DNA from: a virus
Length of the DNA stretch: 64,000 bases
Direction: 5' to 3' (one strand)
IMG/VR virus record: IMGVR_UViG_3300046787_000345
Span: 1 to 64,000 of that record
The stretch's first letter is position 1, and the number at the start of each line of letters is the position of its first letter. This document shows, piece by piece, positions 1-64,000 of this stretch. The notes under the pieces were generated by a model. It was not told the DNA's origin. It did not search any database and was given only the letters and a program-made list of their open reading frames with translations. The translations under genes were made by a program, and so were the position numbers.

Positions 1-443
1 AATAATGCTTTTATTTCAGGCGTATCTTCAAAGTACCCATTTGCTATACCATGCATTACTGCGTTTTCAGTTTCAGATTCATCAAAATTGTAATTACAAA
101 TAACATAATCATCCAATTCGTTGAAAAAGTATTCTTTTCTACCTAACCCACTAAATTCAAATATAAATAATGAATCATCTACATTACCATATTTACTTTC
201 TATTACATCTAATGTCTTACGATAAATACGTTCATTTCCATAACCAGATTTAGCTAAATTATGTACTTTGATTTTATCGGTAATTAAAGTTTGAAGTAAT
301 CCAGGCCATGAAAAGTTATTCTGAATTAACTCTATTCCTAAATTTTTGTAAAGAGATACTAATTTAGAATCTTTATGAAATTCGAATCCGCCACCTGCAG
401 TATATGATGTACCAAAACAATATATGTTTTTAATTTTTGTCAT
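1..443 (-). CDS. SGNH/GDSL-hydrolase-like protein, runs off left edge (partial)
   Basis: Not in ORF track; manual translation from ATG at 443: MTKIKNIYCFGTSYTAGGG...SWPGLL...HNLAKSGYGNERIYR, matching SGNH block I/II pattern. Confidence 0.6.
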   Translation of the reverse strand, partial: MTKIKNIYCFGTSYTAGGGFEFHKDSKLVSLYKNLGIELIQNNFSWPGLLQTLITDKIKVHNLAKSGYGNERIYRKTLDVIESKYGNVDDSLFIFEFSGLGRKEYFFNELDDYVICNYNFDESETENAVMHGIANGYFEDTPEIKAL

Positions 444-648
444 CTTTTAACCCAAATTTAATCCATTTATACCATACTCTTTCATGAATATAATATTGAA
501 TGGGTTTGTACACTAATTCTGCAATACCAAACGCAGTTCCAATTTTAATTGAACCACTTATCCACCACATCAAAATAAACCCTACAAGCGTACTTAAAAT
601 ACGATATGAGATGGTTTTAGCAATATGACGCTTAGGTTGTACTATCAT
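430..648 (-). CDS. DUF2061-like small membrane protein
   Basis: RHIAKTISYR...YYIHERVW motif with two hydrophobic segments; adjacent to APS kinase. Confidence 0.7.
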   Translation of the reverse strand: MIVQPKRHIAKTISYRILSTLVGFILMWWISGSIKIGTAFGIAELVYKPIQYYIHERVWYKWIKFGLKDDKN

Positions 649-1025
649 TATCCTTTATTTGTATCATAAGTCATAGTTCCGTCTGGTTTCATATGACCAG
701 TACGGATTGCAGTACCACTAATTGTAGCAATTTCAGTTGGTGGTTCGTGATAGATTACATCATATCCTACACCCCTACCATAGTTCACCGATTCAATATC
801 AGGTATTACTGAAATAAATAATTTACCACTTTGTAGTAAATCACTTAGTTCTACTTTTAATTCATCAAATACTTGTTGTGCAGTTTTTGGATTATTGTCA
901 TCCACCTCAACATTTCTGATTGCCAACCAAACATTTTTACCTTGATTCAATTGTTGGTCTATTAACCATTGGTGGCCTTTATGCCAATTCTGCCATCTTC
1001 CAATATACAATGCGTATTTTTTCAT
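648..1025 (-). CDS. Cytidylyltransferase-like (HIGH-superfamily) nucleotidyltransferase
   Basis: GRWQNWHKGH (HxGH) and ISGTAIR motifs. Confidence 0.75.
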   Translation of the reverse strand: MKKYALYIGRWQNWHKGHQWLIDQQLNQGKNVWLAIRNVEVDDNNPKTAQQVFDELKVELSDLLQSGKLFISVIPDIESVNYGRGVGYDVIYHEPPTEIATISGTAIRTGHMKPDGTMTYDTNKG

Positions 1026-1495
1026 TATAACTTATTTATTTTGTTTAGATTATTAATCAATTTTGAGAATGATGTATCTGGTGAATCTTTTGTAGTATCA
1101 ATATCGATAAAATTTACTTGTGGTTGTTCGTAGTTAGAAACGTGAAAATGGTCTCTTTCTCTTACTTCGGTAGTATGTACAAATATTTCAGTTATATCTT
1201 TACCAATTTTATCTTTAAATTCTTCACGTAAATCTAAATAAGGTGATACTAATGATACCACCACATCACATTCACATATGTGAAGATATTCTACTAATGC
1301 TTGTGCGTTTTTGATGTTTGTTCGTCTACCTTGTTCCGAATAATCTTTGTTTTGGTAGATTTCGCGTAAATGGTCTCCATCGACATGGAATACTGATTTT
1401 CTCCAATTACGTTTTTCAGTTTGTAAAAATTTGTGTAGTTTATTACCTAATACGGTCTTACCTGCACCTGGTTGTCCTGTGAACCAATATATCAT
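1025..1495 (-). CDS. cysC: Adenylyl-sulfate (APS) kinase
   Basis: WFTGQPGAGKT P-loop, DGDHLR, SLVSPY, YEQP motifs of CysC. Confidence 0.8.
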   Translation of the reverse strand: MIYWFTGQPGAGKTVLGNKLHKFLQTEKRNWRKSVFHVDGDHLREIYQNKDYSEQGRRTNIKNAQALVEYLHICECDVVVSLVSPYLDLREEFKDKIGKDITEIFVHTTEVRERDHFHVSNYEQPQVNFIDIDTTKDSPDTSFSKLINNLNKINKL

Positions 1496-1548
1496 AACTT
1501 TTTTCCCTCTTTATTATAATAGTATATATATCAAATCAAAAAAATCAT

Positions 1549-1577
1549 AAAAAAAGGGAAACTTTCGCTTCCCTTTT
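1549..1577 (-). terminator. Intrinsic terminator after endolysin
   Basis: Minus strand AAAAGGGAAG-CGAAAGT-TTCCCTTTTTTT hairpin plus U-tract just after the stop at 1581. Confidence 0.75.
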
Positions 1578-1580
1578 ATA

Positions 1581-2429
1581 TTATGCTAATAAATGATAAT
1601 ATTCTTTAAAATGTTTTATTCTATCGGCCAAACCGATTGTTCCACCATTTACTCTTTTAGTAATTTTCGTTACAACCGCATCACTTGCTCCTTCATCTGC
1701 AATTCTATGTAATCCATTTTTAGAGAAAAACCATGCTGCAGATGCCAATGCATACTTTGATGCCACTGAATCCGGATTTGATGGGATATCTACACCTATT
1801 GATTTACCAAATGCTGTATAGTTTTCTTTTCCTGTTAATTGAATATATCCACGGCCTCTGAATTTGAATCCTTCACCACTACTTTCAGGTCCATTACCCA
1901 TTCTATTACCATACACTTTGTTTGCAATCTTTTGTGGGTTTCTAGCATAAGGTGCTGCTGATGCTTCAGTTGGAAAGTATTTTCTAAAAATACCATTCAA
2001 ACCTTTTGCTGAATAGTTTAAGTTTTCTTGTGTTAATCTAAATCCACCACTCTCATGTCCACATTGTGCTAAAAAGTGTGCAACTCTTAATGGAGTGTTG
2101 ATTCCAAATTTAGAAGCAACTTCTGGAATTGAATCTATTACAACTTGAGGAACGTGTCCTTTAAGTTTATCTAATTTTAATCCTGCTACTTGAGGTGCAG
2201 GAGTTGATACTGCCGGTTGTGGAGTTGGAGTTGGTGTAGTCGAACCTATGTTCATAATCTTTGCCCAAGTCCCTGGTCCTACTATACCATCTGGAGTTAA
2301 TCCATTTTTTAATTGAAAAGCTTTTACAGCTTCTTCAGTTTTAGGACCAAAGTTACCAATTGGTTCTATACCTAATTTAGTTTGTAATAATTTAACGTTA
2401 TCGTTATTATCACCTTTTTTCAATAACAT
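1581..2429 (-). CDS. Endolysin: N-terminal peptidoglycan-binding domain + GH19 catalytic domain
   Basis: FGPKTEEAVKAFQ..GL.PDGIVG PG-binding repeat; HFLAQCGHESG, ENLNYS, FRGRGYIQLTG, INGG-like GH19 motifs. Confidence 0.9.
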   Translation of the reverse strand: MLLKKGDNNDNVKLLQTKLGIEPIGNFGPKTEEAVKAFQLKNGLTPDGIVGPGTWAKIMNIGSTTPTPTPQPAVSTPAPQVAGLKLDKLKGHVPQVVIDSIPEVASKFGINTPLRVAHFLAQCGHESGGFRLTQENLNYSAKGLNGIFRKYFPTEASAAPYARNPQKIANKVYGNRMGNGPESSGEGFKFRGRGYIQLTGKENYTAFGKSIGVDIPSNPDSVASKYALASAAWFFSKNGLHRIADEGASDAVVTKITKRVNGGTIGLADRIKHFKEYYHLLA

Positions 2430-2445
2430 ACATATCTCCTATTCT

Positions 2446-2931
2446 TTAATCTAAGTTTGTTTTTAATTTACTACTAATTTTTGATAATTCTGCTTTATCA
2501 ACTCCTAAACTATCAATTACCATAGCAAGTAATTTAATCTTTTGATTGTAGCTTAGTTCTTTACCTTGTGTTAATTCTAATGCTCTTTCAAATCTAACTT
2601 TTAATGCTGCTGGAATTATAGATGAATTTATTTCTTCTGCATCTATATTTTCGTTTACACCTTCCAAATCATCTAATGATTGTGCAGGTGCTGCAGGTTT
2701 TAGATGATGATTAGGTAACATGAATCCGTACTCTTTTTTCAAACGATTAAGAATTTCTTTCTTAACATGAGTAGGTAATCCTTTATGTGATGTTGATGCG
2801 AAATCCTTAGCATCAGATTTATCCATATCCTTTGCTACTTTCGCAACTTTAGGACTTGCAGGAGTTTCACCCTTTTGTGCAGCGTGAACCATACCCATAA
2901 ATCTTTGTTGTGCTTTAGATTGTGCAGGCAT
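2446..2931 (-). CDS. Hypothetical protein with DUF3008-like N-terminus
   Basis: MPAQSKAQQRFMG...DFAST.HKGLP pattern. Confidence 0.55.
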   Translation of the reverse strand: MPAQSKAQQRFMGMVHAAQKGETPASPKVAKVAKDMDKSDAKDFASTSHKGLPTHVKKEILNRLKKEYGFMLPNHHLKPAAPAQSLDDLEGVNENIDAEEINSSIIPAALKVRFERALELTQGKELSYNQKIKLLAMVIDSLGVDKAELSKISSKLKTNLD

Positions 2932-2932
2932 C

Positions 2933-3124
2933 TTAATCTTCCTCTTCTACTGAATATAAAATATACTTAACTGAATCAGTTGCAGGTTTTTCTGGGTCTT
3001 CTGCAGAATAATATACTTGATTATCAGCCAACCAAGCTTCACATAATTCGTATGTGTTCAAATGCTCAGTTCCTTCTACTGCATCAGTAGAACCTGGAAA
3101 TGTAATTTTGTAAGTTGTTGCCAT
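2933..3124 (-). CDS. Small acidic hypothetical protein
   Basis: ORF packed in the operon, 63 aa. Confidence 0.55.
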   Translation of the reverse strand: MATTYKITFPGSTDAVEGTEHLNTYELCEAWLADNQVYYSAEDPEKPATDSVKYILYSVEEED

Positions 3125-3154
3125 TTTGTATTTTCCTTTGTTTTATGTTAGTTA

Positions 3155-3406
3155 TTATCTACCAAAATATGAATGGTCATCGTGTTCTAAACCATATTTC
3201 ATAATTGTTTCGTCATCTAATAATCGAGCATTAATAGTTCCTAATCTTTTACCTTTGTAATAAACTGACCAGTTACCTTGTGGAGATGCATCGACAGTGA
3301 TGTTTTTTAAATCTTTGATACTTCTATCGTGTAGTTGAACTGCATCCAAAAACTTAGCAGCTTTTGGAGTTAAACTCACCTCATTTAATATTGTTGTTAA
3401 TTTCAT
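3155..3406 (-). CDS. Hypothetical protein (probable start MKLTTILNE at 3406)
   Basis: Internal ATG removes overlap with upstream gene; N-terminal ILNE motif shared with neighbours. Confidence 0.55.
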   Translation of the reverse strand: MKLTTILNEVSLTPKAAKFLDAVQLHDRSIKDLKNITVDASPQGNWSVYYKGKRLGTINARLLDDETIMKYGLEHDDHSYFGR

Positions 3407-3407
3407 A

Positions 3408-3626
3408 TTATTTCTTATACCAAAAACTTTTCGGATTAGTTGAGTAATTACCATCTATTCTAATAGCTATTTCGTTTGATACTTTACTAGCAACATCATC
3501 GTTACCACTAAAATGTAAAACTATAAAAAATAACTGCATAGAAAGTGCTATTACACACCAACCTGCTGTAAAATAGACTAATCCTTGAATAAAATATTCT
3601 TCGATTTTTTTCTGTAAACTTTTCAT
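3408..3626 (-). CDS. Small membrane protein
   Basis: One long hydrophobic segment; preceded by ATATTTATA motif. Confidence 0.55.
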   Translation of the reverse strand: MKSLQKKIEEYFIQGLVYFTAGWCVIALSMQLFFIVLHFSGNDDVASKVSNEIAIRIDGNYSTNPKSFWYKK

Positions 3627-3682
3627 TGAAACTCCTTATTTCTCAATATAAATATAAAGTTTTTAAGGATTCATAAAAAGTA

Positions 3683-4210
3683 TTAGTGTTTGATGTGCTG
3701 AACTCTCCATTTTACGTTCTTAGTACGCAACATTTGTTTTGTTGCATCTACGTTTTTTTGGGAGTCATCTGCGAAGTAGATATCATCGTAACCTTTATTA
3801 TCAATCATATCTTCAATCCAATCTGCTTTATCTTTTGGATTGTTTGATGCTAATGCGATTACGTTGATTTTATTGGAATTGATACCAATATCTCTTAGGT
3901 ATCTTCTAATTGGGTCTGCTGCCGAACGAGCAGTTAGGATATATACTGGTTCTTTTGAAGTTTGAACCACTTTTCTTAGTACGTTAGTAATTCGCTTGAT
4001 TTCTTCCGGTTGTTTTACTTGTTCGAAATCAGAAAAATCAAATACATCTCCTGGTTTCTCATTATATATTGCATATTGAGCTGGAGATAGTTTACTTTTT
4101 TTACCACCTTTATGGGTAATGTATATAAATGAGGTAGTTTTGACTAGGGTATCATCAAAATCAAATATTCTTAAATTCTTACTTTCAGTAAATAAACTTC
4201 TACTTATCAT
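3683..4210 (-). CDS. HAD-superfamily phosphatase
   Basis: FDFDDTL motif I, ILTAR motif II, FADDS motif IV. Confidence 0.8.
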   Translation of the reverse strand: MISRSLFTESKNLRIFDFDDTLVKTTSFIYITHKGGKKSKLSPAQYAIYNEKPGDVFDFSDFEQVKQPEEIKRITNVLRKVVQTSKEPVYILTARSAADPIRRYLRDIGINSNKINVIALASNNPKDKADWIEDMIDNKGYDDIYFADDSQKNVDATKQMLRTKNVKWRVQHIKH

Positions 4211-4227
4211 ACGTTACTTTTATACAG

Positions 4228-4259
4228 CTAATATACGATAAATTATCGATATTACCAAA
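4228..4259 (-). promoter_or_regulatory. Bacteroidota sigma-A-type promoter
   Basis: Minus strand TTTG-N20-TATATTAG upstream of HAD gene. Confidence 0.7.
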
Positions 4260-4263
4260 TATT

Positions 4264-4581
4264 TTACCCGTTAATTTGTTGTTTTTTTGCCTTCGGTAAA
4301 GCTTTTTCTAACTTATCGTTTTCTTTTGTAAGATATTCTACTTTAACACTCAATGCAGCTACTTCTTTTGTAAGAGATAACACCATATTACGAAGGTCAT
4401 CTTTTTCCTTAGATGATTGTTCTAATAAGGCTTCTAATTTAGAAATTCTATCTTTACAATCATGTCTGATAAAATCATCATCTTTTTCTTTTTTCTGAGC
4501 TCTTTTTTCATAGAAACGAAATGCAGATGCTCCACCTAACATAGTGATTGCCGTTATTAAAACTGAATAAATATTTTCCAT
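4264..4581 (-). CDS. TM + coiled-coil protein (holin/lysis-accessory-like); probable start at 4581
   Basis: MENIYSVLITAITMLGG TM then heptad coiled coil; ATG at 4581 overlaps upstream stop. Confidence 0.5.
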   Translation of the reverse strand: MENIYSVLITAITMLGGASAFRFYEKRAQKKEKDDDFIRHDCKDRISKLEALLEQSSKEKDDLRNMVLSLTKEVAALSVKVEYLTKENDKLEKALPKAKKQQING

Positions 4582-5141
4582 TATCGTTTCCCCATTACAT
4601 CCCAAGCAAAATCTATCATCTTTTTCATGCCGGAATTTATATATTTAGATTTATTTGTAGATGATAGTGCATCGTATAATTTTAAAACAGCATTAGCAGA
4701 TTGAACATCTACCATCATTACCTTACCTGTCTTTTGGTCTTTTACTTTCAATGCAGAATGATTTTTTACTATATCATTAAGAACTTTGAGAACTTGAACA
4801 TCTCCTCTTGGAGCTTCTACTTCTGCTTCGTTTACTGATTCACTTTTGTATTCGTGATAATTGGATGATGCTTGAGATATAAAATTCTCAGAATTAGTGA
4901 TATGGTCTTGAATCCAAGCAGGAATATCTTTTTCAGTTTCTCCCATTTTAGCTTTTAATTCGGTTGCCATCTTAATAATAGTATCCAATGAATTTTGGGC
5001 CATTGAAACTTCGTGGTCTTCGCCTTCAGCCTCTTTAAGAGATTTGAAAGAGTTTGCATATGGGTTGGAGTAAACTTTACCAAGTTCAACTTGTTTACCA
5101 TTCCAATCCATAGTTTTCATCATTCCTTTTAAACTTATCAT
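4581..5141 (-). CDS. Hypothetical, probable head-packaged protein
   Basis: MISLK start; DHEVSMA...PAWIQ module; SLKE and ESVNE linkers. Confidence 0.5.
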   Translation of the reverse strand: MISLKGMMKTMDWNGKQVELGKVYSNPYANSFKSLKEAEGEDHEVSMAQNSLDTIIKMATELKAKMGETEKDIPAWIQDHITNSENFISQASSNYHEYKSESVNEAEVEAPRGDVQVLKVLNDIVKNHSALKVKDQKTGKVMMVDVQSANAVLKLYDALSSTNKSKYINSGMKKMIDFAWDVMGKR

Positions 5142-5542
5142 ACTGATGCCTTTTTTATACTTTGTTGTTTTTTATAATTCAAAAGAGTTTGTGTAACTGC
5201 TTTTAACTTTCCCTGTTGTAATTTGAACGTATCTGATGTTTTATCTTCCATACTATTCATTTTATCTTTAATGTTCTTAATTCGTTCCATATACCCTTTG
5301 ATTCGTTCATTAGGTGTATGTTTACGATATTCATCTACATTGTTGTTACAACCGATTGCTTTATAAAACTTAGAATAATCAAAAACGATATTTTCATCTT
5401 TGAATTGTTGAACCATTTTATCTGCAATCTCTTTACGATTACCCATATCTTTGACTTGAATAAGTATATCAATTATACCATCAACCATCTGATATTCGTT
5501 ATTATCTAACTTTTCTTTTAATATGGGAATTATCTTCATCAT
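5138..5542 (-). CDS. Hypothetical protein
   Basis: N-terminal IPILKE motif; overlaps neighbouring gene. Confidence 0.55.
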   Translation of the reverse strand: MMKIIPILKEKLDNNEYQMVDGIIDILIQVKDMGNRKEIADKMVQQFKDENIVFDYSKFYKAIGCNNNVDEYRKHTPNERIKGYMERIKNIKDKMNSMEDKTSDTFKLQQGKLKAVTQTLLNYKKQQSIKKASV

Positions 5543-5544
5543 TT

Positions 5545-6168
5545 TTAGTCTTTACATGTCTTCCAACCACCACCTTTACCTTTGTAGTTTTTTGCTGCCC
5601 AACCATTTGCATATGCAGATGGATAAACATCAAACTTTTTCTTTGCTGCTGCTTTCGATGCAGACCACTTAGCAGGGTCAGTTGGACAATTTCTTTCTAA
5701 AAATAATTCCATCTTTTGTTCTACTGTCAATTTCATATTTTCATTTTTACCAGCACCAGTCTTTACAAATGTAGGTTTCTGACCTTTCTTTTGTTCTCCA
5801 CCTTTTTTACTATCACCTGCATCAGATTGTGCTGCTCTTTTTCTTTTTACAAATGATGCTCTACCATCTTTACCCAATTTACTTGCTTTTGCATTAGAAA
5901 GACATGCAGCATAGGCAGAACCTTCTTTACTGTCCCCACACTTACCAACCTTCTCACCTTTTGAATTATATCTATCCCATCCACCAGTAGGACCTTTACC
6001 AAACCATTTACGAAGGTCTTCACTAATTGGTGTATTATCATTTCCACATTTGTGGCAAGTATATGGGTGTTTACCACCATCAGATATATTCCATGACCAA
6101 CCACAAGAATCACAAATTACTTTGTTATCCGTTACCTCTTCGTTTAATATATCTTTTAAACTTATCAT
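5545..6168 (-). CDS. Basic hypothetical protein with Zn-ribbon and DUF5872-like module
   Basis: CxxC...CxxC; LRKWF; KFDVYPSAYANGW. Confidence 0.55.
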   Translation of the reverse strand: MISLKDILNEEVTDNKVICDSCGWSWNISDGGKHPYTCHKCGNDNTPISEDLRKWFGKGPTGGWDRYNSKGEKVGKCGDSKEGSAYAACLSNAKASKLGKDGRASFVKRKRAAQSDAGDSKKGGEQKKGQKPTFVKTGAGKNENMKLTVEQKMELFLERNCPTDPAKWSASKAAAKKKFDVYPSAYANGWAAKNYKGKGGGWKTCKD

Positions 6169-7565
6169 TATCCTATATACGCATTTAATTCATAAGAATT
6201 TTTCATACCATATACTTGAATATGAAGCATTTTCTTTTGAGGTTTAAAATCTTTTCTTAAACTAAGATGAAATTTATTTGTTTTACCTTCCGATGGTTTA
6301 CGAGGACCCATTCCGATTTCTCTTGCTGCTTCTTCCTCATCGTAATCATATCCACTTTTCTTAGCCCAATCTAATCCTGCTTGAATTGCTGATGTATATG
6401 TTTTGTGATATGTATCGTATTTTGCTTCGTTGATAGTAGATTCTAATACTACTACTGCAAGTTCTTTTTTATCAGATGGGTGGATACTTGCAGGAGTTTG
6501 TTTACCAAATATAGTTACATTAACCCCATCAGTTCCAATACTATGAACTTTATTTAAATATCTTTTTGCATTTTGGTGTAATTCATCATTACTAATCATG
6601 TCATTCATTGAACTCTTCTTATTATATTTAAGAATTGTATCACCGATTTTTGCATGTTTTTCGTAATCTGCGAAAGTATTGTATTGTTTTTTAATTTTGA
6701 AATTTCCGTTTGATAATGTTTTTAATTCATTAACGGATTCAGTTTGTCCCTTTCTTATATTTGAAAGAGATTGTAAAGCGTTTTTTAACGTATTTTGGAA
6801 TTTGGTTTTTTGTTCTGGAGATTTAGTTGCAGATATCTTATCTCTTAATACCTTAATTCTATTGTTAAGATTTTGAATTCTATCACCTTCTACTGATTCT
6901 TTAATTCCTAATTCATCTTGTACATCGGTAATTTCTTTATAATCCATATCCAACATAGCATCAATAATATCTTTTCTTGATGCTTTTGGATTTTTACGAA
7001 CTACTGCTGCTACTTTTTTTTTAGTGAAAGAACCGCCATGGTCATACATTCTAAGAATTTCTTTAAAATGAACATCATTTACACTCATCTCATTTACCGA
7101 TTCTTCGAATTCACCTTTCATATCTTTATGTGCTTGTCTTGCTGCAGCACCACCAACCATTCTTGACGCAGGGTCAGCGTTTTTCAATGATTTTATAACA
7201 GATATTTGCTTTTCAATTAAGTCTTTATATAATTTAATATACTCATCCTTAGTAACTAATGAATTCTTTAATAAGAATAATATAAGTGCAGGTTGTTTAC
7301 CTCTTGTTTTAGCATCTAATTGAGTAGTACCATTTAATTTAGCCAAATCATTAGCCACATTAACCATATTTCCAAGTTTACCACTAAGCATTTTATTAGC
7401 AGGAGTATTTGCATACGCCATAGCTAAATCTAAAATTTCAACTGGTGTCATCTTTTTATCGGTATATTGTTTTTTACCTAAATCGTATGATGCTTCTGAT
7501 AATGATTGTCTGAATTCTTCTCTGACAATTTCTCTTACTATTTGTTTTACTTGTACTTCGTTCAT
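6168..7565 (-). CDS. Modular hypothetical protein, probable protease-processed virion polyprotein
   Basis: Unrelated modules separated by SLSE, ESVNE (x2), ESVE, ESTINE. Confidence 0.5.
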   Translation of the reverse strand: MNEVQVKQIVREIVREEFRQSLSEASYDLGKKQYTDKKMTPVEILDLAMAYANTPANKMLSGKLGNMVNVANDLAKLNGTTQLDAKTRGKQPALILFLLKNSLVTKDEYIKLYKDLIEKQISVIKSLKNADPASRMVGGAAARQAHKDMKGEFEESVNEMSVNDVHFKEILRMYDHGGSFTKKKVAAVVRKNPKASRKDIIDAMLDMDYKEITDVQDELGIKESVEGDRIQNLNNRIKVLRDKISATKSPEQKTKFQNTLKNALQSLSNIRKGQTESVNELKTLSNGNFKIKKQYNTFADYEKHAKIGDTILKYNKKSSMNDMISNDELHQNAKRYLNKVHSIGTDGVNVTIFGKQTPASIHPSDKKELAVVVLESTINEAKYDTYHKTYTSAIQAGLDWAKKSGYDYDEEEAAREIGMGPRKPSEGKTNKFHLSLRKDFKPQKKMLHIQVYGMKNSYELNAYIG

Positions 7566-7598
7566 GGTATATTTTTTTGTATATCTATAAATATATTT

Positions 7599-8249
7599 TT
7601 ATTTTTTTAATCGAATTTTCCAATACACACCACCTCTAATATATGGTGTTAAATACCCATTTGTTCCATCAGTTGTTCTATTATTAACACCGATACCCAA
7701 ATTGTATATTTTATTAGATTTAGAATTCATCATCACCCCAACTCCGATAAAATTTACAAAATCAGCTTGATTAACCCCACCTTCGAATCCAGCATAAACT
7801 TTTCTTTTAAAAGGTTCGGGTATTTCAACAGTATCTACCTTTGGATTTATATTACTTGTGTATTTTCTACCTACTAATTTGTTTTGTGAAATCGTATCGA
7901 TTATTGTAATAGAACCTTGTTGTTTATCAAACTTATATGTGTTTGTAAATATATTCTTAGTATTTAGATATTGGGTTACGATAAAGTTAGTATCCACTTT
8001 TGCTTCAATTGTATCATGTACTGCATATGGTATTAGTTTTTCAACTTCATATGGTACTTCAACATCATATGGAACTTCCACTTCAATTGTATCGTGAATC
8101 GGATGTAAAGATTGACCATCAACTTTAACTATTTTTTCAATAGTTTTGGTTCTATTAGGCATTACACCAAATGGGTCAAATGATACTAATGATAATGAAA
8201 TCACTAATACCAAAATAATAATATTTTTTACTTCTAAATATTTTTTCAT
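7599..8249 (-). CDS. Membrane-anchored protein with beta-rich C-terminus (lysis/spanin-associated?)
   Basis: N-terminal TM; HDTI/VDT motifs; amphipathic beta C-terminus GGVYWKI. Confidence 0.5.
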   Translation of the reverse strand: MKKYLEVKNIIILVLVISLSLVSFDPFGVMPNRTKTIEKIVKVDGQSLHPIHDTIEVEVPYDVEVPYEVEKLIPYAVHDTIEAKVDTNFIVTQYLNTKNIFTNTYKFDKQQGSITIIDTISQNKLVGRKYTSNINPKVDTVEIPEPFKRKVYAGFEGGVNQADFVNFIGVGVMMNSKSNKIYNLGIGVNNRTTDGTNGYLTPYIRGGVYWKIRLKK

Positions 8250-8659
8250 TACTTAACCAAAAATAATATAGTCATTATTAAAGCAATACCAGAACCAGCT
8301 TTATAAAAAGCAGTTTTAACTTTCTGAACTTTAAGTTCTTTTAATAGACTATTTGCCTTTTCTCTTTCCAAAGAAAATTGTTGGTCTTTCTTATCTATAA
8401 TAACATTTAGGTTAGTGATTTTTTCATTCTTCAAACTATCCTTTTGTTTATATAGGTCAATTTGTAGATTCTTTTCATCTAACACTTTATACACTTGTTT
8501 CAACTCTGCTTTAGCACCATCACCACTAAGGATATCCTTAATGACCAATTTTGCTATCGGTACTTTTAGAGGTACTATCGAGTCCGTTTTCATATCGGTT
8601 TGTGAAAAACCAGATAAGGTCGTGAGCAGTGTAATCATTAACAGCATTAACTTTTTCAT
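8249..8659 (-). CDS. Secreted coiled-coil protein with C-terminal TM (spanin-like)
   Basis: Signal peptide ending GFSQ, coiled coil, hydrophobic C-terminus; overlaps upstream ORF by 122 nt. Confidence 0.5.
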   Translation of the reverse strand: MKKLMLLMITLLTTLSGFSQTDMKTDSIVPLKVPIAKLVIKDILSGDGAKAELKQVYKVLDEKNLQIDLYKQKDSLKNEKITNLNVIIDKKDQQFSLEREKANSLLKELKVQKVKTAFYKAGSGIALIMTILFLVK

Positions 8660-8927
8660 TTGTTTGGGTTTTTAGTATGTTTATATTTTTGTTTATTGTA
8701 GTTACTCTTTCATCTACTTCATTGATTTCAGTATCCACTTTATCTATATGAGTGTCAATTGCTTTATTTGCAGTTTCAACTGAATCTATTTCGTTTTGTA
8801 AAGAATCGATTTTTCGGTTATATGCTTCAACATCAGTACGGATACTATTGTTAGTAAAGATATTATATCCAACTAAAACAATAAGAATGACCAGTATGAT
8901 ATTTTTAAAACTTAACAAATTTTTCAT
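8538..8927 (-). CDS. TM-anchored coiled-coil protein (i-spanin-like)
   Basis: N-terminal TM then long heptad repeat. Confidence 0.5.
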   Translation of the reverse strand: MKNLLSFKNIILVILIVLVGYNIFTNNSIRTDVEAYNRKIDSLQNEIDSVETANKAIDTHIDKVDTEINEVDERVTTINKNINILKTQTNEKVNAVNDYTAHDLIWFFTNRYENGLDSTSKSTDSKIGH

Positions 8928-8960
8928 AAATAATTTTTCTTTTTATATTAATATAAGTAT

Positions 8961-10391
8961 TTAAAACGAAACTTTTGAACCAATTTGGAAGTTATTTAAC
9001 AATGTAAATTCTGGTTCGAACATCATGTTTGCTCTATACGCAATATTAAATCCAAATCGTTTACTAATTTTATAATCAAAAGATGCACCTAACATACTAC
9101 CAGGAATTCGTGTCACCAACGTTGCACCTGTTACTGAATTATAGTTAATTGGTGAATTCATTAAGAATACTTGTGGTGAAATTGCTAGTTTTTTAGATAC
9201 ATTATATGGTTTCATCCAAAACAATACCAATGAGGTTGAAAACGATGATTGTAAGGTTTGCTTAGCATCTGGCATTAATAGTGTAATAAGCCCCACGTTT
9301 GCCCCATACGTTCCCAATTTAGGATGTGGTTTAATAAATGTATACCCAACCATACCCATATAAGTTCCTTTCAAATATGCAGTGGTTAATGAGTAACTAT
9401 GTAGAGAGTGTAATTTACCATTTTCTAACTTCATTTGAGTCATACCACCTGATATTGCAAATTGGTCCATTGTACTCCAAATCAAAGCTGTTGCTGAATA
9501 TGATTTATCCCCCATTAAAGATGATTTAGATATACCCATTGACATCATAGCAGAATACCTACCATCCACATCTTCAGTTCCAGCTAAATCTGCTGCTACT
9601 AACATTGGATTTGTGTTTGCTGCTTTTTTCTTTTCCTTCTTTTCTTCCTTTTTCTCCTCTTCTTTCTTCTCCTCCTTTTTCTCTTCTTTCTTTTCTTCCT
9701 TTTTAGATTCAGATTTAGTTTCTTCTTTTTTTTCTTCACTCTTACTTTCAGATTTTGATTCTGATTTTGATTCTGACTTAGTTTCAGTTTTGGTTTCAGT
9801 TTTGGTTTCTGATGAAGATGAACTTGAAGATGAACTTGAAGATGAACTATTAGATGACGATGATGAACTACCCCCACTTGTTGTAGATGAACTATTAGAT
9901 GTTGGTGGTGGAGTAGATGTTGTTGCGGAAGATGATGCTGCCGATGAAGCAGATGAACTTGCTGCCGATGAAGCAGAAGATGATGCTGCCGAACTTGCTG
10001 CAGATGATGCTGCGGTTGATGCGGCTGAACTTGCTGCGGTTGATGCTGCTTGAGTTGCTGCAGAGGTGGCTGCTTGAGATGCTGCTTGTGTAACTGCCTG
10101 TTGGACAGTTTGTTGAACTACTATATTAGTAGGACATCCCATTGTTGAATATGCTAAATAAACGGAATTTAACCAAAGTTTAACTGCTCCACCTTGAACT
10201 TCTAATGGTGTAAATACTTTTACTTGGTCATAGAATGATACCACTGCATTACCATTTACCATAGTAGTTGTTGCAGTTTTTATTTGACCACTACATTTAT
10301 CTACAAAAGTTTGTGTGTAAGTTTGTCCGTTCACATTTTCAGCAAATAAACAACACAATATTACCATTCCTATTACTAAAATTTTTTTCAT
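8961..10391 (-). CDS. Secreted protein: N-domain, Ser/Ala and Glu/Lys low-complexity stalk, C-terminal outer-membrane beta-barrel
   Basis: Signal peptide ..VNGQ; SSAASS and EEKK repeats; amphipathic strands ending FQIGSKVSF (beta-signal). Confidence 0.65.
   Translation of the reverse strand: MKKILVIGMVILCCLFAENVNGQTYTQTFVDKCSGQIKTATTTMVNGNAVVSFYDQVKVFTPLEVQGGAVKLWLNSVYLAYSTMGCPTNIVVQQTVQQAVTQAASQAATSAATQAASTAASSAASTAASSAASSAASSSASSAASSSASSAASSSATTSTPPPTSNSSSTTSGGSSSSSSNSSSSSSSSSSSSSETKTETKTETKSESKSESKSESKSEEKKEETKSESKKEEKKEEKKEEKKEEEKKEEKKEKKKAANTNPMLVAADLAGTEDVDGRYSAMMSMGISKSSLMGDKSYSATALIWSTMDQFAISGGMTQMKLENGKLHSLHSYSLTTAYLKGTYMGMVGYTFIKPHPKLGTYGANVGLITLLMPDAKQTLQSSFSTSLVLFWMKPYNVSKKLAISPQVFLMNSPINYNSVTGATLVTRIPGSMLGASFDYKISKRFGFNIAYRANMMFEPEFTLLNNFQIGSKVSF
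9610..10090. repeat. Coding low-complexity tandem repeats (SSAASS / ETKT / ESKS / EEKK)
   Basis: Repeated gatgaactt, gatgctgc, tcagttttggtt and ttcttcct units inside ORF 8961-10391. Confidence 0.8.
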
Positions 10392-11203
10392 TACTTATTA
10401 TTCAATCCGATACCAATTTGTGAATAACCTCTTATTGGGTCGGTATCGAATTTCAAAGTAAACAATTTGAAATCTCTTATTATACCAACTTTAAATGTTG
10501 TAAAATTTGTATTTGATTTTGGAAAAGAAATACCGCCTAACACATCTCTACCTTGATATCTTAGAATTTCGTTACCGAATCCAATCATTCCATGTACTCC
10601 TAATTTACCAAATCGTTTACCACCCCCTAAATATAATGTGTGTTCTTTTCTAAAATCTTCTTTACTAATTGGAAAATCTGCTGTGGCTATGTTACCATTT
10701 GGAAAATACTGATTTCTATCTATATCATACGTCATCACATAATCTATAATAAAGTATCCCTTAGTTCCTCCAATAGTTCCCCAAAATGAAGCTTGTTCAT
10801 TATTAGTTCTACCAATACCTGCTGTGAATGATATGGGTTTTACTACAATTGTATCTCTTTTACCATTTTCATATACACGAACTACACTTTGATGCCTCCA
10901 TCCAAAATCGTCATACCAAATGTATGGAAATGGTTGATACCAACCCCAAGTTCCCCACATTAATCCATATGGGTTTACCATATTACCTCGCCATCTTCTA
11001 GTCAAAGGTTGATTTGGTATTGGTTGACCTGGTCTAATTGGTTCAGTTTGAGTTCTCCATCTGCTAACATCATTTCTTTGTGGAATTGATTGTTGTACTC
11101 TAGGAGTTTGTACTCTTTGTTGTGGTGAATTGTTTCTCCAACTACTAACTTGTGAAAATACTAATGTTGGTATAACCGCCAATAAAAATAATAATTTTTT
11201 CAT
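10391..11203 (-). CDS. Outer-membrane beta-barrel-like protein with R/Q/W-rich N-terminal extension
   Basis: Signal peptide ..VFSQ; alternating hydrophobic strands in C-terminal half. Confidence 0.55.
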   Translation of the reverse strand: MKKLLFLLAVIPTLVFSQVSSWRNNSPQQRVQTPRVQQSIPQRNDVSRWRTQTEPIRPGQPIPNQPLTRRWRGNMVNPYGLMWGTWGWYQPFPYIWYDDFGWRHQSVVRVYENGKRDTIVVKPISFTAGIGRTNNEQASFWGTIGGTKGYFIIDYVMTYDIDRNQYFPNGNIATADFPISKEDFRKEHTLYLGGGKRFGKLGVHGMIGFGNEILRYQGRDVLGGISFPKSNTNFTTFKVGIIRDFKLFTLKFDTDPIRGYSQIGIGLNNK

Positions 11204-11232
11204 AGGTATAATGTTTAATTACCTATAAATAT

Positions 11233-11256
11233 AAAAAAAGGGAGTATTAACTCCCT
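11233..11256 (-). terminator. Intrinsic terminator
   Basis: AGGGAG-TTAATA-CTCCCT followed by T-run on minus strand. Confidence 0.65.
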
Positions 11257-11296
11257 ATCTTTGATATAAAATTGTATTACCAATACCGATACTATG

Positions 11297-11953
11297 TTAT
11301 ACTAATTTATTTTTAACTAATTGTTGAAACAAATATTCTGAAATTTTTGTATCTGATGGGTAATGTACTCCACTTATTTCTCTGACTGTTCTTATATCTT
11401 TATATAAGTTATCCAACAAATTTGTTGCTTCTGGTTTTAGTTTTTTTAAGTGAAAAATAATATTTAAAAAATCCAAAGTATGACCAGATGGATATGCTGC
11501 TGAGTTTGCATCAGTTGCTATGATTGGATATAATTCTGTACCATATTCTTTGGCCAATTGATATGGTCTTGGTCTATTGAACACATCTTTTAAATAAAAT
11601 AATACAGGGTCTAAATTACCCACCCAATCTAATATTTGTTCCTTAGAAACATCCAACCCTAATTTTTTAGCAACCACAACAAAAAAATCGTAATGATGAT
11701 GTTCCATAAGTTCACATAACTTTAAATCATCTTCATCTGCTTGGGTTGTTATTTTAGTAAGATACTCTAATTCTTTTTTTGTTTCATCAGATGAATTTGC
11801 TGGGAATGGGTGGTTTTCTAATATATCTTTTATAATGCCTAATTGAATTGCACGTTTTAAAACACCACCTTTATCTTTTTTTATTTTTTCGATTTGGTCT
11901 TTTCTACTATTTCCATATCGAATATCATCTAATATTTCGGAAAGTCTAATCAT
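11297..11953 (-). CDS. PAP2/haloperoxidase-superfamily phosphatase
   Basis: KxxFNRPRP, YPSGH and RxxxGVHYPSD catalytic motifs. Confidence 0.85.
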   Translation of the reverse strand: MIRLSEILDDIRYGNSRKDQIEKIKKDKGGVLKRAIQLGIIKDILENHPFPANSSDETKKELEYLTKITTQADEDDLKLCELMEHHHYDFFVVVAKKLGLDVSKEQILDWVGNLDPVLFYLKDVFNRPRPYQLAKEYGTELYPIIATDANSAAYPSGHTLDFLNIIFHLKKLKPEATNLLDNLYKDIRTVREISGVHYPSDTKISEYLFQQLVKNKLV

Positions 11954-12672
11954 TATTTTTCAAATACACCTTTTTTAACCATTCTTAATAAAATTCTAGA
12001 ACATGCTATATCTAACGCTTTCTTAGTAGATGTACCAATTGTTGATTGATTAAATTTAACTTCATCTACTGTTGCATCTGAAAGGAATGATAATTCTCTC
12101 GTAGTTTTTGCTTCACCTAATCCAGATGCTGCAATAATTTCACCGGTCTCTGCGTTTGTAAATCTTACTTGTAAACCTAAACGGGTTACTACCATATTCT
12201 TAACACCATCTTTTAAATTTACCGTCTCATCTTCTGAAACAGAAAAATCGTATACTTCGATTTCAACAAAGTAATGTGCTAAACGAATTTTACCTCTACC
12301 ATCTAATTTATCTTGTGATATACCTGATTGAGAAGCCTGAAATTGCTTTACCATTCGGTTTTTAATTTCAGTTTTATCTTCCGTAAATGTAAATCTATTA
12401 AGATTCTCCAAATATTCCATCGTGATGTTAGCCACACCCAAACCCACTTTCTTTTCTTTGAGTTCTGGATATTGCTCATAAACTTCATCACCAATACCAC
12501 ATTTAAGGATTTGAATCGGAATTTGCTTTCCCTCATAATCTAAAAATTGACTAATGTCTACTTTTGTTTCGAATGATGCTTTATAATTTTCTGTCTTTGT
12601 TGTTCCCACAGTTTGGGCAATGGCAACATTGCTTAGTAAAACACCAAGCAAGAATACTAATAATTTTTTCAT
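11953..12672 (-). CDS. CsgG/HfaB-family protein
   Basis: GLGVANI..EYL..LNRF...E, GKIRLAHYFVEIEVYDF, LQVRFTNAETGEII pattern of CsgG fold; signal peptide ..AIAQ, no lipobox. Confidence 0.75.
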   Translation of the reverse strand: MKKLLVFLLGVLLSNVAIAQTVGTTKTENYKASFETKVDISQFLDYEGKQIPIQILKCGIGDEVYEQYPELKEKKVGLGVANITMEYLENLNRFTFTEDKTEIKNRMVKQFQASQSGISQDKLDGRGKIRLAHYFVEIEVYDFSVSEDETVNLKDGVKNMVVTRLGLQVRFTNAETGEIIAASGLGEAKTTRELSFLSDATVDEVKFNQSTIGTSTKKALDIACSRILLRMVKKGVFEK

Positions 12673-12706
12673 ATACGTTTTTCATATTTTGTTCGTATAT
12701 AAATAT

Positions 12707-12735
12707 AAAAAAAGGGAAACTTTCGTCTCCCTTTT
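12707..12735 (-). terminator. Intrinsic terminator
   Basis: AAAAGGGAGAC-GAAA-GTTTCCCTTTTTTT hairpin on minus strand, near copy of the one at 1549. Confidence 0.75.
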
Positions 12736-12739
12736 CAAA

Positions 12740-12994
12740 TTATCCTAATTCTTCATCTTTTGGTTCTTCTTTTTTGTTGAATATCTTTCCAACTTCAGCT
12801 ATACCAAAAGCTCCTAATGTTATATACATAAATGAATTATAAATAAATTCATTCACTAACAACTCATTTCCCATATATCCTGTTACCAAATCGGTAACTG
12901 CGAATGCTGTCATTACTATAAATGATGCAAACCCTACGATTGTTTTCTCATTCAAATCATTTGAATCTTTGAAAATATCAGTAAATTTAGCCAT
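12740..12994 (-). CDS. Two-TM small membrane protein (holin-like)
   Basis: Two hydrophobic helices, charged C-terminus. Confidence 0.5.
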   Translation of the reverse strand: MAKFTDIFKDSNDLNEKTIVGFASFIVMTAFAVTDLVTGYMGNELLVNEFIYNSFMYITLGAFGIAEVGKIFNKKEEPKDEELG

Positions 12995-13040
12995 AGTCTT
13001 TTTTCCTTTTTTTAATTATTAAACTATGTAACCTTTATTA

Positions 13041-13649
13041 TTATCCTACTTGTTCAGCATCTTCATCTTTAATTTTTCCACATTTCAAACACTCTTCTTC
13101 ACCATCTCCATCTAAATCTCCCCAAACGTGTTCACATTGTCTATGTGCGAAGTATTCATCGATTTTACCATCACCATCGAAATCTAAACCATCCATTACA
13201 CCATCTCCATCTTCATCGATTTCAGTTCCCTTTTTTTCTTCTTTTGGTGCATCAACGACTTGGTCGGTAACTTGGTCAGTAACTTGGTCGGTTGTTGGTA
13301 ACACTAATGGTGTTACACTCATTGGAACTATTGGAGTATTTGGTATATCGGCTGTATTTGATAATGATGTACCATCTTCCTCATCCATCTTTTGTACTAA
13401 CATCTTATCCTTATCGGTATCACTAAACCAATAATCGATAATCTTACCATAAGAACCAATAAAAGCTCCTAATAACAACAATAGAAGTTCTTTCCATTCT
13501 CCTGCTATTTCGTTTTTATTAATAATAGCAGCAAACATACCACCAATTATTAACATAAATCCACCCAATACCAACGCAGTGATATACCATCTACGTTTCA
13601 TCATATTACTCAATAGGTCTTTGAAACCACTCGGTGCTTGTTCTGCCAT
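13041..13649 (-). CDS. Two-TM membrane protein with DxDxDG Ca-binding loops and Cys/His cluster
   Basis: DEDGDG, DFDGDG, DLDGDG loops; CEH..CLKC; holin-like YWFS after TM2. Confidence 0.6.
   Translation of the reverse strand: MAEQAPSGFKDLLSNMMKRRWYITALVLGGFMLIIGGMFAAIINKNEIAGEWKELLLLLLGAFIGSYGKIIDYWFSDTDKDKMLVQKMDEEDGTSLSNTADIPNTPIVPMSVTPLVLPTTDQVTDQVTDQVVDAPKEEKKGTEIDEDGDGVMDGLDFDGDGKIDEYFAHRQCEHVWGDLDGDGEEECLKCGKIKDEDAEQVG
13258..13293. repeat. 3 x 12-bp tandem repeat encoding TDQV
   Basis: acttggtcggta acttggtcagta acttggtcggtt. Confidence 0.85.
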
Positions 13650-13672
13650 ATTATTCTCCTTTATTTTTTATA

Positions 13673-13996
13673 CTACCACTTCGGTGCTTCTTCTTTAAAC
13701 TCATCACCTTCTTTTTTCTTAGGTTTTGGTTGAGGTTGTGCCGGTTGAGCATTTCCACCTACTGCCTTTTCTTTGATGATTATAGTCTTACCACCTGCTG
13801 ATTGTTGTTGAGCCTGTTGGTTACTATTAGTGATGTTAATTACCGGTGCTGCTTGTTGTACCGGTGTTTCTTCTTTATCACCACCTGTTAATTGTGTAGT
13901 AACCCAAGTACCAACACCTAATGTGATAGTGCTCACTAATCCGATAATCATATTTTTGATTGAGCTACCTGTACTTTGTTCTTGTTCTTCTGCCAT
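13673..13996 (-). CDS. Single-TM protein with Q/P-rich tail
   Basis: One TM then APVINITNSNQQ low-complexity region. Confidence 0.6.
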   Translation of the reverse strand: MAEEQEQSTGSSIKNMIIGLVSTITLGVGTWVTTQLTGGDKEETPVQQAAPVINITNSNQQAQQQSAGGKTIIIKEKAVGGNAQPAQPQPKPKKKEGDEFKEEAPKW

Positions 13997-14014
13997 TTGT
14001 TTTTCTCCGTTTTG

Positions 14015-14386
14015 TTATTGTATTTTGTTAAAATCTGTTATTCCTAATTGTCTACCATTTGCATCATACAATCCTATTCTATATGCAGATGATGGTAATG
14101 CCGATGTATATACTTTAAGTACATTATCACCTGCAACTACATTCATAGTTTCTTTCGATACTACTTTATTTGCAATATCAAATATTCTTATTGTTACCGA
14201 ACCTGCTGTTTCAGTTTTAACATTCATAGCAACTTCCGATGTTACAAATTGTGTTTGTAATTTAATACCAGTTGAACTTGTTATTTTAAGTTCTTCGGAT
14301 ACTGATTGTGGTGTTGGTAATATATCTTCTTTTGAACATCCTACTAGTAAAATAGTAAAGAATATCAATACAAATATTTTTTTCAT
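14015..14386 (-). CDS. Lipoprotein resembling a stand-alone T9SS C-terminal sorting (CTD) Ig domain
   Basis: Lipobox LVGC; VTIRIFDIANKVV...GDNVLKV.TSALPSSAYRIGL pattern like type A CTD. Confidence 0.6.
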   Translation of the reverse strand: MKKIFVLIFFTILLVGCSKEDILPTPQSVSEELKITSSTGIKLQTQFVTSEVAMNVKTETAGSVTIRIFDIANKVVSKETMNVVAGDNVLKVYTSALPSSAYRIGLYDANGRQLGITDFNKIQ

Positions 14387-14395
14387 TTTGTTCTC

Positions 14396-14737
14396 CTAAT
14401 TGATTATTATCGTTGTTTTAGCTATTTCTTTTTTAGTAACATCTTCTAATAACAAATATAAGTATTTAACCGATATCGATTTAGTGTAAATTTTCTTTAC
14501 ATTTTCACCATTTTGACCAATAAATCGTTCTCTACTGATTACTTGTCCACTTTCTTTATCAATTAAAGTTAAAGTGTATGTTCCTGCCGATGGTAAATCA
14601 AAGTATATAGATTGCCCGTTTGCTACCGAACTTTCTTTTACCTCAAATATTTTTTCAACGGGCATAGTTGGAGTTGGTAATTCAGGTTTAGTACATCCCA
14701 CCAATAAAATTAATGATATCAATATTATTTTTTTCAT
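14396..14737 (-). CDS. Paralogous lipoprotein with CTD-like Ig domain
   Basis: Lipobox LVGC; YTLTLIDKESGQVISRE...GENVKKIYT; aligns by eye with 14015-14386. Confidence 0.6.
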   Translation of the reverse strand: MKKIILISLILLVGCTKPELPTPTMPVEKIFEVKESSVANGQSIYFDLPSAGTYTLTLIDKESGQVISRERFIGQNGENVKKIYTKSISVKYLYLLLEDVTKKEIAKTTIIIN

Positions 14738-17040
14738 TAGTTTACCTTTACTTTTAATTGTGTTCCACTTTTATTAACAGCATCTGTATTTGAAATTGAT
14801 GTTAATCCCAATGTACCATTTAACCCTATCAATGGTAAGAATGTTATTTTATATTCAGTTGTTTTATCTAACGTAGTTGAACCATCGGTTATCAATGAAC
14901 CCAATGTTATAGATGAACCTCTATCAGTTCCAAAATTGGTAGGTGTTCCCTTTGTAGTGAATTCTACCTTTTCAAAACTTAATGCGGTATTATCATAGTT
15001 TAAATTAAATTGAGTACCAACTAACTCTTGTTGTAATGGGTCTACTGAAATTGTTACTATCAATTTACCACCAACATTTTCACTCATTAGGTATGCGTTG
15101 ATTTGATTGGAAACTGATTGAGTTGATAAACTCATAGTTCTATATGAATTAGTAGCAACACTACTTTGGGTTTGTTGTGCCGAATGTGATAGATTTACAT
15201 CTCCCACCCAAGTTACATTAACATTGTAAGTGTTATTCAACGTACCACTATTCAAATTAAAAGGAAACAAACTTCTTGTTGAGTTAAATTGGGTGTTCCA
15301 ATTAGATTTTGTTATCGCATCGTATTCGGATTTACTATAAAGTTTCATCAAATATGGTAATGCAGAATATTGTGTAAGTGGTGCAACACCTGTCAAATGT
15401 TGTAATAGTTTGTATGTATCCGTTTCATTAAATACACCATTACCATCTACATCCGCGTTCATATACTGAATACCATTTGTAAATTCTAATCCACTTTGGT
15501 TTCCAAATATACCACCATTTGATAATTCTTTAAATGCTAAATACACATCTGTTACACTCACAATACTATTGTATAAAGTGTTTAGTTCCGTTTGGTTAGT
15601 ATATGCTAATTCTATTCCATGTTGTTTAAATAATGTATTTGGTGTAAATGTATATTCGGCTCTAAATGCATACCATCCATCTTGCAATCGTATATTACTT
15701 TGAAATGAACTTGATGCCACCTTACTAGCTAAATTAATATTTCCAGGTACTAACCATTGTTTCCACCATCCATTAAAATCCAAAGGTTGAATAGGTCCAT
15801 CGTATATATCAAATAACTGTACTGATTTTATCTGATTTAAGTTTACACCCGTTCCAAAAAATTCTCTTTCATCAATTTGTAATCGATGTCCGTTTCTTGA
15901 AGTTTCATATGGATTTATAAGTGACCACTCTACTTCTCCTGGTGTTATAATAGCTCTAATTCCATCTGTTGTTTTTGTAGTATCTAAATCGTTTGTTATA
16001 TCGACTTTACCCAAGCCACTTATTGCTCTCGATGTATTATTAGTTACCCCCCATACATTGTTTACGAAAGTATTTGCTTTTGCTGAAAATTTTGTTTCAT
16101 CTATACTACTGCCAAAATCAAAATTAAATCTTGCAGTTAAAACATCTCCGTTTGTATGTGTTACTGAATTTGTATAAAACTCCGTAAATGTTGCATCATC
16201 GGGATTAGTCCAAGTTCCATATTCAATTACATAAGGATTAAAAAAGTTATTAGGTAAATCATTCCATTGAGAACCATTCCACTTTGTTACAGCATAATCT
16301 TCATTACCACTATTGTTTGGTTCACCGGGTGCCCAGTTATTATATTGCCCAACTATGTTTCCGGCAGTTTGTCCGTTTGATGTTTTTATTAGAGTTCCTG
16401 CTTCAGGTCCTGCATCGATTCTCCATTGACCTTCAACGGCTTCATCGGTTAATGCAAACCATATATTACTTTGTGGTACGTTATTAAAAATAAAAGCATC
16501 TTCATCTGCCGAAGTTATTGTTACTAAATATCCTTGCTGACCTTTGAATGTAGTGTTTAATGCAGCTGTTCTTGCACCTGTATATGAGTTTCCCGTTGAT
16601 ACCGGTCTATAAAAGTGTCCGTTTGTTCCGTTGTAAAAGAAACCCGTTGGGTTTACAGTTGCTGCTACTGATAATACGATATTACCTCTTACTGAACCTG
16701 TGTTTACTTTTAACGATTGTAAGGCAGTATTGATATTAGACATCGTTCCGGTTACCACTAAACGAGTTTTATTACCCGCTAATGTGAATCCACTTGCTGC
16801 GGTTAAACCTGTTGTTGTAGTTAGGTTAAATGTTGTACCAGATGGTGGATTTACTAGACTGATTGATGCTAATAAGGTCGCAGTAGAACCGAAACCATTT
16901 AAACTAAATCCACTAGCATCTTGTCCAGTTGTGGATGGTATAAACGATTTAGAGTCCGGAGCAGATACACTCTGTCCGAACCCTAATAATGATGTTAAAA
17001 TAAATAAAAATGTAACTATTAAATTTTTCATATTATTCAA
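14737..17040 (-). CDS. Secreted adhesin-like protein: C-type lectin + dockerin-like + cohesin-like domains
   Basis: NGHFY, GYLVTITS, W.PGEPNN, WNDL (CTL); ADVDGNGVFNETD, GDVNLS (dockerin-like); LVGTQFNLNYDNTALSF (cohesin-like). Confidence 0.7.
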   Translation of the reverse strand: MNNMKNLIVTFLFILTSLLGFGQSVSAPDSKSFIPSTTGQDASGFSLNGFGSTATLLASISLVNPPSGTTFNLTTTTGLTAASGFTLAGNKTRLVVTGTMSNINTALQSLKVNTGSVRGNIVLSVAATVNPTGFFYNGTNGHFYRPVSTGNSYTGARTAALNTTFKGQQGYLVTITSADEDAFIFNNVPQSNIWFALTDEAVEGQWRIDAGPEAGTLIKTSNGQTAGNIVGQYNNWAPGEPNNSGNEDYAVTKWNGSQWNDLPNNFFNPYVIEYGTWTNPDDATFTEFYTNSVTHTNGDVLTARFNFDFGSSIDETKFSAKANTFVNNVWGVTNNTSRAISGLGKVDITNDLDTTKTTDGIRAIITPGEVEWSLINPYETSRNGHRLQIDEREFFGTGVNLNQIKSVQLFDIYDGPIQPLDFNGWWKQWLVPGNINLASKVASSSFQSNIRLQDGWYAFRAEYTFTPNTLFKQHGIELAYTNQTELNTLYNSIVSVTDVYLAFKELSNGGIFGNQSGLEFTNGIQYMNADVDGNGVFNETDTYKLLQHLTGVAPLTQYSALPYLMKLYSKSEYDAITKSNWNTQFNSTRSLFPFNLNSGTLNNTYNVNVTWVGDVNLSHSAQQTQSSVATNSYRTMSLSTQSVSNQINAYLMSENVGGKLIVTISVDPLQQELVGTQFNLNYDNTALSFEKVEFTTKGTPTNFGTDRGSSITLGSLITDGSTTLDKTTEYKITFLPLIGLNGTLGLTSISNTDAVNKSGTQLKVKVN

Positions 17041-18685
17041 CTATTAAGTCAATTTTATTACCCTTTGAATCAACCGCATCAGAAACTACAAAGAAGAATA
17101 ATCCTGCAGTATTTGTTAGAGGTGTTTTAGGAGTAAATATTAATTTATATGGAGTTCCAACTTTAATTCTAGCAGTTTTCAATTGGTCAATAGAACCAAA
17201 TGTTAATCTACCATCTTTATGAGTTGAAAAGTTAGTTATAGTACTTCCTGCATCAAATATCACATTATCCAAAGTTAATTTAGATTCATCATAATTCATA
17301 ATAACTTGTAAACCTGCCAATTCTGCTTTTGTTAAAGTAGTAGTCAATACAACTTTACCACCTTCTAATGTAGATGTAATACCCAATTTCGCTTGTTCTA
17401 CTGATAAAGTTCTATAACTCATCGAAACATTACTCATAGAACTAATTGAGTTTGTAGTTTTATTGTTTACTGCATTTGTAAATTGTCCTGCTGTTATTCT
17501 ACTAGCAATTACCGCTGGGTCTGATGAATGTGACCAGTTCAAATCACCACCCCATGCAAATACTGCGTATACTTCTTTTATAGGGGTATCAATCAATACT
17601 CTATTTTTTACAACTCCATCTAACCAACTTTGATTTAATAAACCACTATACCATCTTACTGATGTTGAAGTTGGTGTTGGAATCATTGCGTTTGAATCCA
17701 TATTCTGTCCCATTACATGTGCAAATAATGCGTATGAATCTCCTTCACCAAATGGATTTTGATTATTAGTTACTTTACCAACTCTTCTTTCTAACGCAGG
17801 TAATGTAAAGAAGTTTGCAGTTCCACTAATATCAGTTTGTGAGTGTCCTAAGAATGCTTTATAAGCATCGGATACTGTTACAATATTGTTCATCCAAGTC
17901 TTTTGCATTGCAGGACCAACGAATACACCAACTGAATCACCAACTTTTACTTGTGTTGTGAAAAGTGCTTCACCGCTACCGTCTAATGGTAACTGTGCTA
18001 TTGGCTGTCTACTCCAATCTATATCACCACTACCATCAGTTTTAAGATGCATTAATTGAACATTGTGGTCGGTTATAGTGTATCCTTGTGGGAATAGAAC
18101 TTTTACTTTAAATTGAGATGTATTACCCACAACACCATTTAATGATGACCAACCACCACCATATATAGTTCCAACATTCGCACCTGTCGTATCAGTACCA
18201 GTTGCTAAATCTATTTTGAATATATTATTGTAAGTATTTTTATCTTTTAGAATATATTTTTGAGTAGCAATTAAACCACTAATAGATGCATCTGCTCTTT
18301 GGACAGTTAATTGACCAACATTCCAATCGGAATTTACAGCATATCCCCACGGACTTAATCCATATTGAACATCTAAATCGTTATCACTCGCACCACCATT
18401 TGGTGTGAACTTATAATTTGTCCAACCTGTATAGAATGTTTGGGCAGATGAACCTTGATTAAACGTAGTAGATACATAAGTTAGTGCCTTATTATTAAAT
18501 TGGTATCTAAACCAAAGGTAACGAGCATTTTTAATCACTTGTCCTTTTGTTAGATTATATCTTACAGTAATTGTGTCACCTACTTTTAAACCAGTAGCAG
18601 GTGTTAAAGATTGACTGATTGTCAATTGTCCGAATGATGATAGTGATATTAAGAATATCCCCAAAAATACGATTAGTTTTTTCAT
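17033..18685 (-). CDS. Secreted protein with cohesin-like and degenerate dockerin-like domains, paralog of 14737-17040
   Basis: Signal ..SFGQ; FRYQFNNKALTYV, VTVSDAYKAF, WGGDLNWSHS, LAGLQVIMNYDESKLTL, DAVDSKG. Confidence 0.65.
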   Translation of the reverse strand: MKKLIVFLGIFLISLSSFGQLTISQSLTPATGLKVGDTITVRYNLTKGQVIKNARYLWFRYQFNNKALTYVSTTFNQGSSAQTFYTGWTNYKFTPNGGASDNDLDVQYGLSPWGYAVNSDWNVGQLTVQRADASISGLIATQKYILKDKNTYNNIFKIDLATGTDTTGANVGTIYGGGWSSLNGVVGNTSQFKVKVLFPQGYTITDHNVQLMHLKTDGSGDIDWSRQPIAQLPLDGSGEALFTTQVKVGDSVGVFVGPAMQKTWMNNIVTVSDAYKAFLGHSQTDISGTANFFTLPALERRVGKVTNNQNPFGEGDSYALFAHVMGQNMDSNAMIPTPTSTSVRWYSGLLNQSWLDGVVKNRVLIDTPIKEVYAVFAWGGDLNWSHSSDPAVIASRITAGQFTNAVNNKTTNSISSMSNVSMSYRTLSVEQAKLGITSTLEGGKVVLTTTLTKAELAGLQVIMNYDESKLTLDNVIFDAGSTITNFSTHKDGRLTFGSIDQLKTARIKVGTPYKLIFTPKTPLTNTAGLFFFVVSDAVDSKGNKIDLIVE

Positions 18686-19185
18686 TTTGTTAAGTCCTTT
18701 ATGATATTTTCACAAACTTTTTTTAATGCATTACTTGTTGATTGTTGATTAAATTTACCATCAGTTCCTACAATTAAAGTTGAAGTTGATATTTCTTCAC
18801 TTTCACCTTTTTGTACGGTCTTCTTAATACGTTTATCACCATCCCACAATTCTGCAGATGCAATAATTTGAGTTGTAGCAACACCTTTATGGAACACACT
18901 AATATTTGTTCCAACGTTTGCTACATCAAAAAACAATAACCTAACTTTAATTTTTAATTTCGAGTCTTTTACTAATGGATATCCTAAATCCATTAAACTT
19001 TCTTCTATGATGTTTTTCACACCAAATGCAAGATTTTTATTTCCTGCTAAATTTCCTAATTTAATATCATTCACAACCTCACCTACACTAATTTGTGGTA
19101 GTTCGGTTTGTGCTTTTAATGATGTTGTTGTAAGTGCAAAAAATGCCACTAATAAAATTGTAGTGAATTTTAAACCAATTTTCAT
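18682..19185 (-). CDS. Second, shorter CsgG/HfaB-like secreted protein
   Basis: LAFGVKNIIEESL, GESEEISTS, FNQQSTSNALKK parallel GLGVANI, GEAKT, FNQSTIGTSTKK of 11953-12672. Confidence 0.55.
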   Translation of the reverse strand: MKIGLKFTTILLVAFFALTTTSLKAQTELPQISVGEVVNDIKLGNLAGNKNLAFGVKNIIEESLMDLGYPLVKDSKLKIKVRLLFFDVANVGTNISVFHKGVATTQIIASAELWDGDKRIKKTVQKGESEEISTSTLIVGTDGKFNQQSTSNALKKVCENIIKDLTK

Positions 19186-19214
19186 GTTACCTCCTAAGTA
19201 AGTTTAGGCGTAAC
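19186..19214 (-). promoter_or_regulatory. Hairpin sequestering an AGGAGG SD-like sequence before the first envelope-operon gene
   Basis: Minus strand GTTAC-G-CCTAA-ACTTAC-TTAGG-AG-GTAAC-ATG. Confidence 0.55.
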
Positions 19215-19284
19215 CTTCATTAAAATAACGTGATTTACGAAACGAATTTGTGACGAGTGTCAGTAATAAGTATCAAATAGACAT

Positions 19285-19312
19285 AAAAAAACCCCACTAT
19301 TAAGTGAGGTTT
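19285..19312 (-). terminator. Intrinsic terminator ending glycosylation cluster
   Basis: AACCTCACT-TAAT-AGTGGGGTT plus T-run, overlapping stop at 19300. Confidence 0.65.
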
Positions 19313-20193
19313 CCCAATTCTTCATTAAAATTTTCTTCTGCTATTTTCTTAAATTCCTCTCGTCTATCTAATATACTTATATTACTGATGTAATGAGTGT
19401 TGTTTCTATACCTATAATTCTCGCAAACTACTAAGTTTTTAATCTTATATTGTTGAATGGTTATATCAGTTGTTTTCATTAATTTCTCAGCACCCCACAT
19501 TACAAACGTATCCTCATATCCGTAGTGACTGAAAGAATTTGGTATTCCTACTCTTCGTAGTAAATCTCCACTTAAACAAGTGAACCAACCTCCAGCGAAT
19601 TTAAATCGTGGTTGGTTTGGAAATGAGTTACTAACTGGTTCTAAACCAATTTCACCTTTGATACCCGAATCTAAATATGGGTCATTAGTTTTATGATAAT
19701 TTAACGATTTGGTAATATAATTTTCATTTACTAAGCAATCCCAAGTTGAATCCCATATTCTAACAATTTCAGGAGTTAAAATTGAATAGTTTGTTTTTTC
19801 TGAAACTATCGGTAATATATTTTCGAAATATACCAATGTTCTTTCATCAAATATAATATCAGTATCTAGCCAAATATAAAAATCAGCAGTATCTTGATGT
19901 ATTAAAGTATGTTTTCGTTGAGATACACATCCTTTGATATTATCATCTATTTGAAAATATTTAGCACACCAATCAACTCCATTTGATAATTTTAACATTT
20001 TATCTATGAAAAATTGTTTTGGTAATGATGATTGTTTCCAATCTACCATATCATCTGCTAAACACATTGTTACATCCAATACCCATTCATTAGTTTTATT
20101 AAGATAATACGATGCTTTACGAAGTTGGGTTAGTGTATTTTCCAACTCATCGATTTCGTGCGGTAATGCAAATATTGATATTACTATTCTCAT
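19300..20193 (-). CDS. GT-A fold glycosyltransferase
   Basis: WLDTDI DxD motif; HYGYEDTF. Confidence 0.7.
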   Translation of the reverse strand: MRIVISIFALPHEIDELENTLTQLRKASYYLNKTNEWVLDVTMCLADDMVDWKQSSLPKQFFIDKMLKLSNGVDWCAKYFQIDDNIKGCVSQRKHTLIHQDTADFYIWLDTDIIFDERTLVYFENILPIVSEKTNYSILTPEIVRIWDSTWDCLVNENYITKSLNYHKTNDPYLDSGIKGEIGLEPVSNSFPNQPRFKFAGGWFTCLSGDLLRRVGIPNSFSHYGYEDTFVMWGAEKLMKTTDITIQQYKIKNLVVCENYRYRNNTHYISNISILDRREEFKKIAEENFNEELGNLT

Positions 20194-20987
20194 TTATATA
20201 ACTCTATTATTTCTTGTTTGATTTTAGGGTCTCTATCGTACTGATGAACTATTACAAATTCATCACCATTTTGATTGTAGAACTTACCATCTCTATAAAT
20301 AGGAGTTGGTTCTAAAATTGGTAATTCATCTTTTTTACACCAAACTGTTCCTAATTGTGTTACAAATCCTTTTTCTTGATTAACAAGTTGTGTAGATGTT
20401 CTAAATTGTTCTAAATTTATAAGAACATTGAATGCTGCCTGGTCAGATAGTTGGTCTGGATTAGCAGTTGTCTTACTCCATCTATAAATTTGAATAAATA
20501 AATCTCTAATAGATTCCAAATCACCTACAATTGTTCCAGCACAATAACTAATTTTTTCACTCAATCCTAACTGCCATTCCATAGGAAATGATGAACCAGT
20601 ATTTACTACAGCCCACGGGTCATCTTTAAGTTTAACACATTCTGAAAAAGCAAATAATTTAGTAAATGAACTATTATCTTCAATCCAACCAATTGGATTT
20701 TTTTGAAATATAACATCTTTTACATCGGTCCAAATAATCCAATCAGTTTTATACTGATTAAGAATTACATACATATCTCTAAATCGTTGTAAAATTATAT
20801 GTTCTTGTAATTCAGATTGGAATAATATCCAACCTTTCTTTGTTAGATATTCAATAACATCGGTAGATACATCGTAAATCAACATTACCTTATCACCATT
20901 GAACCCACTTTTCTCAACCGATTCTATATATGGTCTGATATCATCTACTCCGTATTTGGTTATACAACCTACTATTGTGTATTTCAT
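20190..20987 (-). CDS. Glycosyltransferase-like (GT-A)
   Basis: WTDVKDVIFQ.NP, DQAAFN, IVHQYDR motifs. Confidence 0.7.
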   Translation of the reverse strand: MKYTIVGCITKYGVDDIRPYIESVEKSGFNGDKVMLIYDVSTDVIEYLTKKGWILFQSELQEHIILQRFRDMYVILNQYKTDWIIWTDVKDVIFQKNPIGWIEDNSSFTKLFAFSECVKLKDDPWAVVNTGSSFPMEWQLGLSEKISYCAGTIVGDLESIRDLFIQIYRWSKTTANPDQLSDQAAFNVLINLEQFRTSTQLVNQEKGFVTQLGTVWCKKDELPILEPTPIYRDGKFYNQNGDEFVIVHQYDRDPKIKQEIIELYK

Positions 20988-20993
20988 TATAAC

Positions 20994-21677
20994 TTATTTT
21001 CTTGCATATAACATACCAGTTGTACCGGCACCATCAAAGTCAATTTTAACCTCAAATCCTGCTGATTGTATTTTTGATACCAATCCCACAACTTTTAAAT
21101 CAGTTGGTGGGTTATGAAATTCTATTGCAATTTTATCTATTTTAGTACTCAATGTATCAATATCAATTGCTTCAAATATTTCGTATTCAGCACCTTCACA
21201 ATCTACTTTAAAATAATTTATTTTGTCATGCGGTTTTAAAACATCATTTATATTATAAACTTGAACTTCATATGATGATTTAATTGTATTAGGACTCATT
21301 TCAGAATGTAATGAGGACCTACCAGGAAAATTGTTTTCGTAAAAGGTAACGATACCATTCTTATTCGATACTGCCGCCTGATTTAGTTCAACATTCGGTA
21401 TATTTAATTTTTTAAAAAACCCAATTAATTTTGGGTTAGGTTCATAACCAACTATTTTAGATGGATTGTATTGTAATGCATCTAAACTAAATAATCCAAA
21501 ATTTACTCCAATATCAATTACAACATCACCTTCTTCGATTGATACGAAATCATTGTTGTAGACATTTAAATTTATAATTTCATTTAATATGTAATTAATA
21601 TCCATTTTATCGGTATCCGATAATTCAGATTGAATCGTTTCTAAGTATTTATCGAAATGTTCTCTATTATTTTTCAT
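20994..21677 (-). CDS. FkbM-family methyltransferase
   Basis: DIGVNFGLFS, YEPNP, KVDCEGAE, IEFH. Confidence 0.85.
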   Translation of the reverse strand: MKNNREHFDKYLETIQSELSDTDKMDINYILNEIINLNVYNNDFVSIEEGDVVIDIGVNFGLFSLDALQYNPSKIVGYEPNPKLIGFFKKLNIPNVELNQAAVSNKNGIVTFYENNFPGRSSLHSEMSPNTIKSSYEVQVYNINDVLKPHDKINYFKVDCEGAEYEIFEAIDIDTLSTKIDKIAIEFHNPPTDLKVVGLVSKIQSAGFEVKIDFDGAGTTGMLYARK

Positions 21678-22287
21678 AGTACCAGCATTGGTTATTTGTA
21701 ATTACATTTAAATTATTTTTATCAGCATATGTTTTAACGGCACGTTCAACATCACCATTTGGCCAAAGATAATCATCACCACATAAAACAGCGTTTGGCC
21801 AGTATTTTCCAGCGGTTTCGATATCATATAATACATGCTCATAATCATGATGTGCATCTATATAAATCAAATCAAATGGTATATCTAATTTACTAAGTAA
21901 ATCCAATCCTTCATTTGTTTTTTTTCTAATAGGAGTTAAACGATTGCGATATTCCCAATTATTTACCAAAAAAATTTCCCATAAATTAGATATTTCATCA
22001 TACAATTCCATTGCAGCTTCTCTATCAAATGAACTTTGTATATGGTCTTCTATATCAGTACTCCAATGGTCTACACAAACTAAATGGGCATTGGGTGAGT
22101 TTTTTAAAATAAAATTAGTAGAACCAATTCCAGTCCAACTACCCATTTCTAAAATAAAAGATGGGTTTATTTTTTTAATTAATTTTCGTAATACCTCAGC
22201 GTTTTGTTCACAAAACCAATTGTGTGAACTTGGTATTATTGTCGGTTTTTCAGTTGGCCACTGAAATAAGTTATTAATTTTATCCAT
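21667..22287 (-). CDS. Class I SAM methyltransferase (Methyltransf_24-like)
   Basis: LEMGSWTG, DLIYIDAHHDY, CGDDY. Confidence 0.8.
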   Translation of the reverse strand: MDKINNLFQWPTEKPTIIPSSHNWFCEQNAEVLRKLIKKINPSFILEMGSWTGIGSTNFILKNSPNAHLVCVDHWSTDIEDHIQSSFDREAAMELYDEISNLWEIFLVNNWEYRNRLTPIRKKTNEGLDLLSKLDIPFDLIYIDAHHDYEHVLYDIETAGKYWPNAVLCGDDYLWPNGDVERAVKTYADKNNLNVITNNQCWYYEK

Positions 22288-23012
22288 TATAATTTATTTT
22301 TGTAATCTAAATATTTTTTATAATCAGTTTGGTTATAAAATTCTTTCCATTGGTGGTCGAATACTGCGTTTGACCTAAATATTCCACTTGCAGTTTCAGA
22401 TAACCCATCCCATTCTGAATAACTATATCCATTTAAATGTAATAATGCTGAAATTAGAACATCCCCATGTCTTGTTATTCGTCTATCCAAACTATTTAAG
22501 TAATCCGTAGTATATTCATCTTTAATTATAGATTCAATTGATTTAACCATAGCATCCATTTTAACAATACTACCACCGCACATATTGTATTTAATATCAT
22601 GTGGATTTACATTTGGATATTTGTGTAATATCAATAAACAAAAGTTGTCATGAAATTGATGACCTACTACACCACCAGAATCTTTTTTTGGAAATACTAT
22701 GTTATTGTGTAATGTATTTACATCTTCTTCTAAAAACAATAACCATTCATTTGGAAATGTTTTACAAGTTAATAATATTCGTTCTAAATAATTATACCAA
22801 TTATCATCACCCAATCCTTTCGGTGATATATTAATATCCCAATGTGTATATTTTAGGTTGAACTTATTTTGAAATTCAGCAAAATTATAACCGTTATCTC
22901 CATGTAAATATATAGGTGTATTTGGAAAATTTAAACGAAATCTTCGGATACATTCCTCTACTGCTATTTGATTATTATGAACCTGAAGATGCGTGGTTAT
23001 ATTATTTACCAT
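22287..23012 (-). CDS. Glycosyltransferase-like protein (probable start 23012)
   Basis: LFLEEDV, CGGSI; located within GT cluster. Confidence 0.55.
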   Translation of the reverse strand: MVNNITTHLQVHNNQIAVEECIRRFRLNFPNTPIYLHGDNGYNFAEFQNKFNLKYTHWDINISPKGLGDDNWYNYLERILLTCKTFPNEWLLFLEEDVNTLHNNIVFPKKDSGGVVGHQFHDNFCLLILHKYPNVNPHDIKYNMCGGSIVKMDAMVKSIESIIKDEYTTDYLNSLDRRITRHGDVLISALLHLNGYSYSEWDGLSETASGIFRSNAVFDHQWKEFYNQTDYKKYLDYKNKL

Positions 23013-23757
23013 ATTTTTGCCAGTCGTTGTGTTTGAATAACCCCTCACCATGTGCTACACCAAAGTTTTGTCTTGGCCACCAGTAAGCAATCTTTCTTTC
23101 TAAATCGATACCCTCACCCATAAATGGTTCTATTACATTTAAGTAAAATTCTTTTTTGTATAAACAAGGATTATTAGTCCAATTACCATATCTTGAACTT
23201 GTTAAAAAGTATTCACCAAATTGACCTATTTGTTCAGGAAATTCTTTTTTAGGGTCACACCAATGTACTGAATCTAAAAGATGCGGTGATTGTATTTCAT
23301 GCCAATCATCATAGTAAGTAAGTTCCTTACCTTTATATTGAAATGAGAAATGTGGGTGACCGGGTTCGTTTCTGTGTCTATATCTTACTACATCAACACT
23401 TCCACCTAATAACTCTAATCCAGATAATAATCTATCATAAGTAGTTGCTCTATCTTCGATTAGATTCCAATCATGCTCTAAAATTAAAACGTGCTCTGAT
23501 TGTGCTGTTTCGGTTAAACGTTTAAATGCTTTTCCAATACCAATATTTTTCTGTAATCCAATACAATCAATTCCAAAATGAGATGCAATCTGATAATCTT
23601 GTTCGGTTACTTCTTGAAAAAGAATAGTAACATCGTTTACCATATCCAACAACCCATTTTGGTAATAAGTTGTCAACGTGTCTACCAGTACTTGACCGGA
23701 ATGCCATGCAAGTATTCCAATTGAAATTGGTAGTTTATTTGTAGTATTGTTTGACAT
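23002..23757 (-). CDS. GT2-like glycosyltransferase
   Basis: NIGIG, LILEHDW, WTNNP. Confidence 0.65.
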   Translation of the reverse strand: MSNNTTNKLPISIGILAWHSGQVLVDTLTTYYQNGLLDMVNDVTILFQEVTEQDYQIASHFGIDCIGLQKNIGIGKAFKRLTETAQSEHVLILEHDWNLIEDRATTYDRLLSGLELLGGSVDVVRYRHRNEPGHPHFSFQYKGKELTYYDDWHEIQSPHLLDSVHWCDPKKEFPEQIGQFGEYFLTSSRYGNWTNNPCLYKKEFYLNVIEPFMGEGIDLERKIAYWWPRQNFGVAHGEGLFKHNDWQKYGK

Positions 23758-24487
23758 GATTCCAAATTTGTTTTATGATATTTTTTTTATTCGTATGACC
23801 ACCCATTTTACTACCAGTAAAATGCCAGATGTATGAATCATTTATAAATTCACCATCATCGTATTTACTCATCACCATATTGTTCCACTCCCACCCTAAG
23901 AATTTTATATCTTTTGGTAGATACCCATCGTCATCTACATACAAATCATACATAATAATGTTTACAGGTGTTTGTTCACATGCATTAGGACCAGTTGGAC
24001 CTACTTTATAGAATGATGACCAATACTCATGATATTTTGGTATTTCGTTTCTAATTGCTAAATACTTTTCTTTTGATAAAAATACAAAACCAGTATTACA
24101 ATAGTTGACTGGTGGAGTTTTTATATTTGGGTTTAAATCTACCCATTGGTTTAAATGATATTTACCGACTTGTGGACCTCCGGCATCTCTAATCATACAC
24201 ATCGTATAATCCTTAGCAACTTCAAAGATGTTAGGTGCATCCCAACGAATCATAGTATCGGAATCAATTAGAATAACTTTATCGTAATCTAATTCAACTA
24301 ATCTTTCATCATACCACGGCTCAAAACATCCATTACCCCACGGCTCAAATTCATATTCTTTTTCTTCGTTTGCTATGATTAATTGAATATCCCATTTATT
24401 ACAATAATATTTCCAACTTTCAATACCTTCAGGCCATTCTTTATCAAATCCATTATATGCAGGAATGAATATTATATTTTTACTCAT
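23735..24487 (-). CDS. GT8/GT34-like glycosyltransferase
   Basis: IDSDTMI, NTGFVF, EQTPVN, WHFTG. Confidence 0.7.
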   Translation of the reverse strand: MSKNIIFIPAYNGFDKEWPEGIESWKYYCNKWDIQLIIANEEKEYEFEPWGNGCFEPWYDERLVELDYDKVILIDSDTMIRWDAPNIFEVAKDYTMCMIRDAGGPQVGKYHLNQWVDLNPNIKTPPVNYCNTGFVFLSKEKYLAIRNEIPKYHEYWSSFYKVGPTGPNACEQTPVNIIMYDLYVDDDGYLPKDIKFLGWEWNNMVMSKYDDGEFINDSYIWHFTGSKMGGHTNKKNIIKQIWNHVKQYYK

Positions 24488-25332
24488 AAACTTTGTATAT
24501 ATTCTTTTAATCTATCTTTGGGTTTCCAATTTAATCTGATTAGAGTATCATCATTTTCCCTAAGTGTTTTACGATAATTTCCATGTTGGTCTGGAATATG
24601 TACTTTATCTACTCCAAATTTATTTTTAAACAATTCATATACTTCATTTATAGAATAGTTTGTTCCAGTTCCCAATTCCCAAGCATCTTCATGTGATTCA
24701 GAACTCATTCCTATTTTATATAAACCATCTACTATATCTTCAACGTGAGTAAAATCTCTACGTTGTTCACCATCACCCACAATTGTAATTGGTTCATTAT
24801 CACGTGTTTGTCTTCTCCATATTCCAATCACTGCTGCCCAATCACCATCTACAATTTCATTTGGTCCATATACATTATAAAATCTTGCAATCTCTGCATT
24901 TAGTCCATATACTTTTTTATACATTTTAAGAATTTCTTCTCCAATGTGTTTATAACATGCGTAAGGTGATTGATATGGATTGTGCCAACGAGATGATGAA
25001 CCTGCGTAAATTAATTTTACATTATTATGTCTTGCAAATTCACAAACTGCTTCAGTTCCCCTACTATTTACTCTAAAAGTTTCAACCGGATTTTCAAACG
25101 ATGGTTGGATTCTACTTAATGCTGCTAAGTGGTAAACTATATCAAAGGAATCCCCTTCCCAATATTCAAGTTGTTCTATGTCTCCACTTATGTAATTACA
25201 TCCTTCTATATGATTTTCTCTTAAACCACTATCGTAATTATCTAATGAATGAACTGAATGACCTTCAGTTAGTAATCGTTTTATAAGATTTGTACCTACA
25301 AACCCTGCACCACCTGTAACTAATATTTTCAT
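24484..25332 (-). CDS. NAD-dependent nucleotide-sugar epimerase/dehydratase
   Basis: TGGAGFVG, YxxxK (YACYK), RFYNVYG, GDGEQRRDFTHV. Confidence 0.9.
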   Translation of the reverse strand: MKILVTGGAGFVGTNLIKRLLTEGHSVHSLDNYDSGLRENHIEGCNYISGDIEQLEYWEGDSFDIVYHLAALSRIQPSFENPVETFRVNSRGTEAVCEFARHNNVKLIYAGSSSRWHNPYQSPYACYKHIGEEILKMYKKVYGLNAEIARFYNVYGPNEIVDGDWAAVIGIWRRQTRDNEPITIVGDGEQRRDFTHVEDIVDGLYKIGMSSESHEDAWELGTGTNYSINEVYELFKNKFGVDKVHIPDQHGNYRKTLRENDDTLIRLNWKPKDRLKEYIQSL

Positions 25333-25333
25333 A

Positions 25334-25966
25334 CTATTTTTGTAATTCAGAATAATAATTATTTTGTTTCTCCTGTCTTACTATATCTTTATGGTGATAT
25401 AATGAGAATTGTTCTTCTGCAGGGAAATTTGAGAATGTGTTATAACCAGTAATTTGTTCGTGAACTTTATTCATCCAAACTACATCATCGGTATTCTTAT
25501 AAATTCTTGTTTGATAATCTGGATAATTTACCCATCCTTTTTCGTTCACCTTCCATCCCCATTTTTGAATATGGGAATCAGTTAAACCATTGACTGTATT
25601 TACGCGTGGTACAAATACAATATCTACACTATTGGTATCTAATACTTCACCTAAAATTTCAATTAGGTACTCATGTGGAATTTCATCTGCATCGATTTGA
25701 AAGATATAATCTTTACTACAATGTGATTTTAAATTATTCTTAAATGATGCGAAATCATTATCTAATGAAAATGATATAACTTTATATTCATTATGTAATA
25801 GATTCATTACATTTAGATATTCTTTTACTTCTTGAGTTGCAGAAGATGAATCATATTGAATTACGATTTCATCTTCTTCTCTAATATGTAATTGTAAAAA
25901 GTTTAATAATGTAGTTATTTCTTCTAACTCATTACAAACTGTAATTGCGTAACTGATACTAGCCAT
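25334..25966 (-). CDS. GT2 glycosyltransferase
   Basis: IDADE, PDYQ.R, KVHE. Confidence 0.8.
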   Translation of the reverse strand: MASISYAITVCNELEEITTLLNFLQLHIREEDEIVIQYDSSSATQEVKEYLNVMNLLHNEYKVISFSLDNDFASFKNNLKSHCSKDYIFQIDADEIPHEYLIEILGEVLDTNSVDIVFVPRVNTVNGLTDSHIQKWGWKVNEKGWVNYPDYQTRIYKNTDDVVWMNKVHEQITGYNTFSNFPAEEQFSLYHHKDIVRQEKQNNYYSELQK

Positions 25967-26480
25967 CGTTTTCGTTTATTTCTTTTTTAATAACTTCTCT
26001 TCTATTGGAAGGAGTAGTTCCTTCCTTAAATATATCTTGTAAAAACCCATCTTCAAATCTAATTTCCCATGCGTTTTGTATTTTATCGATAAAATATGTT
26101 CTATAATTATCTAACATAGGTGAATAAATTTTTGGATTATTTTTTACATATCCCTCAAATAATTGTCTACCATCTCTTGGGAATAATTTTAGTATTTCAC
26201 TAAGTGGTTGAGTTTTTTCAATAGGTTTAGCTTTGTTTCGTAACTTATTTAAAAAAGTTATAAAATTATCAGGAAGTATCTGATTTAATAATAGACAATG
26301 TATCTTATTATTGAGTTTACCAATAACAAAAACATAACGAGATTCTAATCCCACTTTAGTTGGAGGAACGCCATCTTTGTATGTTGAAATACGATAAATG
26401 TTACAAGGTAAAATTTGATTCTTACCAACTCTAATTTCAGGAGTTAAAATTTGTTTGTATTGTTGGGTAAATAATCTCAT
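25959..26480 (-). CDS. Hypothetical protein
   Basis: 173 aa ORF translationally coupled to neighbours. Confidence 0.6.
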   Translation of the reverse strand: MRLFTQQYKQILTPEIRVGKNQILPCNIYRISTYKDGVPPTKVGLESRYVFVIGKLNNKIHCLLLNQILPDNFITFLNKLRNKAKPIEKTQPLSEILKLFPRDGRQLFEGYVKNNPKIYSPMLDNYRTYFIDKIQNAWEIRFEDGFLQDIFKEGTTPSNRREVIKKEINENDG

Positions 26481-27745
26481 TACAATTTCTTAATTTCAGG
26501 TAATTTAAGAGCAATATGTTCAGTTGTCTTTACATATTTACCAAAAATTTTACCCATTTCTTCAGTCATTTTATTTAATGAAAAGTTATTCTTTATATTA
26601 GAACTCAATCCTTTGGATGATTCTAAGTGTTTTGAATAATTTTTAAATACGTCTAATAGTTTTTGTGCTGCATTTGAATAATTGACAGTGAACCATTTTG
26701 ATTCTTTTAATAAAAACTGATTTGATGCAGATGCATGTACGGGTGTAAGTTCACCATCTAATAAAATTGTATTCTCTTTAGGTAAAAAATCAACATGACC
26801 ACTCCAATTACTAACTAAAATAGGTTTACCAGTACAAGCAAATTCTGCAAGTGGTCTACCATATCCTTCACCTTTGGTAAATGAAATCATAGTTTTTACT
26901 TTTGGATGATGATATAATGATGATAATTCTTCAGCTGTCATATCTCCAAATAATAAATATATTGGTGGACACTGATTACCATATTCAGTTGTTAATTCTT
27001 TAATTTTATTTGCTATAGATTCTCTATCCATTACACTAAATCCTGCAGTTGATGTTTTTAAAATCAAACCAGGTTGTTTATCTTTTGGAGTATTTTTGAA
27101 AATAGTACAAAATGTTTTGATTAACATCCCCACATCTTTTCTATCTTGTCCTAAATCACCTGATAACCAGTGTCCTACGAATAAAAAGTTAAATTCACTT
27201 TCAATATTTTCTAATACATCTTTTGATGTTTGGTGAGATTTAGTGAATACATCAATATCAACACCTTCGAAAAGAACTTCAATAGGTTTAACAATTGAAA
27301 TATCTCTAATTTTTTGATTAGTTCTTTTATCTACCTCTGAAAATGTTGTTGATTTTAATACTTCTTTTGTGAAATTGGATGGTACTAAAACTAAATCCAT
27401 TCGATTACACCCATCGATAAAATCTTTCGGTGCGATTGTAGTTTCAACTCCGGCAGTTACACCGATGTTGTACTTACCTAATGTTTGGAATTCATTTGCA
27501 ACTGTTACTTGAACATATACATCTGGTTGTCTATCCAAATGAGTTACAACATTATCCAATATTCGTTGTCCGAATTCAGTTGTGATATCCAATTGGTTTT
27601 GTGGGGTAGTTCCCCAACGTGTTGGTATAATTTTCACATCGTACTTATCCAATTGAAAAATACTATGTAACAAATCTCTAGCGTGGTCGCCATATCCAGA
27701 ACGTGTTGCTACAGGTCCTTGAAATACTAATAATGGTTTACTCAT
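26480..27745 (-). CDS. GT4 (GT-B) glycosyltransferase (probable start MSKPLL at 27745)
   Basis: SGYG N-terminus, RKDVG, GEGYGRPLAE. Confidence 0.8.
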   Translation of the reverse strand: MSKPLLVFQGPVATRSGYGDHARDLLHSIFQLDKYDVKIIPTRWGTTPQNQLDITTEFGQRILDNVVTHLDRQPDVYVQVTVANEFQTLGKYNIGVTAGVETTIAPKDFIDGCNRMDLVLVPSNFTKEVLKSTTFSEVDKRTNQKIRDISIVKPIEVLFEGVDIDVFTKSHQTSKDVLENIESEFNFLFVGHWLSGDLGQDRKDVGMLIKTFCTIFKNTPKDKQPGLILKTSTAGFSVMDRESIANKIKELTTEYGNQCPPIYLLFGDMTAEELSSLYHHPKVKTMISFTKGEGYGRPLAEFACTGKPILVSNWSGHVDFLPKENTILLDGELTPVHASASNQFLLKESKWFTVNYSNAAQKLLDVFKNYSKHLESSKGLSSNIKNNFSLNKMTEEMGKIFGKYVKTTEHIALKLPEIKKL

Positions 27746-28010
27746 TGCGTAATCTTTTTCGTTGTTCTTCTTGCTTGATACATCTTTCGATTGACATCTC
27801 AACCAATTTTGTAATATTTTGTAATGTGGTTGGTTGGTGTGGTGAATTAAACATTTCAAACTTTACGTTTTCAACTTCACTATCACCCAACACAAATATA
27901 TAATAATCATCTGCTAGACCAGGAGTTTTATATATACTCTCTCTAGCTCTTTCTATTCTTTCTTGTTCCCACATACCGGGAAGTCTTATTATGAATATAG
28001 GTTTACTCAT
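27738..28010 (-). CDS. Hypothetical protein (probable start MSKPIF at 28010)
   Basis: Internal ATG abuts dUTPase stop. Confidence 0.5.
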   Translation of the reverse strand: MSKPIFIIRLPGMWEQERIERARESIYKTPGLADDYYIFVLGDSEVENVKFEMFNSPHQPTTLQNITKLVEMSIERCIKQEEQRKRLRNE

Positions 28011-28011
28011 A

Positions 28012-28437
28012 TTATTTACCTGTTGAACCAAATCCACCAGTTCCTCTTTCAGTAGTTGATAACTCATCTACTTCAGTCAATTCTATAATAGGATGTGGAA
28101 TAATCATAATCTGACAAACTCGTTCTCCTACTTTGTAAGATATAGAATCCAATCCATTTGATTTATTAAAAGTTGCTTGCAATTCTCCTCGATAACCCGA
28201 ATCAATTACTCCTACCGAATTACTTAATGTAAGTTCCGTATTTCTGATTGATGAACGAGGGAATACTAATCCAACAAATCCTTCAGGTATTTCCAATGCA
28301 ATACCCAATCCATATGTTATTTGAAAAGTAGTATTTGAAATGATTGATGTTGCCACCAAATCCAATCCTGCATCACTTTCCTTTGCGTACGCTGGGATTA
28401 TTGCGTTAGGATGTACTCTTTTTATTTTTACTTTCAT
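28012..28437 (-). CDS. dut: Trimeric dUTPase
   Basis: AGLDL, PRSS, GVIDSGYRG, ERGTGGFGSTG motifs. Confidence 0.95.
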   Translation of the reverse strand: MKVKIKRVHPNAIIPAYAKESDAGLDLVATSIISNTTFQITYGLGIALEIPEGFVGLVFPRSSIRNTELTLSNSVGVIDSGYRGELQATFNKSNGLDSISYKVGERVCQIMIIPHPIIELTEVDELSTTERGTGGFGSTGK

Positions 28438-28438
28438 T

Positions 28439-29833
28439 TTATGCTATTTTATATAGATTATATCTATCTTTTGGTTTCCAATTTTGTAATGCAGTTTCCA
28501 TACCATCAATCAATGTTTTACACATATATTTGGTATTTAAACCATCTTCTTTAATCATCCAATTTCTACCTACCAATCCTCTTTGTTTACGTTCTTCTTT
28601 CGGAATATCATACCAATATCGAAGAACTTCTGCAACTTCATAGATATCTACTTTGTCATCGATAATATATGGAGTTGGGACTGAACCCACTAATGTTTGA
28701 ACTTTACTAAATACTGGTTTAACCCATTCACCATGTTTAAGTTTATCACCCCACTCTCTAACATCATGCAATGAACCAATCTTTACATAATCTTCAGCAG
28801 TTAATTCTTTACCATCTAATGTAAATCCACACTGGTCTTGCAATCCACCCGTTACGTTTACAATGATTGGAGTTCCGGCCATAACTGATTCTGCAGTTAC
28901 TAAACCAAATCCTTCATTACCTGCAATGTTAATTGTGATATCAGATAAATTGTATAGATAATTTAATTCTTGTTGTGAAATACGTGATTGTGAAAATCTA
29001 ACATCGTAATCTGGACAAATGGTTTCTTTTACTGCGAATAAATCAGTTCCGTTTTGGTCAATTGGTGCTGTATGCATCAATAGTAAAACTTTACTCCTAT
29101 CTTCTTCAGGTAACCCATCAACAAAACGTTTGTATGCCCAAATTACATCAGATGGTTGTTTACGTCTGATATTACGATTCATCCAAAATAAAACGAATTT
29201 GTAATCCTTATCACCTAAAATTGCTTTACGGAATTCTGCAGGTACTTCAGTTGGTTTGTATTTTTGAGGGTCAATACCATGCGGTACATAACTTACTTGC
29301 CAATCTTCTAATGGTTTAAACGTAACCTTATCATCGCGTTGACCTACTCTTTTTACAATACCATAGGTTTGTTTAGAAATACATCCTAACCAATCACATG
29401 ATTCATAATAATCTCTATTATATTGTGGGTCTGGTAAATCATCCCAAATATGGTAAAAGAAAATAGGAACATTTTGTCTAACTTCTGCTTCCATTTCGTA
29501 TAACCATCTCCAATAACGAGGGTCAGTAAAATGTAGAATTGCATCAGGTTGATGTCTCATAATTAATTCACGTAAAATATTTGCATCACCATATCCACTA
29601 TATGGAATGATTTTTACTGATGCATCTTCAATACCTGATATTTTTCTAGCATCTTCACCCAAATCGATTTCTTTACCACTTTCTGGATGTTCTACTGCTG
29701 CACCTAATTGTACCCAATCGTATTTGTCTAACGTACCAAAAATAAGGTCTTTGGATACTGTTGCTATACCAGATGACATTCTAAAATCATCTGATAGTAA
29801 AAGAATTTTCTTTTTCTTTCTTTGTTCTGCCAT
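28439..29833 (-). CDS. GT4 glycosyltransferase
   Basis: SGIAT, RNIRRKQ, EGFGLVTAES, GGLQDQ. Confidence 0.8.
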   Translation of the reverse strand: MAEQRKKKKILLLSDDFRMSSGIATVSKDLIFGTLDKYDWVQLGAAVEHPESGKEIDLGEDARKISGIEDASVKIIPYSGYGDANILRELIMRHQPDAILHFTDPRYWRWLYEMEAEVRQNVPIFFYHIWDDLPDPQYNRDYYESCDWLGCISKQTYGIVKRVGQRDDKVTFKPLEDWQVSYVPHGIDPQKYKPTEVPAEFRKAILGDKDYKFVLFWMNRNIRRKQPSDVIWAYKRFVDGLPEEDRSKVLLLMHTAPIDQNGTDLFAVKETICPDYDVRFSQSRISQQELNYLYNLSDITINIAGNEGFGLVTAESVMAGTPIIVNVTGGLQDQCGFTLDGKELTAEDYVKIGSLHDVREWGDKLKHGEWVKPVFSKVQTLVGSVPTPYIIDDKVDIYEVAEVLRYWYDIPKEERKQRGLVGRNWMIKEDGLNTKYMCKTLIDGMETALQNWKPKDRYNLYKIA

Positions 29834-29843
29834 TTAAATAAAA

Positions 29844-30038
29844 TTAAAATTGTGAACCACTAGTGTGTAGTTCGGAATATTCGTTGATTTCAGTTCTAAA
29901 AGTTTCGTCCTCTATGTATTTGTTGATTGAACGATTTACTAACTTTTGTAGTGTGATATTAGAATCAAACGAAAGTTGTTTGAATTTTGAGTAAACATCT
30001 TTTACGATTTTTACTGTTGTTAATTTTGTGTTTGTCAT
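29844..30038 (-). CDS. Small ribbon-helix-helix-like DNA-binding protein
   Basis: LTTVKI strand followed by two helices. Confidence 0.5.
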   Translation of the reverse strand: MTNTKLTTVKIVKDVYSKFKQLSFDSNITLQKLVNRSINKYIEDETFRTEINEYSELHTSGSQF

Positions 30039-30096
30039 AACTCTCTCCTTTTTATGTTATGTATAAATATATACAAATATATAAAAAAGAAAAAAA

Positions 30097-30954
30097 TTAC
30101 TGCCAAATAGGACATATTTTTCGAGTCTTAAACTCACACCAATCACATGATTTACCTTTATTGGTAGGAAATTCAACATCTTTTACCTTACCCTCTTCAT
30201 CGTAAACCGCATCTACGAATTCAGTAAATCCTTTCCATGCTGCGTTTACCGATGGTTTACCATTGGGTGGTACAAATTTTGAAATACGTGGGATTGCATA
30301 TTCAGTATTTTCACTAATCTTACGTTTTAAGATTTGATATTCTACTTTGATTTTATCCAAAGGTACATTGTACTTTTCAGAATAGAATTTCTTATACAAT
30401 AACATTTGTGATGTTTTAACCTTATCTGTTTTTTGGTAACTACTCCAACCACGTGTTGAAGTTTTAAGGTCAATAATAATGATATCACCAGATGAAACAT
30501 CCTTTAATACGATATCGATAAATCCAACAAAATTAACGCCAGGTCTGACCTCTGCATTCAAAGGTAATTCGATTGATACTAATTCAAATCCACTTTTAGT
30601 ATAAAGTTTATCTAATTTGGATTTAAAATATTGTAAAATTAATCTACCATCTCCAAAGAATTCTTCCAATTCTTCTTTTTCACATGGTGCACCTTCTGTC
30701 ATCTTAGCCTTTTCAGCAGTAAAATGTTCCACCAACTTATCTTTTAACATAAGTTCGAGGTCTAACTCTAATGCTTGTTTTTTAGTTACACCATACATCA
30801 CACTTAAAAAGTGTTGGATTGTTTCGTGCATTGCAGAACCAAAAATTGTATGTATATTTGCTGAAGATTCTCCTAACTTATCAATATAACTTAGTTTGAA
30901 TTGTTGTGGACAACTAGTCCACATTCCGTATTGACTATAACTTACTCTTGCCAT
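30097..30954 (-). CDS. PD-(D/E)XK Cas4/RecB-like exonuclease
   Basis: SYSQ..CP, GSAMH, GFIDIV, IIDLKTS, Q..LY, CDWCEF...C. Confidence 0.85.
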   Translation of the reverse strand: MARVSYSQYGMWTSCPQQFKLSYIDKLGESSANIHTIFGSAMHETIQHFLSVMYGVTKKQALELDLELMLKDKLVEHFTAEKAKMTEGAPCEKEELEEFFGDGRLILQYFKSKLDKLYTKSGFELVSIELPLNAEVRPGVNFVGFIDIVLKDVSSGDIIIIDLKTSTRGWSSYQKTDKVKTSQMLLYKKFYSEKYNVPLDKIKVEYQILKRKISENTEYAIPRISKFVPPNGKPSVNAAWKGFTEFVDAVYDEEGKVKDVEFPTNKGKSCDWCEFKTRKICPIWQ

Positions 30955-30973
30955 TATCTATCTTTTTATATAA

Positions 30974-31005
30974 CAAATATACGAAAAATATATGAAAAAA
31001 CCAAA
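30974..31005 (-). promoter_or_regulatory. Bacteroidota sigma-A-type promoter
   Basis: TTTG-N20-TATATTTG. Confidence 0.75.
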
Positions 31006-31455
31006 TTAAATTTTAAGTTTTAATTTGGTTATTTCTTTTGTTTCGATTCCGTATTTTTCACAAATGTATTTTATATGTTCTCTACCTTCTTTTGTAGCAT
31101 ATAAAATTTCTAAATATTCTTCTGCCTGTTTTGTGGAACATTGGTAATCCTTTACTACCAATTCCACTAACCATTTTTCGTATGAATCTTCCTTTTTACC
31201 TTTAACGTAACGTAGGTAATATTTTCCTTTGGGAATAATACCGATTAATGCAAGGTAAAGTTGTTTAGGTTCTAATATTTCAGTATATGGTTGCAATTCT
31301 GATATAAATTGTATCCAATCAGGATTCATAGATAAAAATCTATGTACCATATAATTAGACCAGGTCTTTTTATCGGCATCATCTAACTTATCCCAATACT
31401 TTGGGTCTTGGTCAGTTGTAATTGCTTTAATATGTTCGAAAAGCGATTTAGCCAT
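31006..31455 (-). CDS. Clamp-loader accessory subunit (T4 gp62-like)
   Basis: LFEHIKAI, YMVHRFLS, KYYLRYVK, STKQAEEYL pattern; near RFC-like subunit. Confidence 0.65.
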   Translation of the reverse strand: MAKSLFEHIKAITTDQDPKYWDKLDDADKKTWSNYMVHRFLSMNPDWIQFISELQPYTEILEPKQLYLALIGIIPKGKYYLRYVKGKKEDSYEKWLVELVVKDYQCSTKQAEEYLEILYATKEGREHIKYICEKYGIETKEITKLKLKI

Positions 31456-31723
31456 TTTGTTCTTTACTTAATTTATCTTTGTGTTCTAATGCTTGTAATT
31501 CTAATGCAGACATCTCATGATTTACCTCTCCACATTCACCACAAACTAACACTTCAAATGGAATAACCATATCTTGTTCACCACCGAATGCTAGTTTAGA
31601 TAGTTTTCTAAACTTTGTACCACTAATGAATACATCGTATCCACAATGAGGACATAACATTGGAACTGAATTGGATATATCTACTTTTTGTTTTGGTGGT
31701 TGTTGACCTAATATATTTGCCAT
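31448..31723 (-). CDS. Zn-ribbon protein
   Basis: CPHC...CGEC. Confidence 0.6.
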   Translation of the reverse strand: MANILGQQPPKQKVDISNSVPMLCPHCGYDVFISGTKFRKLSKLAFGGEQDMVIPFEVLVCGECGEVNHEMSALELQALEHKDKLSKEQNG

Positions 31724-31727
31724 AATT

Positions 31728-32033
31728 TTATTTTATAATCATTTCTAAATCCATCTCTCTACATAGATAGTATTCTTTATCACCTAAGTTAATCTTACGC
31801 AAACTCATTCCACCTGCAGGTAACATTACTTTATCACCAACTTCCACTTCCATTGGGATTCTAGTACCATTTTGGGTATAAATACCATTTCCAACTGAAA
31901 CTACTACTCCAATTTGGTTTTCAGTATCTTTGACACTATCGGGTATGATAATACCACCCACGGTCTTTTCTTTTGTTTCTACTTCGATTAGGACTCTATC
32001 TCCTAATGGTTTTGCTAATTGTTCGTTTGACAT
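31728..32033 (-). CDS. groES: Co-chaperonin GroES
   Basis: KPLGDRVLI, GGIIIPD, VSVGNG, VGDKV. Confidence 0.92.
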   Translation of the reverse strand: MSNEQLAKPLGDRVLIEVETKEKTVGGIIIPDSVKDTENQIGVVVSVGNGIYTQNGTRIPMEVEVGDKVMLPAGGMSLRKINLGDKEYYLCREMDLEMIIK

Positions 32034-32046
32034 ATGTTTATTTTAA

Positions 32047-32256
32047 TTAATCGAACCATTGGGTTCTATTTGTTTTTACATTTTTTACACCACTTTTTTT
32101 AAGGATTTCGTGTCCTTTCTTTTTCCATTGACTTACAACCTTTTTATCCTTACGTTTATATAAAGATAATTGGTCTAAATAAGAGATGAAATCTTCCTCT
32201 GATAATTTAGTTAAATCATCATCGGTTAGTGGATTGTTAGGGTCGAATGTTATCAT
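32047..32256 (-). CDS. Small hypothetical protein
   Basis: 69 aa ORF directly after a promoter. Confidence 0.55.
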   Translation of the reverse strand: MITFDPNNPLTDDDLTKLSEEDFISYLDQLSLYKRKDKKVVSQWKKKGHEILKKSGVKNVKTNRTQWFD

Positions 32257-32273
32257 ATCTTTTTATTTATACT

Positions 32274-32305
32274 CAAATATACGAATAATATTCCATATTA
32301 CCAAA
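32274..32305 (-). promoter_or_regulatory. Bacteroidota sigma-A-type promoter
   Basis: TTTG-N20-TATATTTG. Confidence 0.75.
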
Positions 32306-32313
32306 TTTATTTA

Positions 32314-32856
32314 CTATATATTCAATAATTTTAATATATCTTCAACTGTCTTATCCCCCACATCCACAATATCATACGAAATGTTGTATTTTATTAGTGA
32401 ATTTTCAATCTCAGCATCCAATATCTTAGATTCTTCTAATGATTGATATCGTTCCTTCTCATTATACCCACCTTCCGTTCGATTTAACACTATATTTAGG
32501 GAATCATACTGATTATGGATATCTAATACCATTCTATCAAAAGACTCTCCATATAAGGTTGCTGGGTACTCTAATCCTTTATATACTGAACGATATACTA
32601 AGGATAGTAGGATTGGTGAATCTAATATTATATAATCTACCTTACCAAAACTTTTAACAATCCCTCTATGTTGATTTGCTAACACATATAATTGGTCTTT
32701 AATAGCCGAGTGGTTTTCATCCCATGCAAGTTGTTTTGGAAACTCATATGGATTGTCACACGTTATATGTTTCTTTTTAAGTTTATAGGTAAGACCGGAG
32801 GCAATTGAGGATTTACCTATACCCGGTCCACCAAATAGATTTATTATTTTACTCAT
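32314..32856 (-). CDS. NadR/AAA_28-like P-loop kinase (probable start MSKIIN at 32856)
   Basis: GGPGIGKS Walker A, EFPK, DSPIL. Confidence 0.7.
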   Translation of the reverse strand: MSKIINLFGGPGIGKSSIASGLTYKLKKKHITCDNPYEFPKQLAWDENHSAIKDQLYVLANQHRGIVKSFGKVDYIILDSPILLSLVYRSVYKGLEYPATLYGESFDRMVLDIHNQYDSLNIVLNRTEGGYNEKERYQSLEESKILDAEIENSLIKYNISYDIVDVGDKTVEDILKLLNI

Positions 32857-33803
32857 TATAGGATTCCGTTGATACCAATTAAAGTTGCCATAAAACAAAT
32901 TTCTTTATCTACCACCAAAGCATCTCTATGTTGCCCTTGTGATAATTCTAAGATAACTGCGGATGTATTACCTGCTGCATATTCATCTACTTTTTCATAA
33001 AGATATGTGTATAATTCCGTAAAATCTTGTACACGAGAATCTGCAACAGCTTGTCTTAAATTTACATAACGATTTCGTTTATCGTCTTTTGATTTAAGAA
33101 TATCTACAATCTTAACTTTAACATCAGAATCTAATATAGAACCAGTATCAACTTTTAATACACCCTTAGATGAATTTAATTGACAAGTATTGATAATTTT
33201 ACGAATATCAGGATACGATGCATCTACAATAGGAACTATTTCTTTTGGTTCAAATTGTACTTTTTCAGCATTCAATATTTTACTGATTTGAATTGCAACA
33301 TCTCGTTTTGTAGGTGGTACTATTTGAAATGTTTGACAACGTGATTGAATTGGGTCAATTACTTTCTCAACATAATTACAAGTCAAAATAAAACGACAAT
33401 GTTTTGAAAAAGTTTCCATTAAGTTACGCAAGATTGCCTGTGCATTTGGAGTCATATAATCAAACTCATCCAAAATGATAATCTTAGTATCTTTAAATCC
33501 AATAGTAGAAGCAAAAGATTTCACCTTATTACGGACAGTATCTACGTTATTTTCATCAGATGCATTGATAATCATAAAATCACAATTAATTGAATTTACA
33601 ATCAACTTTGCTAATGTAGTTTTACCAGTACCTGCTTTACCGAATAGTAATAGATGGGGTACATCTCCGGTACTGATATAATCACCAATCTTTTGTTTTA
33701 AATGGTCATTACCAACATAATCTTCCAATTTTTTTGGTCGATACTTTTCAACCCATAATGTATTATTGGTTTCTTCTCGTGTTACTTCTTCAAAAAACGC
33801 CAT
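32856..33803 (-). CDS. Clamp-loader AAA+ subunit (RFC small / T4 gp44-like)
   Basis: WVEKYRP, GKAGTGKTT, NASD, DEFD, SRC. Confidence 0.92.
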   Translation of the reverse strand: MAFFEEVTREETNNTLWVEKYRPKKLEDYVGNDHLKQKIGDYISTGDVPHLLLFGKAGTGKTTLAKLIVNSINCDFMIINASDENNVDTVRNKVKSFASTIGFKDTKIIILDEFDYMTPNAQAILRNLMETFSKHCRFILTCNYVEKVIDPIQSRCQTFQIVPPTKRDVAIQISKILNAEKVQFEPKEIVPIVDASYPDIRKIINTCQLNSSKGVLKVDTGSILDSDVKVKIVDILKSKDDKRNRYVNLRQAVADSRVQDFTELYTYLYEKVDEYAAGNTSAVILELSQGQHRDALVVDKEICFMATLIGINGIL

Positions 33804-33828
33804 ATTATATATTTTAAACTTTTATAAA

Positions 33829-35451
<1,623 letters not shown>

Positions 35452-35474
35452 TTATTTTTTTAATTATTATTTTA

Positions 35475-35506
35475 CAAAGATACAAAATATTTTTGAAATT
35501 ACCAAA
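35475..35506 (-). promoter_or_regulatory. Bacteroidota sigma-A-type promoter for groEL
   Basis: TTTG-N20-TATCTTTG. Confidence 0.75.
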
Positions 35507-35507
35507 C

Positions 35508-35533
35508 AAAAATGGGAGAATTTTTCTCCCATT
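35508..35533 (-). terminator. Intrinsic terminator after TonB receptor
   Basis: AATGGGAGAA-AAA-TTCTCCCATT perfect hairpin with T-run. Confidence 0.7.
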
Positions 35534-35554
35534 AATGTTTAGTTTAAAATGATA

Positions 35555-38500
35555 TTATCTACCAAATGTATATCTAATACCTAATTGTGCACTCCATACA
35601 TCAAATACTGATGAGTTGTACTGATAGGTATCTCTAGCTAAGATAGTAGAACCATCAGTTAATCTTTGAGTTGCTAATCTATATGATGGAACATTGTTTG
35701 CATCTCTACTTACAAAGTTCAACAATTGAGGAGCAGTTGCTCTTTGAGAAACACCGAATTGGTTATCAACTAAGTTACCAAAGTTTAAGATATCTGCTCT
35801 GATTTGGAATGAATTTCTCTTTCCACCAATCTTAACAAAGATATCTTGTGCTACTGATAAATCAAATCTATGTAAGTAAGGTAACAAACCACCATTTCTT
35901 TCAGCGTATTGACCTCTACGAGTTTTTAAGTAATCATCTTGGTCAATGAACTTATCAAATGCTGCTTGTTGTTCAGCTTCGGTATAAGTTCTTCCACCTG
36001 CAGTTAATGGTACGAATCTAATATCTGAACCTTTATTTGGAACGAAGATTAAATCGTTATTGTTTACTCTATCACCATTTAAATCACCTGCTGCAATATA
36101 AGAGAATGGATTACCTTGTTGTCCTACATATCCTAATGTAAATGTAGTTGCTCCACCATAGTTTCCGCCATATTCAATTCTATAACCTAATAAACCTACG
36201 AATCTATTCTTAACAAACGCATCTGCAAATGATAATCCTAAATCGTTATTACCATTAACTGATAATGCTGATTGCCAACTACCACTAGCGATTGAACCTG
36301 CACTCATATAATCTTTTGAGTTAGCAGTTGTCCAAGCGATTGAACCCCAAAATCCTTTTTGAACTGGTTTTTCTAATTTTAATGTCAATGATTCGTGGAA
36401 TGCACCATCTCTATTCGTAAGAACTGCTGCTCTACTTACATTGTTATTTACTCTTACAGTTGCATCACTTCCACCGAAACGAGGTCTATTATCTACACCA
36501 CCCAAAGTTCCAACAGGATTTCTTAGGTTAGCTTCGTAGTAATGAACTGCGTTAAGTGTTTGATTGTAAAGATATTCAGCACTTGCTATCAATCCGAAGA
36601 ATGGTAACTTTTGGTCTACTGCCAAATTAGTTTTCCATACCTGTGGGAATTTATAGTTAGGGTCTGTCAATGCTAAATCAAATGTAGATGGTAAAGTTGG
36701 AGTTGATGGGATAAAGTATTTGTTAGGGTCAGCAGTAAATCCATATTGTGCTGCTGCTGCACCACTTACATCAATAAATCCTGTCAACACCCCATTGTTA
36801 CCAATTTGGTTAGATAAGAATACATAAGGAGGTCTACCCGTGAATACACCAGTACCACCTCTAAATTGTGTTTTGCTTTCACCTTTTAAATTATAGTTGA
36901 AACCAACACGTGGTTCAAATAAAACTTGTGTTTTTGGCATTAAACCAGTATTCCATTTTTCTCCATTTGCAAATGTCATTGCAGATACTGCTTTGTTTTC
37001 TAACGCAGTATTATCAAATCCAATAATGTTTGCTCTAACACCAAACGTTAATTTCAAATCTTCAGTTGCATCATACTCATCTTGTAAGTATAAATCTAAT
37101 CTATTTGACCTTAAAGTTTGTAATGGTTCAATTGCTCCTGGTAATGCCGAATAACGGAATTGGAAACGAGCAGGTGCGAATGTAGACGGTCTACCACCAT
37201 TTGCTAATGATTGATTAGCTGCAGTATAAAAATCATTCAAACTATTGAAGATATAAACACCATTTGATGCAGGGAAGAATAAGTTATTAGATTCATAACT
37301 TTGAAAATTGAAACCACCTACTAATGTATGTTTGTTCAAATATTTTGTTAAGTTATTTGTTACGTTAAATGTAGAATAATCTAACTTATTTCCCGGAGTG
37401 AATGGGTCAAATCCTACTGATGTTAATGTAGTAGAACCTTGTAAGATATCAATCGTTGGAAACATTTGAGACATATAACCTCTATTTTCAATTTGTTTAT
37501 CATAAGAAACGATTAAGTTATTATGTAATGTATTTGAAAACTTTGAGTTTAATTCCAATACTGCTGAACGAGTATTATCCTGAATAGTATAGCCACTATT
37601 TTGGAAACTCATTGCATTGATGTTTTGTGTTCTATTACCGAAACCTGCAGATTGTGAATTTGATATACCGATTTGTGCCTCAGAATCATGATAAACGTAA
37701 CGTGCAGTTAATTTATTGTTTGCATTGATATTCCAGTCAACACGAACTAAAAATTTGTTAGATGTGTTTGTGTTAGAATATCCTTCAAATGGACCGGTTT
37801 CGTAGTTGAACTTATCTTTCATAAATTTAGAAAGGTCAGTCAATTGTTGGAAAGTTGGTCTACTCACTTGTGAACCCGTTAAAGGAGAACCTGATGAAAT
37901 CCAAGTTGTACCTGGTTCAGTTCTTTCGATGCCTTCGTAGTTACCAAAAATGAATAATTTGTTCTTAATGATTGGTGCACCTAAACGGAAACCTTGCACT
38001 CTTTCATCAAATTTAGATGGAGTAATAGTTGTTCCTCTTGCGTTATTACCAATGTAAGTAGAACTATTATTTCGTTGTGTTGTATATACCGAACCTTCAA
38101 CTTCGTTTGTACCACTTCTCGTTACTGCGTTGATACCTGCTCCGGTGAAACCAGATTGACGAATATCAAAAGGTGCAATATTAACTTGTAATTGGTCAAT
38201 CGCATCTAATGAAATAGCACTTGCTCCAGTTCTACCACCCGCTTGTGCAGATGAACCTAAACCGAAGTTGTTATTAAATTGAGAACCATCGATTGTGAAG
38301 TTATTCAAACGAGAATCTTGTGCTCCAAATGAGTTACCATTACCGAATGGATTGTATTTTGTAATACCATCGATAGTTCTAGCACCCACAATTGGGATAG
38401 TTTGTAATTCTCTACGAGAAAATTGTTGAGATGCACCGGTTCTTTCTCTTGAAATAATATTATTTCTTCCGGCTGTTACAACTACCTCTGATAATGTAGT

Positions 38501-38830
38501 TGTTCCATCAACTAAAATGAAATTAACGTTTGTAGTAATACCCAATTGAGTATTTACATCTTTAATTTCATCTTTTTTGTACCCTACATAAGTAGCGTGT
38601 AATACATATGGTCCACCTACTCTTGTTGCAGGTAGTACATAAGTACCATTTTTGTTGGTTACAGTGTTGTACTGCGTACCTGTCGGTGTATGTACTGCGT
38701 GAATCGTAGCACCTACCAACACTTCATTTTTCTCGTTCTTCACAACACCAGAAATTGAGGAAGTAGTAATCTGACTAAATCCAAAAAACGTGGTCATTGC
38801 AAAAACTAACGATAAAATCAGTTTTTTCAT
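35555..38830 (-). CDS. TonB-dependent receptor (Oar-like) with N-terminal carboxypeptidase-regulatory-like domain
   Basis: Signal ..GFSQ; LSEVVVTA TonB-box-like; IDG..NN.FG plug, INAVTRSGTN; C-terminal QLGIRYTF. Confidence 0.9.
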   Translation of the reverse strand: MKKLILSLVFAMTTFFGFSQITTSSISGVVKNEKNEVLVGATIHAVHTPTGTQYNTVTNKNGTYVLPATRVGGPYVLHATYVGYKKDEIKDVNTQLGITTNVNFILVDGTTTLSEVVVTAGRNNIISRERTGASQQFSRRELQTIPIVGARTIDGITKYNPFGNGNSFGAQDSRLNNFTIDGSQFNNNFGLGSSAQAGGRTGASAISLDAIDQLQVNIAPFDIRQSGFTGAGINAVTRSGTNEVEGSVYTTQRNNSSTYIGNNARGTTITPSKFDERVQGFRLGAPIIKNKLFIFGNYEGIERTEPGTTWISSGSPLTGSQVSRPTFQQLTDLSKFMKDKFNYETGPFEGYSNTNTSNKFLVRVDWNINANNKLTARYVYHDSEAQIGISNSQSAGFGNRTQNINAMSFQNSGYTIQDNTRSAVLELNSKFSNTLHNNLIVSYDKQIENRGYMSQMFPTIDILQGSTTLTSVGFDPFTPGNKLDYSTFNVTNNLTKYLNKHTLVGGFNFQSYESNNLFFPASNGVYIFNSLNDFYTAANQSLANGGRPSTFAPARFQFRYSALPGAIEPLQTLRSNRLDLYLQDEYDATEDLKLTFGVRANIIGFDNTALENKAVSAMTFANGEKWNTGLMPKTQVLFEPRVGFNYNLKGESKTQFRGGTGVFTGRPPYVFLSNQIGNNGVLTGFIDVSGAAAAQYGFTADPNKYFIPSTPTLPSTFDLALTDPNYKFPQVWKTNLAVDQKLPFFGLIASAEYLYNQTLNAVHYYEANLRNPVGTLGGVDNRPRFGGSDATVRVNNNVSRAAVLTNRDGAFHESLTLKLEKPVQKGFWGSIAWTTANSKDYMSAGSIASGSWQSALSVNGNNDLGLSFADAFVKNRFVGLLGYRIEYGGNYGGATTFTLGYVGQQGNPFSYIAAGDLNGDRVNNNDLIFVPNKGSDIRFVPLTAGGRTYTEAEQQAAFDKFIDQDDYLKTRRGQYAERNGGLLPYLHRFDLSVAQDIFVKIGGKRNSFQIRADILNFGNLVDNQFGVSQRATAPQLLNFVSRDANNVPSYRLATQRLTDGSTILARDTYQYNSSVFDVWSAQLGIRYTFGR

Positions 38831-38906
38831 AATTGTCCTTTTTTGTTGTTAAAAATTAAATAAACCATTTGAGACCGTCTCAAATTTTATAATAAAAAGG
38901 TTTCCC

Positions 38907-39148
38907 TTATTTATTCGAAAGTAGTAATTCCTTATTAGGCACAAAATCATCATCACCTCCAGTTGTGTATGGTGGATTAGTATCATTTGTAAATTTAGGG
39001 GAATTAGTTCCATGTTCCGGTTTCCATTCACCGGTATCAACTTTGATTAGGGTATGTTTGATAAACTCCCAATCTGATGGGGATGGGTTGTTTGTCCCCA
39101 ATCCTTTTGTGTAACCTCGCAACCAACATATAAATTCGTTTGATGTCA
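38907..39148 (-). CDS. Hypothetical protein (probable start MTSNEF at 39148)
   Basis: F..WLRGY motif; ATACTTAT motif at 39154-39162 precedes second ATG. Confidence 0.5.
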
Positions 39149-39204
39149 TTGTAGATAAGTATTGCATACATTAGGTTTTTTATATTACCAAATTGTTAAG
39201 AAAT

Positions 39205-40551
39205 TTATTTAAGAATGAACTTTCTAAAATAGTCCAATTCATTATAAATCCAATCTAATATTATTTTTTTGTTTTCTTTAATTTTAGGTAAGTTTTCCAA
39301 ATAGATTCGTTTAGCATCTTCTAATGAAATCTTTTCTAATGCTTCAATTACATAATCCATTTGTTTAATTGGGTCTTCTGTTTCTAAGAATATAGGATTT
39401 ATACCCAACTCTTTGATAAATGTATGACCACCTAATTTTTCAAACTCTCTATAAAATTTATTGGCACCTACTGAAATAAACAACTTTTCAAAAAATACCC
39501 CGTGATATGTTTTTTCAGACCAGAAATCATATAATTTATTAAATAGTATATGAGTTTCACCTACAACTTCAATATAACTTTTATTATAATCTTTGTTTAC
39601 AATATTTTCAGTCGAATATTCAAATCGTTTATGTTCACCTAATGGGTCGTGAATTTGATTATAGTGAGATATTGGTTTATAAAATTCTTTATTCCAATAT
39701 TCAAATACTTCTTGTTTAATTAGATTAGTACCATCGGTGTTTGGATTATTGTTTCTTACTTGCATTGAATATTCATCAAAGAAGAATTTGTTCATAGTTA
39801 CATATCCGTTATCAACTAAACCATTTTCTATGATTTTGTTAATGAAATATAATCTATGATAACGAGGTTTACCTCCTAACATTCCAAATACTTTTTCTCT
39901 ATCTTCAATTGGTTCTACTAACCCATCTAACCAATTATAGAAAGTTTCTTCGCCATTTAAAATTTGATGCCAATTATTTGGAGATACTTCAAACGCAAGA
40001 ATATCATAAATGTAATTCCAAAGAGAATTAAACGTATTTACTTTTGTATTTTTCAATCCTTCAAATAATGGATAATCGGCCATTTTGATGTACTCAAACT
40101 CATAATCATTTATACATCCAACATAGTGGTCTGCTTCATAATCTAATGGTTCGAAATATGATAATCCAAACGCAATTCTACAATTACGTTCTTTGTAAAC
40201 TTTTTCAAGTTGTTTTACAAATCCGATGCCAAATACTCTAAATAATTTAACCCACACTCCTACAAACTGCCATCTATCTAAAATGAAAGTTGTATTTTGA
40301 GGTGGGTTAATAAAAATAGAGTGTTGATTAGTATCGAAGAAATTATAGTTAGTAAGTTCATGTCCTTCTTTGTTACGAGTAGTCCATATAATATTATTTT
40401 CATCAAACTCACTATATAATTTAATCTGATACTCATTGTTATCATGAGTAAGATTCAAAACTTTATATTCCTTAGTAACTTCAGTTTGTTTAAACTTAGA
40501 TTTACCAAATAGGGAAAATAATTGAGGTTCTCTTGATACTATATTAATCAT
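39205..40551 (-). CDS. Hypothetical, possibly GT-B/GT10-like
   Basis: GKPRYHR, SYIEVVGETH, WSEKTY motifs. Confidence 0.45.
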   Translation of the reverse strand: MINIVSREPQLFSLFGKSKFKQTEVTKEYKVLNLTHDNNEYQIKLYSEFDENNIIWTTRNKEGHELTNYNFFDTNQHSIFINPPQNTTFILDRWQFVGVWVKLFRVFGIGFVKQLEKVYKERNCRIAFGLSYFEPLDYEADHYVGCINDYEFEYIKMADYPLFEGLKNTKVNTFNSLWNYIYDILAFEVSPNNWHQILNGEETFYNWLDGLVEPIEDREKVFGMLGGKPRYHRLYFINKIIENGLVDNGYVTMNKFFFDEYSMQVRNNNPNTDGTNLIKQEVFEYWNKEFYKPISHYNQIHDPLGEHKRFEYSTENIVNKDYNKSYIEVVGETHILFNKLYDFWSEKTYHGVFFEKLFISVGANKFYREFEKLGGHTFIKELGINPIFLETEDPIKQMDYVIEALEKISLEDAKRIYLENLPKIKENKKIILDWIYNELDYFRKFILK

Positions 40552-40553
40552 AA

Positions 40554-42191
40554 TTATGGTTTATAGAAAACAAATATTGGTTCAAACTTATAAGCTTTAC
40601 CATCATGTTTTACTGCGTTTTTAATACCAGTTTTAGTTGGGTCTAATCCAACCATTCGAGTCATTAACATCTTTAATTTACCTTTGTATTGACATCCTAA
40701 TTCATTAAGAATATCAATGGAATCTTTTTCTAAAGCATAATAGGTATCTTTACCAATTTTAATATCTGCAATGTTCCATAGAATGTACCTATCATTCTTA
40801 GTATACTCATAGATAGTAGTTAAAGTAGGACGTAGGAAATTATCTCTCCAATCATCGTACTCACCATATGCTCTGAATGATTGATTCTCATCTTGTGAAT
40901 ATTGTTCTCTATTAAAGTATGGAGGTGATGTAAATGATAAATCCAACTTACCTTTGTATTTTTGGAACTTAGGATTATGTTGAATTAATTCAGAACCATC
41001 TTGAAACAATTCGTATGTATTACCTTGCTTTTCTACATCAAAGAATTTAGTAAATGTTTCAGAGAAATCATCCACACAATTATCATTGTAGAATTTAGCT
41101 GCATATTCATAACGAGATATCCCTAATTCTTCAATAAAGTTATCAGGATTTGGGTCAGTACCAATGTAATGGGTTTTCTTACGAGATGCCATTGCACCTA
41201 AAATTCTACCACCCCATCCACTTGATGAATCATAAATATGAAGAGGTTCATCTTGTTCAATATGTGATGTAAAATGTTCGTAAATCCACTTTGCAGTTAA
41301 TGCAGGAAAGTTTACTGCAGGTTGTCCACAACTTAAACGGAATACTTGTAGGATTTTTGGAAATATACCAACTGTCTTATCGTACCAACGAATCAAATAA
41401 TAAAACTTTTTAGTTGTTTTACCATCTGCAAGTGTCATACTATCTTCAATTACCTTAACATTTGATAATTGAGTTGGATTTAACCAACCATTATCTACAC
41501 ATCCTTGTAATTGTTCAGCAGTTAAATATAAGTTACCAAACCCAATATATTGTTCATTGATAGTTCCGTAATTATCAATAGTATCTTCTTTTACTTTTGC
41601 AATTACGATATCCAAATCAGAATGTTTACCTACAAAGATTTTACCTTCATGTACTTTCTGAATAAACTCTACACCAGTTTCACCATCCCAAAACTCATTC
41701 TCATCTTTTTTATTTACGATGGAACGTGACCACGAATACATAGAATCTCTTTTAACTGCTCTACGCATAATTTTCACAAACAATTCTTCTAAGTTAGGGT
41801 CAGAGAAATGGTCATAAATCGATAATCCACCATCAGCAGTTTTTCCGATTGAAATTTTAGTTTTCAACATTGTAGGGAAGAACTGATTAATAGCAGATGC
41901 ATCTTTGTTAAAATTCTGAATAATACCTAATGATTCGTCATCTCCTGTTAAATCTTTTTGTAGGAAATCACAATCGTTTCCCTTTAATTTTTTAAATGAT
42001 TCTATGATACCATCCTTATCTTTACCGATAACAGGAGGTACACCATCTTCATCCCATTGCTTTGTAACTTCTTTACGAAGTAACTTAGCCCAATTGATGA
42101 ACTCATCATCAGTCATTTGTAGTAACTGATGATAAGTTCTATTGGATTGGAATTCAGAAAATTTTGAACGTTCGTAGTAGTATTTACTCAT
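40554..42191 (-). CDS. SAM-dependent amino-methyltransferase-like protein
   Basis: YDSSSGWGGR motif I; FTSPPYFNREQY motif IV; EPIFVF. Confidence 0.8.
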   Translation of the reverse strand: MSKYYYERSKFSEFQSNRTYHQLLQMTDDEFINWAKLLRKEVTKQWDEDGVPPVIGKDKDGIIESFKKLKGNDCDFLQKDLTGDDESLGIIQNFNKDASAINQFFPTMLKTKISIGKTADGGLSIYDHFSDPNLEELFVKIMRRAVKRDSMYSWSRSIVNKKDENEFWDGETGVEFIQKVHEGKIFVGKHSDLDIVIAKVKEDTIDNYGTINEQYIGFGNLYLTAEQLQGCVDNGWLNPTQLSNVKVIEDSMTLADGKTTKKFYYLIRWYDKTVGIFPKILQVFRLSCGQPAVNFPALTAKWIYEHFTSHIEQDEPLHIYDSSSGWGGRILGAMASRKKTHYIGTDPNPDNFIEELGISRYEYAAKFYNDNCVDDFSETFTKFFDVEKQGNTYELFQDGSELIQHNPKFQKYKGKLDLSFTSPPYFNREQYSQDENQSFRAYGEYDDWRDNFLRPTLTTIYEYTKNDRYILWNIADIKIGKDTYYALEKDSIDILNELGCQYKGKLKMLMTRMVGLDPTKTGIKNAVKHDGKAYKFEPIFVFYKP

Positions 42192-42194
42192 ATA

Positions 42195-42908
42195 TTAACT
42201 AGCGATTTCTACTAAGTAGTAATCAGATGTATATTCACCCGCTTCAAAATGGATGTGTGATAAACCTTGTGATGAAATGTTTAAAGTAGCATCTTTTGCT
42301 TCTTTGTTAGCAACTAAAATTTCTTTTAAGTATGTTGCTGAGAATGAGATTGGTTCTACATCACCATCAATTTCACCATCTACATCAATAGAAATTCGGT
42401 TAGTATTGATATTAGAATGTCCTAATACGATTTGTGCCTTACCATTCTTTACAACGAATGTAAAGTTGTTTTCATCCGTTAATGCACTCTTAGCACGAAT
42501 GAATTTAGTAATAAAGTTTTCATCCAATTTGATTTTGATATTGAAATCTGGTAATTTCTTCAAATCAGGTACGTTAGGAATAACCGAAAGGTCTGCTAAC
42601 ATATAGTTTACTGAAGTTGAACCATCTTTGAATTTCAAAGAAACTGCTTTACCATCTACATCAGAAATTTCAAAATCAACTGATTCACCTAATACACCTA
42701 ACATCTTTGTTAGTTTGGATGTATCATATACACCGAATGTTGTATCGTTAAAATTGAACTCAGTCATTGTTACTTTACCCAATACCGATTTATCATCAGA
42801 AATGAATGAAGTTGTTAATGAATTGTCTTTTGTTTCCCATTTTACTGATTCTACCAAACCAGCAAGGTTGTACTTTTGTACGAAACGATTTAATTTACCT
42901 TTTTCCAT
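42195..42908 (-). CDS. Sliding clamp (T4 gp45/PCNA-like)
   Basis: FGVYD..KL pattern; 237 aa; adjacent to PolB. Confidence 0.75.
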   Translation of the reverse strand: MEKGKLNRFVQKYNLAGLVESVKWETKDNSLTTSFISDDKSVLGKVTMTEFNFNDTTFGVYDTSKLTKMLGVLGESVDFEISDVDGKAVSLKFKDGSTSVNYMLADLSVIPNVPDLKKLPDFNIKIKLDENFITKFIRAKSALTDENNFTFVVKNGKAQIVLGHSNINTNRISIDVDGEIDGDVEPISFSATYLKEILVANKEAKDATLNISSQGLSHIHFEAGEYTSDYYLVEIAS

Positions 42909-42942
42909 TTGTTTGTTTTTTATTATTTAATTTATTGTTACA

Positions 42943-42974
42943 CAAAGATACGAATAATTTTTGAATTATCCAAA
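42943..42974 (-). promoter_or_regulatory. Bacteroidota sigma-A-type promoter
   Basis: TTTG-N20-TATCTTTG. Confidence 0.75.
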
Positions 42975-42980
42975 TTTATT

Positions 42981-45488
42981 TTAAAATGAGAAGAATTTCT
43001 CTGCTGTTTTTTGTTCACTCATCACTTCACCCCAATCTAAGGCGTTATAAAAATCTTGTAATTTACCCTTTAATTCGGCTTCGAAGATTCTATTATGGTC
43101 TATGTAGGTTGAAATGAATTTTGTTATTTCTTCGGGGTCATCATAACCTGTAAACCCTAACCCATCGATTCCTAATGGATTGTTTTTAAGATATACCCAT
43201 TTAATTTTATCACCATCTTTCATAGGTGAATATTTGAATGGTGCATTGAAATGTTTCAAACAATCATTATATAGAATTGCTGCTTTAACGTGAGCAGGAA
43301 CACCTTTCTCCATTTGGAAAAGTTGTCTTTTCTTTGGTAGATATTTTGATAAGTTTTTTACTGCAGAGTTTTTAGCAATTTCAGTAATTGGTCTATCTAC
43401 CATACTCTTTTTAAATGCGAGAACAAATGCTGTAATTTCTTCTTCTGGTTTACTTCGTAGGATATCAATTAAGACAGTTCCCATACACTCCTGAAATGCT
43501 TTTGGAAATGATGAACGTTTAACGTCTAATCCCTTAACATCTAATTTATCTACCGCAATACCATTGTTTGATATAATCCATTGAGCATAACGTTTCTTTG
43601 CAATCCAAATACCTGCTCTAGCAACGTATTCCTTTTTAATTTCCAATCGGTGTTTTTGAACGTTAAATAGTTTATCAGAAAGTATATCATAGAATTTATT
43701 CAGATAATCTTGCATTTCACCTGCAATACCATCCACCAATTGAGCAACTTCACTATCTGGCATTTCTTTCCAATTTGGATGACGAAAATCTAAAAGTGGA
43801 ACTGCTGAAAAGAATACTGAATCCGTATCGATATAAATGTTTGAATCTACATCGGTTGTACCTAACTCTTTATTGTATTTGATGTTCCCCATATTCGCCG
43901 AGTTTTTAATAACCGTCTGACCAGTAGTCGTAACCGCCTCAGCATTATCAACATCATAAAACCGAAAGGCAGGAAGACCAAGCACACCATAAAGAGAGTT
44001 AAGTAAGATTTTTTGAACCAACTGTCTTTTTCCGTAAAAGGCATATTTTTCTTTATCACCCTCCTGACCGTACTTCTTTTCCAATTTTCTAAATTCAACC
44101 CTTTCATTGAACCATATGTCTAATATTTCTGGAATACATCCTATTTTATCTTTACGATATAACACACCATTTGATGATATAGTTAAATCTGCTTCTTTAA
44201 TATATTTTTCTAAGTTATCACGTGAAATTCTATCATCACCCATTTGGTAATAATCAACTTCTTTTTTCATAAATGTTTGAACATCCCAATCCGAAATCTT
44301 AGCAACCTTAGTTTCTGGACTAATGTTCAAAGTCATAATGATTGATGGATATAGTGATGTTAAATCCAAATCATATACCCAGTCATATTTACCCACAATT
44401 GGGTCTTTTACATATGCACCGATAAACTTCTCCTCACCTGCTTCAGCCATAGCTGCGAGTTTCTCTTTTCTATCTGCAGGTTTATTTGGTGCAACCAATC
44501 CTTTACGTTTAAGGAAACATAGTAATGCACCCTCCAAATATTTCGATGAATAAACGAAATCTTCATATGGAACGTGACCTGCATGACAGATACCTCTACA
44601 TAAATCAATGAATTGTAATTTCTTATCTAATTCTACAACAATCTCAACGTCCACTAAGTTATACTCAATGAACTTTTCAATATCTTCGTTAAATAAATCA
44701 TCCAATGAACCTTGATACTCAATCTTACCTTTACCCAATTCAATTGTACCAATGGTATCCAAACGATAGTTAGGTAATTCGTTGTAGTTAAATTTCTTAT
44801 AAAGAGAAAGGTAATCTAAACAACTTACTCCAGCCAAAAACCATCTTTGACGATATGGTGAATAGAATGCTTGACCGATAGGTGATAATCTTTTTGCTTG
44901 GGATTCGCCTAAGATTCGTTTCATTCTATTGAATAGATAGGGAATATCGAAATTATCAATGTTCCAACCTGTTAAAATATCTGGTGCAATTCCTTCGTAT
45001 AACTCTAAGAACTTCATACACATATCTCTCTCATCTCTGAAAGGGATTACGATTGCCTTATCGGTTTTACGTTCAACCATTTGACCTTTCTTATCCATCA
45101 CCAATACCCAATATTGATTGGTTACACTATCTTGTAAACCAATCGCAGTAAGTTCGTTCTCTGCCTTTTCAGTATCAGGTAATCCACTCTCCATCTCCAC
45201 CTCAATATCGAAAGTCATTGTTACAATACCTTCGGATGGGATATCAGAATCGACATAAGTATCCACTAACACACGAGTTGTTTCTGGTACATCTGATTCG
45301 AATAAATTCGGGTCATCATTTTTGAATTTGTAAATTTTGGTTAATCGGTCACCATAGATGGAACGTGCTTCACCTCTCTCTGCCCTTTCATACGCATAAC
45401 GTGTGTATGGGAATGTTCTATAACCTAAATGGGAATCCCATAAATGTATTAGGTTTCTTTCTCTCTGATAGTATATATTCTTGTAAAT
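42981..45488 (-). CDS. polB: Family B DNA polymerase, probable ATT start at 45488
   Basis: FDIE, GWNIDNFD, YNLVDV exonuclease; DLTSLYPS, KILLNSLYG, YIDTDS, KKRY; frame open 72 codons upstream of the track's GTG start. Confidence 0.92.
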   Translation of the reverse strand: MYKNIYYQRERNLIHLWDSHLGYRTFPYTRYAYERAERGEARSIYGDRLTKIYKFKNDDPNLFESDVPETTRVLVDTYVDSDIPSEGIVTMTFDIEVEMESGLPDTEKAENELTAIGLQDSVTNQYWVLVMDKKGQMVERKTDKAIVIPFRDERDMCMKFLELYEGIAPDILTGWNIDNFDIPYLFNRMKRILGESQAKRLSPIGQAFYSPYRQRWFLAGVSCLDYLSLYKKFNYNELPNYRLDTIGTIELGKGKIEYQGSLDDLFNEDIEKFIEYNLVDVEIVVELDKKLQFIDLCRGICHAGHVPYEDFVYSSKYLEGALLCFLKRKGLVAPNKPADRKEKLAAMAEAGEEKFIGAYVKDPIVGKYDWVYDLDLTSLYPSIIMTLNISPETKVAKISDWDVQTFMKKEVDYYQMGDDRISRDNLEKYIKEADLTISSNGVLYRKDKIGCIPEILDIWFNERVEFRKLEKKYGQEGDKEKYAFYGKRQLVQKILLNSLYGVLGLPAFRFYDVDNAEAVTTTGQTVIKNSANMGNIKYNKELGTTDVDSNIYIDTDSVFFSAVPLLDFRHPNWKEMPDSEVAQLVDGIAGEMQDYLNKFYDILSDKLFNVQKHRLEIKKEYVARAGIWIAKKRYAQWIISNNGIAVDKLDVKGLDVKRSSFPKAFQECMGTVLIDILRSKPEEEITAFVLAFKKSMVDRPITEIAKNSAVKNLSKYLPKKRQLFQMEKGVPAHVKAAILYNDCLKHFNAPFKYSPMKDGDKIKWVYLKNNPLGIDGLGFTGYDDPEEITKFISTYIDHNRIFEAELKGKLQDFYNALDWGEVMSEQKTAEKFFSF

Positions 45489-45515
45489 AACCTTAAAATT
45501 TAATTGTTAGTAATA

Positions 45516-45547
45516 CAAATATACGAAATAATTTCCGTATTTCCAAA
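45516..45547 (-). promoter_or_regulatory. Bacteroidota sigma-A-type promoter for polB
   Basis: TTTG-N20-TATATTTG. Confidence 0.75.
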
Positions 45548-45555
45548 AGTTTTTC

Positions 45556-46395
45556 TTAAAACTTATAAATTCCACCAATATTCCAGAACAAAATAGTTCC
45601 TTCAATTTGGTCTATATTCTCTTCTAACCATTTCCATTGTTTTATATCCCAAAATTGGTTACAAGGGAATGGTGCTTCATATCCATCCAAACGATTTTCG
45701 AATAGATACTCTGATTTTCGTATGTTTAACGGAATTGGTATTCCACTCTTTTTTAGAGTTTTTTTGATTGAACTTTCAGATGATACACATGTTGTCCAAA
45801 TCTTTCTACTAACCGATGGGAAAAACTCTTTAAGTTCTTCTCTATAATATCCTCTAGCCAAACCAGATAAAGTTACTCCACTACCTGATGATACTACTAA
45901 ATTATCAAAATGTACGAATGGTTGAATTCTTTCTGCAAGATAATCTTTATAAAAATCGTGGTCAAAAGCGTAAGGTAACATTTGCCAACCATTTTCTCTT
46001 GCCTGACCTCTAAGTGAGTTGTACATAATCTGCATCATATTAGGTCTGATTGGATTCAAATGTACTTTTGGATACATTTCCTTAATCATTCCTAAATACT
46101 CTTGTGATATCTTTTTAGAATCAGGATGTGAAACATAAAATTCTATATCCAATTCTTCACATATTGCTGCAAGTGCCCAACCTGTCCAACTTCCATCTAC
46201 TGAAAGGTGGGTTAATGGTTTAGATTTATCAATATATTTTTTAACCAATTCATATAATGCTGCTACTTTTCCCCACGGCGGTAAAAGTGTACCATCACCC
46301 ATAAGGTCATCTCTTTTTACCCAAACTTCTCTACCTTTAATATGATAAAGTTCTAATGGAGTATCTTCATTTAAACCTTTTAATTTTAAATCCAT
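45556..46395 (-). CDS. Fold-type II PLP-dependent enzyme (ACC deaminase/D-cysteine desulfhydrase-like)
   Basis: VWVKRDDL...WGK (PLP lysine), SSGSGVT loop, LFWNIGG. Confidence 0.75.
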   Translation of the reverse strand: MDLKLKGLNEDTPLELYHIKGREVWVKRDDLMGDGTLLPPWGKVAALYELVKKYIDKSKPLTHLSVDGSWTGWALAAICEELDIEFYVSHPDSKKISQEYLGMIKEMYPKVHLNPIRPNMMQIMYNSLRGQARENGWQMLPYAFDHDFYKDYLAERIQPFVHFDNLVVSSGSGVTLSGLARGYYREELKEFFPSVSRKIWTTCVSSESSIKKTLKKSGIPIPLNIRKSEYLFENRLDGYEAPFPCNQFWDIKQWKWLEENIDQIEGTILFWNIGGIYKF

Positions 46396-47891
46396 TTATA
46401 CAACCCTCCTGCGTTTGATATCAACTCACCTTTCATACTTCTATGTGAGAATCCATAAATTTTTTCAAAATTATCCCCAATCACATTAATCATCTTCTTT
46501 CTATTTTTGAAATTGATGATAGGGTCATTTAAAATAATATCTTCAATATATTGTTTAAAGTTTGTACCTTTTTGAAATGCTCTTTTCTCTTGGTCTAATA
46601 TTTCATCAGGTAACTTACCTCTAAATGCATTTGCTAATGGTAGTTTCCATTGGTTTCCTTTTGCCAAGTATTCATCAGTAAGATTTGTGGTATAGTTTAA
46701 AAATTCTCTATCAAAGAATGGACATCTTAATTCGATTGTACCATAATTCATAAAGATATTGTTACCTCTTAATAAATTACCATAGTATTGTTTTTCAAAT
46801 AATTTTTTACGAACATCACTCCAATCTGGTTTCTTACTGAACATACGGAAAGTTCCATATGAACCATATGATTCATCACTACCCTCACCACTAAATGCTA
46901 CTTTGATACCATCCTTTGCCATTTCTTCGGCAATAAAGGATTGTAAAATACCCACTTCCATTTGAACAGTTGATGGGTATTCGATTACTTTAATTGAATC
47001 TATAAATCTTTGTTTAATTATTTCCTCATCACGAGGTACGAATACTTCTATCAATTCTACACCTAAATATTTGGCACATACTCTTGCTTTTTGTAAATCC
47101 TTAGATTCTTGGTCAAATGCAATTGTATACGCTTTTAGATTGGGAATTCTTTGTGATAGTAAATATGTAATAACTGCCGAATCAATCCCTCCACTTAATG
47201 ATGTGGCAATTGGAACATCTGAAAGTAGACGTTTGTCAACTGCACTTTCTAATAACTTAAAAGTAGTTTCAGCAACTTCATCATGTGAATTAACTTCAGT
47301 AGGTTCGGATGCAAACTGAAAATAGTAATTTTCGTTTACTACAATTGTATCAGTATCCAAATCAATCTCAACTAATGAGTTTTTTGGTACAAATTTTATA
47401 TCAGATGTTTTATGTTGGGTAACAATTGATTTTATTTCACTTGCAATAATATATTTGTTTGTGTTGTAAATATACAATGGCAACTTACCCACCCAATCGC
47501 GTGATACTAATAATTTGTTATTATCAAAAATAACAAACGAAAACATACCCTCAAGTCGTTTCAGTTCATTTTCTTTATATAAGAATAGGATAATTTCTGA
47601 ATCGGAGTTCGATTTAAATGTATACCCTCGTTCTTCATATTCTTTACGAAGTTGTGGGTAATTCCATATCTCACCATTTACTACTAATTCTACACCATCA
47701 TATTCCATAGGTTGATTACCCAAAGGAGATGTATCGTTAATAGATAAACGATTATGTCCTAAAATGATATGCTTATCTCCATACTTAAATTCTTTGATAC
47801 CGCGGTTATCTCTACCACGATGTTCAATTGCTTCAAGCATATCGTTCACATCTTCTTTATTATACCCTATGGTTGCTACGATTCCACACAT
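46386..47891 (-). CDS. Asparagine-synthetase-B-like glutamine amidotransferase
   Basis: N-terminal MCGI, HRG.D, RLSI, NGEIWN, SLSGGIDS, SGEGSDE, E.RCPF. Confidence 0.88.
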   Translation of the reverse strand: MCGIVATIGYNKEDVNDMLEAIEHRGRDNRGIKEFKYGDKHIILGHNRLSINDTSPLGNQPMEYDGVELVVNGEIWNYPQLRKEYEERGYTFKSNSDSEIILFLYKENELKRLEGMFSFVIFDNNKLLVSRDWVGKLPLYIYNTNKYIIASEIKSIVTQHKTSDIKFVPKNSLVEIDLDTDTIVVNENYYFQFASEPTEVNSHDEVAETTFKLLESAVDKRLLSDVPIATSLSGGIDSAVITYLLSQRIPNLKAYTIAFDQESKDLQKARVCAKYLGVELIEVFVPRDEEIIKQRFIDSIKVIEYPSTVQMEVGILQSFIAEEMAKDGIKVAFSGEGSDESYGSYGTFRMFSKKPDWSDVRKKLFEKQYYGNLLRGNNIFMNYGTIELRCPFFDREFLNYTTNLTDEYLAKGNQWKLPLANAFRGKLPDEILDQEKRAFQKGTNFKQYIEDIILNDPIINFKNRKKMINVIGDNFEKIYGFSHRSMKGELISNAGGLYKWI

Positions 47892-47892
47892 A

Positions 47893-48591
47893 TTATTTAT
47901 TTAATACTTCTAATAACTTATGAGTTTTTTTTGTTTCATCATTCATTTTACCGATATGACAAGAACATGCTAGAACTGATACTTTTTCTAATTCCATATC
48001 ACTTTCTTTAGCTAAGAATTTACCCATCTCAACTAATGCAGTATAATCTGCATAACCTGATTTAGATACTCTATTTGAACGAATAATTGATGTCAGATAA
48101 ATTTTACCATTACGAGGTTTGATATCAATTGCTAACATACAAGGTTGTGAATATGGATTTCTTGCATCTCTGCTTGGGTCAAAGATAATTAATTCACATC
48201 TCTTAACTGCTTTACCAGTCTTTAAGATTTTAATTACATTTTCTACCTGATTGAATGTTCCTTGCCATGCAACCATTCTACCCCAATATGAATCACTCCA
48301 TTTATCTTTAATAAATTTATATTCCAATCCTTCTTCTGCTGCAAAGAATGGACTATCTGAAACGTGTGGTTGTGGTTCTAAAAATGTTACTGTCTTTGCA
48401 TAATCAATTCTATCATCACCCATAATTTCTCTAAAATGTGGGTCAAACCAATCATCAGATTCAAACTTTGTGATTTCAGTCATCACATTTAGTTCTTCGG
48501 TTAAATCACCTACTTTTACTCCATTTGCAATAAGGTGTTTAGATACCTTTACCCATGCATCGCCGGGGGATGTTGCTTCTATTACTGTCAT
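47893..48591 (-). CDS. Divergent thymidylate-synthase-fold enzyme (dCMP-hydroxymethylase-like Asp)
   Basis: YWGR, NQVENV, PC catalytic Cys, RSNR, GYAD, SCHIG. Confidence 0.75.
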   Translation of the reverse strand: MTVIEATSPGDAWVKVSKHLIANGVKVGDLTEELNVMTEITKFESDDWFDPHFREIMGDDRIDYAKTVTFLEPQPHVSDSPFFAAEEGLEYKFIKDKWSDSYWGRMVAWQGTFNQVENVIKILKTGKAVKRCELIIFDPSRDARNPYSQPCMLAIDIKPRNGKIYLTSIIRSNRVSKSGYADYTALVEMGKFLAKESDMELEKVSVLACSCHIGKMNDETKKTHKLLEVLNK

Positions 48592-48602
48592 ATGTGTTTA
48601 TT

Positions 48603-49835
48603 TTATAATTTACGCCAGACCCATACAGGTTCACCAAACGTTTTATCTTTTGCTTCTTCGTTCTTTTTCAATTCCTCTTCGGAATATCTTTCTTCATCAC
48701 CATCTATAATCATCCCTGCCCCTGCAGAACCCGGTCTTTTAGCCATTTCCATACCCAAACACCCCTCGTAGTGTGCACCGTCTAGAGTGGAAATAAAATC
48801 GTTCATAGGATTAGTGATTTCTTGTTGACCTTTACCATCACCTTTCGATGATGCATACACATCGGCAATGTTTATAGCCAAATATCCACCTTTAGCGATA
48901 GTAGGCCAAACATTAGCGATTGTCTTATGTAAAAAGTTTTTATTCCAATCATCAATTGTTTTATATCTAATCCAACTTTGAGTGTCATCATATGAATAAC
49001 GTTCTACGTTAAAATAAGGTGGTGAACTGAATACAATATCGAAGTATTCTTTATATTCACTCAAATCCAAATCTTCTGCTGGAGATTCATAGAATGTTGA
49101 TTTCTTTTCCGTTTCGAAGAACCCATTGTTCTTCTCATAGAAATCTGCTTGTTGTCTATAAATTGGATGATTTTCTTTACGAGGGTCAATACCTACATAA
49201 TGCTCACCATGCTCGGATGCATAAAATCCACATAATCTATCACCCCATCCTGCTGAAATATCTAATACGTTTTTTGCTTCTACAAAATCGTATAATACTT
49301 TAGCAACGTTTGGTTTAAATTGTGAACAAATGTATTTTCGTAGGGATAGACACGTTCGTAAAGTATTCTTACTAACCTCATCGAATTTTAATGTATACAT
49401 TCCACCCATAAGGGAGAACATAAAATCTGGATTATTCCAAGTACGATAAGGACCAGGTGAAACTGTGCCATCAACACTCCATCTATTTGCTTGTTGGAAA
49501 TAGTTTGATGCTGGATTACCTGTATTTATTCTACGAACAAATTGTTGTTTTCCTTGAAATGTTAGTGGGTATTTGGATTCGGTTGCTTTTCGAGGCACCC
49601 ATTCTCCTTCAGTAAATAATTCATGCCAACGAAATCCTTTTAGTTTAAGGTATTCTTTTCTGGCTTCTTCTTCAGTAATATCTGCATATGGAATTTCGTA
49701 TGTTGCTGCTACTTTTGCTAAAGATTCTTTTACATCTTCTCTATCAAAAGTTCTTTTAATATACTCCCATTCTTCATTACCGATAAAGAGATATGGTGTC
49801 ATACCATAAAACTTATCAAAATATTCTAAATACAT
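48603..49835 (-). CDS. SAM-dependent amino-methyltransferase-like protein, paralog of 40554-42191
   Basis: SQFKP, LDISAGWGDR, FSSPPYFNVERY, EPVWVW. Confidence 0.8.
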   Translation of the reverse strand: MYLEYFDKFYGMTPYLFIGNEEWEYIKRTFDREDVKESLAKVAATYEIPYADITEEEARKEYLKLKGFRWHELFTEGEWVPRKATESKYPLTFQGKQQFVRRINTGNPASNYFQQANRWSVDGTVSPGPYRTWNNPDFMFSLMGGMYTLKFDEVSKNTLRTCLSLRKYICSQFKPNVAKVLYDFVEAKNVLDISAGWGDRLCGFYASEHGEHYVGIDPRKENHPIYRQQADFYEKNNGFFETEKKSTFYESPAEDLDLSEYKEYFDIVFSSPPYFNVERYSYDDTQSWIRYKTIDDWNKNFLHKTIANVWPTIAKGGYLAINIADVYASSKGDGKGQQEITNPMNDFISTLDGAHYEGCLGMEMAKRPGSAGAGMIIDGDEERYSEEELKKNEEAKDKTFGEPVWVWRKL

Positions 49836-49859
49836 AACCTTTTATTCTTTTATATTTTA

Positions 49860-49891
49860 CAAAGATACGAAAAATATTTCGTATTTCCAAA
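49860..49891 (-). promoter_or_regulatory. Bacteroidota sigma-A-type promoter for the modification operon
   Basis: TTTG-N20-TATCTTTG. Confidence 0.75.
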
Positions 49892-50077
49892 TTAAATGTG
49901 TGTCCAAGTGTGACGTTTTACGATTTCCTCAACATTCCATTTACTAACTTTAAAGTTTCTAGCGATAACGTTAGTAGAGAACCCTTGTTTAAAGAGTTCT
50001 CTAATTATCCTAACTTGTTCGTTTGTAAGTTTTGCTTTCGGATGATTTTCACCACACCTTTTATTTGATACACTCAT
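49892..50077 (-). CDS. Stand-alone HTH like the C-terminal DNA-binding domain of HNH homing endonucleases
   Basis: GENHPKAKLT..QV..IR, IARNFKVS, TWTHI; no nuclease domain. Confidence 0.6.
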   Translation of the reverse strand: MSVSNKRCGENHPKAKLTNEQVRIIRELFKQGFSTNVIARNFKVSKWNVEEIVKRHTWTHI

Positions 50078-50324
50078 TTAATGCGTTTACATAAGTCATT
50101 TTAGAACTCATTCCAGTGAATCGTTCTATTTCCTTACCATCTTGTTCAATGATAACAGTTGGTACGGAACGTATTCCATATTTAGTTGCTTCATCATACG
50201 CAACATCAACATCATAATCCTCAAATGTTACATTTGGGAATTGTCCTTTTACTTCGTTTATTACTGGTGCCAATGCTTTACATGGACCACACCATGCTGC
50301 TGAGAATTTTTTTAATGTTATCAT
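50061..50324 (-). CDS. trxA: Thioredoxin
   Basis: WCGPC, IRSVPT. Confidence 0.92.
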   Translation of the reverse strand: MITLKKFSAAWCGPCKALAPVINEVKGQFPNVTFEDYDVDVAYDEATKYGIRSVPTVIIEQDGKEIERFTGMSSKMTYVNALNECIK

Positions 50325-50342
50325 CTTTTGTTTTCTTTTATT

Positions 50343-52124
50343 TTATCCATCACAACTTAAACATTCAGGGTCCATTGCTTTTGTTGCAATGTCACCTCTC
50401 AATACGGATTCAGTTCTCATATAGTATAATGTTTTTACACCTTGTTTCCAAGCTTCTAATGTTACCTGATTAATCCATTTTGGTTCTGCAATTGCAGGAA
50501 ATGCTAAGTTTAATGAAACTGATTGGTCAATATATTGTTGTCTAATTCCTGCTTGTCTTACTAAATCTAACTGATTGATTTCTTTAAATGTTTTGAATAC
50601 ATCTTTAACATTAAATGTTTTGTGTTTATCTTCGGTTGAAATTTCCGAACATAAAACTACCTTACCATTTACGAAACACCAATTATCCAATTCAGCGATA
50701 TCTTGTATAGAACCCCCATCTGCAAGAATTTTATCCCAAGTTTCTTTTGTGTTTATACCAACTTTCTTTAATATTTTTTCTAATTCAGAATTTCTTCTAA
50801 TGAAAGTTCCTTTTGATGTTTGTTCGGTAAATACATTTGCAGCCCAAGGCTCAATACCGGAACTAACATCTCCACTCAATTTGGAATTAGAAACTGTTGG
50901 TGCGATTGCTCTTAGGTGAGTATTACGGAATCCACTATCTTTACACCATAATGGTTCACCATATTCAGATGCCATATCTCTACTTGCTTGCTCTGATTCA
51001 ATTTTCATTTGAGAGAAAATCTTACGAGTTTCAAATTGAGCAGTCATACCTTCGAATGGAATACCTCTTTGTTGTAAATAAGTGTGCCATCCTAATACAC
51101 CTAATCCCAATGCTCTACCTTTTTCTGCTGAACGAACTGAATTCTCAAATCCTTTCATATTCTTTGCTTTCTGAATGAACTCTGAAAGAACACCATCTAA
51201 GAAATACGTTGCTGTATAAATTAAATCCGTATCTTTCCATTCATCATACTTTGCTAAGTTTAATGAAGATAAACAACATACAAATGAATGTGATTCATCG
51301 GTATGTAATGTGATTTCAGAACATATATTAGTCATAAACACCTTCAATCCATTTTGTTTGTACATTGATGGATTTTGTTTGTTTACATTACCCTTAAACA
51401 TAATATAGGGTTCACCTGTTGCTTTTCTTTTTTGTAAAAGTTTAGACCACTTTCTACGAGCATCTTCATCACCATCTTGTAGTTTTCTCATAAACTTATC
51501 ACCAACCACTGCACATTGATGAAGATTTAAACATTGACGATTAACATCACCCTTCGGTTCTCTAATCTCCAACCAATCTTCAAAATCTTTATGTTCGATG
51601 TTTAAGTTTACTGATGCTGCACCTCTTCGTACTGAACCTTGATTTGTTGCAAGGATTGTAGAATCGTATATCTTTGCAAATGGTACGATTCCATCTGATG
51701 TACCATTACCGGTAATCATTGAACCTGCTGGTCTGATTTGGTTTATTCCAATACCAACACCACCACCATGTTTTGCCAATAACATTAACTCTAAGTTTTT
51801 GTTACCAATATCAAAGATTGAATCTGCAACATCAATACCAAAACAAGATATAGGTAAACCTCTATCAGTGCCGGTATTTGATAATACAGGAGTTGCTAAA
51901 CATAACCAACCACGCCAGATGTAATCGAAGAATTTCGAAGCAAGTTGTGGTTTGTTCAAACGTTGTGCAACCTTTGTAGAAACTCTCCAATATGCATCTT
52001 TTGGTGTTTCACCGGGTAGTAAGTAACCTTTGGATATAGTTTTTATATATACCTCCGTATTACCCCACTCTGGAAAATCGACACCTAATTCCCAACCCAA
52101 ATCTTCTGCGTTATTTTTTGCCAT
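50343..52124 (-). CDS. nrdA: Class Ia ribonucleotide reductase alpha subunit (no ATP cone)
   Basis: ATPVLSN, SCF, TNICSEI, APTVS, KTLYY, C-terminal CLSC. Confidence 0.93.
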   Translation of the reverse strand: MAKNNAEDLGWELGVDFPEWGNTEVYIKTISKGYLLPGETPKDAYWRVSTKVAQRLNKPQLASKFFDYIWRGWLCLATPVLSNTGTDRGLPISCFGIDVADSIFDIGNKNLELMLLAKHGGGVGIGINQIRPAGSMITGNGTSDGIVPFAKIYDSTILATNQGSVRRGAASVNLNIEHKDFEDWLEIREPKGDVNRQCLNLHQCAVVGDKFMRKLQDGDEDARRKWSKLLQKRKATGEPYIMFKGNVNKQNPSMYKQNGLKVFMTNICSEITLHTDESHSFVCCLSSLNLAKYDEWKDTDLIYTATYFLDGVLSEFIQKAKNMKGFENSVRSAEKGRALGLGVLGWHTYLQQRGIPFEGMTAQFETRKIFSQMKIESEQASRDMASEYGEPLWCKDSGFRNTHLRAIAPTVSNSKLSGDVSSGIEPWAANVFTEQTSKGTFIRRNSELEKILKKVGINTKETWDKILADGGSIQDIAELDNWCFVNGKVVLCSEISTEDKHKTFNVKDVFKTFKEINQLDLVRQAGIRQQYIDQSVSLNLAFPAIAEPKWINQVTLEAWKQGVKTLYYMRTESVLRGDIATKAMDPECLSCDG

Positions 52125-52140
52125 AATTTACTTTCTATTT

Positions 52141-53154
52141 TTAAAATATATCTCCCCAATCTTCACCTTCTCCTGCTTTTGAATAATCAGTTGGTCTGAT
52201 TGCAAAGAAATCGGTGTGAGTTAAACCACCTGTCAAATGGTAGAACCAATCTAATTCGGATGCAGAATCTACATCGAATGGGAAATAATCATCCCCACCG
52301 GGGATTGGATTGTATCCTAACTCTGCTAATTTTTCATTAACACGTTTTACGATAAAGTTTTTTAAATCTTCTTTTCTAAGATTTTCTAAATCACCTCTTT
52401 CAAACATTTTATCAATAAATTTATGTTCTAAATCAATGATAAGTTTTCCTGCTTCGTAAATTGATGATTTAGCTTCTTCTAATAGTTCTGGGAATTCTTC
52501 ACACATATGTCTGAATAATTGACAACCCATTCTACTATGAAGTGATTCATCTCTTACACTCCATTTCATTTGTTGACCAATTCCTTTTAACTTATTTCTC
52601 ATTTGAAATGAGTAAAGAACTGCAAATGATGAATATAGAGATACTCCTTCCGAAAATGCTGAGAATATTGCCAAACTTCTGGCAACTTCCCTTCTTGCAA
52701 TAGGATTGGTATCCAAATCTTTTGGTGTCCAATCTGCAGTGGTTTCGGTTAGCAAAGTAAACTTCTCTGCAATAGCAGGTTCGTGCAAGAATGCAGAGAA
52801 GTCATCTAAGCCTAATGTTTCATTCAGATATGAATATGCAGTAGCATGAATAGTTTCTTGCGAACCAAACATCATTGCCATTTGTCTTATTTCATGTTTT
52901 GGAAACCACTTGGTAACCATACCAGTCCAATAATCACTCACAGCACATTCCGTTTGGGCAAACCCTAAAAGAATATTACCAACTAAATGTTTTTCAGATT
53001 CAGTAAGATTTTCATTCCAATCTTTGATATCACCTTGCATTGGAATTTCAGTATGTAACCAAAAAGCTTGTGCTTGTTTCAACCAACCCTCCGTATAATA
53101 GTCAGGAAATTCGAATGGTTTGAAAGGTACTCTTTCAGTAAATAGTTTGCTCAT
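52141..53154 (-). CDS. nrdB: Ribonucleotide reductase beta subunit
   Basis: W...E, ETIHATAY, EGVSLYSSF, RDESLH, DFF. Confidence 0.93.
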   Translation of the reverse strand: MSKLFTERVPFKPFEFPDYYTEGWLKQAQAFWLHTEIPMQGDIKDWNENLTESEKHLVGNILLGFAQTECAVSDYWTGMVTKWFPKHEIRQMAMMFGSQETIHATAYSYLNETLGLDDFSAFLHEPAIAEKFTLLTETTADWTPKDLDTNPIARREVARSLAIFSAFSEGVSLYSSFAVLYSFQMRNKLKGIGQQMKWSVRDESLHSRMGCQLFRHMCEEFPELLEEAKSSIYEAGKLIIDLEHKFIDKMFERGDLENLRKEDLKNFIVKRVNEKLAELGYNPIPGGDDYFPFDVDSASELDWFYHLTGGLTHTDFFAIRPTDYSKAGEGEDWGDIF

Positions 53155-53163
53155 CGTTATAAT

Positions 53164-53334
53164 TTATTTTGCTTCTTCTACTGATTGTTTTCTATATTCT
53201 GTAATAAGTTTTTTTAGTTCACCAATTGCTTTTCTTGCTCTTGACTTTGCTGCTTTTGTTGTTCCGTTGTGTTCGGTTTCAAATTGAACGAATAAATCCT
53301 TCATTTGTTCAAATAATTCTTGTGAATTTGCCAT
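53164..53334 (-). CDS. Histone H1-like Hc1-family small basic protein (56 aa)
   Basis: Not in track; manual translation MANSQELFEQMKDLFVQFETEHNGTTKAAKSRARKAIGELKKLITEYRKQSVEEAK. Confidence 0.7.
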   Translation of the reverse strand: MANSQELFEQMKDLFVQFETEHNGTTKAAKSRARKAIGELKKLITEYRKQSVEEAK

Positions 53335-53492
53335 AAATTTTTATTTTTTAAATTAAACATACCCAACCCAGAATGGAGTTGGTGAGTATAACTATTGTAT
53401 ATATTGAAAAACGAAATAGAATTTTTAATAATTTTTTTTATCTTTTTTATTATCCCATATTAACCCAATAGAATCTCTTTATTATAATATAG

Positions 53493-54851
53493 TTACCCCA
53501 TATTTTCTACATACTTCTTATGAAGTAATTGTTTTTGAACTAATTGTCCATTGGCAGATTCTTTCGTAGCCATAATACCATCTGATGATGAAGCATCATA
53601 AACTTCGATAAATCCGGTATTAGTATCCATCTTACATGGGAACGTAATTCCATCTGGCCCGAATCTATTTTTCATAACGTGAGCTCTTGCAGTATTGTTC
53701 AATTTATCTTTTGATTTTCTACTCCAACTCATAATGAAATCTGCGTTCATAACCTTTGCATATGAATCTGCAATCTTATCTGCCTCAATTACATCGGAAT
53801 CAATCGCAGAACGATTGGTTTGTGATGCAGTCCAGACAGGGATTCTTAGTTCACCACCCATTCCTCTAAGGTCAATATATACACCTCCTTGTTCAGCATA
53901 AGTGGAATCAGTTTTGTTCGAATGTGATAGTAATAAATCAGCATAATCTACAATGATTAAATCAGGTTTATTTCCTGCAGCAATCATCTTTTCAATATGT
54001 AGTTGTAATTTCTTAACCGATACACCTTTTGGTGGGTAGTATTTGATAAGTAACTTACCTTTTAATCCACCTATTTTATGTCTAACCTCGTCTCTCTTAT
54101 CTTTTAAGTCAGCAGAAGGAATGTGAGTAAAAACAGTATCATATCTAGCACCTACATAGTGTTCGGATAATTCCATTGTGTAGTGAACTACACTTAAACC
54201 AGCTCTAACAGCAGATGCACCTAATGCAGTTAGAATCCAAGTCTTACCAACACCTGATGGTGCAACTACTACTCCCAATTCACCTGGTCCTAAACCACCA
54301 TCCATTAAATCCGTAATTGGTTTCCAATCGGTTGGGACAGTATCTCGTTTAACATCAGTTGCACGGTCTTCGTAATCCAAAATGTAATCGTGACCTAAAT
54401 CATTTTCTACACCAACTTTCATTGCTTTATCAACCAAATCTTTGATTTTATCAAAGTTACCTGCTTTCAATAAATCTACTGATTGTAGAATTACCTGTTT
54501 TAGATTTTGGTTTTTACAAAACGATGAAAATTCGTTTTTGATATAATCGGAATCAACATTACCTACTTGAGTATAGACGTGACGTAATTGTTCTATTATA
54601 GTAGTTTCTAATCCCTTATTCTCTAATTTTGATATCCGTACCTTAAAAACATCCAATGATGGTGTTTTTTTGTACTCATTATGGTATGATAATATCTCAC
54701 CTACTATCCATTTATTAGCATCCGATTCAAAGAATTTAGGAGTAACAATTTCAGATATTTGGTCTAAGAATTTTTCATCAGTTAGTAACGCAGATACAAC
54801 TTTTGATTGAAAGGATTGCCCATACTTCGCTAAGTTGTCTATCTCTTGCAT
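53493..54851 (-). CDS. Replicative DnaB/gp41-like helicase
   Basis: APSGVGKT, TMEL, IVDYAD, TASQTNR, KNRFG. Confidence 0.9.
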   Translation of the reverse strand: MQEIDNLAKYGQSFQSKVVSALLTDEKFLDQISEIVTPKFFESDANKWIVGEILSYHNEYKKTPSLDVFKVRISKLENKGLETTIIEQLRHVYTQVGNVDSDYIKNEFSSFCKNQNLKQVILQSVDLLKAGNFDKIKDLVDKAMKVGVENDLGHDYILDYEDRATDVKRDTVPTDWKPITDLMDGGLGPGELGVVVAPSGVGKTWILTALGASAVRAGLSVVHYTMELSEHYVGARYDTVFTHIPSADLKDKRDEVRHKIGGLKGKLLIKYYPPKGVSVKKLQLHIEKMIAAGNKPDLIIVDYADLLLSHSNKTDSTYAEQGGVYIDLRGMGGELRIPVWTASQTNRSAIDSDVIEADKIADSYAKVMNADFIMSWSRKSKDKLNNTARAHVMKNRFGPDGITFPCKMDTNTGFIEVYDASSSDGIMATKESANGQLVQKQLLHKKYVENMG

Positions 54852-55024
54852 TATTTATCCTCGTTTACTACTTTTTGAACTCTTGTTGCTGATTTCCATT
54901 CTGATTTAGGACAGAATCCCCATACACCAGTACTCACTTTTGAATCAGCTTCATTATTACCTACTCTACGAATAGTTCCTAATTTATTGTCTTTTGTTTC
55001 TTTGATTACTTTAATACACTTCAT
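54851..55024 (-). CDS. Small basic hypothetical protein (57 aa)
   Basis: Not in track; MKCIKVIKETKDNKLGTIRRV...WGFCPKSEWK; stop overlaps helicase ATG. Confidence 0.6.
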   Translation of the reverse strand: MKCIKVIKETKDNKLGTIRRVGNNEADSKVSTGVWGFCPKSEWKSATRVQKVVNEDK

Positions 55025-55047
55025 AGTTTTTCTCCATGTTTAAATTG

Positions 55048-56091
55048 TTAGTTAATTATAATATTTCCAAACGTTCCTTTTAACCAATCGTTTAAATCAC
55101 CAAAGCTATTTGTAACTTTGTACTTTAAACACACTTTCATAAAATCTAATTTATTGAGAGGGTTTAGTGGTTCGTTGAATTTATCCAAAATTTGCATCTT
55201 AATGATTCCACTAATGTCAGGGTCTTTTAACTGCATCAATTCGTGGTTCATTAGGATTTGTTCTTTTGATTCTAAGATATCATTGTATAGTTTGATTTTA
55301 CCCTTCTTTTCTTCACATAAACGTAGTAAATCATCAACAGATAATTCTACCTCCTCAGTCAGTTCAGGAAACCTCTTTACAAGGGTTTTAATACCACATC
55401 CATTAACTCCTGGTATATTATCTGATTTATCACCATCTAAAATACGATAAAGTAATAGGTTTTTGGATTCTAACCCAAATTCATCTTTAATTGCTTTCTT
55501 ATTGTAAATTTTCTTCTTAGTAGGAGACCAAACGATGGTCTTGTCATTTACCAATTGTAGGAAATCCTTATCGGTAGACATTACCACCGCTTGTTCATCC
55601 TCTTTAAGAAGTTGGGTGGCGATATACGCCATAACATCATCTGCTTCAACACCATCATAAATCATAGTAGTTACAGGTAGGTGATGTAACATTTCTGCTA
55701 ACCAAACGAATTGTCTCTTCATTGATTCACGTTCATCTTCAACGTTCATCATTTCAGCATATTGACGATTCACTCTTAATTTGTTAGGGTCTCTGTCTGC
55801 TTTATATCCACTAAATCGTTTTTTACGATTAGCAGAACCACCCTTACCATCGAAAACTACAATAACACGAGTAGGTTGAGTTTGACGGATTGCGTAACCT
55901 ATTGATTTTAATACACCCGTTACACCAGCAACGTGGTCGCCATCTTCATTCATTGTGGGAATGGATGACCAGCAACGGATGAATGTGTTTAATCCATCAA
56001 TTATAAGAACTCTCGAGTTTTTCGTTTTGGTAGAATTACTCGTATATTCTTTCTCTACCGATTCTAAAATGTTTTTGTATATTGCTTTCAA
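55048..56091 (-). CDS. 5'-3' exonuclease / flap endonuclease (T4 RNase H-like)
   Basis: IDGLN, VFDG, YKADR, EADD, STDKDFLQL, GDKSDNIPG. Confidence 0.9.
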   Translation of the reverse strand: MKAIYKNILESVEKEYTSNSTKTKNSRVLIIDGLNTFIRCWSSIPTMNEDGDHVAGVTGVLKSIGYAIRQTQPTRVIVVFDGKGGSANRKKRFSGYKADRDPNKLRVNRQYAEMMNVEDERESMKRQFVWLAEMLHHLPVTTMIYDGVEADDVMAYIATQLLKEDEQAVVMSTDKDFLQLVNDKTIVWSPTKKKIYNKKAIKDEFGLESKNLLLYRILDGDKSDNIPGVNGCGIKTLVKRFPELTEEVELSVDDLLRLCEEKKGKIKLYNDILESKEQILMNHELMQLKDPDISGIIKMQILDKFNEPLNPLNKLDFMKVCLKYKVTNSFGDLNDWLKGTFGNIIIN

Positions 56092-56102
56092 TGCCTTTCT
56101 TT

Positions 56103-57227
56103 TTAGTCATCCATACCAGGACCTGAAACATCTATTTCTAAATCTTCCATGTCAATACCATCGGATTTGTATTGTAAAATTGTAGATTCACAAATCTTTT
56201 TATAAATTTGTTCTCTAACCTCTTCTCTTTCCGTCATCAAAGGAATGAAATCCTTAGATTGGAATTTGATGATTTCACCAGTATCAGTATCAGTATATTC
56301 ATACCATGCACCGGCTTGTTTTACGATTTTATTGTCTTTCATTACGGACAACCACGAACCATAGTTATCAATACCTCTATCAAAGAAGATATCAAAATCT
56401 GCTGCTCTCAATGGTGGACCCATTCGGTTTTTCACAACTTGTGCTCTAACCTTCATTCCAACAATTCTATCGTTACCACCAACTTTAGATTTAATCTGTC
56501 CCATTCCTTTCAAACGTAATCTTACGGATGCGTGGAATGCCAATGCCTTACCACCCGAAGTTGTCCAAGGGTCACCGAATGGCATTGCGTTCATCTTCTG
56601 TCTTAATTGGTTAGTATATACTAATAAGATTTTTTGTCTACCAATCATATTAGTAATCTTTCGCATCGCCTTAGAAATGATGATTGCTTTATCGGTTGCA
56701 TAACCATCTTTACCATAATCAGCTGCCAACTCCGTTTTTGTTGATGCGGCTGCAACTGAATCGGTTACAATTGTTACCAAACGATTTTTATCAGTTTGTC
56801 TAACTTTTTCAATAATGGTTTCAGTAAAATCAAAGATTTGTTCAACTGAATCCGCAGATACATAAAGTAATTTTTTCACATCCACACCGATTGCTTCTAA
56901 AAATTCTCTACTTACTGCTGTTTCAGTATCAATCAATACTGCAACTCCACCTTGTTTCTGCGTTTCCGCAAGTAAGTGGGCTGATAGTAATGATTTACCA
57001 CTTTGTTCTAACCCCGTTACCTCAACAATTCTACCAACTGGCAAACCACCATAAGGACGATTTGAAATCGCTACATCTAGCATTGCACATCCGGTTGATA
57101 CCCATCCCTCAACGTTTGTAGGGGTCGAATCATCATCCAAAAAGAATGCTACCTTTTGGTCTTTTGATTGTTTATTTAGCTCACCCGCTAGGATATCGGC
57201 TAAATCCAATTCTTCTTTTTTTGCCAT
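56103..57227 (-). CDS. recA: RecA/UvsX recombinase
   Basis: GGLPVGRIVE, GLEQSGKS, DSVAA, NQLR, TSGGKALAFHASVRL. Confidence 0.92.
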   Translation of the reverse strand: MAKKEELDLADILAGELNKQSKDQKVAFFLDDDSTPTNVEGWVSTGCAMLDVAISNRPYGGLPVGRIVEVTGLEQSGKSLLSAHLLAETQKQGGVAVLIDTETAVSREFLEAIGVDVKKLLYVSADSVEQIFDFTETIIEKVRQTDKNRLVTIVTDSVAAASTKTELAADYGKDGYATDKAIIISKAMRKITNMIGRQKILLVYTNQLRQKMNAMPFGDPWTTSGGKALAFHASVRLRLKGMGQIKSKVGGNDRIVGMKVRAQVVKNRMGPPLRAADFDIFFDRGIDNYGSWLSVMKDNKIVKQAGAWYEYTDTDTGEIIKFQSKDFIPLMTEREEVREQIYKKICESTILQYKSDGIDMEDLEIDVSGPGMDD

Positions 57228-57240
57228 AAAATGGGTTTAA

Positions 57241-58077
57241 TTAGTTGTTGAATAAATCATCAAATGCTGCTGCTACATCATCAGTTTTCTTAGAAACTGC
57301 TGGTGCTGATTGTACAGGTGTTTCTACTGAACCACCTAAATCATGAGATACGGATGGTGTAGGTTTTGCTGATGATAAAGTTTCTGCTGCTACTGAACTT
57401 TCGGTTTCATCTTCATCAGATGTTGCTGATGGATTTAACCAACCTTCCAGTACATTTTTTAATTCTGCGTAAGATAACTCCTGATACAATTCAGTAATTT
57501 CAGTTTGATTCTCTAAGAATTTAGCAATATCCCCACCTTCTGCTAATGGTGTTTGATTTGGTTTTACTCTAAGAGTAGTTGTTGGATATGAAGTTCCAGC
57601 ATCTTCTGCTGAAATATATTCAACTGTCAAATCTCTACCTGCGTTCGGGTCAGTAATATCACCATAATCGGGGTCAGCAATGTACCCTAAGATTTCTTGA
57701 TAAACTGTCTTACCAAATCCCCAAAATTTAACACCTTCGTTTTCTTGACCACGAACGATTACCGGAACAAAGGTTCTCAACTTAGGCTCCATTGCCTTTG
57801 CTGCTTTCCAATCTTCCTTATCGCCCATTCTTTTAAGTTTGTCTGCAAACTCAACAATTGGGTCAGGTCTACCGAATGATGCCGGAGATAGATAAGTTTT
57901 GTTATTTACGTTGTAGTGAAAATACAATTCAATGAACGGATTGTCTTTATTGAATTTGTAAGGTACGATACGGACTTGTGATTTACCAGGGGTTGGTTTC
58001 CATAATGCATCCGTTTTCTTTTGTGTGTTTTGTAGTTTGTTTAGTCTACCTCTAATTGCGTTAATGTCTAATGCCAT
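57241..58077 (-). CDS. Single-stranded DNA-binding protein (T4 gp32-like)
   Basis: WKP, VRIVP, GDITDP..GRD; acidic tail AFDDLFNN. Confidence 0.8.
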   Translation of the reverse strand: MALDINAIRGRLNKLQNTQKKTDALWKPTPGKSQVRIVPYKFNKDNPFIELYFHYNVNNKTYLSPASFGRPDPIVEFADKLKRMGDKEDWKAAKAMEPKLRTFVPVIVRGQENEGVKFWGFGKTVYQEILGYIADPDYGDITDPNAGRDLTVEYISAEDAGTSYPTTTLRVKPNQTPLAEGGDIAKFLENQTEITELYQELSYAELKNVLEGWLNPSATSDEDETESSVAAETLSSAKPTPSVSHDLGGSVETPVQSAPAVSKKTDDVAAAFDDLFNN

Positions 58078-58218
58078 TGTTTTTGCCTTTTAAGTTTAAT
58101 AATTAATTTGTTTTATGGTTTTATTTACGAGTCTTTCCTACTCGCGGTGTGTAAGTATAAATATACGATTTACCGATTTTCGTATATAATTATTCAAAGA
58201 ATTTGTATAATTATTTTG

Positions 58219-59910
58219 TTATTTTGAAAGTTCAAGCGAATAAAAATTATCCACATTACCATTAATTAAATCATCAAATGAAACTACATAAACATCCTTT
58301 AAATTATAAATTTGATATTTTTTTTGTAAAACATTTTTTAAAGATTTTATTTTCTTTTGATTGGTTGGTGTTTTTGGGTTACCATCTATTAAAAGTATTC
58401 CCAACTCAACTTCATCTGAAAACGAGTCTAACTGCCAATTAAACTGACGAGTATGTAGATAGTCTAAATTTGTATTTAACGCTTCAATTAAAATACTTTT
58501 AGTTCCATTTTTTCCAATATACCAATCTAATTCACCTTGTTCAGTTACTTCGGTTAATTGATGACTTTCTGCATTCATAACATCTCTAATAGTTAGAGAT
58601 GTGATTCCACACATACCAATCATATAATTAATAGAATTGGTTATTTGTTGTTTGGTTGATTTATTATCTTTAATACCAACTTGGATATTATAAATTTCCT
58701 CTACTTTGGCGTTTTCAATTTTTCCAAGACCAGTATGTTGAGCAGATATGTTTTCATCTAAATACTTTTGATGAAAATCTGCAGCATCTTGTCTAAACTC
58801 TTTTCCTGCACCATCGGTTTTTACAACATTGTATGGAAGTTCACCTTCTTCTAATACAAATATCATATTTGAATAGTTGTATTTTACAGCAGTCAATCCT
58901 AAATTATAATGATTATCGGAAAATATCCACTTACCAGTGTGGTCAAAAAAATGACCAAATGTTGTGGATGGTTTTGTTTTATATGGAGCAAATATATTAC
59001 CATCTGCTACTTTATTAAAGTTTTTTCCACCAATCATATCCAAATCTTCGGTTAGATGTTTGTATTGATATGCCTTAAATTTTGAGGTTTTAACAATATT
59101 TCCATTTCTATCTTTTGCATGATATACGAAATATACATATTTACCCTTTTCGTCTAAAATTGGAGTCAAATCGCTAATAGTAGTTGCATATTTACCTTTA
59201 TCGTTAGGTAATGTTGGAAAATATAATTGTGAACCGCTACCTACATTTGGTTTTGATTTAGTAGTATCGATTAAATCGAAATTAAAATTCGGTTTATCAA
59301 TGAATGTCATATTAAGTATATGATTTAATTTGGACCATTGTGGTTTAATCGGATGGGATTGGTAATCATATCGTTTTATTTTAAAGGCTACATTTGGTGT
59401 AAATGGTATGTATTTTCTAATTTCAGAAAATTCTTCATTATACTCATCTAGAGTTAGTGTAGATTTCATAACACTAACATCCTCACCTTTACCATTAAGT
59501 AAGTTCCAATCATTGTCATGTAATGAATTTAATGGAAAATAGCTTGGATACTTTAAATGATATCGTCTAAAATCATTTGGTGATGATGTATATAATTCTA
59601 CCAACGCACCCAGTCTAGCAACAGTTAATTTAGTACTTCCAGACCCAAACATTGATGTATATTTTGTTGAAAATCCACCTTTTTTATATCCGAAAATTTT
59701 ATTAATTACATCATCTTCTAAAATAACATCTCCATTATTTATGAACCATATGTATTCATCAGTAAAAATTACTACAAACTTTTTTCCGTTGTAATCTTGA
59801 GCACCATGTGCAAATTCTACTGCGAACGTATCTCCATCAATTTGGCTCAAAGATGAGTTTTGAAAAAATGGTGTAAAATAATCTTTAGAAAATTTCATTA
59901 ATTCCGTCAT
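58219..59910 (-). CDS. Hypothetical; possible degenerate GHKL ATPase + C-terminal PD-(D/E)XK-like domain
   Basis: EFAHGAQD, INNG, SMFGSG resemble GHKL boxes; GELDW...ILIEA near C-terminus. Confidence 0.4.
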   Translation of the reverse strand: MTELMKFSKDYFTPFFQNSSLSQIDGDTFAVEFAHGAQDYNGKKFVVIFTDEYIWFINNGDVILEDDVINKIFGYKKGGFSTKYTSMFGSGSTKLTVARLGALVELYTSSPNDFRRYHLKYPSYFPLNSLHDNDWNLLNGKGEDVSVMKSTLTLDEYNEEFSEIRKYIPFTPNVAFKIKRYDYQSHPIKPQWSKLNHILNMTFIDKPNFNFDLIDTTKSKPNVGSGSQLYFPTLPNDKGKYATTISDLTPILDEKGKYVYFVYHAKDRNGNIVKTSKFKAYQYKHLTEDLDMIGGKNFNKVADGNIFAPYKTKPSTTFGHFFDHTGKWIFSDNHYNLGLTAVKYNYSNMIFVLEEGELPYNVVKTDGAGKEFRQDAADFHQKYLDENISAQHTGLGKIENAKVEEIYNIQVGIKDNKSTKQQITNSINYMIGMCGITSLTIRDVMNAESHQLTEVTEQGELDWYIGKNGTKSILIEALNTNLDYLHTRQFNWQLDSFSDEVELGILLIDGNPKTPTNQKKIKSLKNVLQKKYQIYNLKDVYVVSFDDLINGNVDNFYSLELSK

Positions 59911-59949
59911 AATTTTTTGTTTTAAGTTTTATATTTTAATCCTATAATG

Positions 59950-59981
59950 CTAATATACGAAAAATAGTTGATACTACCAAC
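59950..59981 (-). promoter_or_regulatory. Sigma-A-type promoter overlapped by a 10-bp inverted repeat
   Basis: GTTG-N20-TATATTAG; AAAATAGTTG-N7-CAACTATTTT at 59961-59987. Confidence 0.6.
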
Positions 59982-59992
59982 TATTTTATCAT

Positions 59993-60454
59993 TTATTTTG
60001 CCCATTTTCCATTGGAAACGATTTGGGCTATAATTCCATATACTGAAAGGTCTTGAAATGTATCTTCTAAGGATTCACCAACTAAATCTTCTTTGTTTAA
60101 AACTACTAATTGTTTCAAACGTTGGATTTTATCGTTTACTCTGAACCAAAGACCTGTTAGTGATAATTTCTTATCATCTTCAGTTTCTAAGGATGTACCC
60201 ACTGCAATGTTTCCTGGTCCATAATTGGATTGTTTCATGCAGAATAATTCATATTGAGTAAACATAATACGTTTAAACTCATCAGTCATTTCTGGATATT
60301 GTTTTTCGATTTCTTCTACGAGTTTGGGATTATCGTATTTGATGAACGCAACCTCATCATCGTTTTGTTCGATTTTAGGTGCGATATTAAGTTCTAACTT
60401 ATTCTTGCTCTCCTGTTTAATGATACGAGGAGTTTGTGTTGTGCTCTTTGACAT
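59993..60454 (-). CDS. DUF1599 / nucleotide-modification-associated domain protein
   Basis: KQSNYG, RVNDKIQRL, ESLEDTFQDLSVYG. Confidence 0.7.
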   Translation of the reverse strand: MSKSTTQTPRIIKQESKNKLELNIAPKIEQNDDEVAFIKYDNPKLVEEIEKQYPEMTDEFKRIMFTQYELFCMKQSNYGPGNIAVGTSLETEDDKKLSLTGLWFRVNDKIQRLKQLVVLNKEDLVGESLEDTFQDLSVYGIIAQIVSNGKWAK

Positions 60455-60478
60455 ATAACCTTTATTAATTTATTTATA

Positions 60479-60510
60479 CAAATATACGAAATATATCTGA
60501 TACTACCAAA
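60479..60510 (-). promoter_or_regulatory. Bacteroidota sigma-A-type promoter
   Basis: TTTG-N20-TATATTTG. Confidence 0.75.
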
Positions 60511-60513
60511 TAT

Positions 60514-60540
60514 AAAAGGGTGATAATTTCTTATCACCCT
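60514..60540 (-). terminator. Intrinsic terminator
   Basis: AGGGTGATAA-GAAA-TTATCACCCT plus TTT on minus strand. Confidence 0.75.
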
Positions 60541-60547
60541 CTATAAT

Positions 60548-60712
60548 TTACTTTACTTCTGCAGAATCTACTTTTACTGCTGCTGAATCAGTTGCAACTA
60601 CTGCTGTGTCTACTACCACTGCTGTTGAATCTGAAGCTGTTTCTGATTGTGATTTTGAACCACAAGATGTAATCATCAAAGCGATTACTGCTACTGCGAA
60701 TAATTGTTTCAT
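60548..60712 (-). CDS. Short Bacteroidota-type lipoprotein (54 aa)
   Basis: Not in track; MKQLFAVAVIALMITSC lipobox then DSTA/DTA/DSA-rich tail; own promoter and terminator. Confidence 0.7.
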   Translation of the reverse strand: MKQLFAVAVIALMITSCGSKSQSETASDSTAVVVDTAVVATDSAAVKVDSAEVK

Positions 60713-60748
60713 TTTGTTTGTTTTTTTTGTTTATTAATTAATTGAATA

Positions 60749-60780
60749 CAAATATACGAAAAAAAACTGAAACTTCCAAA
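60749..60780 (-). promoter_or_regulatory. Bacteroidota sigma-A-type promoter
   Basis: TTTG-N20-TATATTTG. Confidence 0.75.
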
Positions 60781-60781
60781 T

Positions 60782-61183
60782 TTATTTTTGAGAATATTCA
60801 ATTACTTCAAAAATTCTTGTACTAATTTTCTTCGTTCCTTCGGTATTTGTAACGATGATTGTATTTTTGAACTTATCCCAATCTACCACAAAATCTTTAT
60901 CTGCTTTACCACCATTCTCTTCCTTAACTAATTCATTTAAGGCATTAATAGTATATAATGTATTAGATTGTTTTTTTCTATGAACCAATATTGTATCCTT
61001 TAATGGATTTGTTGGTTTATATTGGGTATCTATATTATATGTTATATATAGTTCTTCTAAATTAGCCTTATTTTGTAAGACGTAAATATAGTTGTAAACT
61101 ATATAATAAGTTTGTTTTATATGTTCTAATGTATTTTGTAACTCATCCTTTGATGTAAAGGTACACAATAGTTGTGTCTGCAT
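60782..61183 (-). CDS. Hypothetical protein
   Basis: LLCTF, HRKKQSNTLYTINALN; preceded by ATACTTAT motif. Confidence 0.6.
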   Translation of the reverse strand: MQTQLLCTFTSKDELQNTLEHIKQTYYIVYNYIYVLQNKANLEELYITYNIDTQYKPTNPLKDTILVHRKKQSNTLYTINALNELVKEENGGKADKDFVVDWDKFKNTIIVTNTEGTKKISTRIFEVIEYSQK

Positions 61184-61244
61184 TCTTTCTCCTAATTTTA
61201 TACTCTCTATAATAAGTATAAAAAACGAAATCGAAAGACTTTTT

Positions 61245-63458
61245 TTACGATTCTAATGGTAATATTTCACCATTAGGTCTTTCACCATCGCCAGTGAATG
61301 ACATTTGGATTCCACCACCATTTCTACCAGCAGTTCTTTCGTTACGAATAGTTAAAGAATAATCATCTGGAATATCAGTACCTTTATCAGTTTTGGATAC
61401 CGGTGATTTGTTTTCATCATAGTATTGTTTATTATGTGAAAGACCGTATCCACCACCACTTCTAATATTTTCCGTTAATAACACACCTGCTAAGAATACA
61501 TCCGGTGTCATTCTAGTTTTAAAGTTAGGTACGTTATTTTTACCAACAATTTTTTCTAATTTTTCAGGTGTTACTATTTTTTGAATTTGTTGTGCATATT
61601 CTTTTTTGAATTTAGCCAATTCTTTTTGATACTCACCCCAAAAAGTATCTGCACCAACATTTCCTAATTCAGTTTCTAATTTAGTTCTAAGTTGATTTAG
61701 TTTGTAGTAGTATTCTGAACATATAGTAGAAACTTCAGTTAAATCACTCGTATCAAATACATCTGAAAGGTTTTGGTTCATTAATGATTTTTTTAGTAAA
61801 TCATTAGTTTTCTTAGTAGTTTCTTCTTTGGTTTCACCTACGATTAAATCATCTTTAATCATCATAGTGTAACCTTTTTCACCTACATATTGACCAAACA
61901 AATCTCTTTTAGATTCATCTGGATGTAATTGAGTTACTGCTTTCATATTCGCAGGACATCCGTATATTCTACCTTCTTTACCGAACTTACAACTTACTAA
62001 GGATACAGTTTCAACATCACCATCAGTTCCACCAACTCTAATCATATCACCACCAGGAAACGAACCATTTGATGGTAAATAAACTTCTTCACCTCTTGCA
62101 AGTGCTTCTTCGTATAATCTATTTTCGGCTAGTTGTTTCATTACTGCCGATGCTGCTTCAGAATCTGCATTGTTCAAATCAACCATTAAATCATTATATG
62201 AATCTGCAATAGCAACTGCAGCCTCTTCACTTGGAACTTCATATACACCTAAGATACCAGCTAATCTATTTTGATGTTGTTTTAGTGCATCTACATATTC
62301 TTTTGAAATTTGTCCTTTATCTGCGTATTCAGATGCTAAATTAATTGTATTAACCAATGCAGGATTTTCAAATGATTGTTTTAGGTATGCACGAGAATGT
62401 TTGTTAGATGGGAATATTACATCACCATTTTCATCTTTTGGAGCAAATACACCATGTACACTTTCTCTAATTCTACTCAATACCGGTGAGGAATTGAATA
62501 ATTGTTTTACTCTATCATCATCTTTTGGTTTAACTTCATTAGTTTTACCTAAATCAGGTTTAGCTGCAGTTGTTAAATTCTTTTTTAACCCAGAAAAATC
62601 AACTTGGTCTAATTGTGTATATTTTTTAAGTTGAGAAACTAATTTTTCAGTTGATGTTGTACCATCACCGAATATTTTTCTTTTACCCCCCAATACATTT
62701 ATATAATATTTACTACCACTTGCGTTCGTAGTAATTTTATATTTATCCCTTAATTCAGTTGCAATATTAACTTTTTCATCATCTGAAATTGTTTCATCGA
62801 ATAACTTTTCTGTCAATTCATAACAATCATTAGCTATTTTCTTTTGTTCATCGCTAAGTGTTACTGAATTTTTATTAATCTGTTCTTTAACTCGTTTAAG
62901 AGTAACACCATCTTCTTTACTAATTTGAGATTGTCCCTTTTCAGATGTTGGTTCATTAGATTTTGTTGCTGCTTCTGCTTCTTTTTTATATCTTGCTTGG
63001 GTTTCCGGTGATTGTAAAGAAGTTCCTTTTGGTGGTTCTTGTTTAGGCTGTTCACCACCACCTTGTTGTCCATCTTGTGGAGTATTTTGGTTAGGTTCTG
63101 CGTTTGGGTTGTTAGTTGGACCACCCTCTTCACCTGCTTTAGCTTTTTGTTTTTCGTATTCGTCTTGTGATACTACATTATACTTACCATTATCATCTTT
63201 GGTAAACTTTTGAGCATCTTCTTTATCTTCTTGTCCTTTTACAACATAATATCCCTGGCCAACGTGGGTATACTTTTCATCATCAGGCCCTTCAGTTAAA
63301 TTTTTTATTAATTCAGTTTGAAGTTCACCTAATCCCCATTCGGTAAGAATATCTGAAATTATTTCGATATGTTCTTTCTTAGATAAAATAGGATATCCCT
63401 CTTTACTTCTATATGAAAGTTCTCTTAATAATTTTTGTATAAAGTTTTTCTTTTGCAT
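61245..63458 (-). CDS. Large hypothetical protein (possible virion-associated)
   Basis: 737 aa; LRELSYR..GYP N-terminus, NLTE, disordered linker, globular C-domain. Confidence 0.55.
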   Translation of the reverse strand: MQKKNFIQKLLRELSYRSKEGYPILSKKEHIEIISDILTEWGLGELQTELIKNLTEGPDDEKYTHVGQGYYVVKGQEDKEDAQKFTKDDNGKYNVVSQDEYEKQKAKAGEEGGPTNNPNAEPNQNTPQDGQQGGGEQPKQEPPKGTSLQSPETQARYKKEAEAATKSNEPTSEKGQSQISKEDGVTLKRVKEQINKNSVTLSDEQKKIANDCYELTEKLFDETISDDEKVNIATELRDKYKITTNASGSKYYINVLGGKRKIFGDGTTSTEKLVSQLKKYTQLDQVDFSGLKKNLTTAAKPDLGKTNEVKPKDDDRVKQLFNSSPVLSRIRESVHGVFAPKDENGDVIFPSNKHSRAYLKQSFENPALVNTINLASEYADKGQISKEYVDALKQHQNRLAGILGVYEVPSEEAAVAIADSYNDLMVDLNNADSEAASAVMKQLAENRLYEEALARGEEVYLPSNGSFPGGDMIRVGGTDGDVETVSLVSCKFGKEGRIYGCPANMKAVTQLHPDESKRDLFGQYVGEKGYTMMIKDDLIVGETKEETTKKTNDLLKKSLMNQNLSDVFDTSDLTEVSTICSEYYYKLNQLRTKLETELGNVGADTFWGEYQKELAKFKKEYAQQIQKIVTPEKLEKIVGKNNVPNFKTRMTPDVFLAGVLLTENIRSGGGYGLSHNKQYYDENKSPVSKTDKGTDIPDDYSLTIRNERTAGRNGGGIQMSFTGDGERPNGEILPLES

Positions 63459-63478
63459 TTCTTTACTAATTTATTTTA

Positions 63479-63510
63479 CAAATATACGAAATATATTTGA
63501 ATTATCCAAA
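63479..63510 (-). promoter_or_regulatory. Bacteroidota sigma-A-type promoter
   Basis: TTTG-N20-TATATTTG. Confidence 0.75.
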
Positions 63511-63531
63511 TTTCAACGAAACTATTTCTAA

Positions 63532-64000
63532 TTAGTGACCGTGATTTTGAGTTCTTTGAATGAAGAATATTACATTTGCTATACTGACCGTATTTCCAAA
63601 TGCTTGAACATTCCATCGGTTTCCGTTTGTTACAAAATCAGAATCTCCATAATATTGAAATACTTCATGAAATTCGTGCCAAGTATCGTTTCCTTTTCCA
63701 AAAAATAAATCCTTACCAACTCTTTCATATGGAGTTCCGATTGTATTATCCAATTGAACTCTTATAGATGTTCCATTTGCATTTGAAGTTTTTGCTTTAA
63801 ATACAATTGTACACATATAAACATCACCATCATTTTCTACTTGTATTTTACCAGAACCACTATTATAAAACGATATCGAAGAATGTAAATGAGTTTCTAT
63901 TGTATTGCCTGCGTTATTAGGTAAAGGTTGCTCTCCTGCTGCAACTGTCAATGTAAATACTGATGATGTCGTGTATTGTGTACCATCGTATCTTGCCCAA
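63532..64000 (-). CDS. C-terminal part of a beta-rich protein running off the right edge
   Basis: Frame stays open (WARYDGTQYTTSSVFTL) beyond the track's TTG start to the window end. Confidence 0.6.
   Translation of the reverse strand, partial: WARYDGTQYTTSSVFTLTVAAGEQPLPNNAGNTIETHLHSSISFYNSGSGKIQVENDGDVYMCTIVFKAKTSNANGTSIRVQLDNTIGTPYERVGKDLFFGKGNDTWHEFHEVFQYYGDSDFVTNGNRWNVQAFGNTVSIANVIFFIQRTQNHGH

Follow-up and report, generated by a model that had tools for sequence, protein, structure and literature searches.

A four-gene module carried by an uncultured freshwater jumbo phage was found to be real, widespread and so far undescribed. We consider it reasonably likely that the module hypermodifies bases of the phage DNA and gives rise to a cytosine decorated at C5, a reading whose support is homology and gene neighbourhood. 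The target is probably the C5 position of cytosine. The original prediction of a novel base-hypermodification operon, possibly making a C5-substituted cytosine, is supported by co-conservation and fusions of the genes, homology to M6 gp52 and CmoY, a cytosine-type Asp in the TS-like enzyme and a separate ThyA. If the reading is true, phage DNA would be expected to be shielded from host nucleases.

The operon was analysed in a stretch of 64,000 nucleotides, referred to as the window. Read 5' to 3' on the minus strand, genes 1 and 2 are 11 nt apart, genes 2 and 3 are 1 nt apart, and genes 3 and 4 overlap by 10 nt. The promoter pattern TTTG-N18-22-TAnnTTTG gave 18 matches where 4.6 ± 2.1 were expected; one copy precedes the first ATG and the next follows the last stop, with zero copies within the cluster. 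The operon promoter has an extended consensus, TTTGG...TTCGTAT[AC]TTTG, common to about nine other intergenic minus-strand sites. By this layout the four genes are predicted to form one transcription unit. Upstream of it are nrdB, nrdA, thioredoxin and a 61-aa HTH gene, and polB is downstream. The tight packing, the single promoter and the location between nrdAB/trx and polB, all of which had been described earlier, are thus borne out.

Features of the operon and its surroundings. Positions are those of the window; enzyme classes and promoters are predicted from the sequence.
Feature	Position	Strand	Remarks
Complete cluster	49835-45556	(-)	4 genes
Gene 1 (P0001), MTase-like	48603-49835	(-)	410 aa
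Gene 2 (P0002), TS-fold	47893-48591	(-)	232 aa
Gene 3 (P0003), glutamine amidotransferase	46386-47891	(-)	501 aa
Gene 4 (P0004), PLP enzyme	45556-46395	(-)	279 aa
Operon promoter, Bacteroidota-type, TTTG-N20-TATCTTTG	49860-49891	(-)	ends 24 nt before first ATG
Next promoter, same type	45516-45547	(-)	operon 3' boundary, just past last stop; serves polB
Paralogous MTase-like gene	40554-42191	(-)	545 aa; 32% identity, E 1e-25
DUF1599 gene	59993-60454		25.8 bits, cut-off 25

Conservation of the module was followed in 78 distinct viral contigs chosen for a TS-like gene, after removal of duplicate entries (L059-L097, L099) and of the contig that represents the window itself (L050). In the 68 contigs that extend 2.6 kb or more downstream, the PP-loop enzyme was present in 67, the PLP enzyme in 65, a radical SAM enzyme in 4, one or other of the last two in all 68, and an MTase-like gene in 64; these figures apply to contigs selected by their TS-like gene and are not independent, the TS-like protein being at least 76% identical to that of the window in 47 of the 78. 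An MTase-like gene, either upstream or downstream of the core, was seen in 38/38 contigs with both flanks of at least 6 kb. A glutaminase-less PP-loop protein takes the place of AsnB in 16 of the 78, and in some contigs the PLP gene is swapped for, or accompanied by, radical SAM. Fusions join the TS-like protein to radical SAM (P0127) and radical SAM to N6_N4_Mtase (L100). Two contigs carry the module as an insertion between the T4-type clamp-loader genes gp44 and gp62. The TS-like family is nearly confined to viruses; a scan of one genome for each of 185,579 species returned a single match, a MAG contig that carries this module too. The module thus appears to move between phages as a unit, and the proposed check of gene-neighbourhood co-occurrence came out positive, the four functions being co-conserved through rearranged contexts and linked by fusions.

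With Pfam alone, three of the four domain calls were weak, and the assignments nevertheless agree with the original prediction. The weak calls were firmed up in PHROGs (phrog_7093, E 4.7e-24; phrog_12517, E 1.9e-16; TS phrogs, E 3.7e-8) and in NCBIfam (TIGR03283, E 1.9e-18). P0004 is assigned by homology to the fold-type-II PLP enzymes of the M6 gp52/phrog_7093 family. It scored 22.4 bits against Pfam PALP (cut-off 35) and is homologous to M6 gp52 along its full length (25% identity, 264 of its 279 residues aligned, E 5e-23). Its Lys43, invariant in a 14-sequence alignment (A5), aligns with gp52 Lys36, the proposed PLP lysine. M6 gp52 is described, in excerpts of PMC8989533, as a decarboxylase of alpha-amino-acid adducts on DNA pyrimidines.

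P0003 matched Pfam strongly (Asn_synthase, 147.6 bits; GATase_7, 107.1 bits) and is assigned to the asparagine-synthetase-family glutamine amidotransferases, within the CmoY-like class that depends on glutamine. Its glutaminase domain is intact, with a Cys nucleophile at the N terminus, and the PP-loop SLSGGIDS and an SGEGSDE motif are also present. It is related to gp124 of the Streptomyces phage TurkishDelight (32% identity, E 1e-75), whose gene is flanked by a C5-cytosine DNA methylase gene and a CmoA-like gene, and to S-B43 CmoY (E 2e-8); the glutaminase-less PP-loop forms of the module match the CmoY genes of phages S-B43 and vB-SscS-F1. Phage CmoY-type amide ligases, reported in 2025, act on 5-carboxymethylcytosine in DNA, where they adenylate the carboxyl on the modified cytosine and convert it to an amide; the family includes a glutamine-dependent class (PMC12783734, in part). 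P0003 passes the general NCBI asparagine-synthase model (TIGR01536; 294.7 against a cut-off of 267.1) and falls below the cut-off of the AsnB-specific model (258 bits against 499). Its Glu336, Asp339 and Glu340 are the equivalents of the human ASNS acidic cluster, which according to a section of PMC6748925 holds the aspartate amino group. Because it passes the general model and keeps this cluster, P0003 could still use free aspartate. Human ASNS Asp-400 is replaced by Asn in 16/16 distinct module amidotransferases and in TurkishDelight gp124.

P0002 is predicted to be a divergent thymidylate-synthase-fold enzyme: it scored 20.1 bits against PF00303 (cut-off 24.3), reached an hhalign probability of 97.4% with the phages' own ThyA, and in Atlas 30/30 feature matches were TS clusters. 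Cys151 would be the nucleophile, Arg171 and Ser172 are retained, and Asp182 occupies the base-selecting position. These residues and His212 do not vary among 13 representatives of the family, and they align with ThyA Cys146, Arg166, Ser167, Asn177 and His207; in MilA, Cys155 and Asp186 align with Cys151 and Asp182. At the selecting position Asp marks the cytosine type and Asn the dUMP enzymes, as stated in portions of PMC5175136 and PMC8670742. Since Asp replaces the Asn of dUMP enzymes, P0002 is expected to act on a cytosine nucleotide and to activate its C5. In all four complete relatives a canonical ThyA (about 300 bits) is encoded elsewhere in the genome. ThyA Asp169, which we take to be a folate contact, is replaced by Arg in P0002. 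Tyr209 of ThyA, a 3'-OH contact (PMC5175136, in part), is replaced by Gly, and the first 100 residues of P0002 gave no alignment with ThyA. Given these differences, P0002 may catalyse something other than a folate one-carbon transfer and may act on a substrate other than a free dNMP.

P0001 resembles N6/N4-type DNA methyltransferases in its motif I (DISAGWGDR) and motif IV (FSSPPYF), which lie behind an N-terminal domain of about 170 aa, and is assigned to them on this basis. Its matches to Pfam MTase families were sub-threshold (E 0.011 at best), with faint ones to RNA-methylase-type families (e.g. Cons_hypoth95, E 0.069); its relatives match the DNA-methylase family PF01555 (best E 5e-13). 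Across 35 distinct members of the family, conservation of the SAM-binding and SPPY motifs is at least 90%, and an Arg directly after motif I is invariant. Up to five MTase-like paralogues surround the core in some contigs (L120-L127). A 72%-identical orthologue of the 545-aa paralogue lies directly upstream of TS-AsnB-PLP in another phage lineage, and this paralogue probably belongs to the same system. The closest named relatives of the MTase-like protein are ordinary viral N6/N4 methylases, and the MTase-like genes could simply be neighbours that encode ordinary anti-restriction methylases.

We propose that the TS-like and PLP enzymes (radical SAM elsewhere) would build a C5 side chain on cytosine whose amino-acid-like group contains both a carboxylate and a primary amine. 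With ammonia from glutamine, the amidotransferase would convert the carboxylate to a carboxamide, and the MTase-like enzyme(s) would then methylate the side-chain amine or the ring amino group in DNA. Within this scheme the product is a tentative guess, rather unlikely to be exact: a 5-(2-amino-2-carbamoylethyl)cytosine-type base, or a decarboxylated or methylated relative. Against the C5 reading, a single carboxylate would be in demand by both the amidotransferase and a decarboxylase of the gp52 type. Neither a 5-hmdU kinase nor an amino-acid:DNA transferase was found in the window's own record and four complete relatives (0/5), in line with the pair's reported absence from the window; the kinase search recovered the known M6 gene. 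CmoA and a C5-methylase, candidates for installing the carboxyl handle, were likewise found in 0/5 records. CmoA gave no match in a Bacteroides control genome either, so carboxy-SAM may not be available from a Bacteroidota host. A dCMP deaminase was found in two of the four complete relatives and a dUTPase-family gene in three of the five records, which indicates no consistent T4-like dCTP-exclusion machinery.

The prominence of the MTase-like genes, constant in contigs with long flanks, repeated as paralogues and fused to radical SAM, and with conserved SAM-binding and SPPY motifs and the invariant Arg, would suit a different chemistry, which we regard as fairly unlikely. Here the SPPY enzymes would transfer a carboxyl-bearing group to N4 of cytosine or N6 of adenine in DNA, from SAM (3-amino-3-carboxypropyl) or carboxy-SAM (carboxymethyl), in a diphthamide-like or Mom-like manner; the PP-loop enzyme would amidate the carboxylate, the PLP enzyme would decarboxylate or trim the amino-acid end, and the TS-like enzyme would merely supply a 5-methyl- or 5-hydroxymethyl-cytosine nucleotide. 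A SAM-derived aminocarboxypropyl group, named as an alternative in the original prediction, would supply the amidotransferase with a carboxylate and the PLP enzyme with a primary amine. The diphthamide pathway combines a radical-SAM-type transfer, a methylase and PP-loop amidation, a parallel that may favour such a route. However, it leaves a universally conserved TS-like enzyme with a side role and the TS::radical-SAM fusion unexplained, the nearest named MTase relatives are ordinary methylases, and the CmoA result speaks against the carboxy-SAM donor. Less probable again is synthesis before incorporation, with P0003 a true asparagine synthetase, the PLP enzyme decarboxylating a free amino acid (e.g. 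Asn to 3-aminopropanamide), and the amine trapping a TS-like exocyclic-methylene intermediate on dCMP; the resulting 5-(alkylaminomethyl)-dCMP would be phosphorylated and incorporated by the phage polymerase. The TIGR01536 score, the acidic cluster, the operon's place between ribonucleotide reductase/thioredoxin and polymerase, and the use of free host amines in other phage thymine modifications (PMC13458397, in part) would agree with it, but gp52 and CmoY work on DNA rather than free metabolites. Failure in the AsnB-specific model, the Asn at Asp-400, the lack of a consistent dCTPase set, the PLP/radical-SAM swap and the DNA-methylase-domain fusions also argue against it.

It is very improbable that the genes are chance neighbours from ordinary auxiliary metabolism and DNA methylation without a common product, in which case a Dam-like methylase would sit beside a spare thymidylate synthase, an asparagine synthetase and a threonine-dehydratase/ACC-deaminase-like enzyme. 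The database names (thymidylate synthase, asparagine synthase, threonine dehydratase) and the richness of jumbo phages in metabolic genes, with GroEL-like and TonB-receptor-like genes in the window, would allow it. Yet the set is co-conserved through rearrangements and unrelated genome contexts and joined by fusions, ThyA is separate from a TS-like enzyme with a cytosine-type Asp, the PLP enzyme falls in a DNA-adduct decarboxylase family, and a glutaminase-less CmoY-like ligase can replace AsnB. Equally hard to credit is an RNA target (phage or host tRNA/rRNA), by analogy with cmnm5U/ncm5U/acp3U-type modifications. CmoA, MnmC-like and other DNA hypermodification enzymes came from RNA modification (PMC12783734 and PMC8989533, both in part), and P0001 has its faint RNA-methylase-type matches; but no tRNA gene was found in the 64-kb window, the MTase-like relatives match PF01555, the characterised PLP and PP-loop homologues work on DNA, and the module is located among replication genes. 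DNA hypermodification at cytosine C5 is the reading preferred here.

Two further genes had been pointed out in the surroundings. The MTase-like paralogue had been placed just past a clamp gene; the paralogue was confirmed, but the clamp was not, as the 237-aa gene between it and polB had no Pfam match and matched phrog_12062 only (function unknown). The DUF1599 gene, correctly called at 59993, contributes nothing specific to the reading.

The four genes of the operon encode, in transcription order, an MTase-like protein (P0001), a thymidylate synthase (TS)-like protein (P0002), an AsnB-type amidotransferase (P0003) and a PLP enzyme (P0004). They are spaced by gaps of 11 nt and 1 nt and, between the last two, by an overlap of 10 nt, and all the surrounding genes lie on the same strand. 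Upstream are genes for a DnaB-like helicase, nrdB, nrdA, thioredoxin and a 61-aa HTH protein, with RecA, a gp32-like SSB and a DUF1599 protein farther away; a family-B DNA polymerase gene is located downstream. The window comprises the initial 64 kb of a 72,756-bp virus record (estimated completeness 40%), has a G+C content of ~0.28-0.37 throughout and contains no tRNA genes.

Both intergenic regions flanking the operon share the motif TTTGGAAATACG..TTTCGTAT[CA]TTTG, which fits the Bacteroidota promoter type TTTG-N19-21-TAnnTTTG. The promoter pattern occurs 18 times in the window as against 4.6 +/- 2.1 times in shuffled sequences, and 18 was reached by 0/100 shuffles. A generic sigma-70 scan stayed at chance level (26 sites, 28.2 expected). 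On the coding strand the extended form is located in intergenic gaps. One copy precedes gene 1, the next follows gene 4 and none lies inside the four-gene cluster, in agreement with the original prediction that the four genes are served by a single promoter. Contigs covering parts of the operon, mostly at 90-95% identity, were present in four freshwater metatranscriptome runs, where DNA carry-over is possible and the transcript is not defined; two short pieces from one run are identical to the operon. Taken together, the RNA-library contigs constitute weak evidence of expression.

Coordinates of the operon, the extended-consensus promoter copies and other features (positions in the window unless another contig or phage is named)
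Feature	Position	Strand	Size or remark
P0001, MTase-like	49835-48603	minus	410 aa, first in transcription order
P0002, TS-like	48591-47893	minus	232 aa, second
P0003, AsnB-type amidotransferase	47891-46386	minus	501 aa, third
P0004, PLP enzyme	46395-45556	minus	279 aa, fourth
Promoter copy	49860-49891	minus	directly before gene 1
Promoter copy	45516-45547	minus	directly after gene 4
Promoter copies, rest	30974-31005, 32274-32305, 35475-35506, 42943-42974	minus	
Promoter copies, rest	60479-60510, 60749-60780, 63479-63510	minus	
P0001 paralogue	40554-42191		545 aa
HTH ORF	49892-50077	minus	61 aa
polB, open frame upstream of the called start (45272)	45273-45506	minus	78 codons
CarboxypepD_reg + outer-membrane beta-barrel protein	35555-38830	minus	1091 aa
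GroEL-type chaperonin	33829-35448	minus	
DUF1599 gene	59993-60454	minus	
GT4 glycosyltransferase	28439-29833	minus	
dUTPase-family gene	28012-28437	minus	
TS-like ORF with endonuclease part, contig L107	6233-7687		484 aa
ORF beside canonical ThyA, contig L052 (relative G003)	2496-3461		321 aa
gp124 locus of phage TurkishDelight (L133)	88490-93518		

The conservation of the gene set was followed in other viruses. The operon gave no megablast match to 50,697 phage records, and the cultured phages of that collection carry no close homologue of the TS-like protein, the top tblastn match being 26% identical. Relatives of the TS-like gene were found in IMG/VR on 78 distinct viral contigs (identity 34% to 98%; longest contig 375,691 bp), with re-fetched duplicates and the window's own locus left out. 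Gene classes on these contigs were counted by tblastn with several queries per class; all the counts presuppose the TS-like gene, and many of the contigs are closely related. Where at least 2.6 kb was available downstream of the TS-like gene (68 contigs), a PP-loop gene was present on 67 (53 AsnB-type, 14 glutaminase-less), a PLP gene on 65, a radical SAM gene on 4, one or the other of the latter two on all 68, and an MTase-like gene on 64. An MTase-like gene was also present on each of the 38 contigs with both flanks of at least 6 kb.

The survival of the gene set through rearrangement is a stronger argument than these conditional counts. The MTase-like gene is positioned upstream in some lineages and downstream in others. 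The adjacent MTase is of the paralogue type at loci L103-L119, and the core is flanked by three to five MTase paralogues at L120-L127. At L048 and L049 the four genes, with their order kept, lie between T4-type clamp-loader gp44 and gp62, followed by regA, and at L106 the order is AsnB, radical SAM, PLP. Two fusions link components of the module, one of a TS-like and a radical SAM protein (P0127) and the other, of 801 aa, of radical SAM and N6_N4_Mtase (L100). A non-viral scan of one genome per species (185,579 species) gave a single relative, a MAG contig with MTase, TS, PP-loop and radical SAM genes. The TS-like family is abundant in metagenomes, where it forms 228 clusters at 90% identity (E <=0.001, among 340 candidates) and 14 clusters at 50% identity (E <=1e-30), and the module occurs in runs from many freshwater studies.

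P0002 can be assigned to the thymidylate synthase/pyrimidine hydroxymethylase superfamily by sequence and profile matches. Its score with Pfam PF00303 is 20.1 bits (cut-off 24.3), and its top family model is that of the short archaeal TS, TIGR03283 (E 1.9e-18; 66.7 bits, cut-off 174.55). In hhalign, a 57-sequence P0002 alignment matched the phages' own ThyA with 97.4% probability (E 1.4e-11, 122 columns), and the narrow 13-sequence family did so with 43.5% probability only. The alignment is confined to the C-terminal ~125 residues, the first 100 residues being unaligned. TS clusters account for 30/30 feature matches of P0002 in the Atlas, and the closest solved structure is the CMP hydroxymethylase MilA, a weak match (E 0.015). 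The pairs Pro150-Cys151 and Arg171-Ser172 are invariant in 13/13 family representatives and align with PCH and RS of ThyA. Cys151, Arg171, Ser172, Asp182 and His212, each invariant in the same 13, correspond in the profile alignment to ThyA Cys146, Arg166, Ser167, Asn177 and His207, and the HMMER alignment places the catalytic Cys and Asp on MilA Cys155 and Asp186. Arg166 and Asp169 follow E. coli ThyA numbering. At the position of Asp169, which we take to be a folate contact, P0002 has Arg174 and some family members have Ala. Of the contacts to the sugar 3'-OH, His212 is kept, and the Tyr209 position is occupied by Gly214, which varies across the family. The Asn of thymidylate synthases (E. 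coli Asn177) is missing from P0002, and Asp182 stands there in all 13 representatives; Asp at this base-selecting position marks cytosine-using enzymes and Asn uracil-using ones (PMC5175136, PMC8670742). The numbers Asn177, Ser167, His207 and Tyr209 are as in the cited papers.

P0002 thus resembles T4 gp42 (dCMP hydroxymethylase) and MilA in its TS fold, Cys nucleophile and cytosine-selecting Asp, and its Lys130-Arg131 pair is like Lys133-Arg134 of MilA. Unlike these enzymes, it is only 232 aa long with an N-terminal half that does not align with ThyA, has Gly for the 3'-OH-binding Tyr and Arg at the Asp169 position, and its gene is always coupled to that of a PP-loop enzyme. The family appears to form a new TS-fold clade, the entry enzyme of the module, and is predicted to address cytosine C5. 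The residue differences, together with the chain of fusions leading to a DNA-methylase domain, hint at action on DNA. The 484-aa TS-like ORF of L107 has a homing-endonuclease part (GIY-YIG + NUMOD3) ahead of its TS part, owing to either a fusion or the insertion of a mobile endonuclease gene.

P0003 begins with Met-Cys and has a class-II glutaminase domain followed by an Asn_synthase domain (147.6 bits) with the PP-loop SLSGGIDS and the motif SGEGSDE. Its top cultured-phage relative is gp124 of Streptomyces phage TurkishDelight (32% identity, E 1e-75), and it matches CmoY of Synechococcus phage S-B43 over the whole length (E 2e-8); its PP-loop domain is homologous to CmoY. In the S-B43 pathway (Yang et al., Nat Commun 2025, PMC12783734), C5 of cytosine in DNA is carboxymethylated by CmoX to give 5-carboxymethylcytosine, whose carboxyl is then joined to glycine by the asparagine-synthetase homologue CmoY, yielding the glycine amide. 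Another large class of CmoY contains a glutaminase domain, and ammonia is its predicted substrate (PMC12783734). The authors of this study of the CmoA-CmoX-CmoY system, published in December 2025, did not obtain soluble enzyme of the glutamine-dependent class (PMC12783734).

In 16/78 contigs of the present set a glutaminase-less PP-loop protein takes the place of AsnB. Their matches are to CmoY of S-B43 and of Staphylococcus phage vB-SscS-F1, both encoded between CmoA-like and C5-methylase genes; the match to the CmoY-like protein of vB-SscS-F1 covers the full length (27% identity, E 8e-15). Since both AsnB-type and glutaminase-less proteins match CmoY homologues, the two forms of the middle gene correspond to the two CmoY classes, and the module, like the CmoY homologues, possesses glutaminase-containing and glutaminase-less members. 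Ligases were sampled in the 2025 survey on CmoX-bearing contigs only (PMC12783734), and hence the module falls outside its coverage. The module is like S-B43 in that an asparagine-synthetase-family PP-loop enzyme adjoins an enzyme directed at cytosine C5, which it attacks through addition of a thiol; for the module this role is predicted. Unlike S-B43, it has neither CmoA nor a DNMT-fold C5 enzyme (0/5 records, the window's own and four complete relatives), contains a TS-fold enzyme in their place, and adds a gp52-like PLP or radical SAM enzyme and N6/N4-type MTase-like genes. A carboxyl handle in the module, if any, must arise in another way.

TurkishDelight gp124 itself is flanked by a C5-cytosine DNA methylase (PF00145, 183 bits) and a small methyltransferase-fold protein. 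In NCBIfam, the latter matches CmoA, the carboxy-SAM synthase, best (E 2.6e-25), with a score that stays under the equivalog cut-off. This arrangement matches the CmoA-CmoX-CmoY system and predicts 5-carbamoylmethylcytosine in a cultured phage. In addition to this methylase, the glutamine-dependent AsnB/CmoY-like enzyme and the CmoA-like protein, the locus encodes two ParB-like proteins.

P0004 is a fold-type-II PLP protein with a PALP score under the cut-off, and its top solved relative is the ACC-deaminase homologue 1j0a. It matches phrog_7093 over residues 11-274 of 279 (E 4.7e-24), and its relatives in the phage collection are limited to 62 records (51 from Pseudomonas, 9 from Bordetella), M6 and YuA included. 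The M6 match is gp52, which aligns end to end in BLASTP (25% identity, E 5e-23). In this alignment P0004 Lys43 takes the position of Lys36, which has been proposed as the PLP lysine of gp52. Among 28 PLP proteins of the module, both Lys43 and the G.G.T loop are conserved, and the lysine is invariant in the 14 sequences of family alignment A5. These alignments place P0004, PLP lysine included, as a full-length homologue in the family of the PLP decarboxylases M6 gp52 and ViI gp226. In M6, gp52 is the PLP-dependent decarboxylase that converts C-alpha-glycinyl-thymine in DNA to 5-(2-aminoethyl)uracil, and ViI gp226 carries out the same decarboxylation on O-seryl-thymine (Lee et al., PMC8989533). 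The thymidine hypermodification pathway of Pseudomonas phage M6 and Salmonella phage ViI consists of a dUMP hydroxymethylase, a 5-hmdU DNA kinase, an amino-acid:DNA transferase, a radical-SAM isomerase and the PLP decarboxylase (Lee et al., NAR 2021/22, PMC8989533).

The module shares with this pathway a TS-family enzyme, a PLP enzyme of the same small family as M6 gp52 (phrog_7093), a radical SAM gene adjoining the PLP gene in some variants (L106), and a location among replication and nucleotide-metabolism genes. It differs in having no 5-hmdU kinase and no amino-acid:DNA transferase, and in that the amidotransferase and MTase-like genes are integral to it. The TS-like enzyme has Asp rather than Asn, and therefore the predicted target is cytosine rather than uracil. 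The radical SAM enzyme of the variants has no sequence similarity to M6 gp53, and its top PDB match, AprD4 (E 0.0047), was uninformative. In the neighbourhoods that it describes, the M6/ViI study places unexplained 'amidoligase and glutaminotransferase' neighbours only on contigs with kinase and transferase (PMC8989533).

P0001 gave no PF01555 match in Pfam and hit general MTase families only (E 0.011-0.069). PF01555 is matched by module relatives of P0001 (E 1.4e-5, 5.5e-5 and 5e-13), and its nearest Atlas clusters are viral N6/N4 methylases, with PF01555 in 29-76% of members. A PDB sequence search with P0001 yielded no useful match, and there was no similarity to the TurkishDelight C5-methylase. 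The protein contains DISAGWGDR and FSSPPYF, which we take to be motif I and motif IV of methyltransferases. Of these, D.S.GWG.R and TSPPYF are found in at least 90% of the family (35 distinct sequences), and family alignment A4, with 21 sequences, shows them invariant. The family bears the SAM-binding motif I and the catalytic (D/N/S)PP(Y/F) motif IV. The second MTase-like gene noticed earlier in the window proved to be a paralogue of P0001 (32% identity, E 1e-25).

Searches for the known entry enzymes covered the window's record and four relatives rated complete by CheckV, one of them with terminal repeats. The 5-hmdU DNA kinase (PF18748) was found in 0/5 records by a search that recovers the known M6 gene, and the amino-acid:DNA transferase (PF18724), CmoA (TIGR00740) and C5-methylase (PF00145) were likewise found in 0/5. 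The lack of a kinase and amino-acid transferase pair, noted originally for the window, holds across these five records. A canonical ThyA (~300 bits) is encoded far from the module in 4/4 complete relatives, a dCMP deaminase in 2/4 of them and a dUTPase-family gene in 3/5 records.

Homology and gene neighbourhood support the view that the module is dedicated to DNA-base modification and that its tailoring enzymes stem from the two known hypermodification lineages. For the PP-loop enzyme a carboxylate is required, for the PLP enzyme a primary amine; most simply both would be provided by an alpha-amino-acid moiety. Because of these needs, the interchange of PLP and radical SAM enzymes and the fusion of radical SAM to the TS-like protein, a three-step model is favoured. 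The TS-like enzyme, with the PLP or radical SAM enzyme, would build an amino-acid-type side chain on C5; the amidotransferase would amidate this side chain; and the MTase-like enzymes would methylate the amidated product. The loss of the 3'-OH Tyr and the folate-contact Asp, and the fusion of the TS-like protein to a radical SAM enzyme that is elsewhere fused to a DNA-methylase domain, form the basis of a tentative extension of the model, which we consider possible and well short of probable. Here the TS-fold enzyme would have been recruited, possibly acting on DNA, as the C5-activating partner of the PLP/radical SAM enzyme, so that an amino-acid-type side chain is grafted directly onto cytosine and both the hydroxymethyl-kinase-transferase and the carboxy-SAM routes are bypassed. 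A new amino-carboxamide cytosine would then be completed by the CmoY-like amidotransferase together with MTase-like enzymes that are sequence-specific; the phages concerned, jumbo and T4-like, are from freshwater and marine sites. By analogy, the module may be compared with diphthamide biosynthesis, in which a radical-SAM-type aminocarboxypropyl transfer, a SAM methylase and PP-loop amidation act together. Both would combine a radical-SAM/SAM-dependent transferase, a methyltransferase and ATP-dependent carboxylate amidation; the diphthamide pathway differs in having no TS-fold or PLP enzyme and in targeting a protein histidine.

Other readings of the gene set were weighed against this model. 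An aminocarboxypropyl or carboxymethyl group could be placed on an exocyclic N by the MTase-like enzymes, a route that we regard as unlikely. The module could also supply a precursor through free Asn. P0003 aligns with E. coli AsnB over residues 19-446 (E 4e-40) and passes the general asparagine synthase model TIGR01536 (294.7 bits, cut-off 267.1), and it fails the AsnB model NF006949 (258 bits, cut-off 499). The aspartate amino-group pocket of human ASNS is made up of Glu364, Asp367, Glu368 and Asp400 (PMC6748925). P0003 keeps Glu336, Asp339 and Glu340 of this pocket; the position of Asp400 is Asn372 in at least 90% of 16 distinct module enzymes, and Asn also in TurkishDelight gp124. Supply through free Asn is given a low probability. 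For plain auxiliary metabolism, with a canonical ThyA present elsewhere in the complete relatives, the chance seems very small. RNA modification appears just as improbable beside a PLP enzyme related to decarboxylases acting on DNA.

Hypermodification of DNA is a main means by which phages escape restriction and CRISPR, and it also provides enzymes for the labelling of DNA and for the chemistry of sequencing. To our knowledge two entry routes have been known so far, hydroxymethyl handles (kinase + transferase, glycosylation, carbamoylation) and, since 2025, a carboxymethyl handle. The module, which is common in uncultured aquatic phages, contains neither of the known entry enzyme sets, yet has downstream tailoring enzymes of both around a new TS-fold clade. 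We regard it as a phage hypermodification gene cluster, with a realistic chance of new entry chemistry and a new base. If the prediction is right, the module would provide a third entry route to hypermodified cytosine together with a new base, and four gene families, labelled at present 'thymidylate synthase', 'asparagine synthase', 'threonine dehydratase' and 'hypothetical protein', would gain a function. A family of related products is suggested by the exchanges seen in nature (AsnB or ligase, PLP or radical SAM, one to five MTase paralogues). No description of this gene combination was found in the literature, although members may be listed among the supplementary contigs and ligase clusters of PMC8989533 and PMC12783734.

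The extended promoter consensus, TTTGG...TTCGTAT[AC]TTTG, is of the Bacteroidota TTTG/TAnnTTTG type and is repeated along the minus strand. The host indicated by this repeated promoter is a member of the Bacteroidota, and the copies may help to map the transcription units of the phage. Immediately upstream of the operon promoter, the 61-aa HTH ORF shows similarity (phrog_20467, E 4.7e-9) to the DNA-binding C-terminus of HNH/homing endonucleases from phages, and may be a remnant or a small regulator. The 78 open codons upstream of the called polB start, the first GTG, read by eye, resemble a PolB N-terminus (...FESDVPETTRVLVD...) and contain no ATG, GTG or TTG; the start could therefore be non-canonical (ATT or ATA?) or the sequence erroneous. 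The 1091-aa beta-barrel protein is TonB-dependent-receptor/SusC-like, and a GroEL-type chaperonin gene is also present. The DUF1599 gene ('nucleotide modification associated domain 1') is found in 4/5 related records at 10-14 kb from the module, and the GT4 glycosyltransferase gene ('GT4 in conflict systems', PF20706, E 2e-8) in 5/5 at 64-100% identity. As each lies 10-20 kb away and neither is specific, they were set aside as evidence for the module. The dUTPase-family gene adjoins the GT4 gene. In one relative, the 321-aa ORF beside canonical ThyA presumably encodes an S-adenosylmethionine synthetase (GAGDQG motif, by eye). If so, the phage would provide SAM itself, as would suit the many SAM-dependent enzymes that such phages encode.
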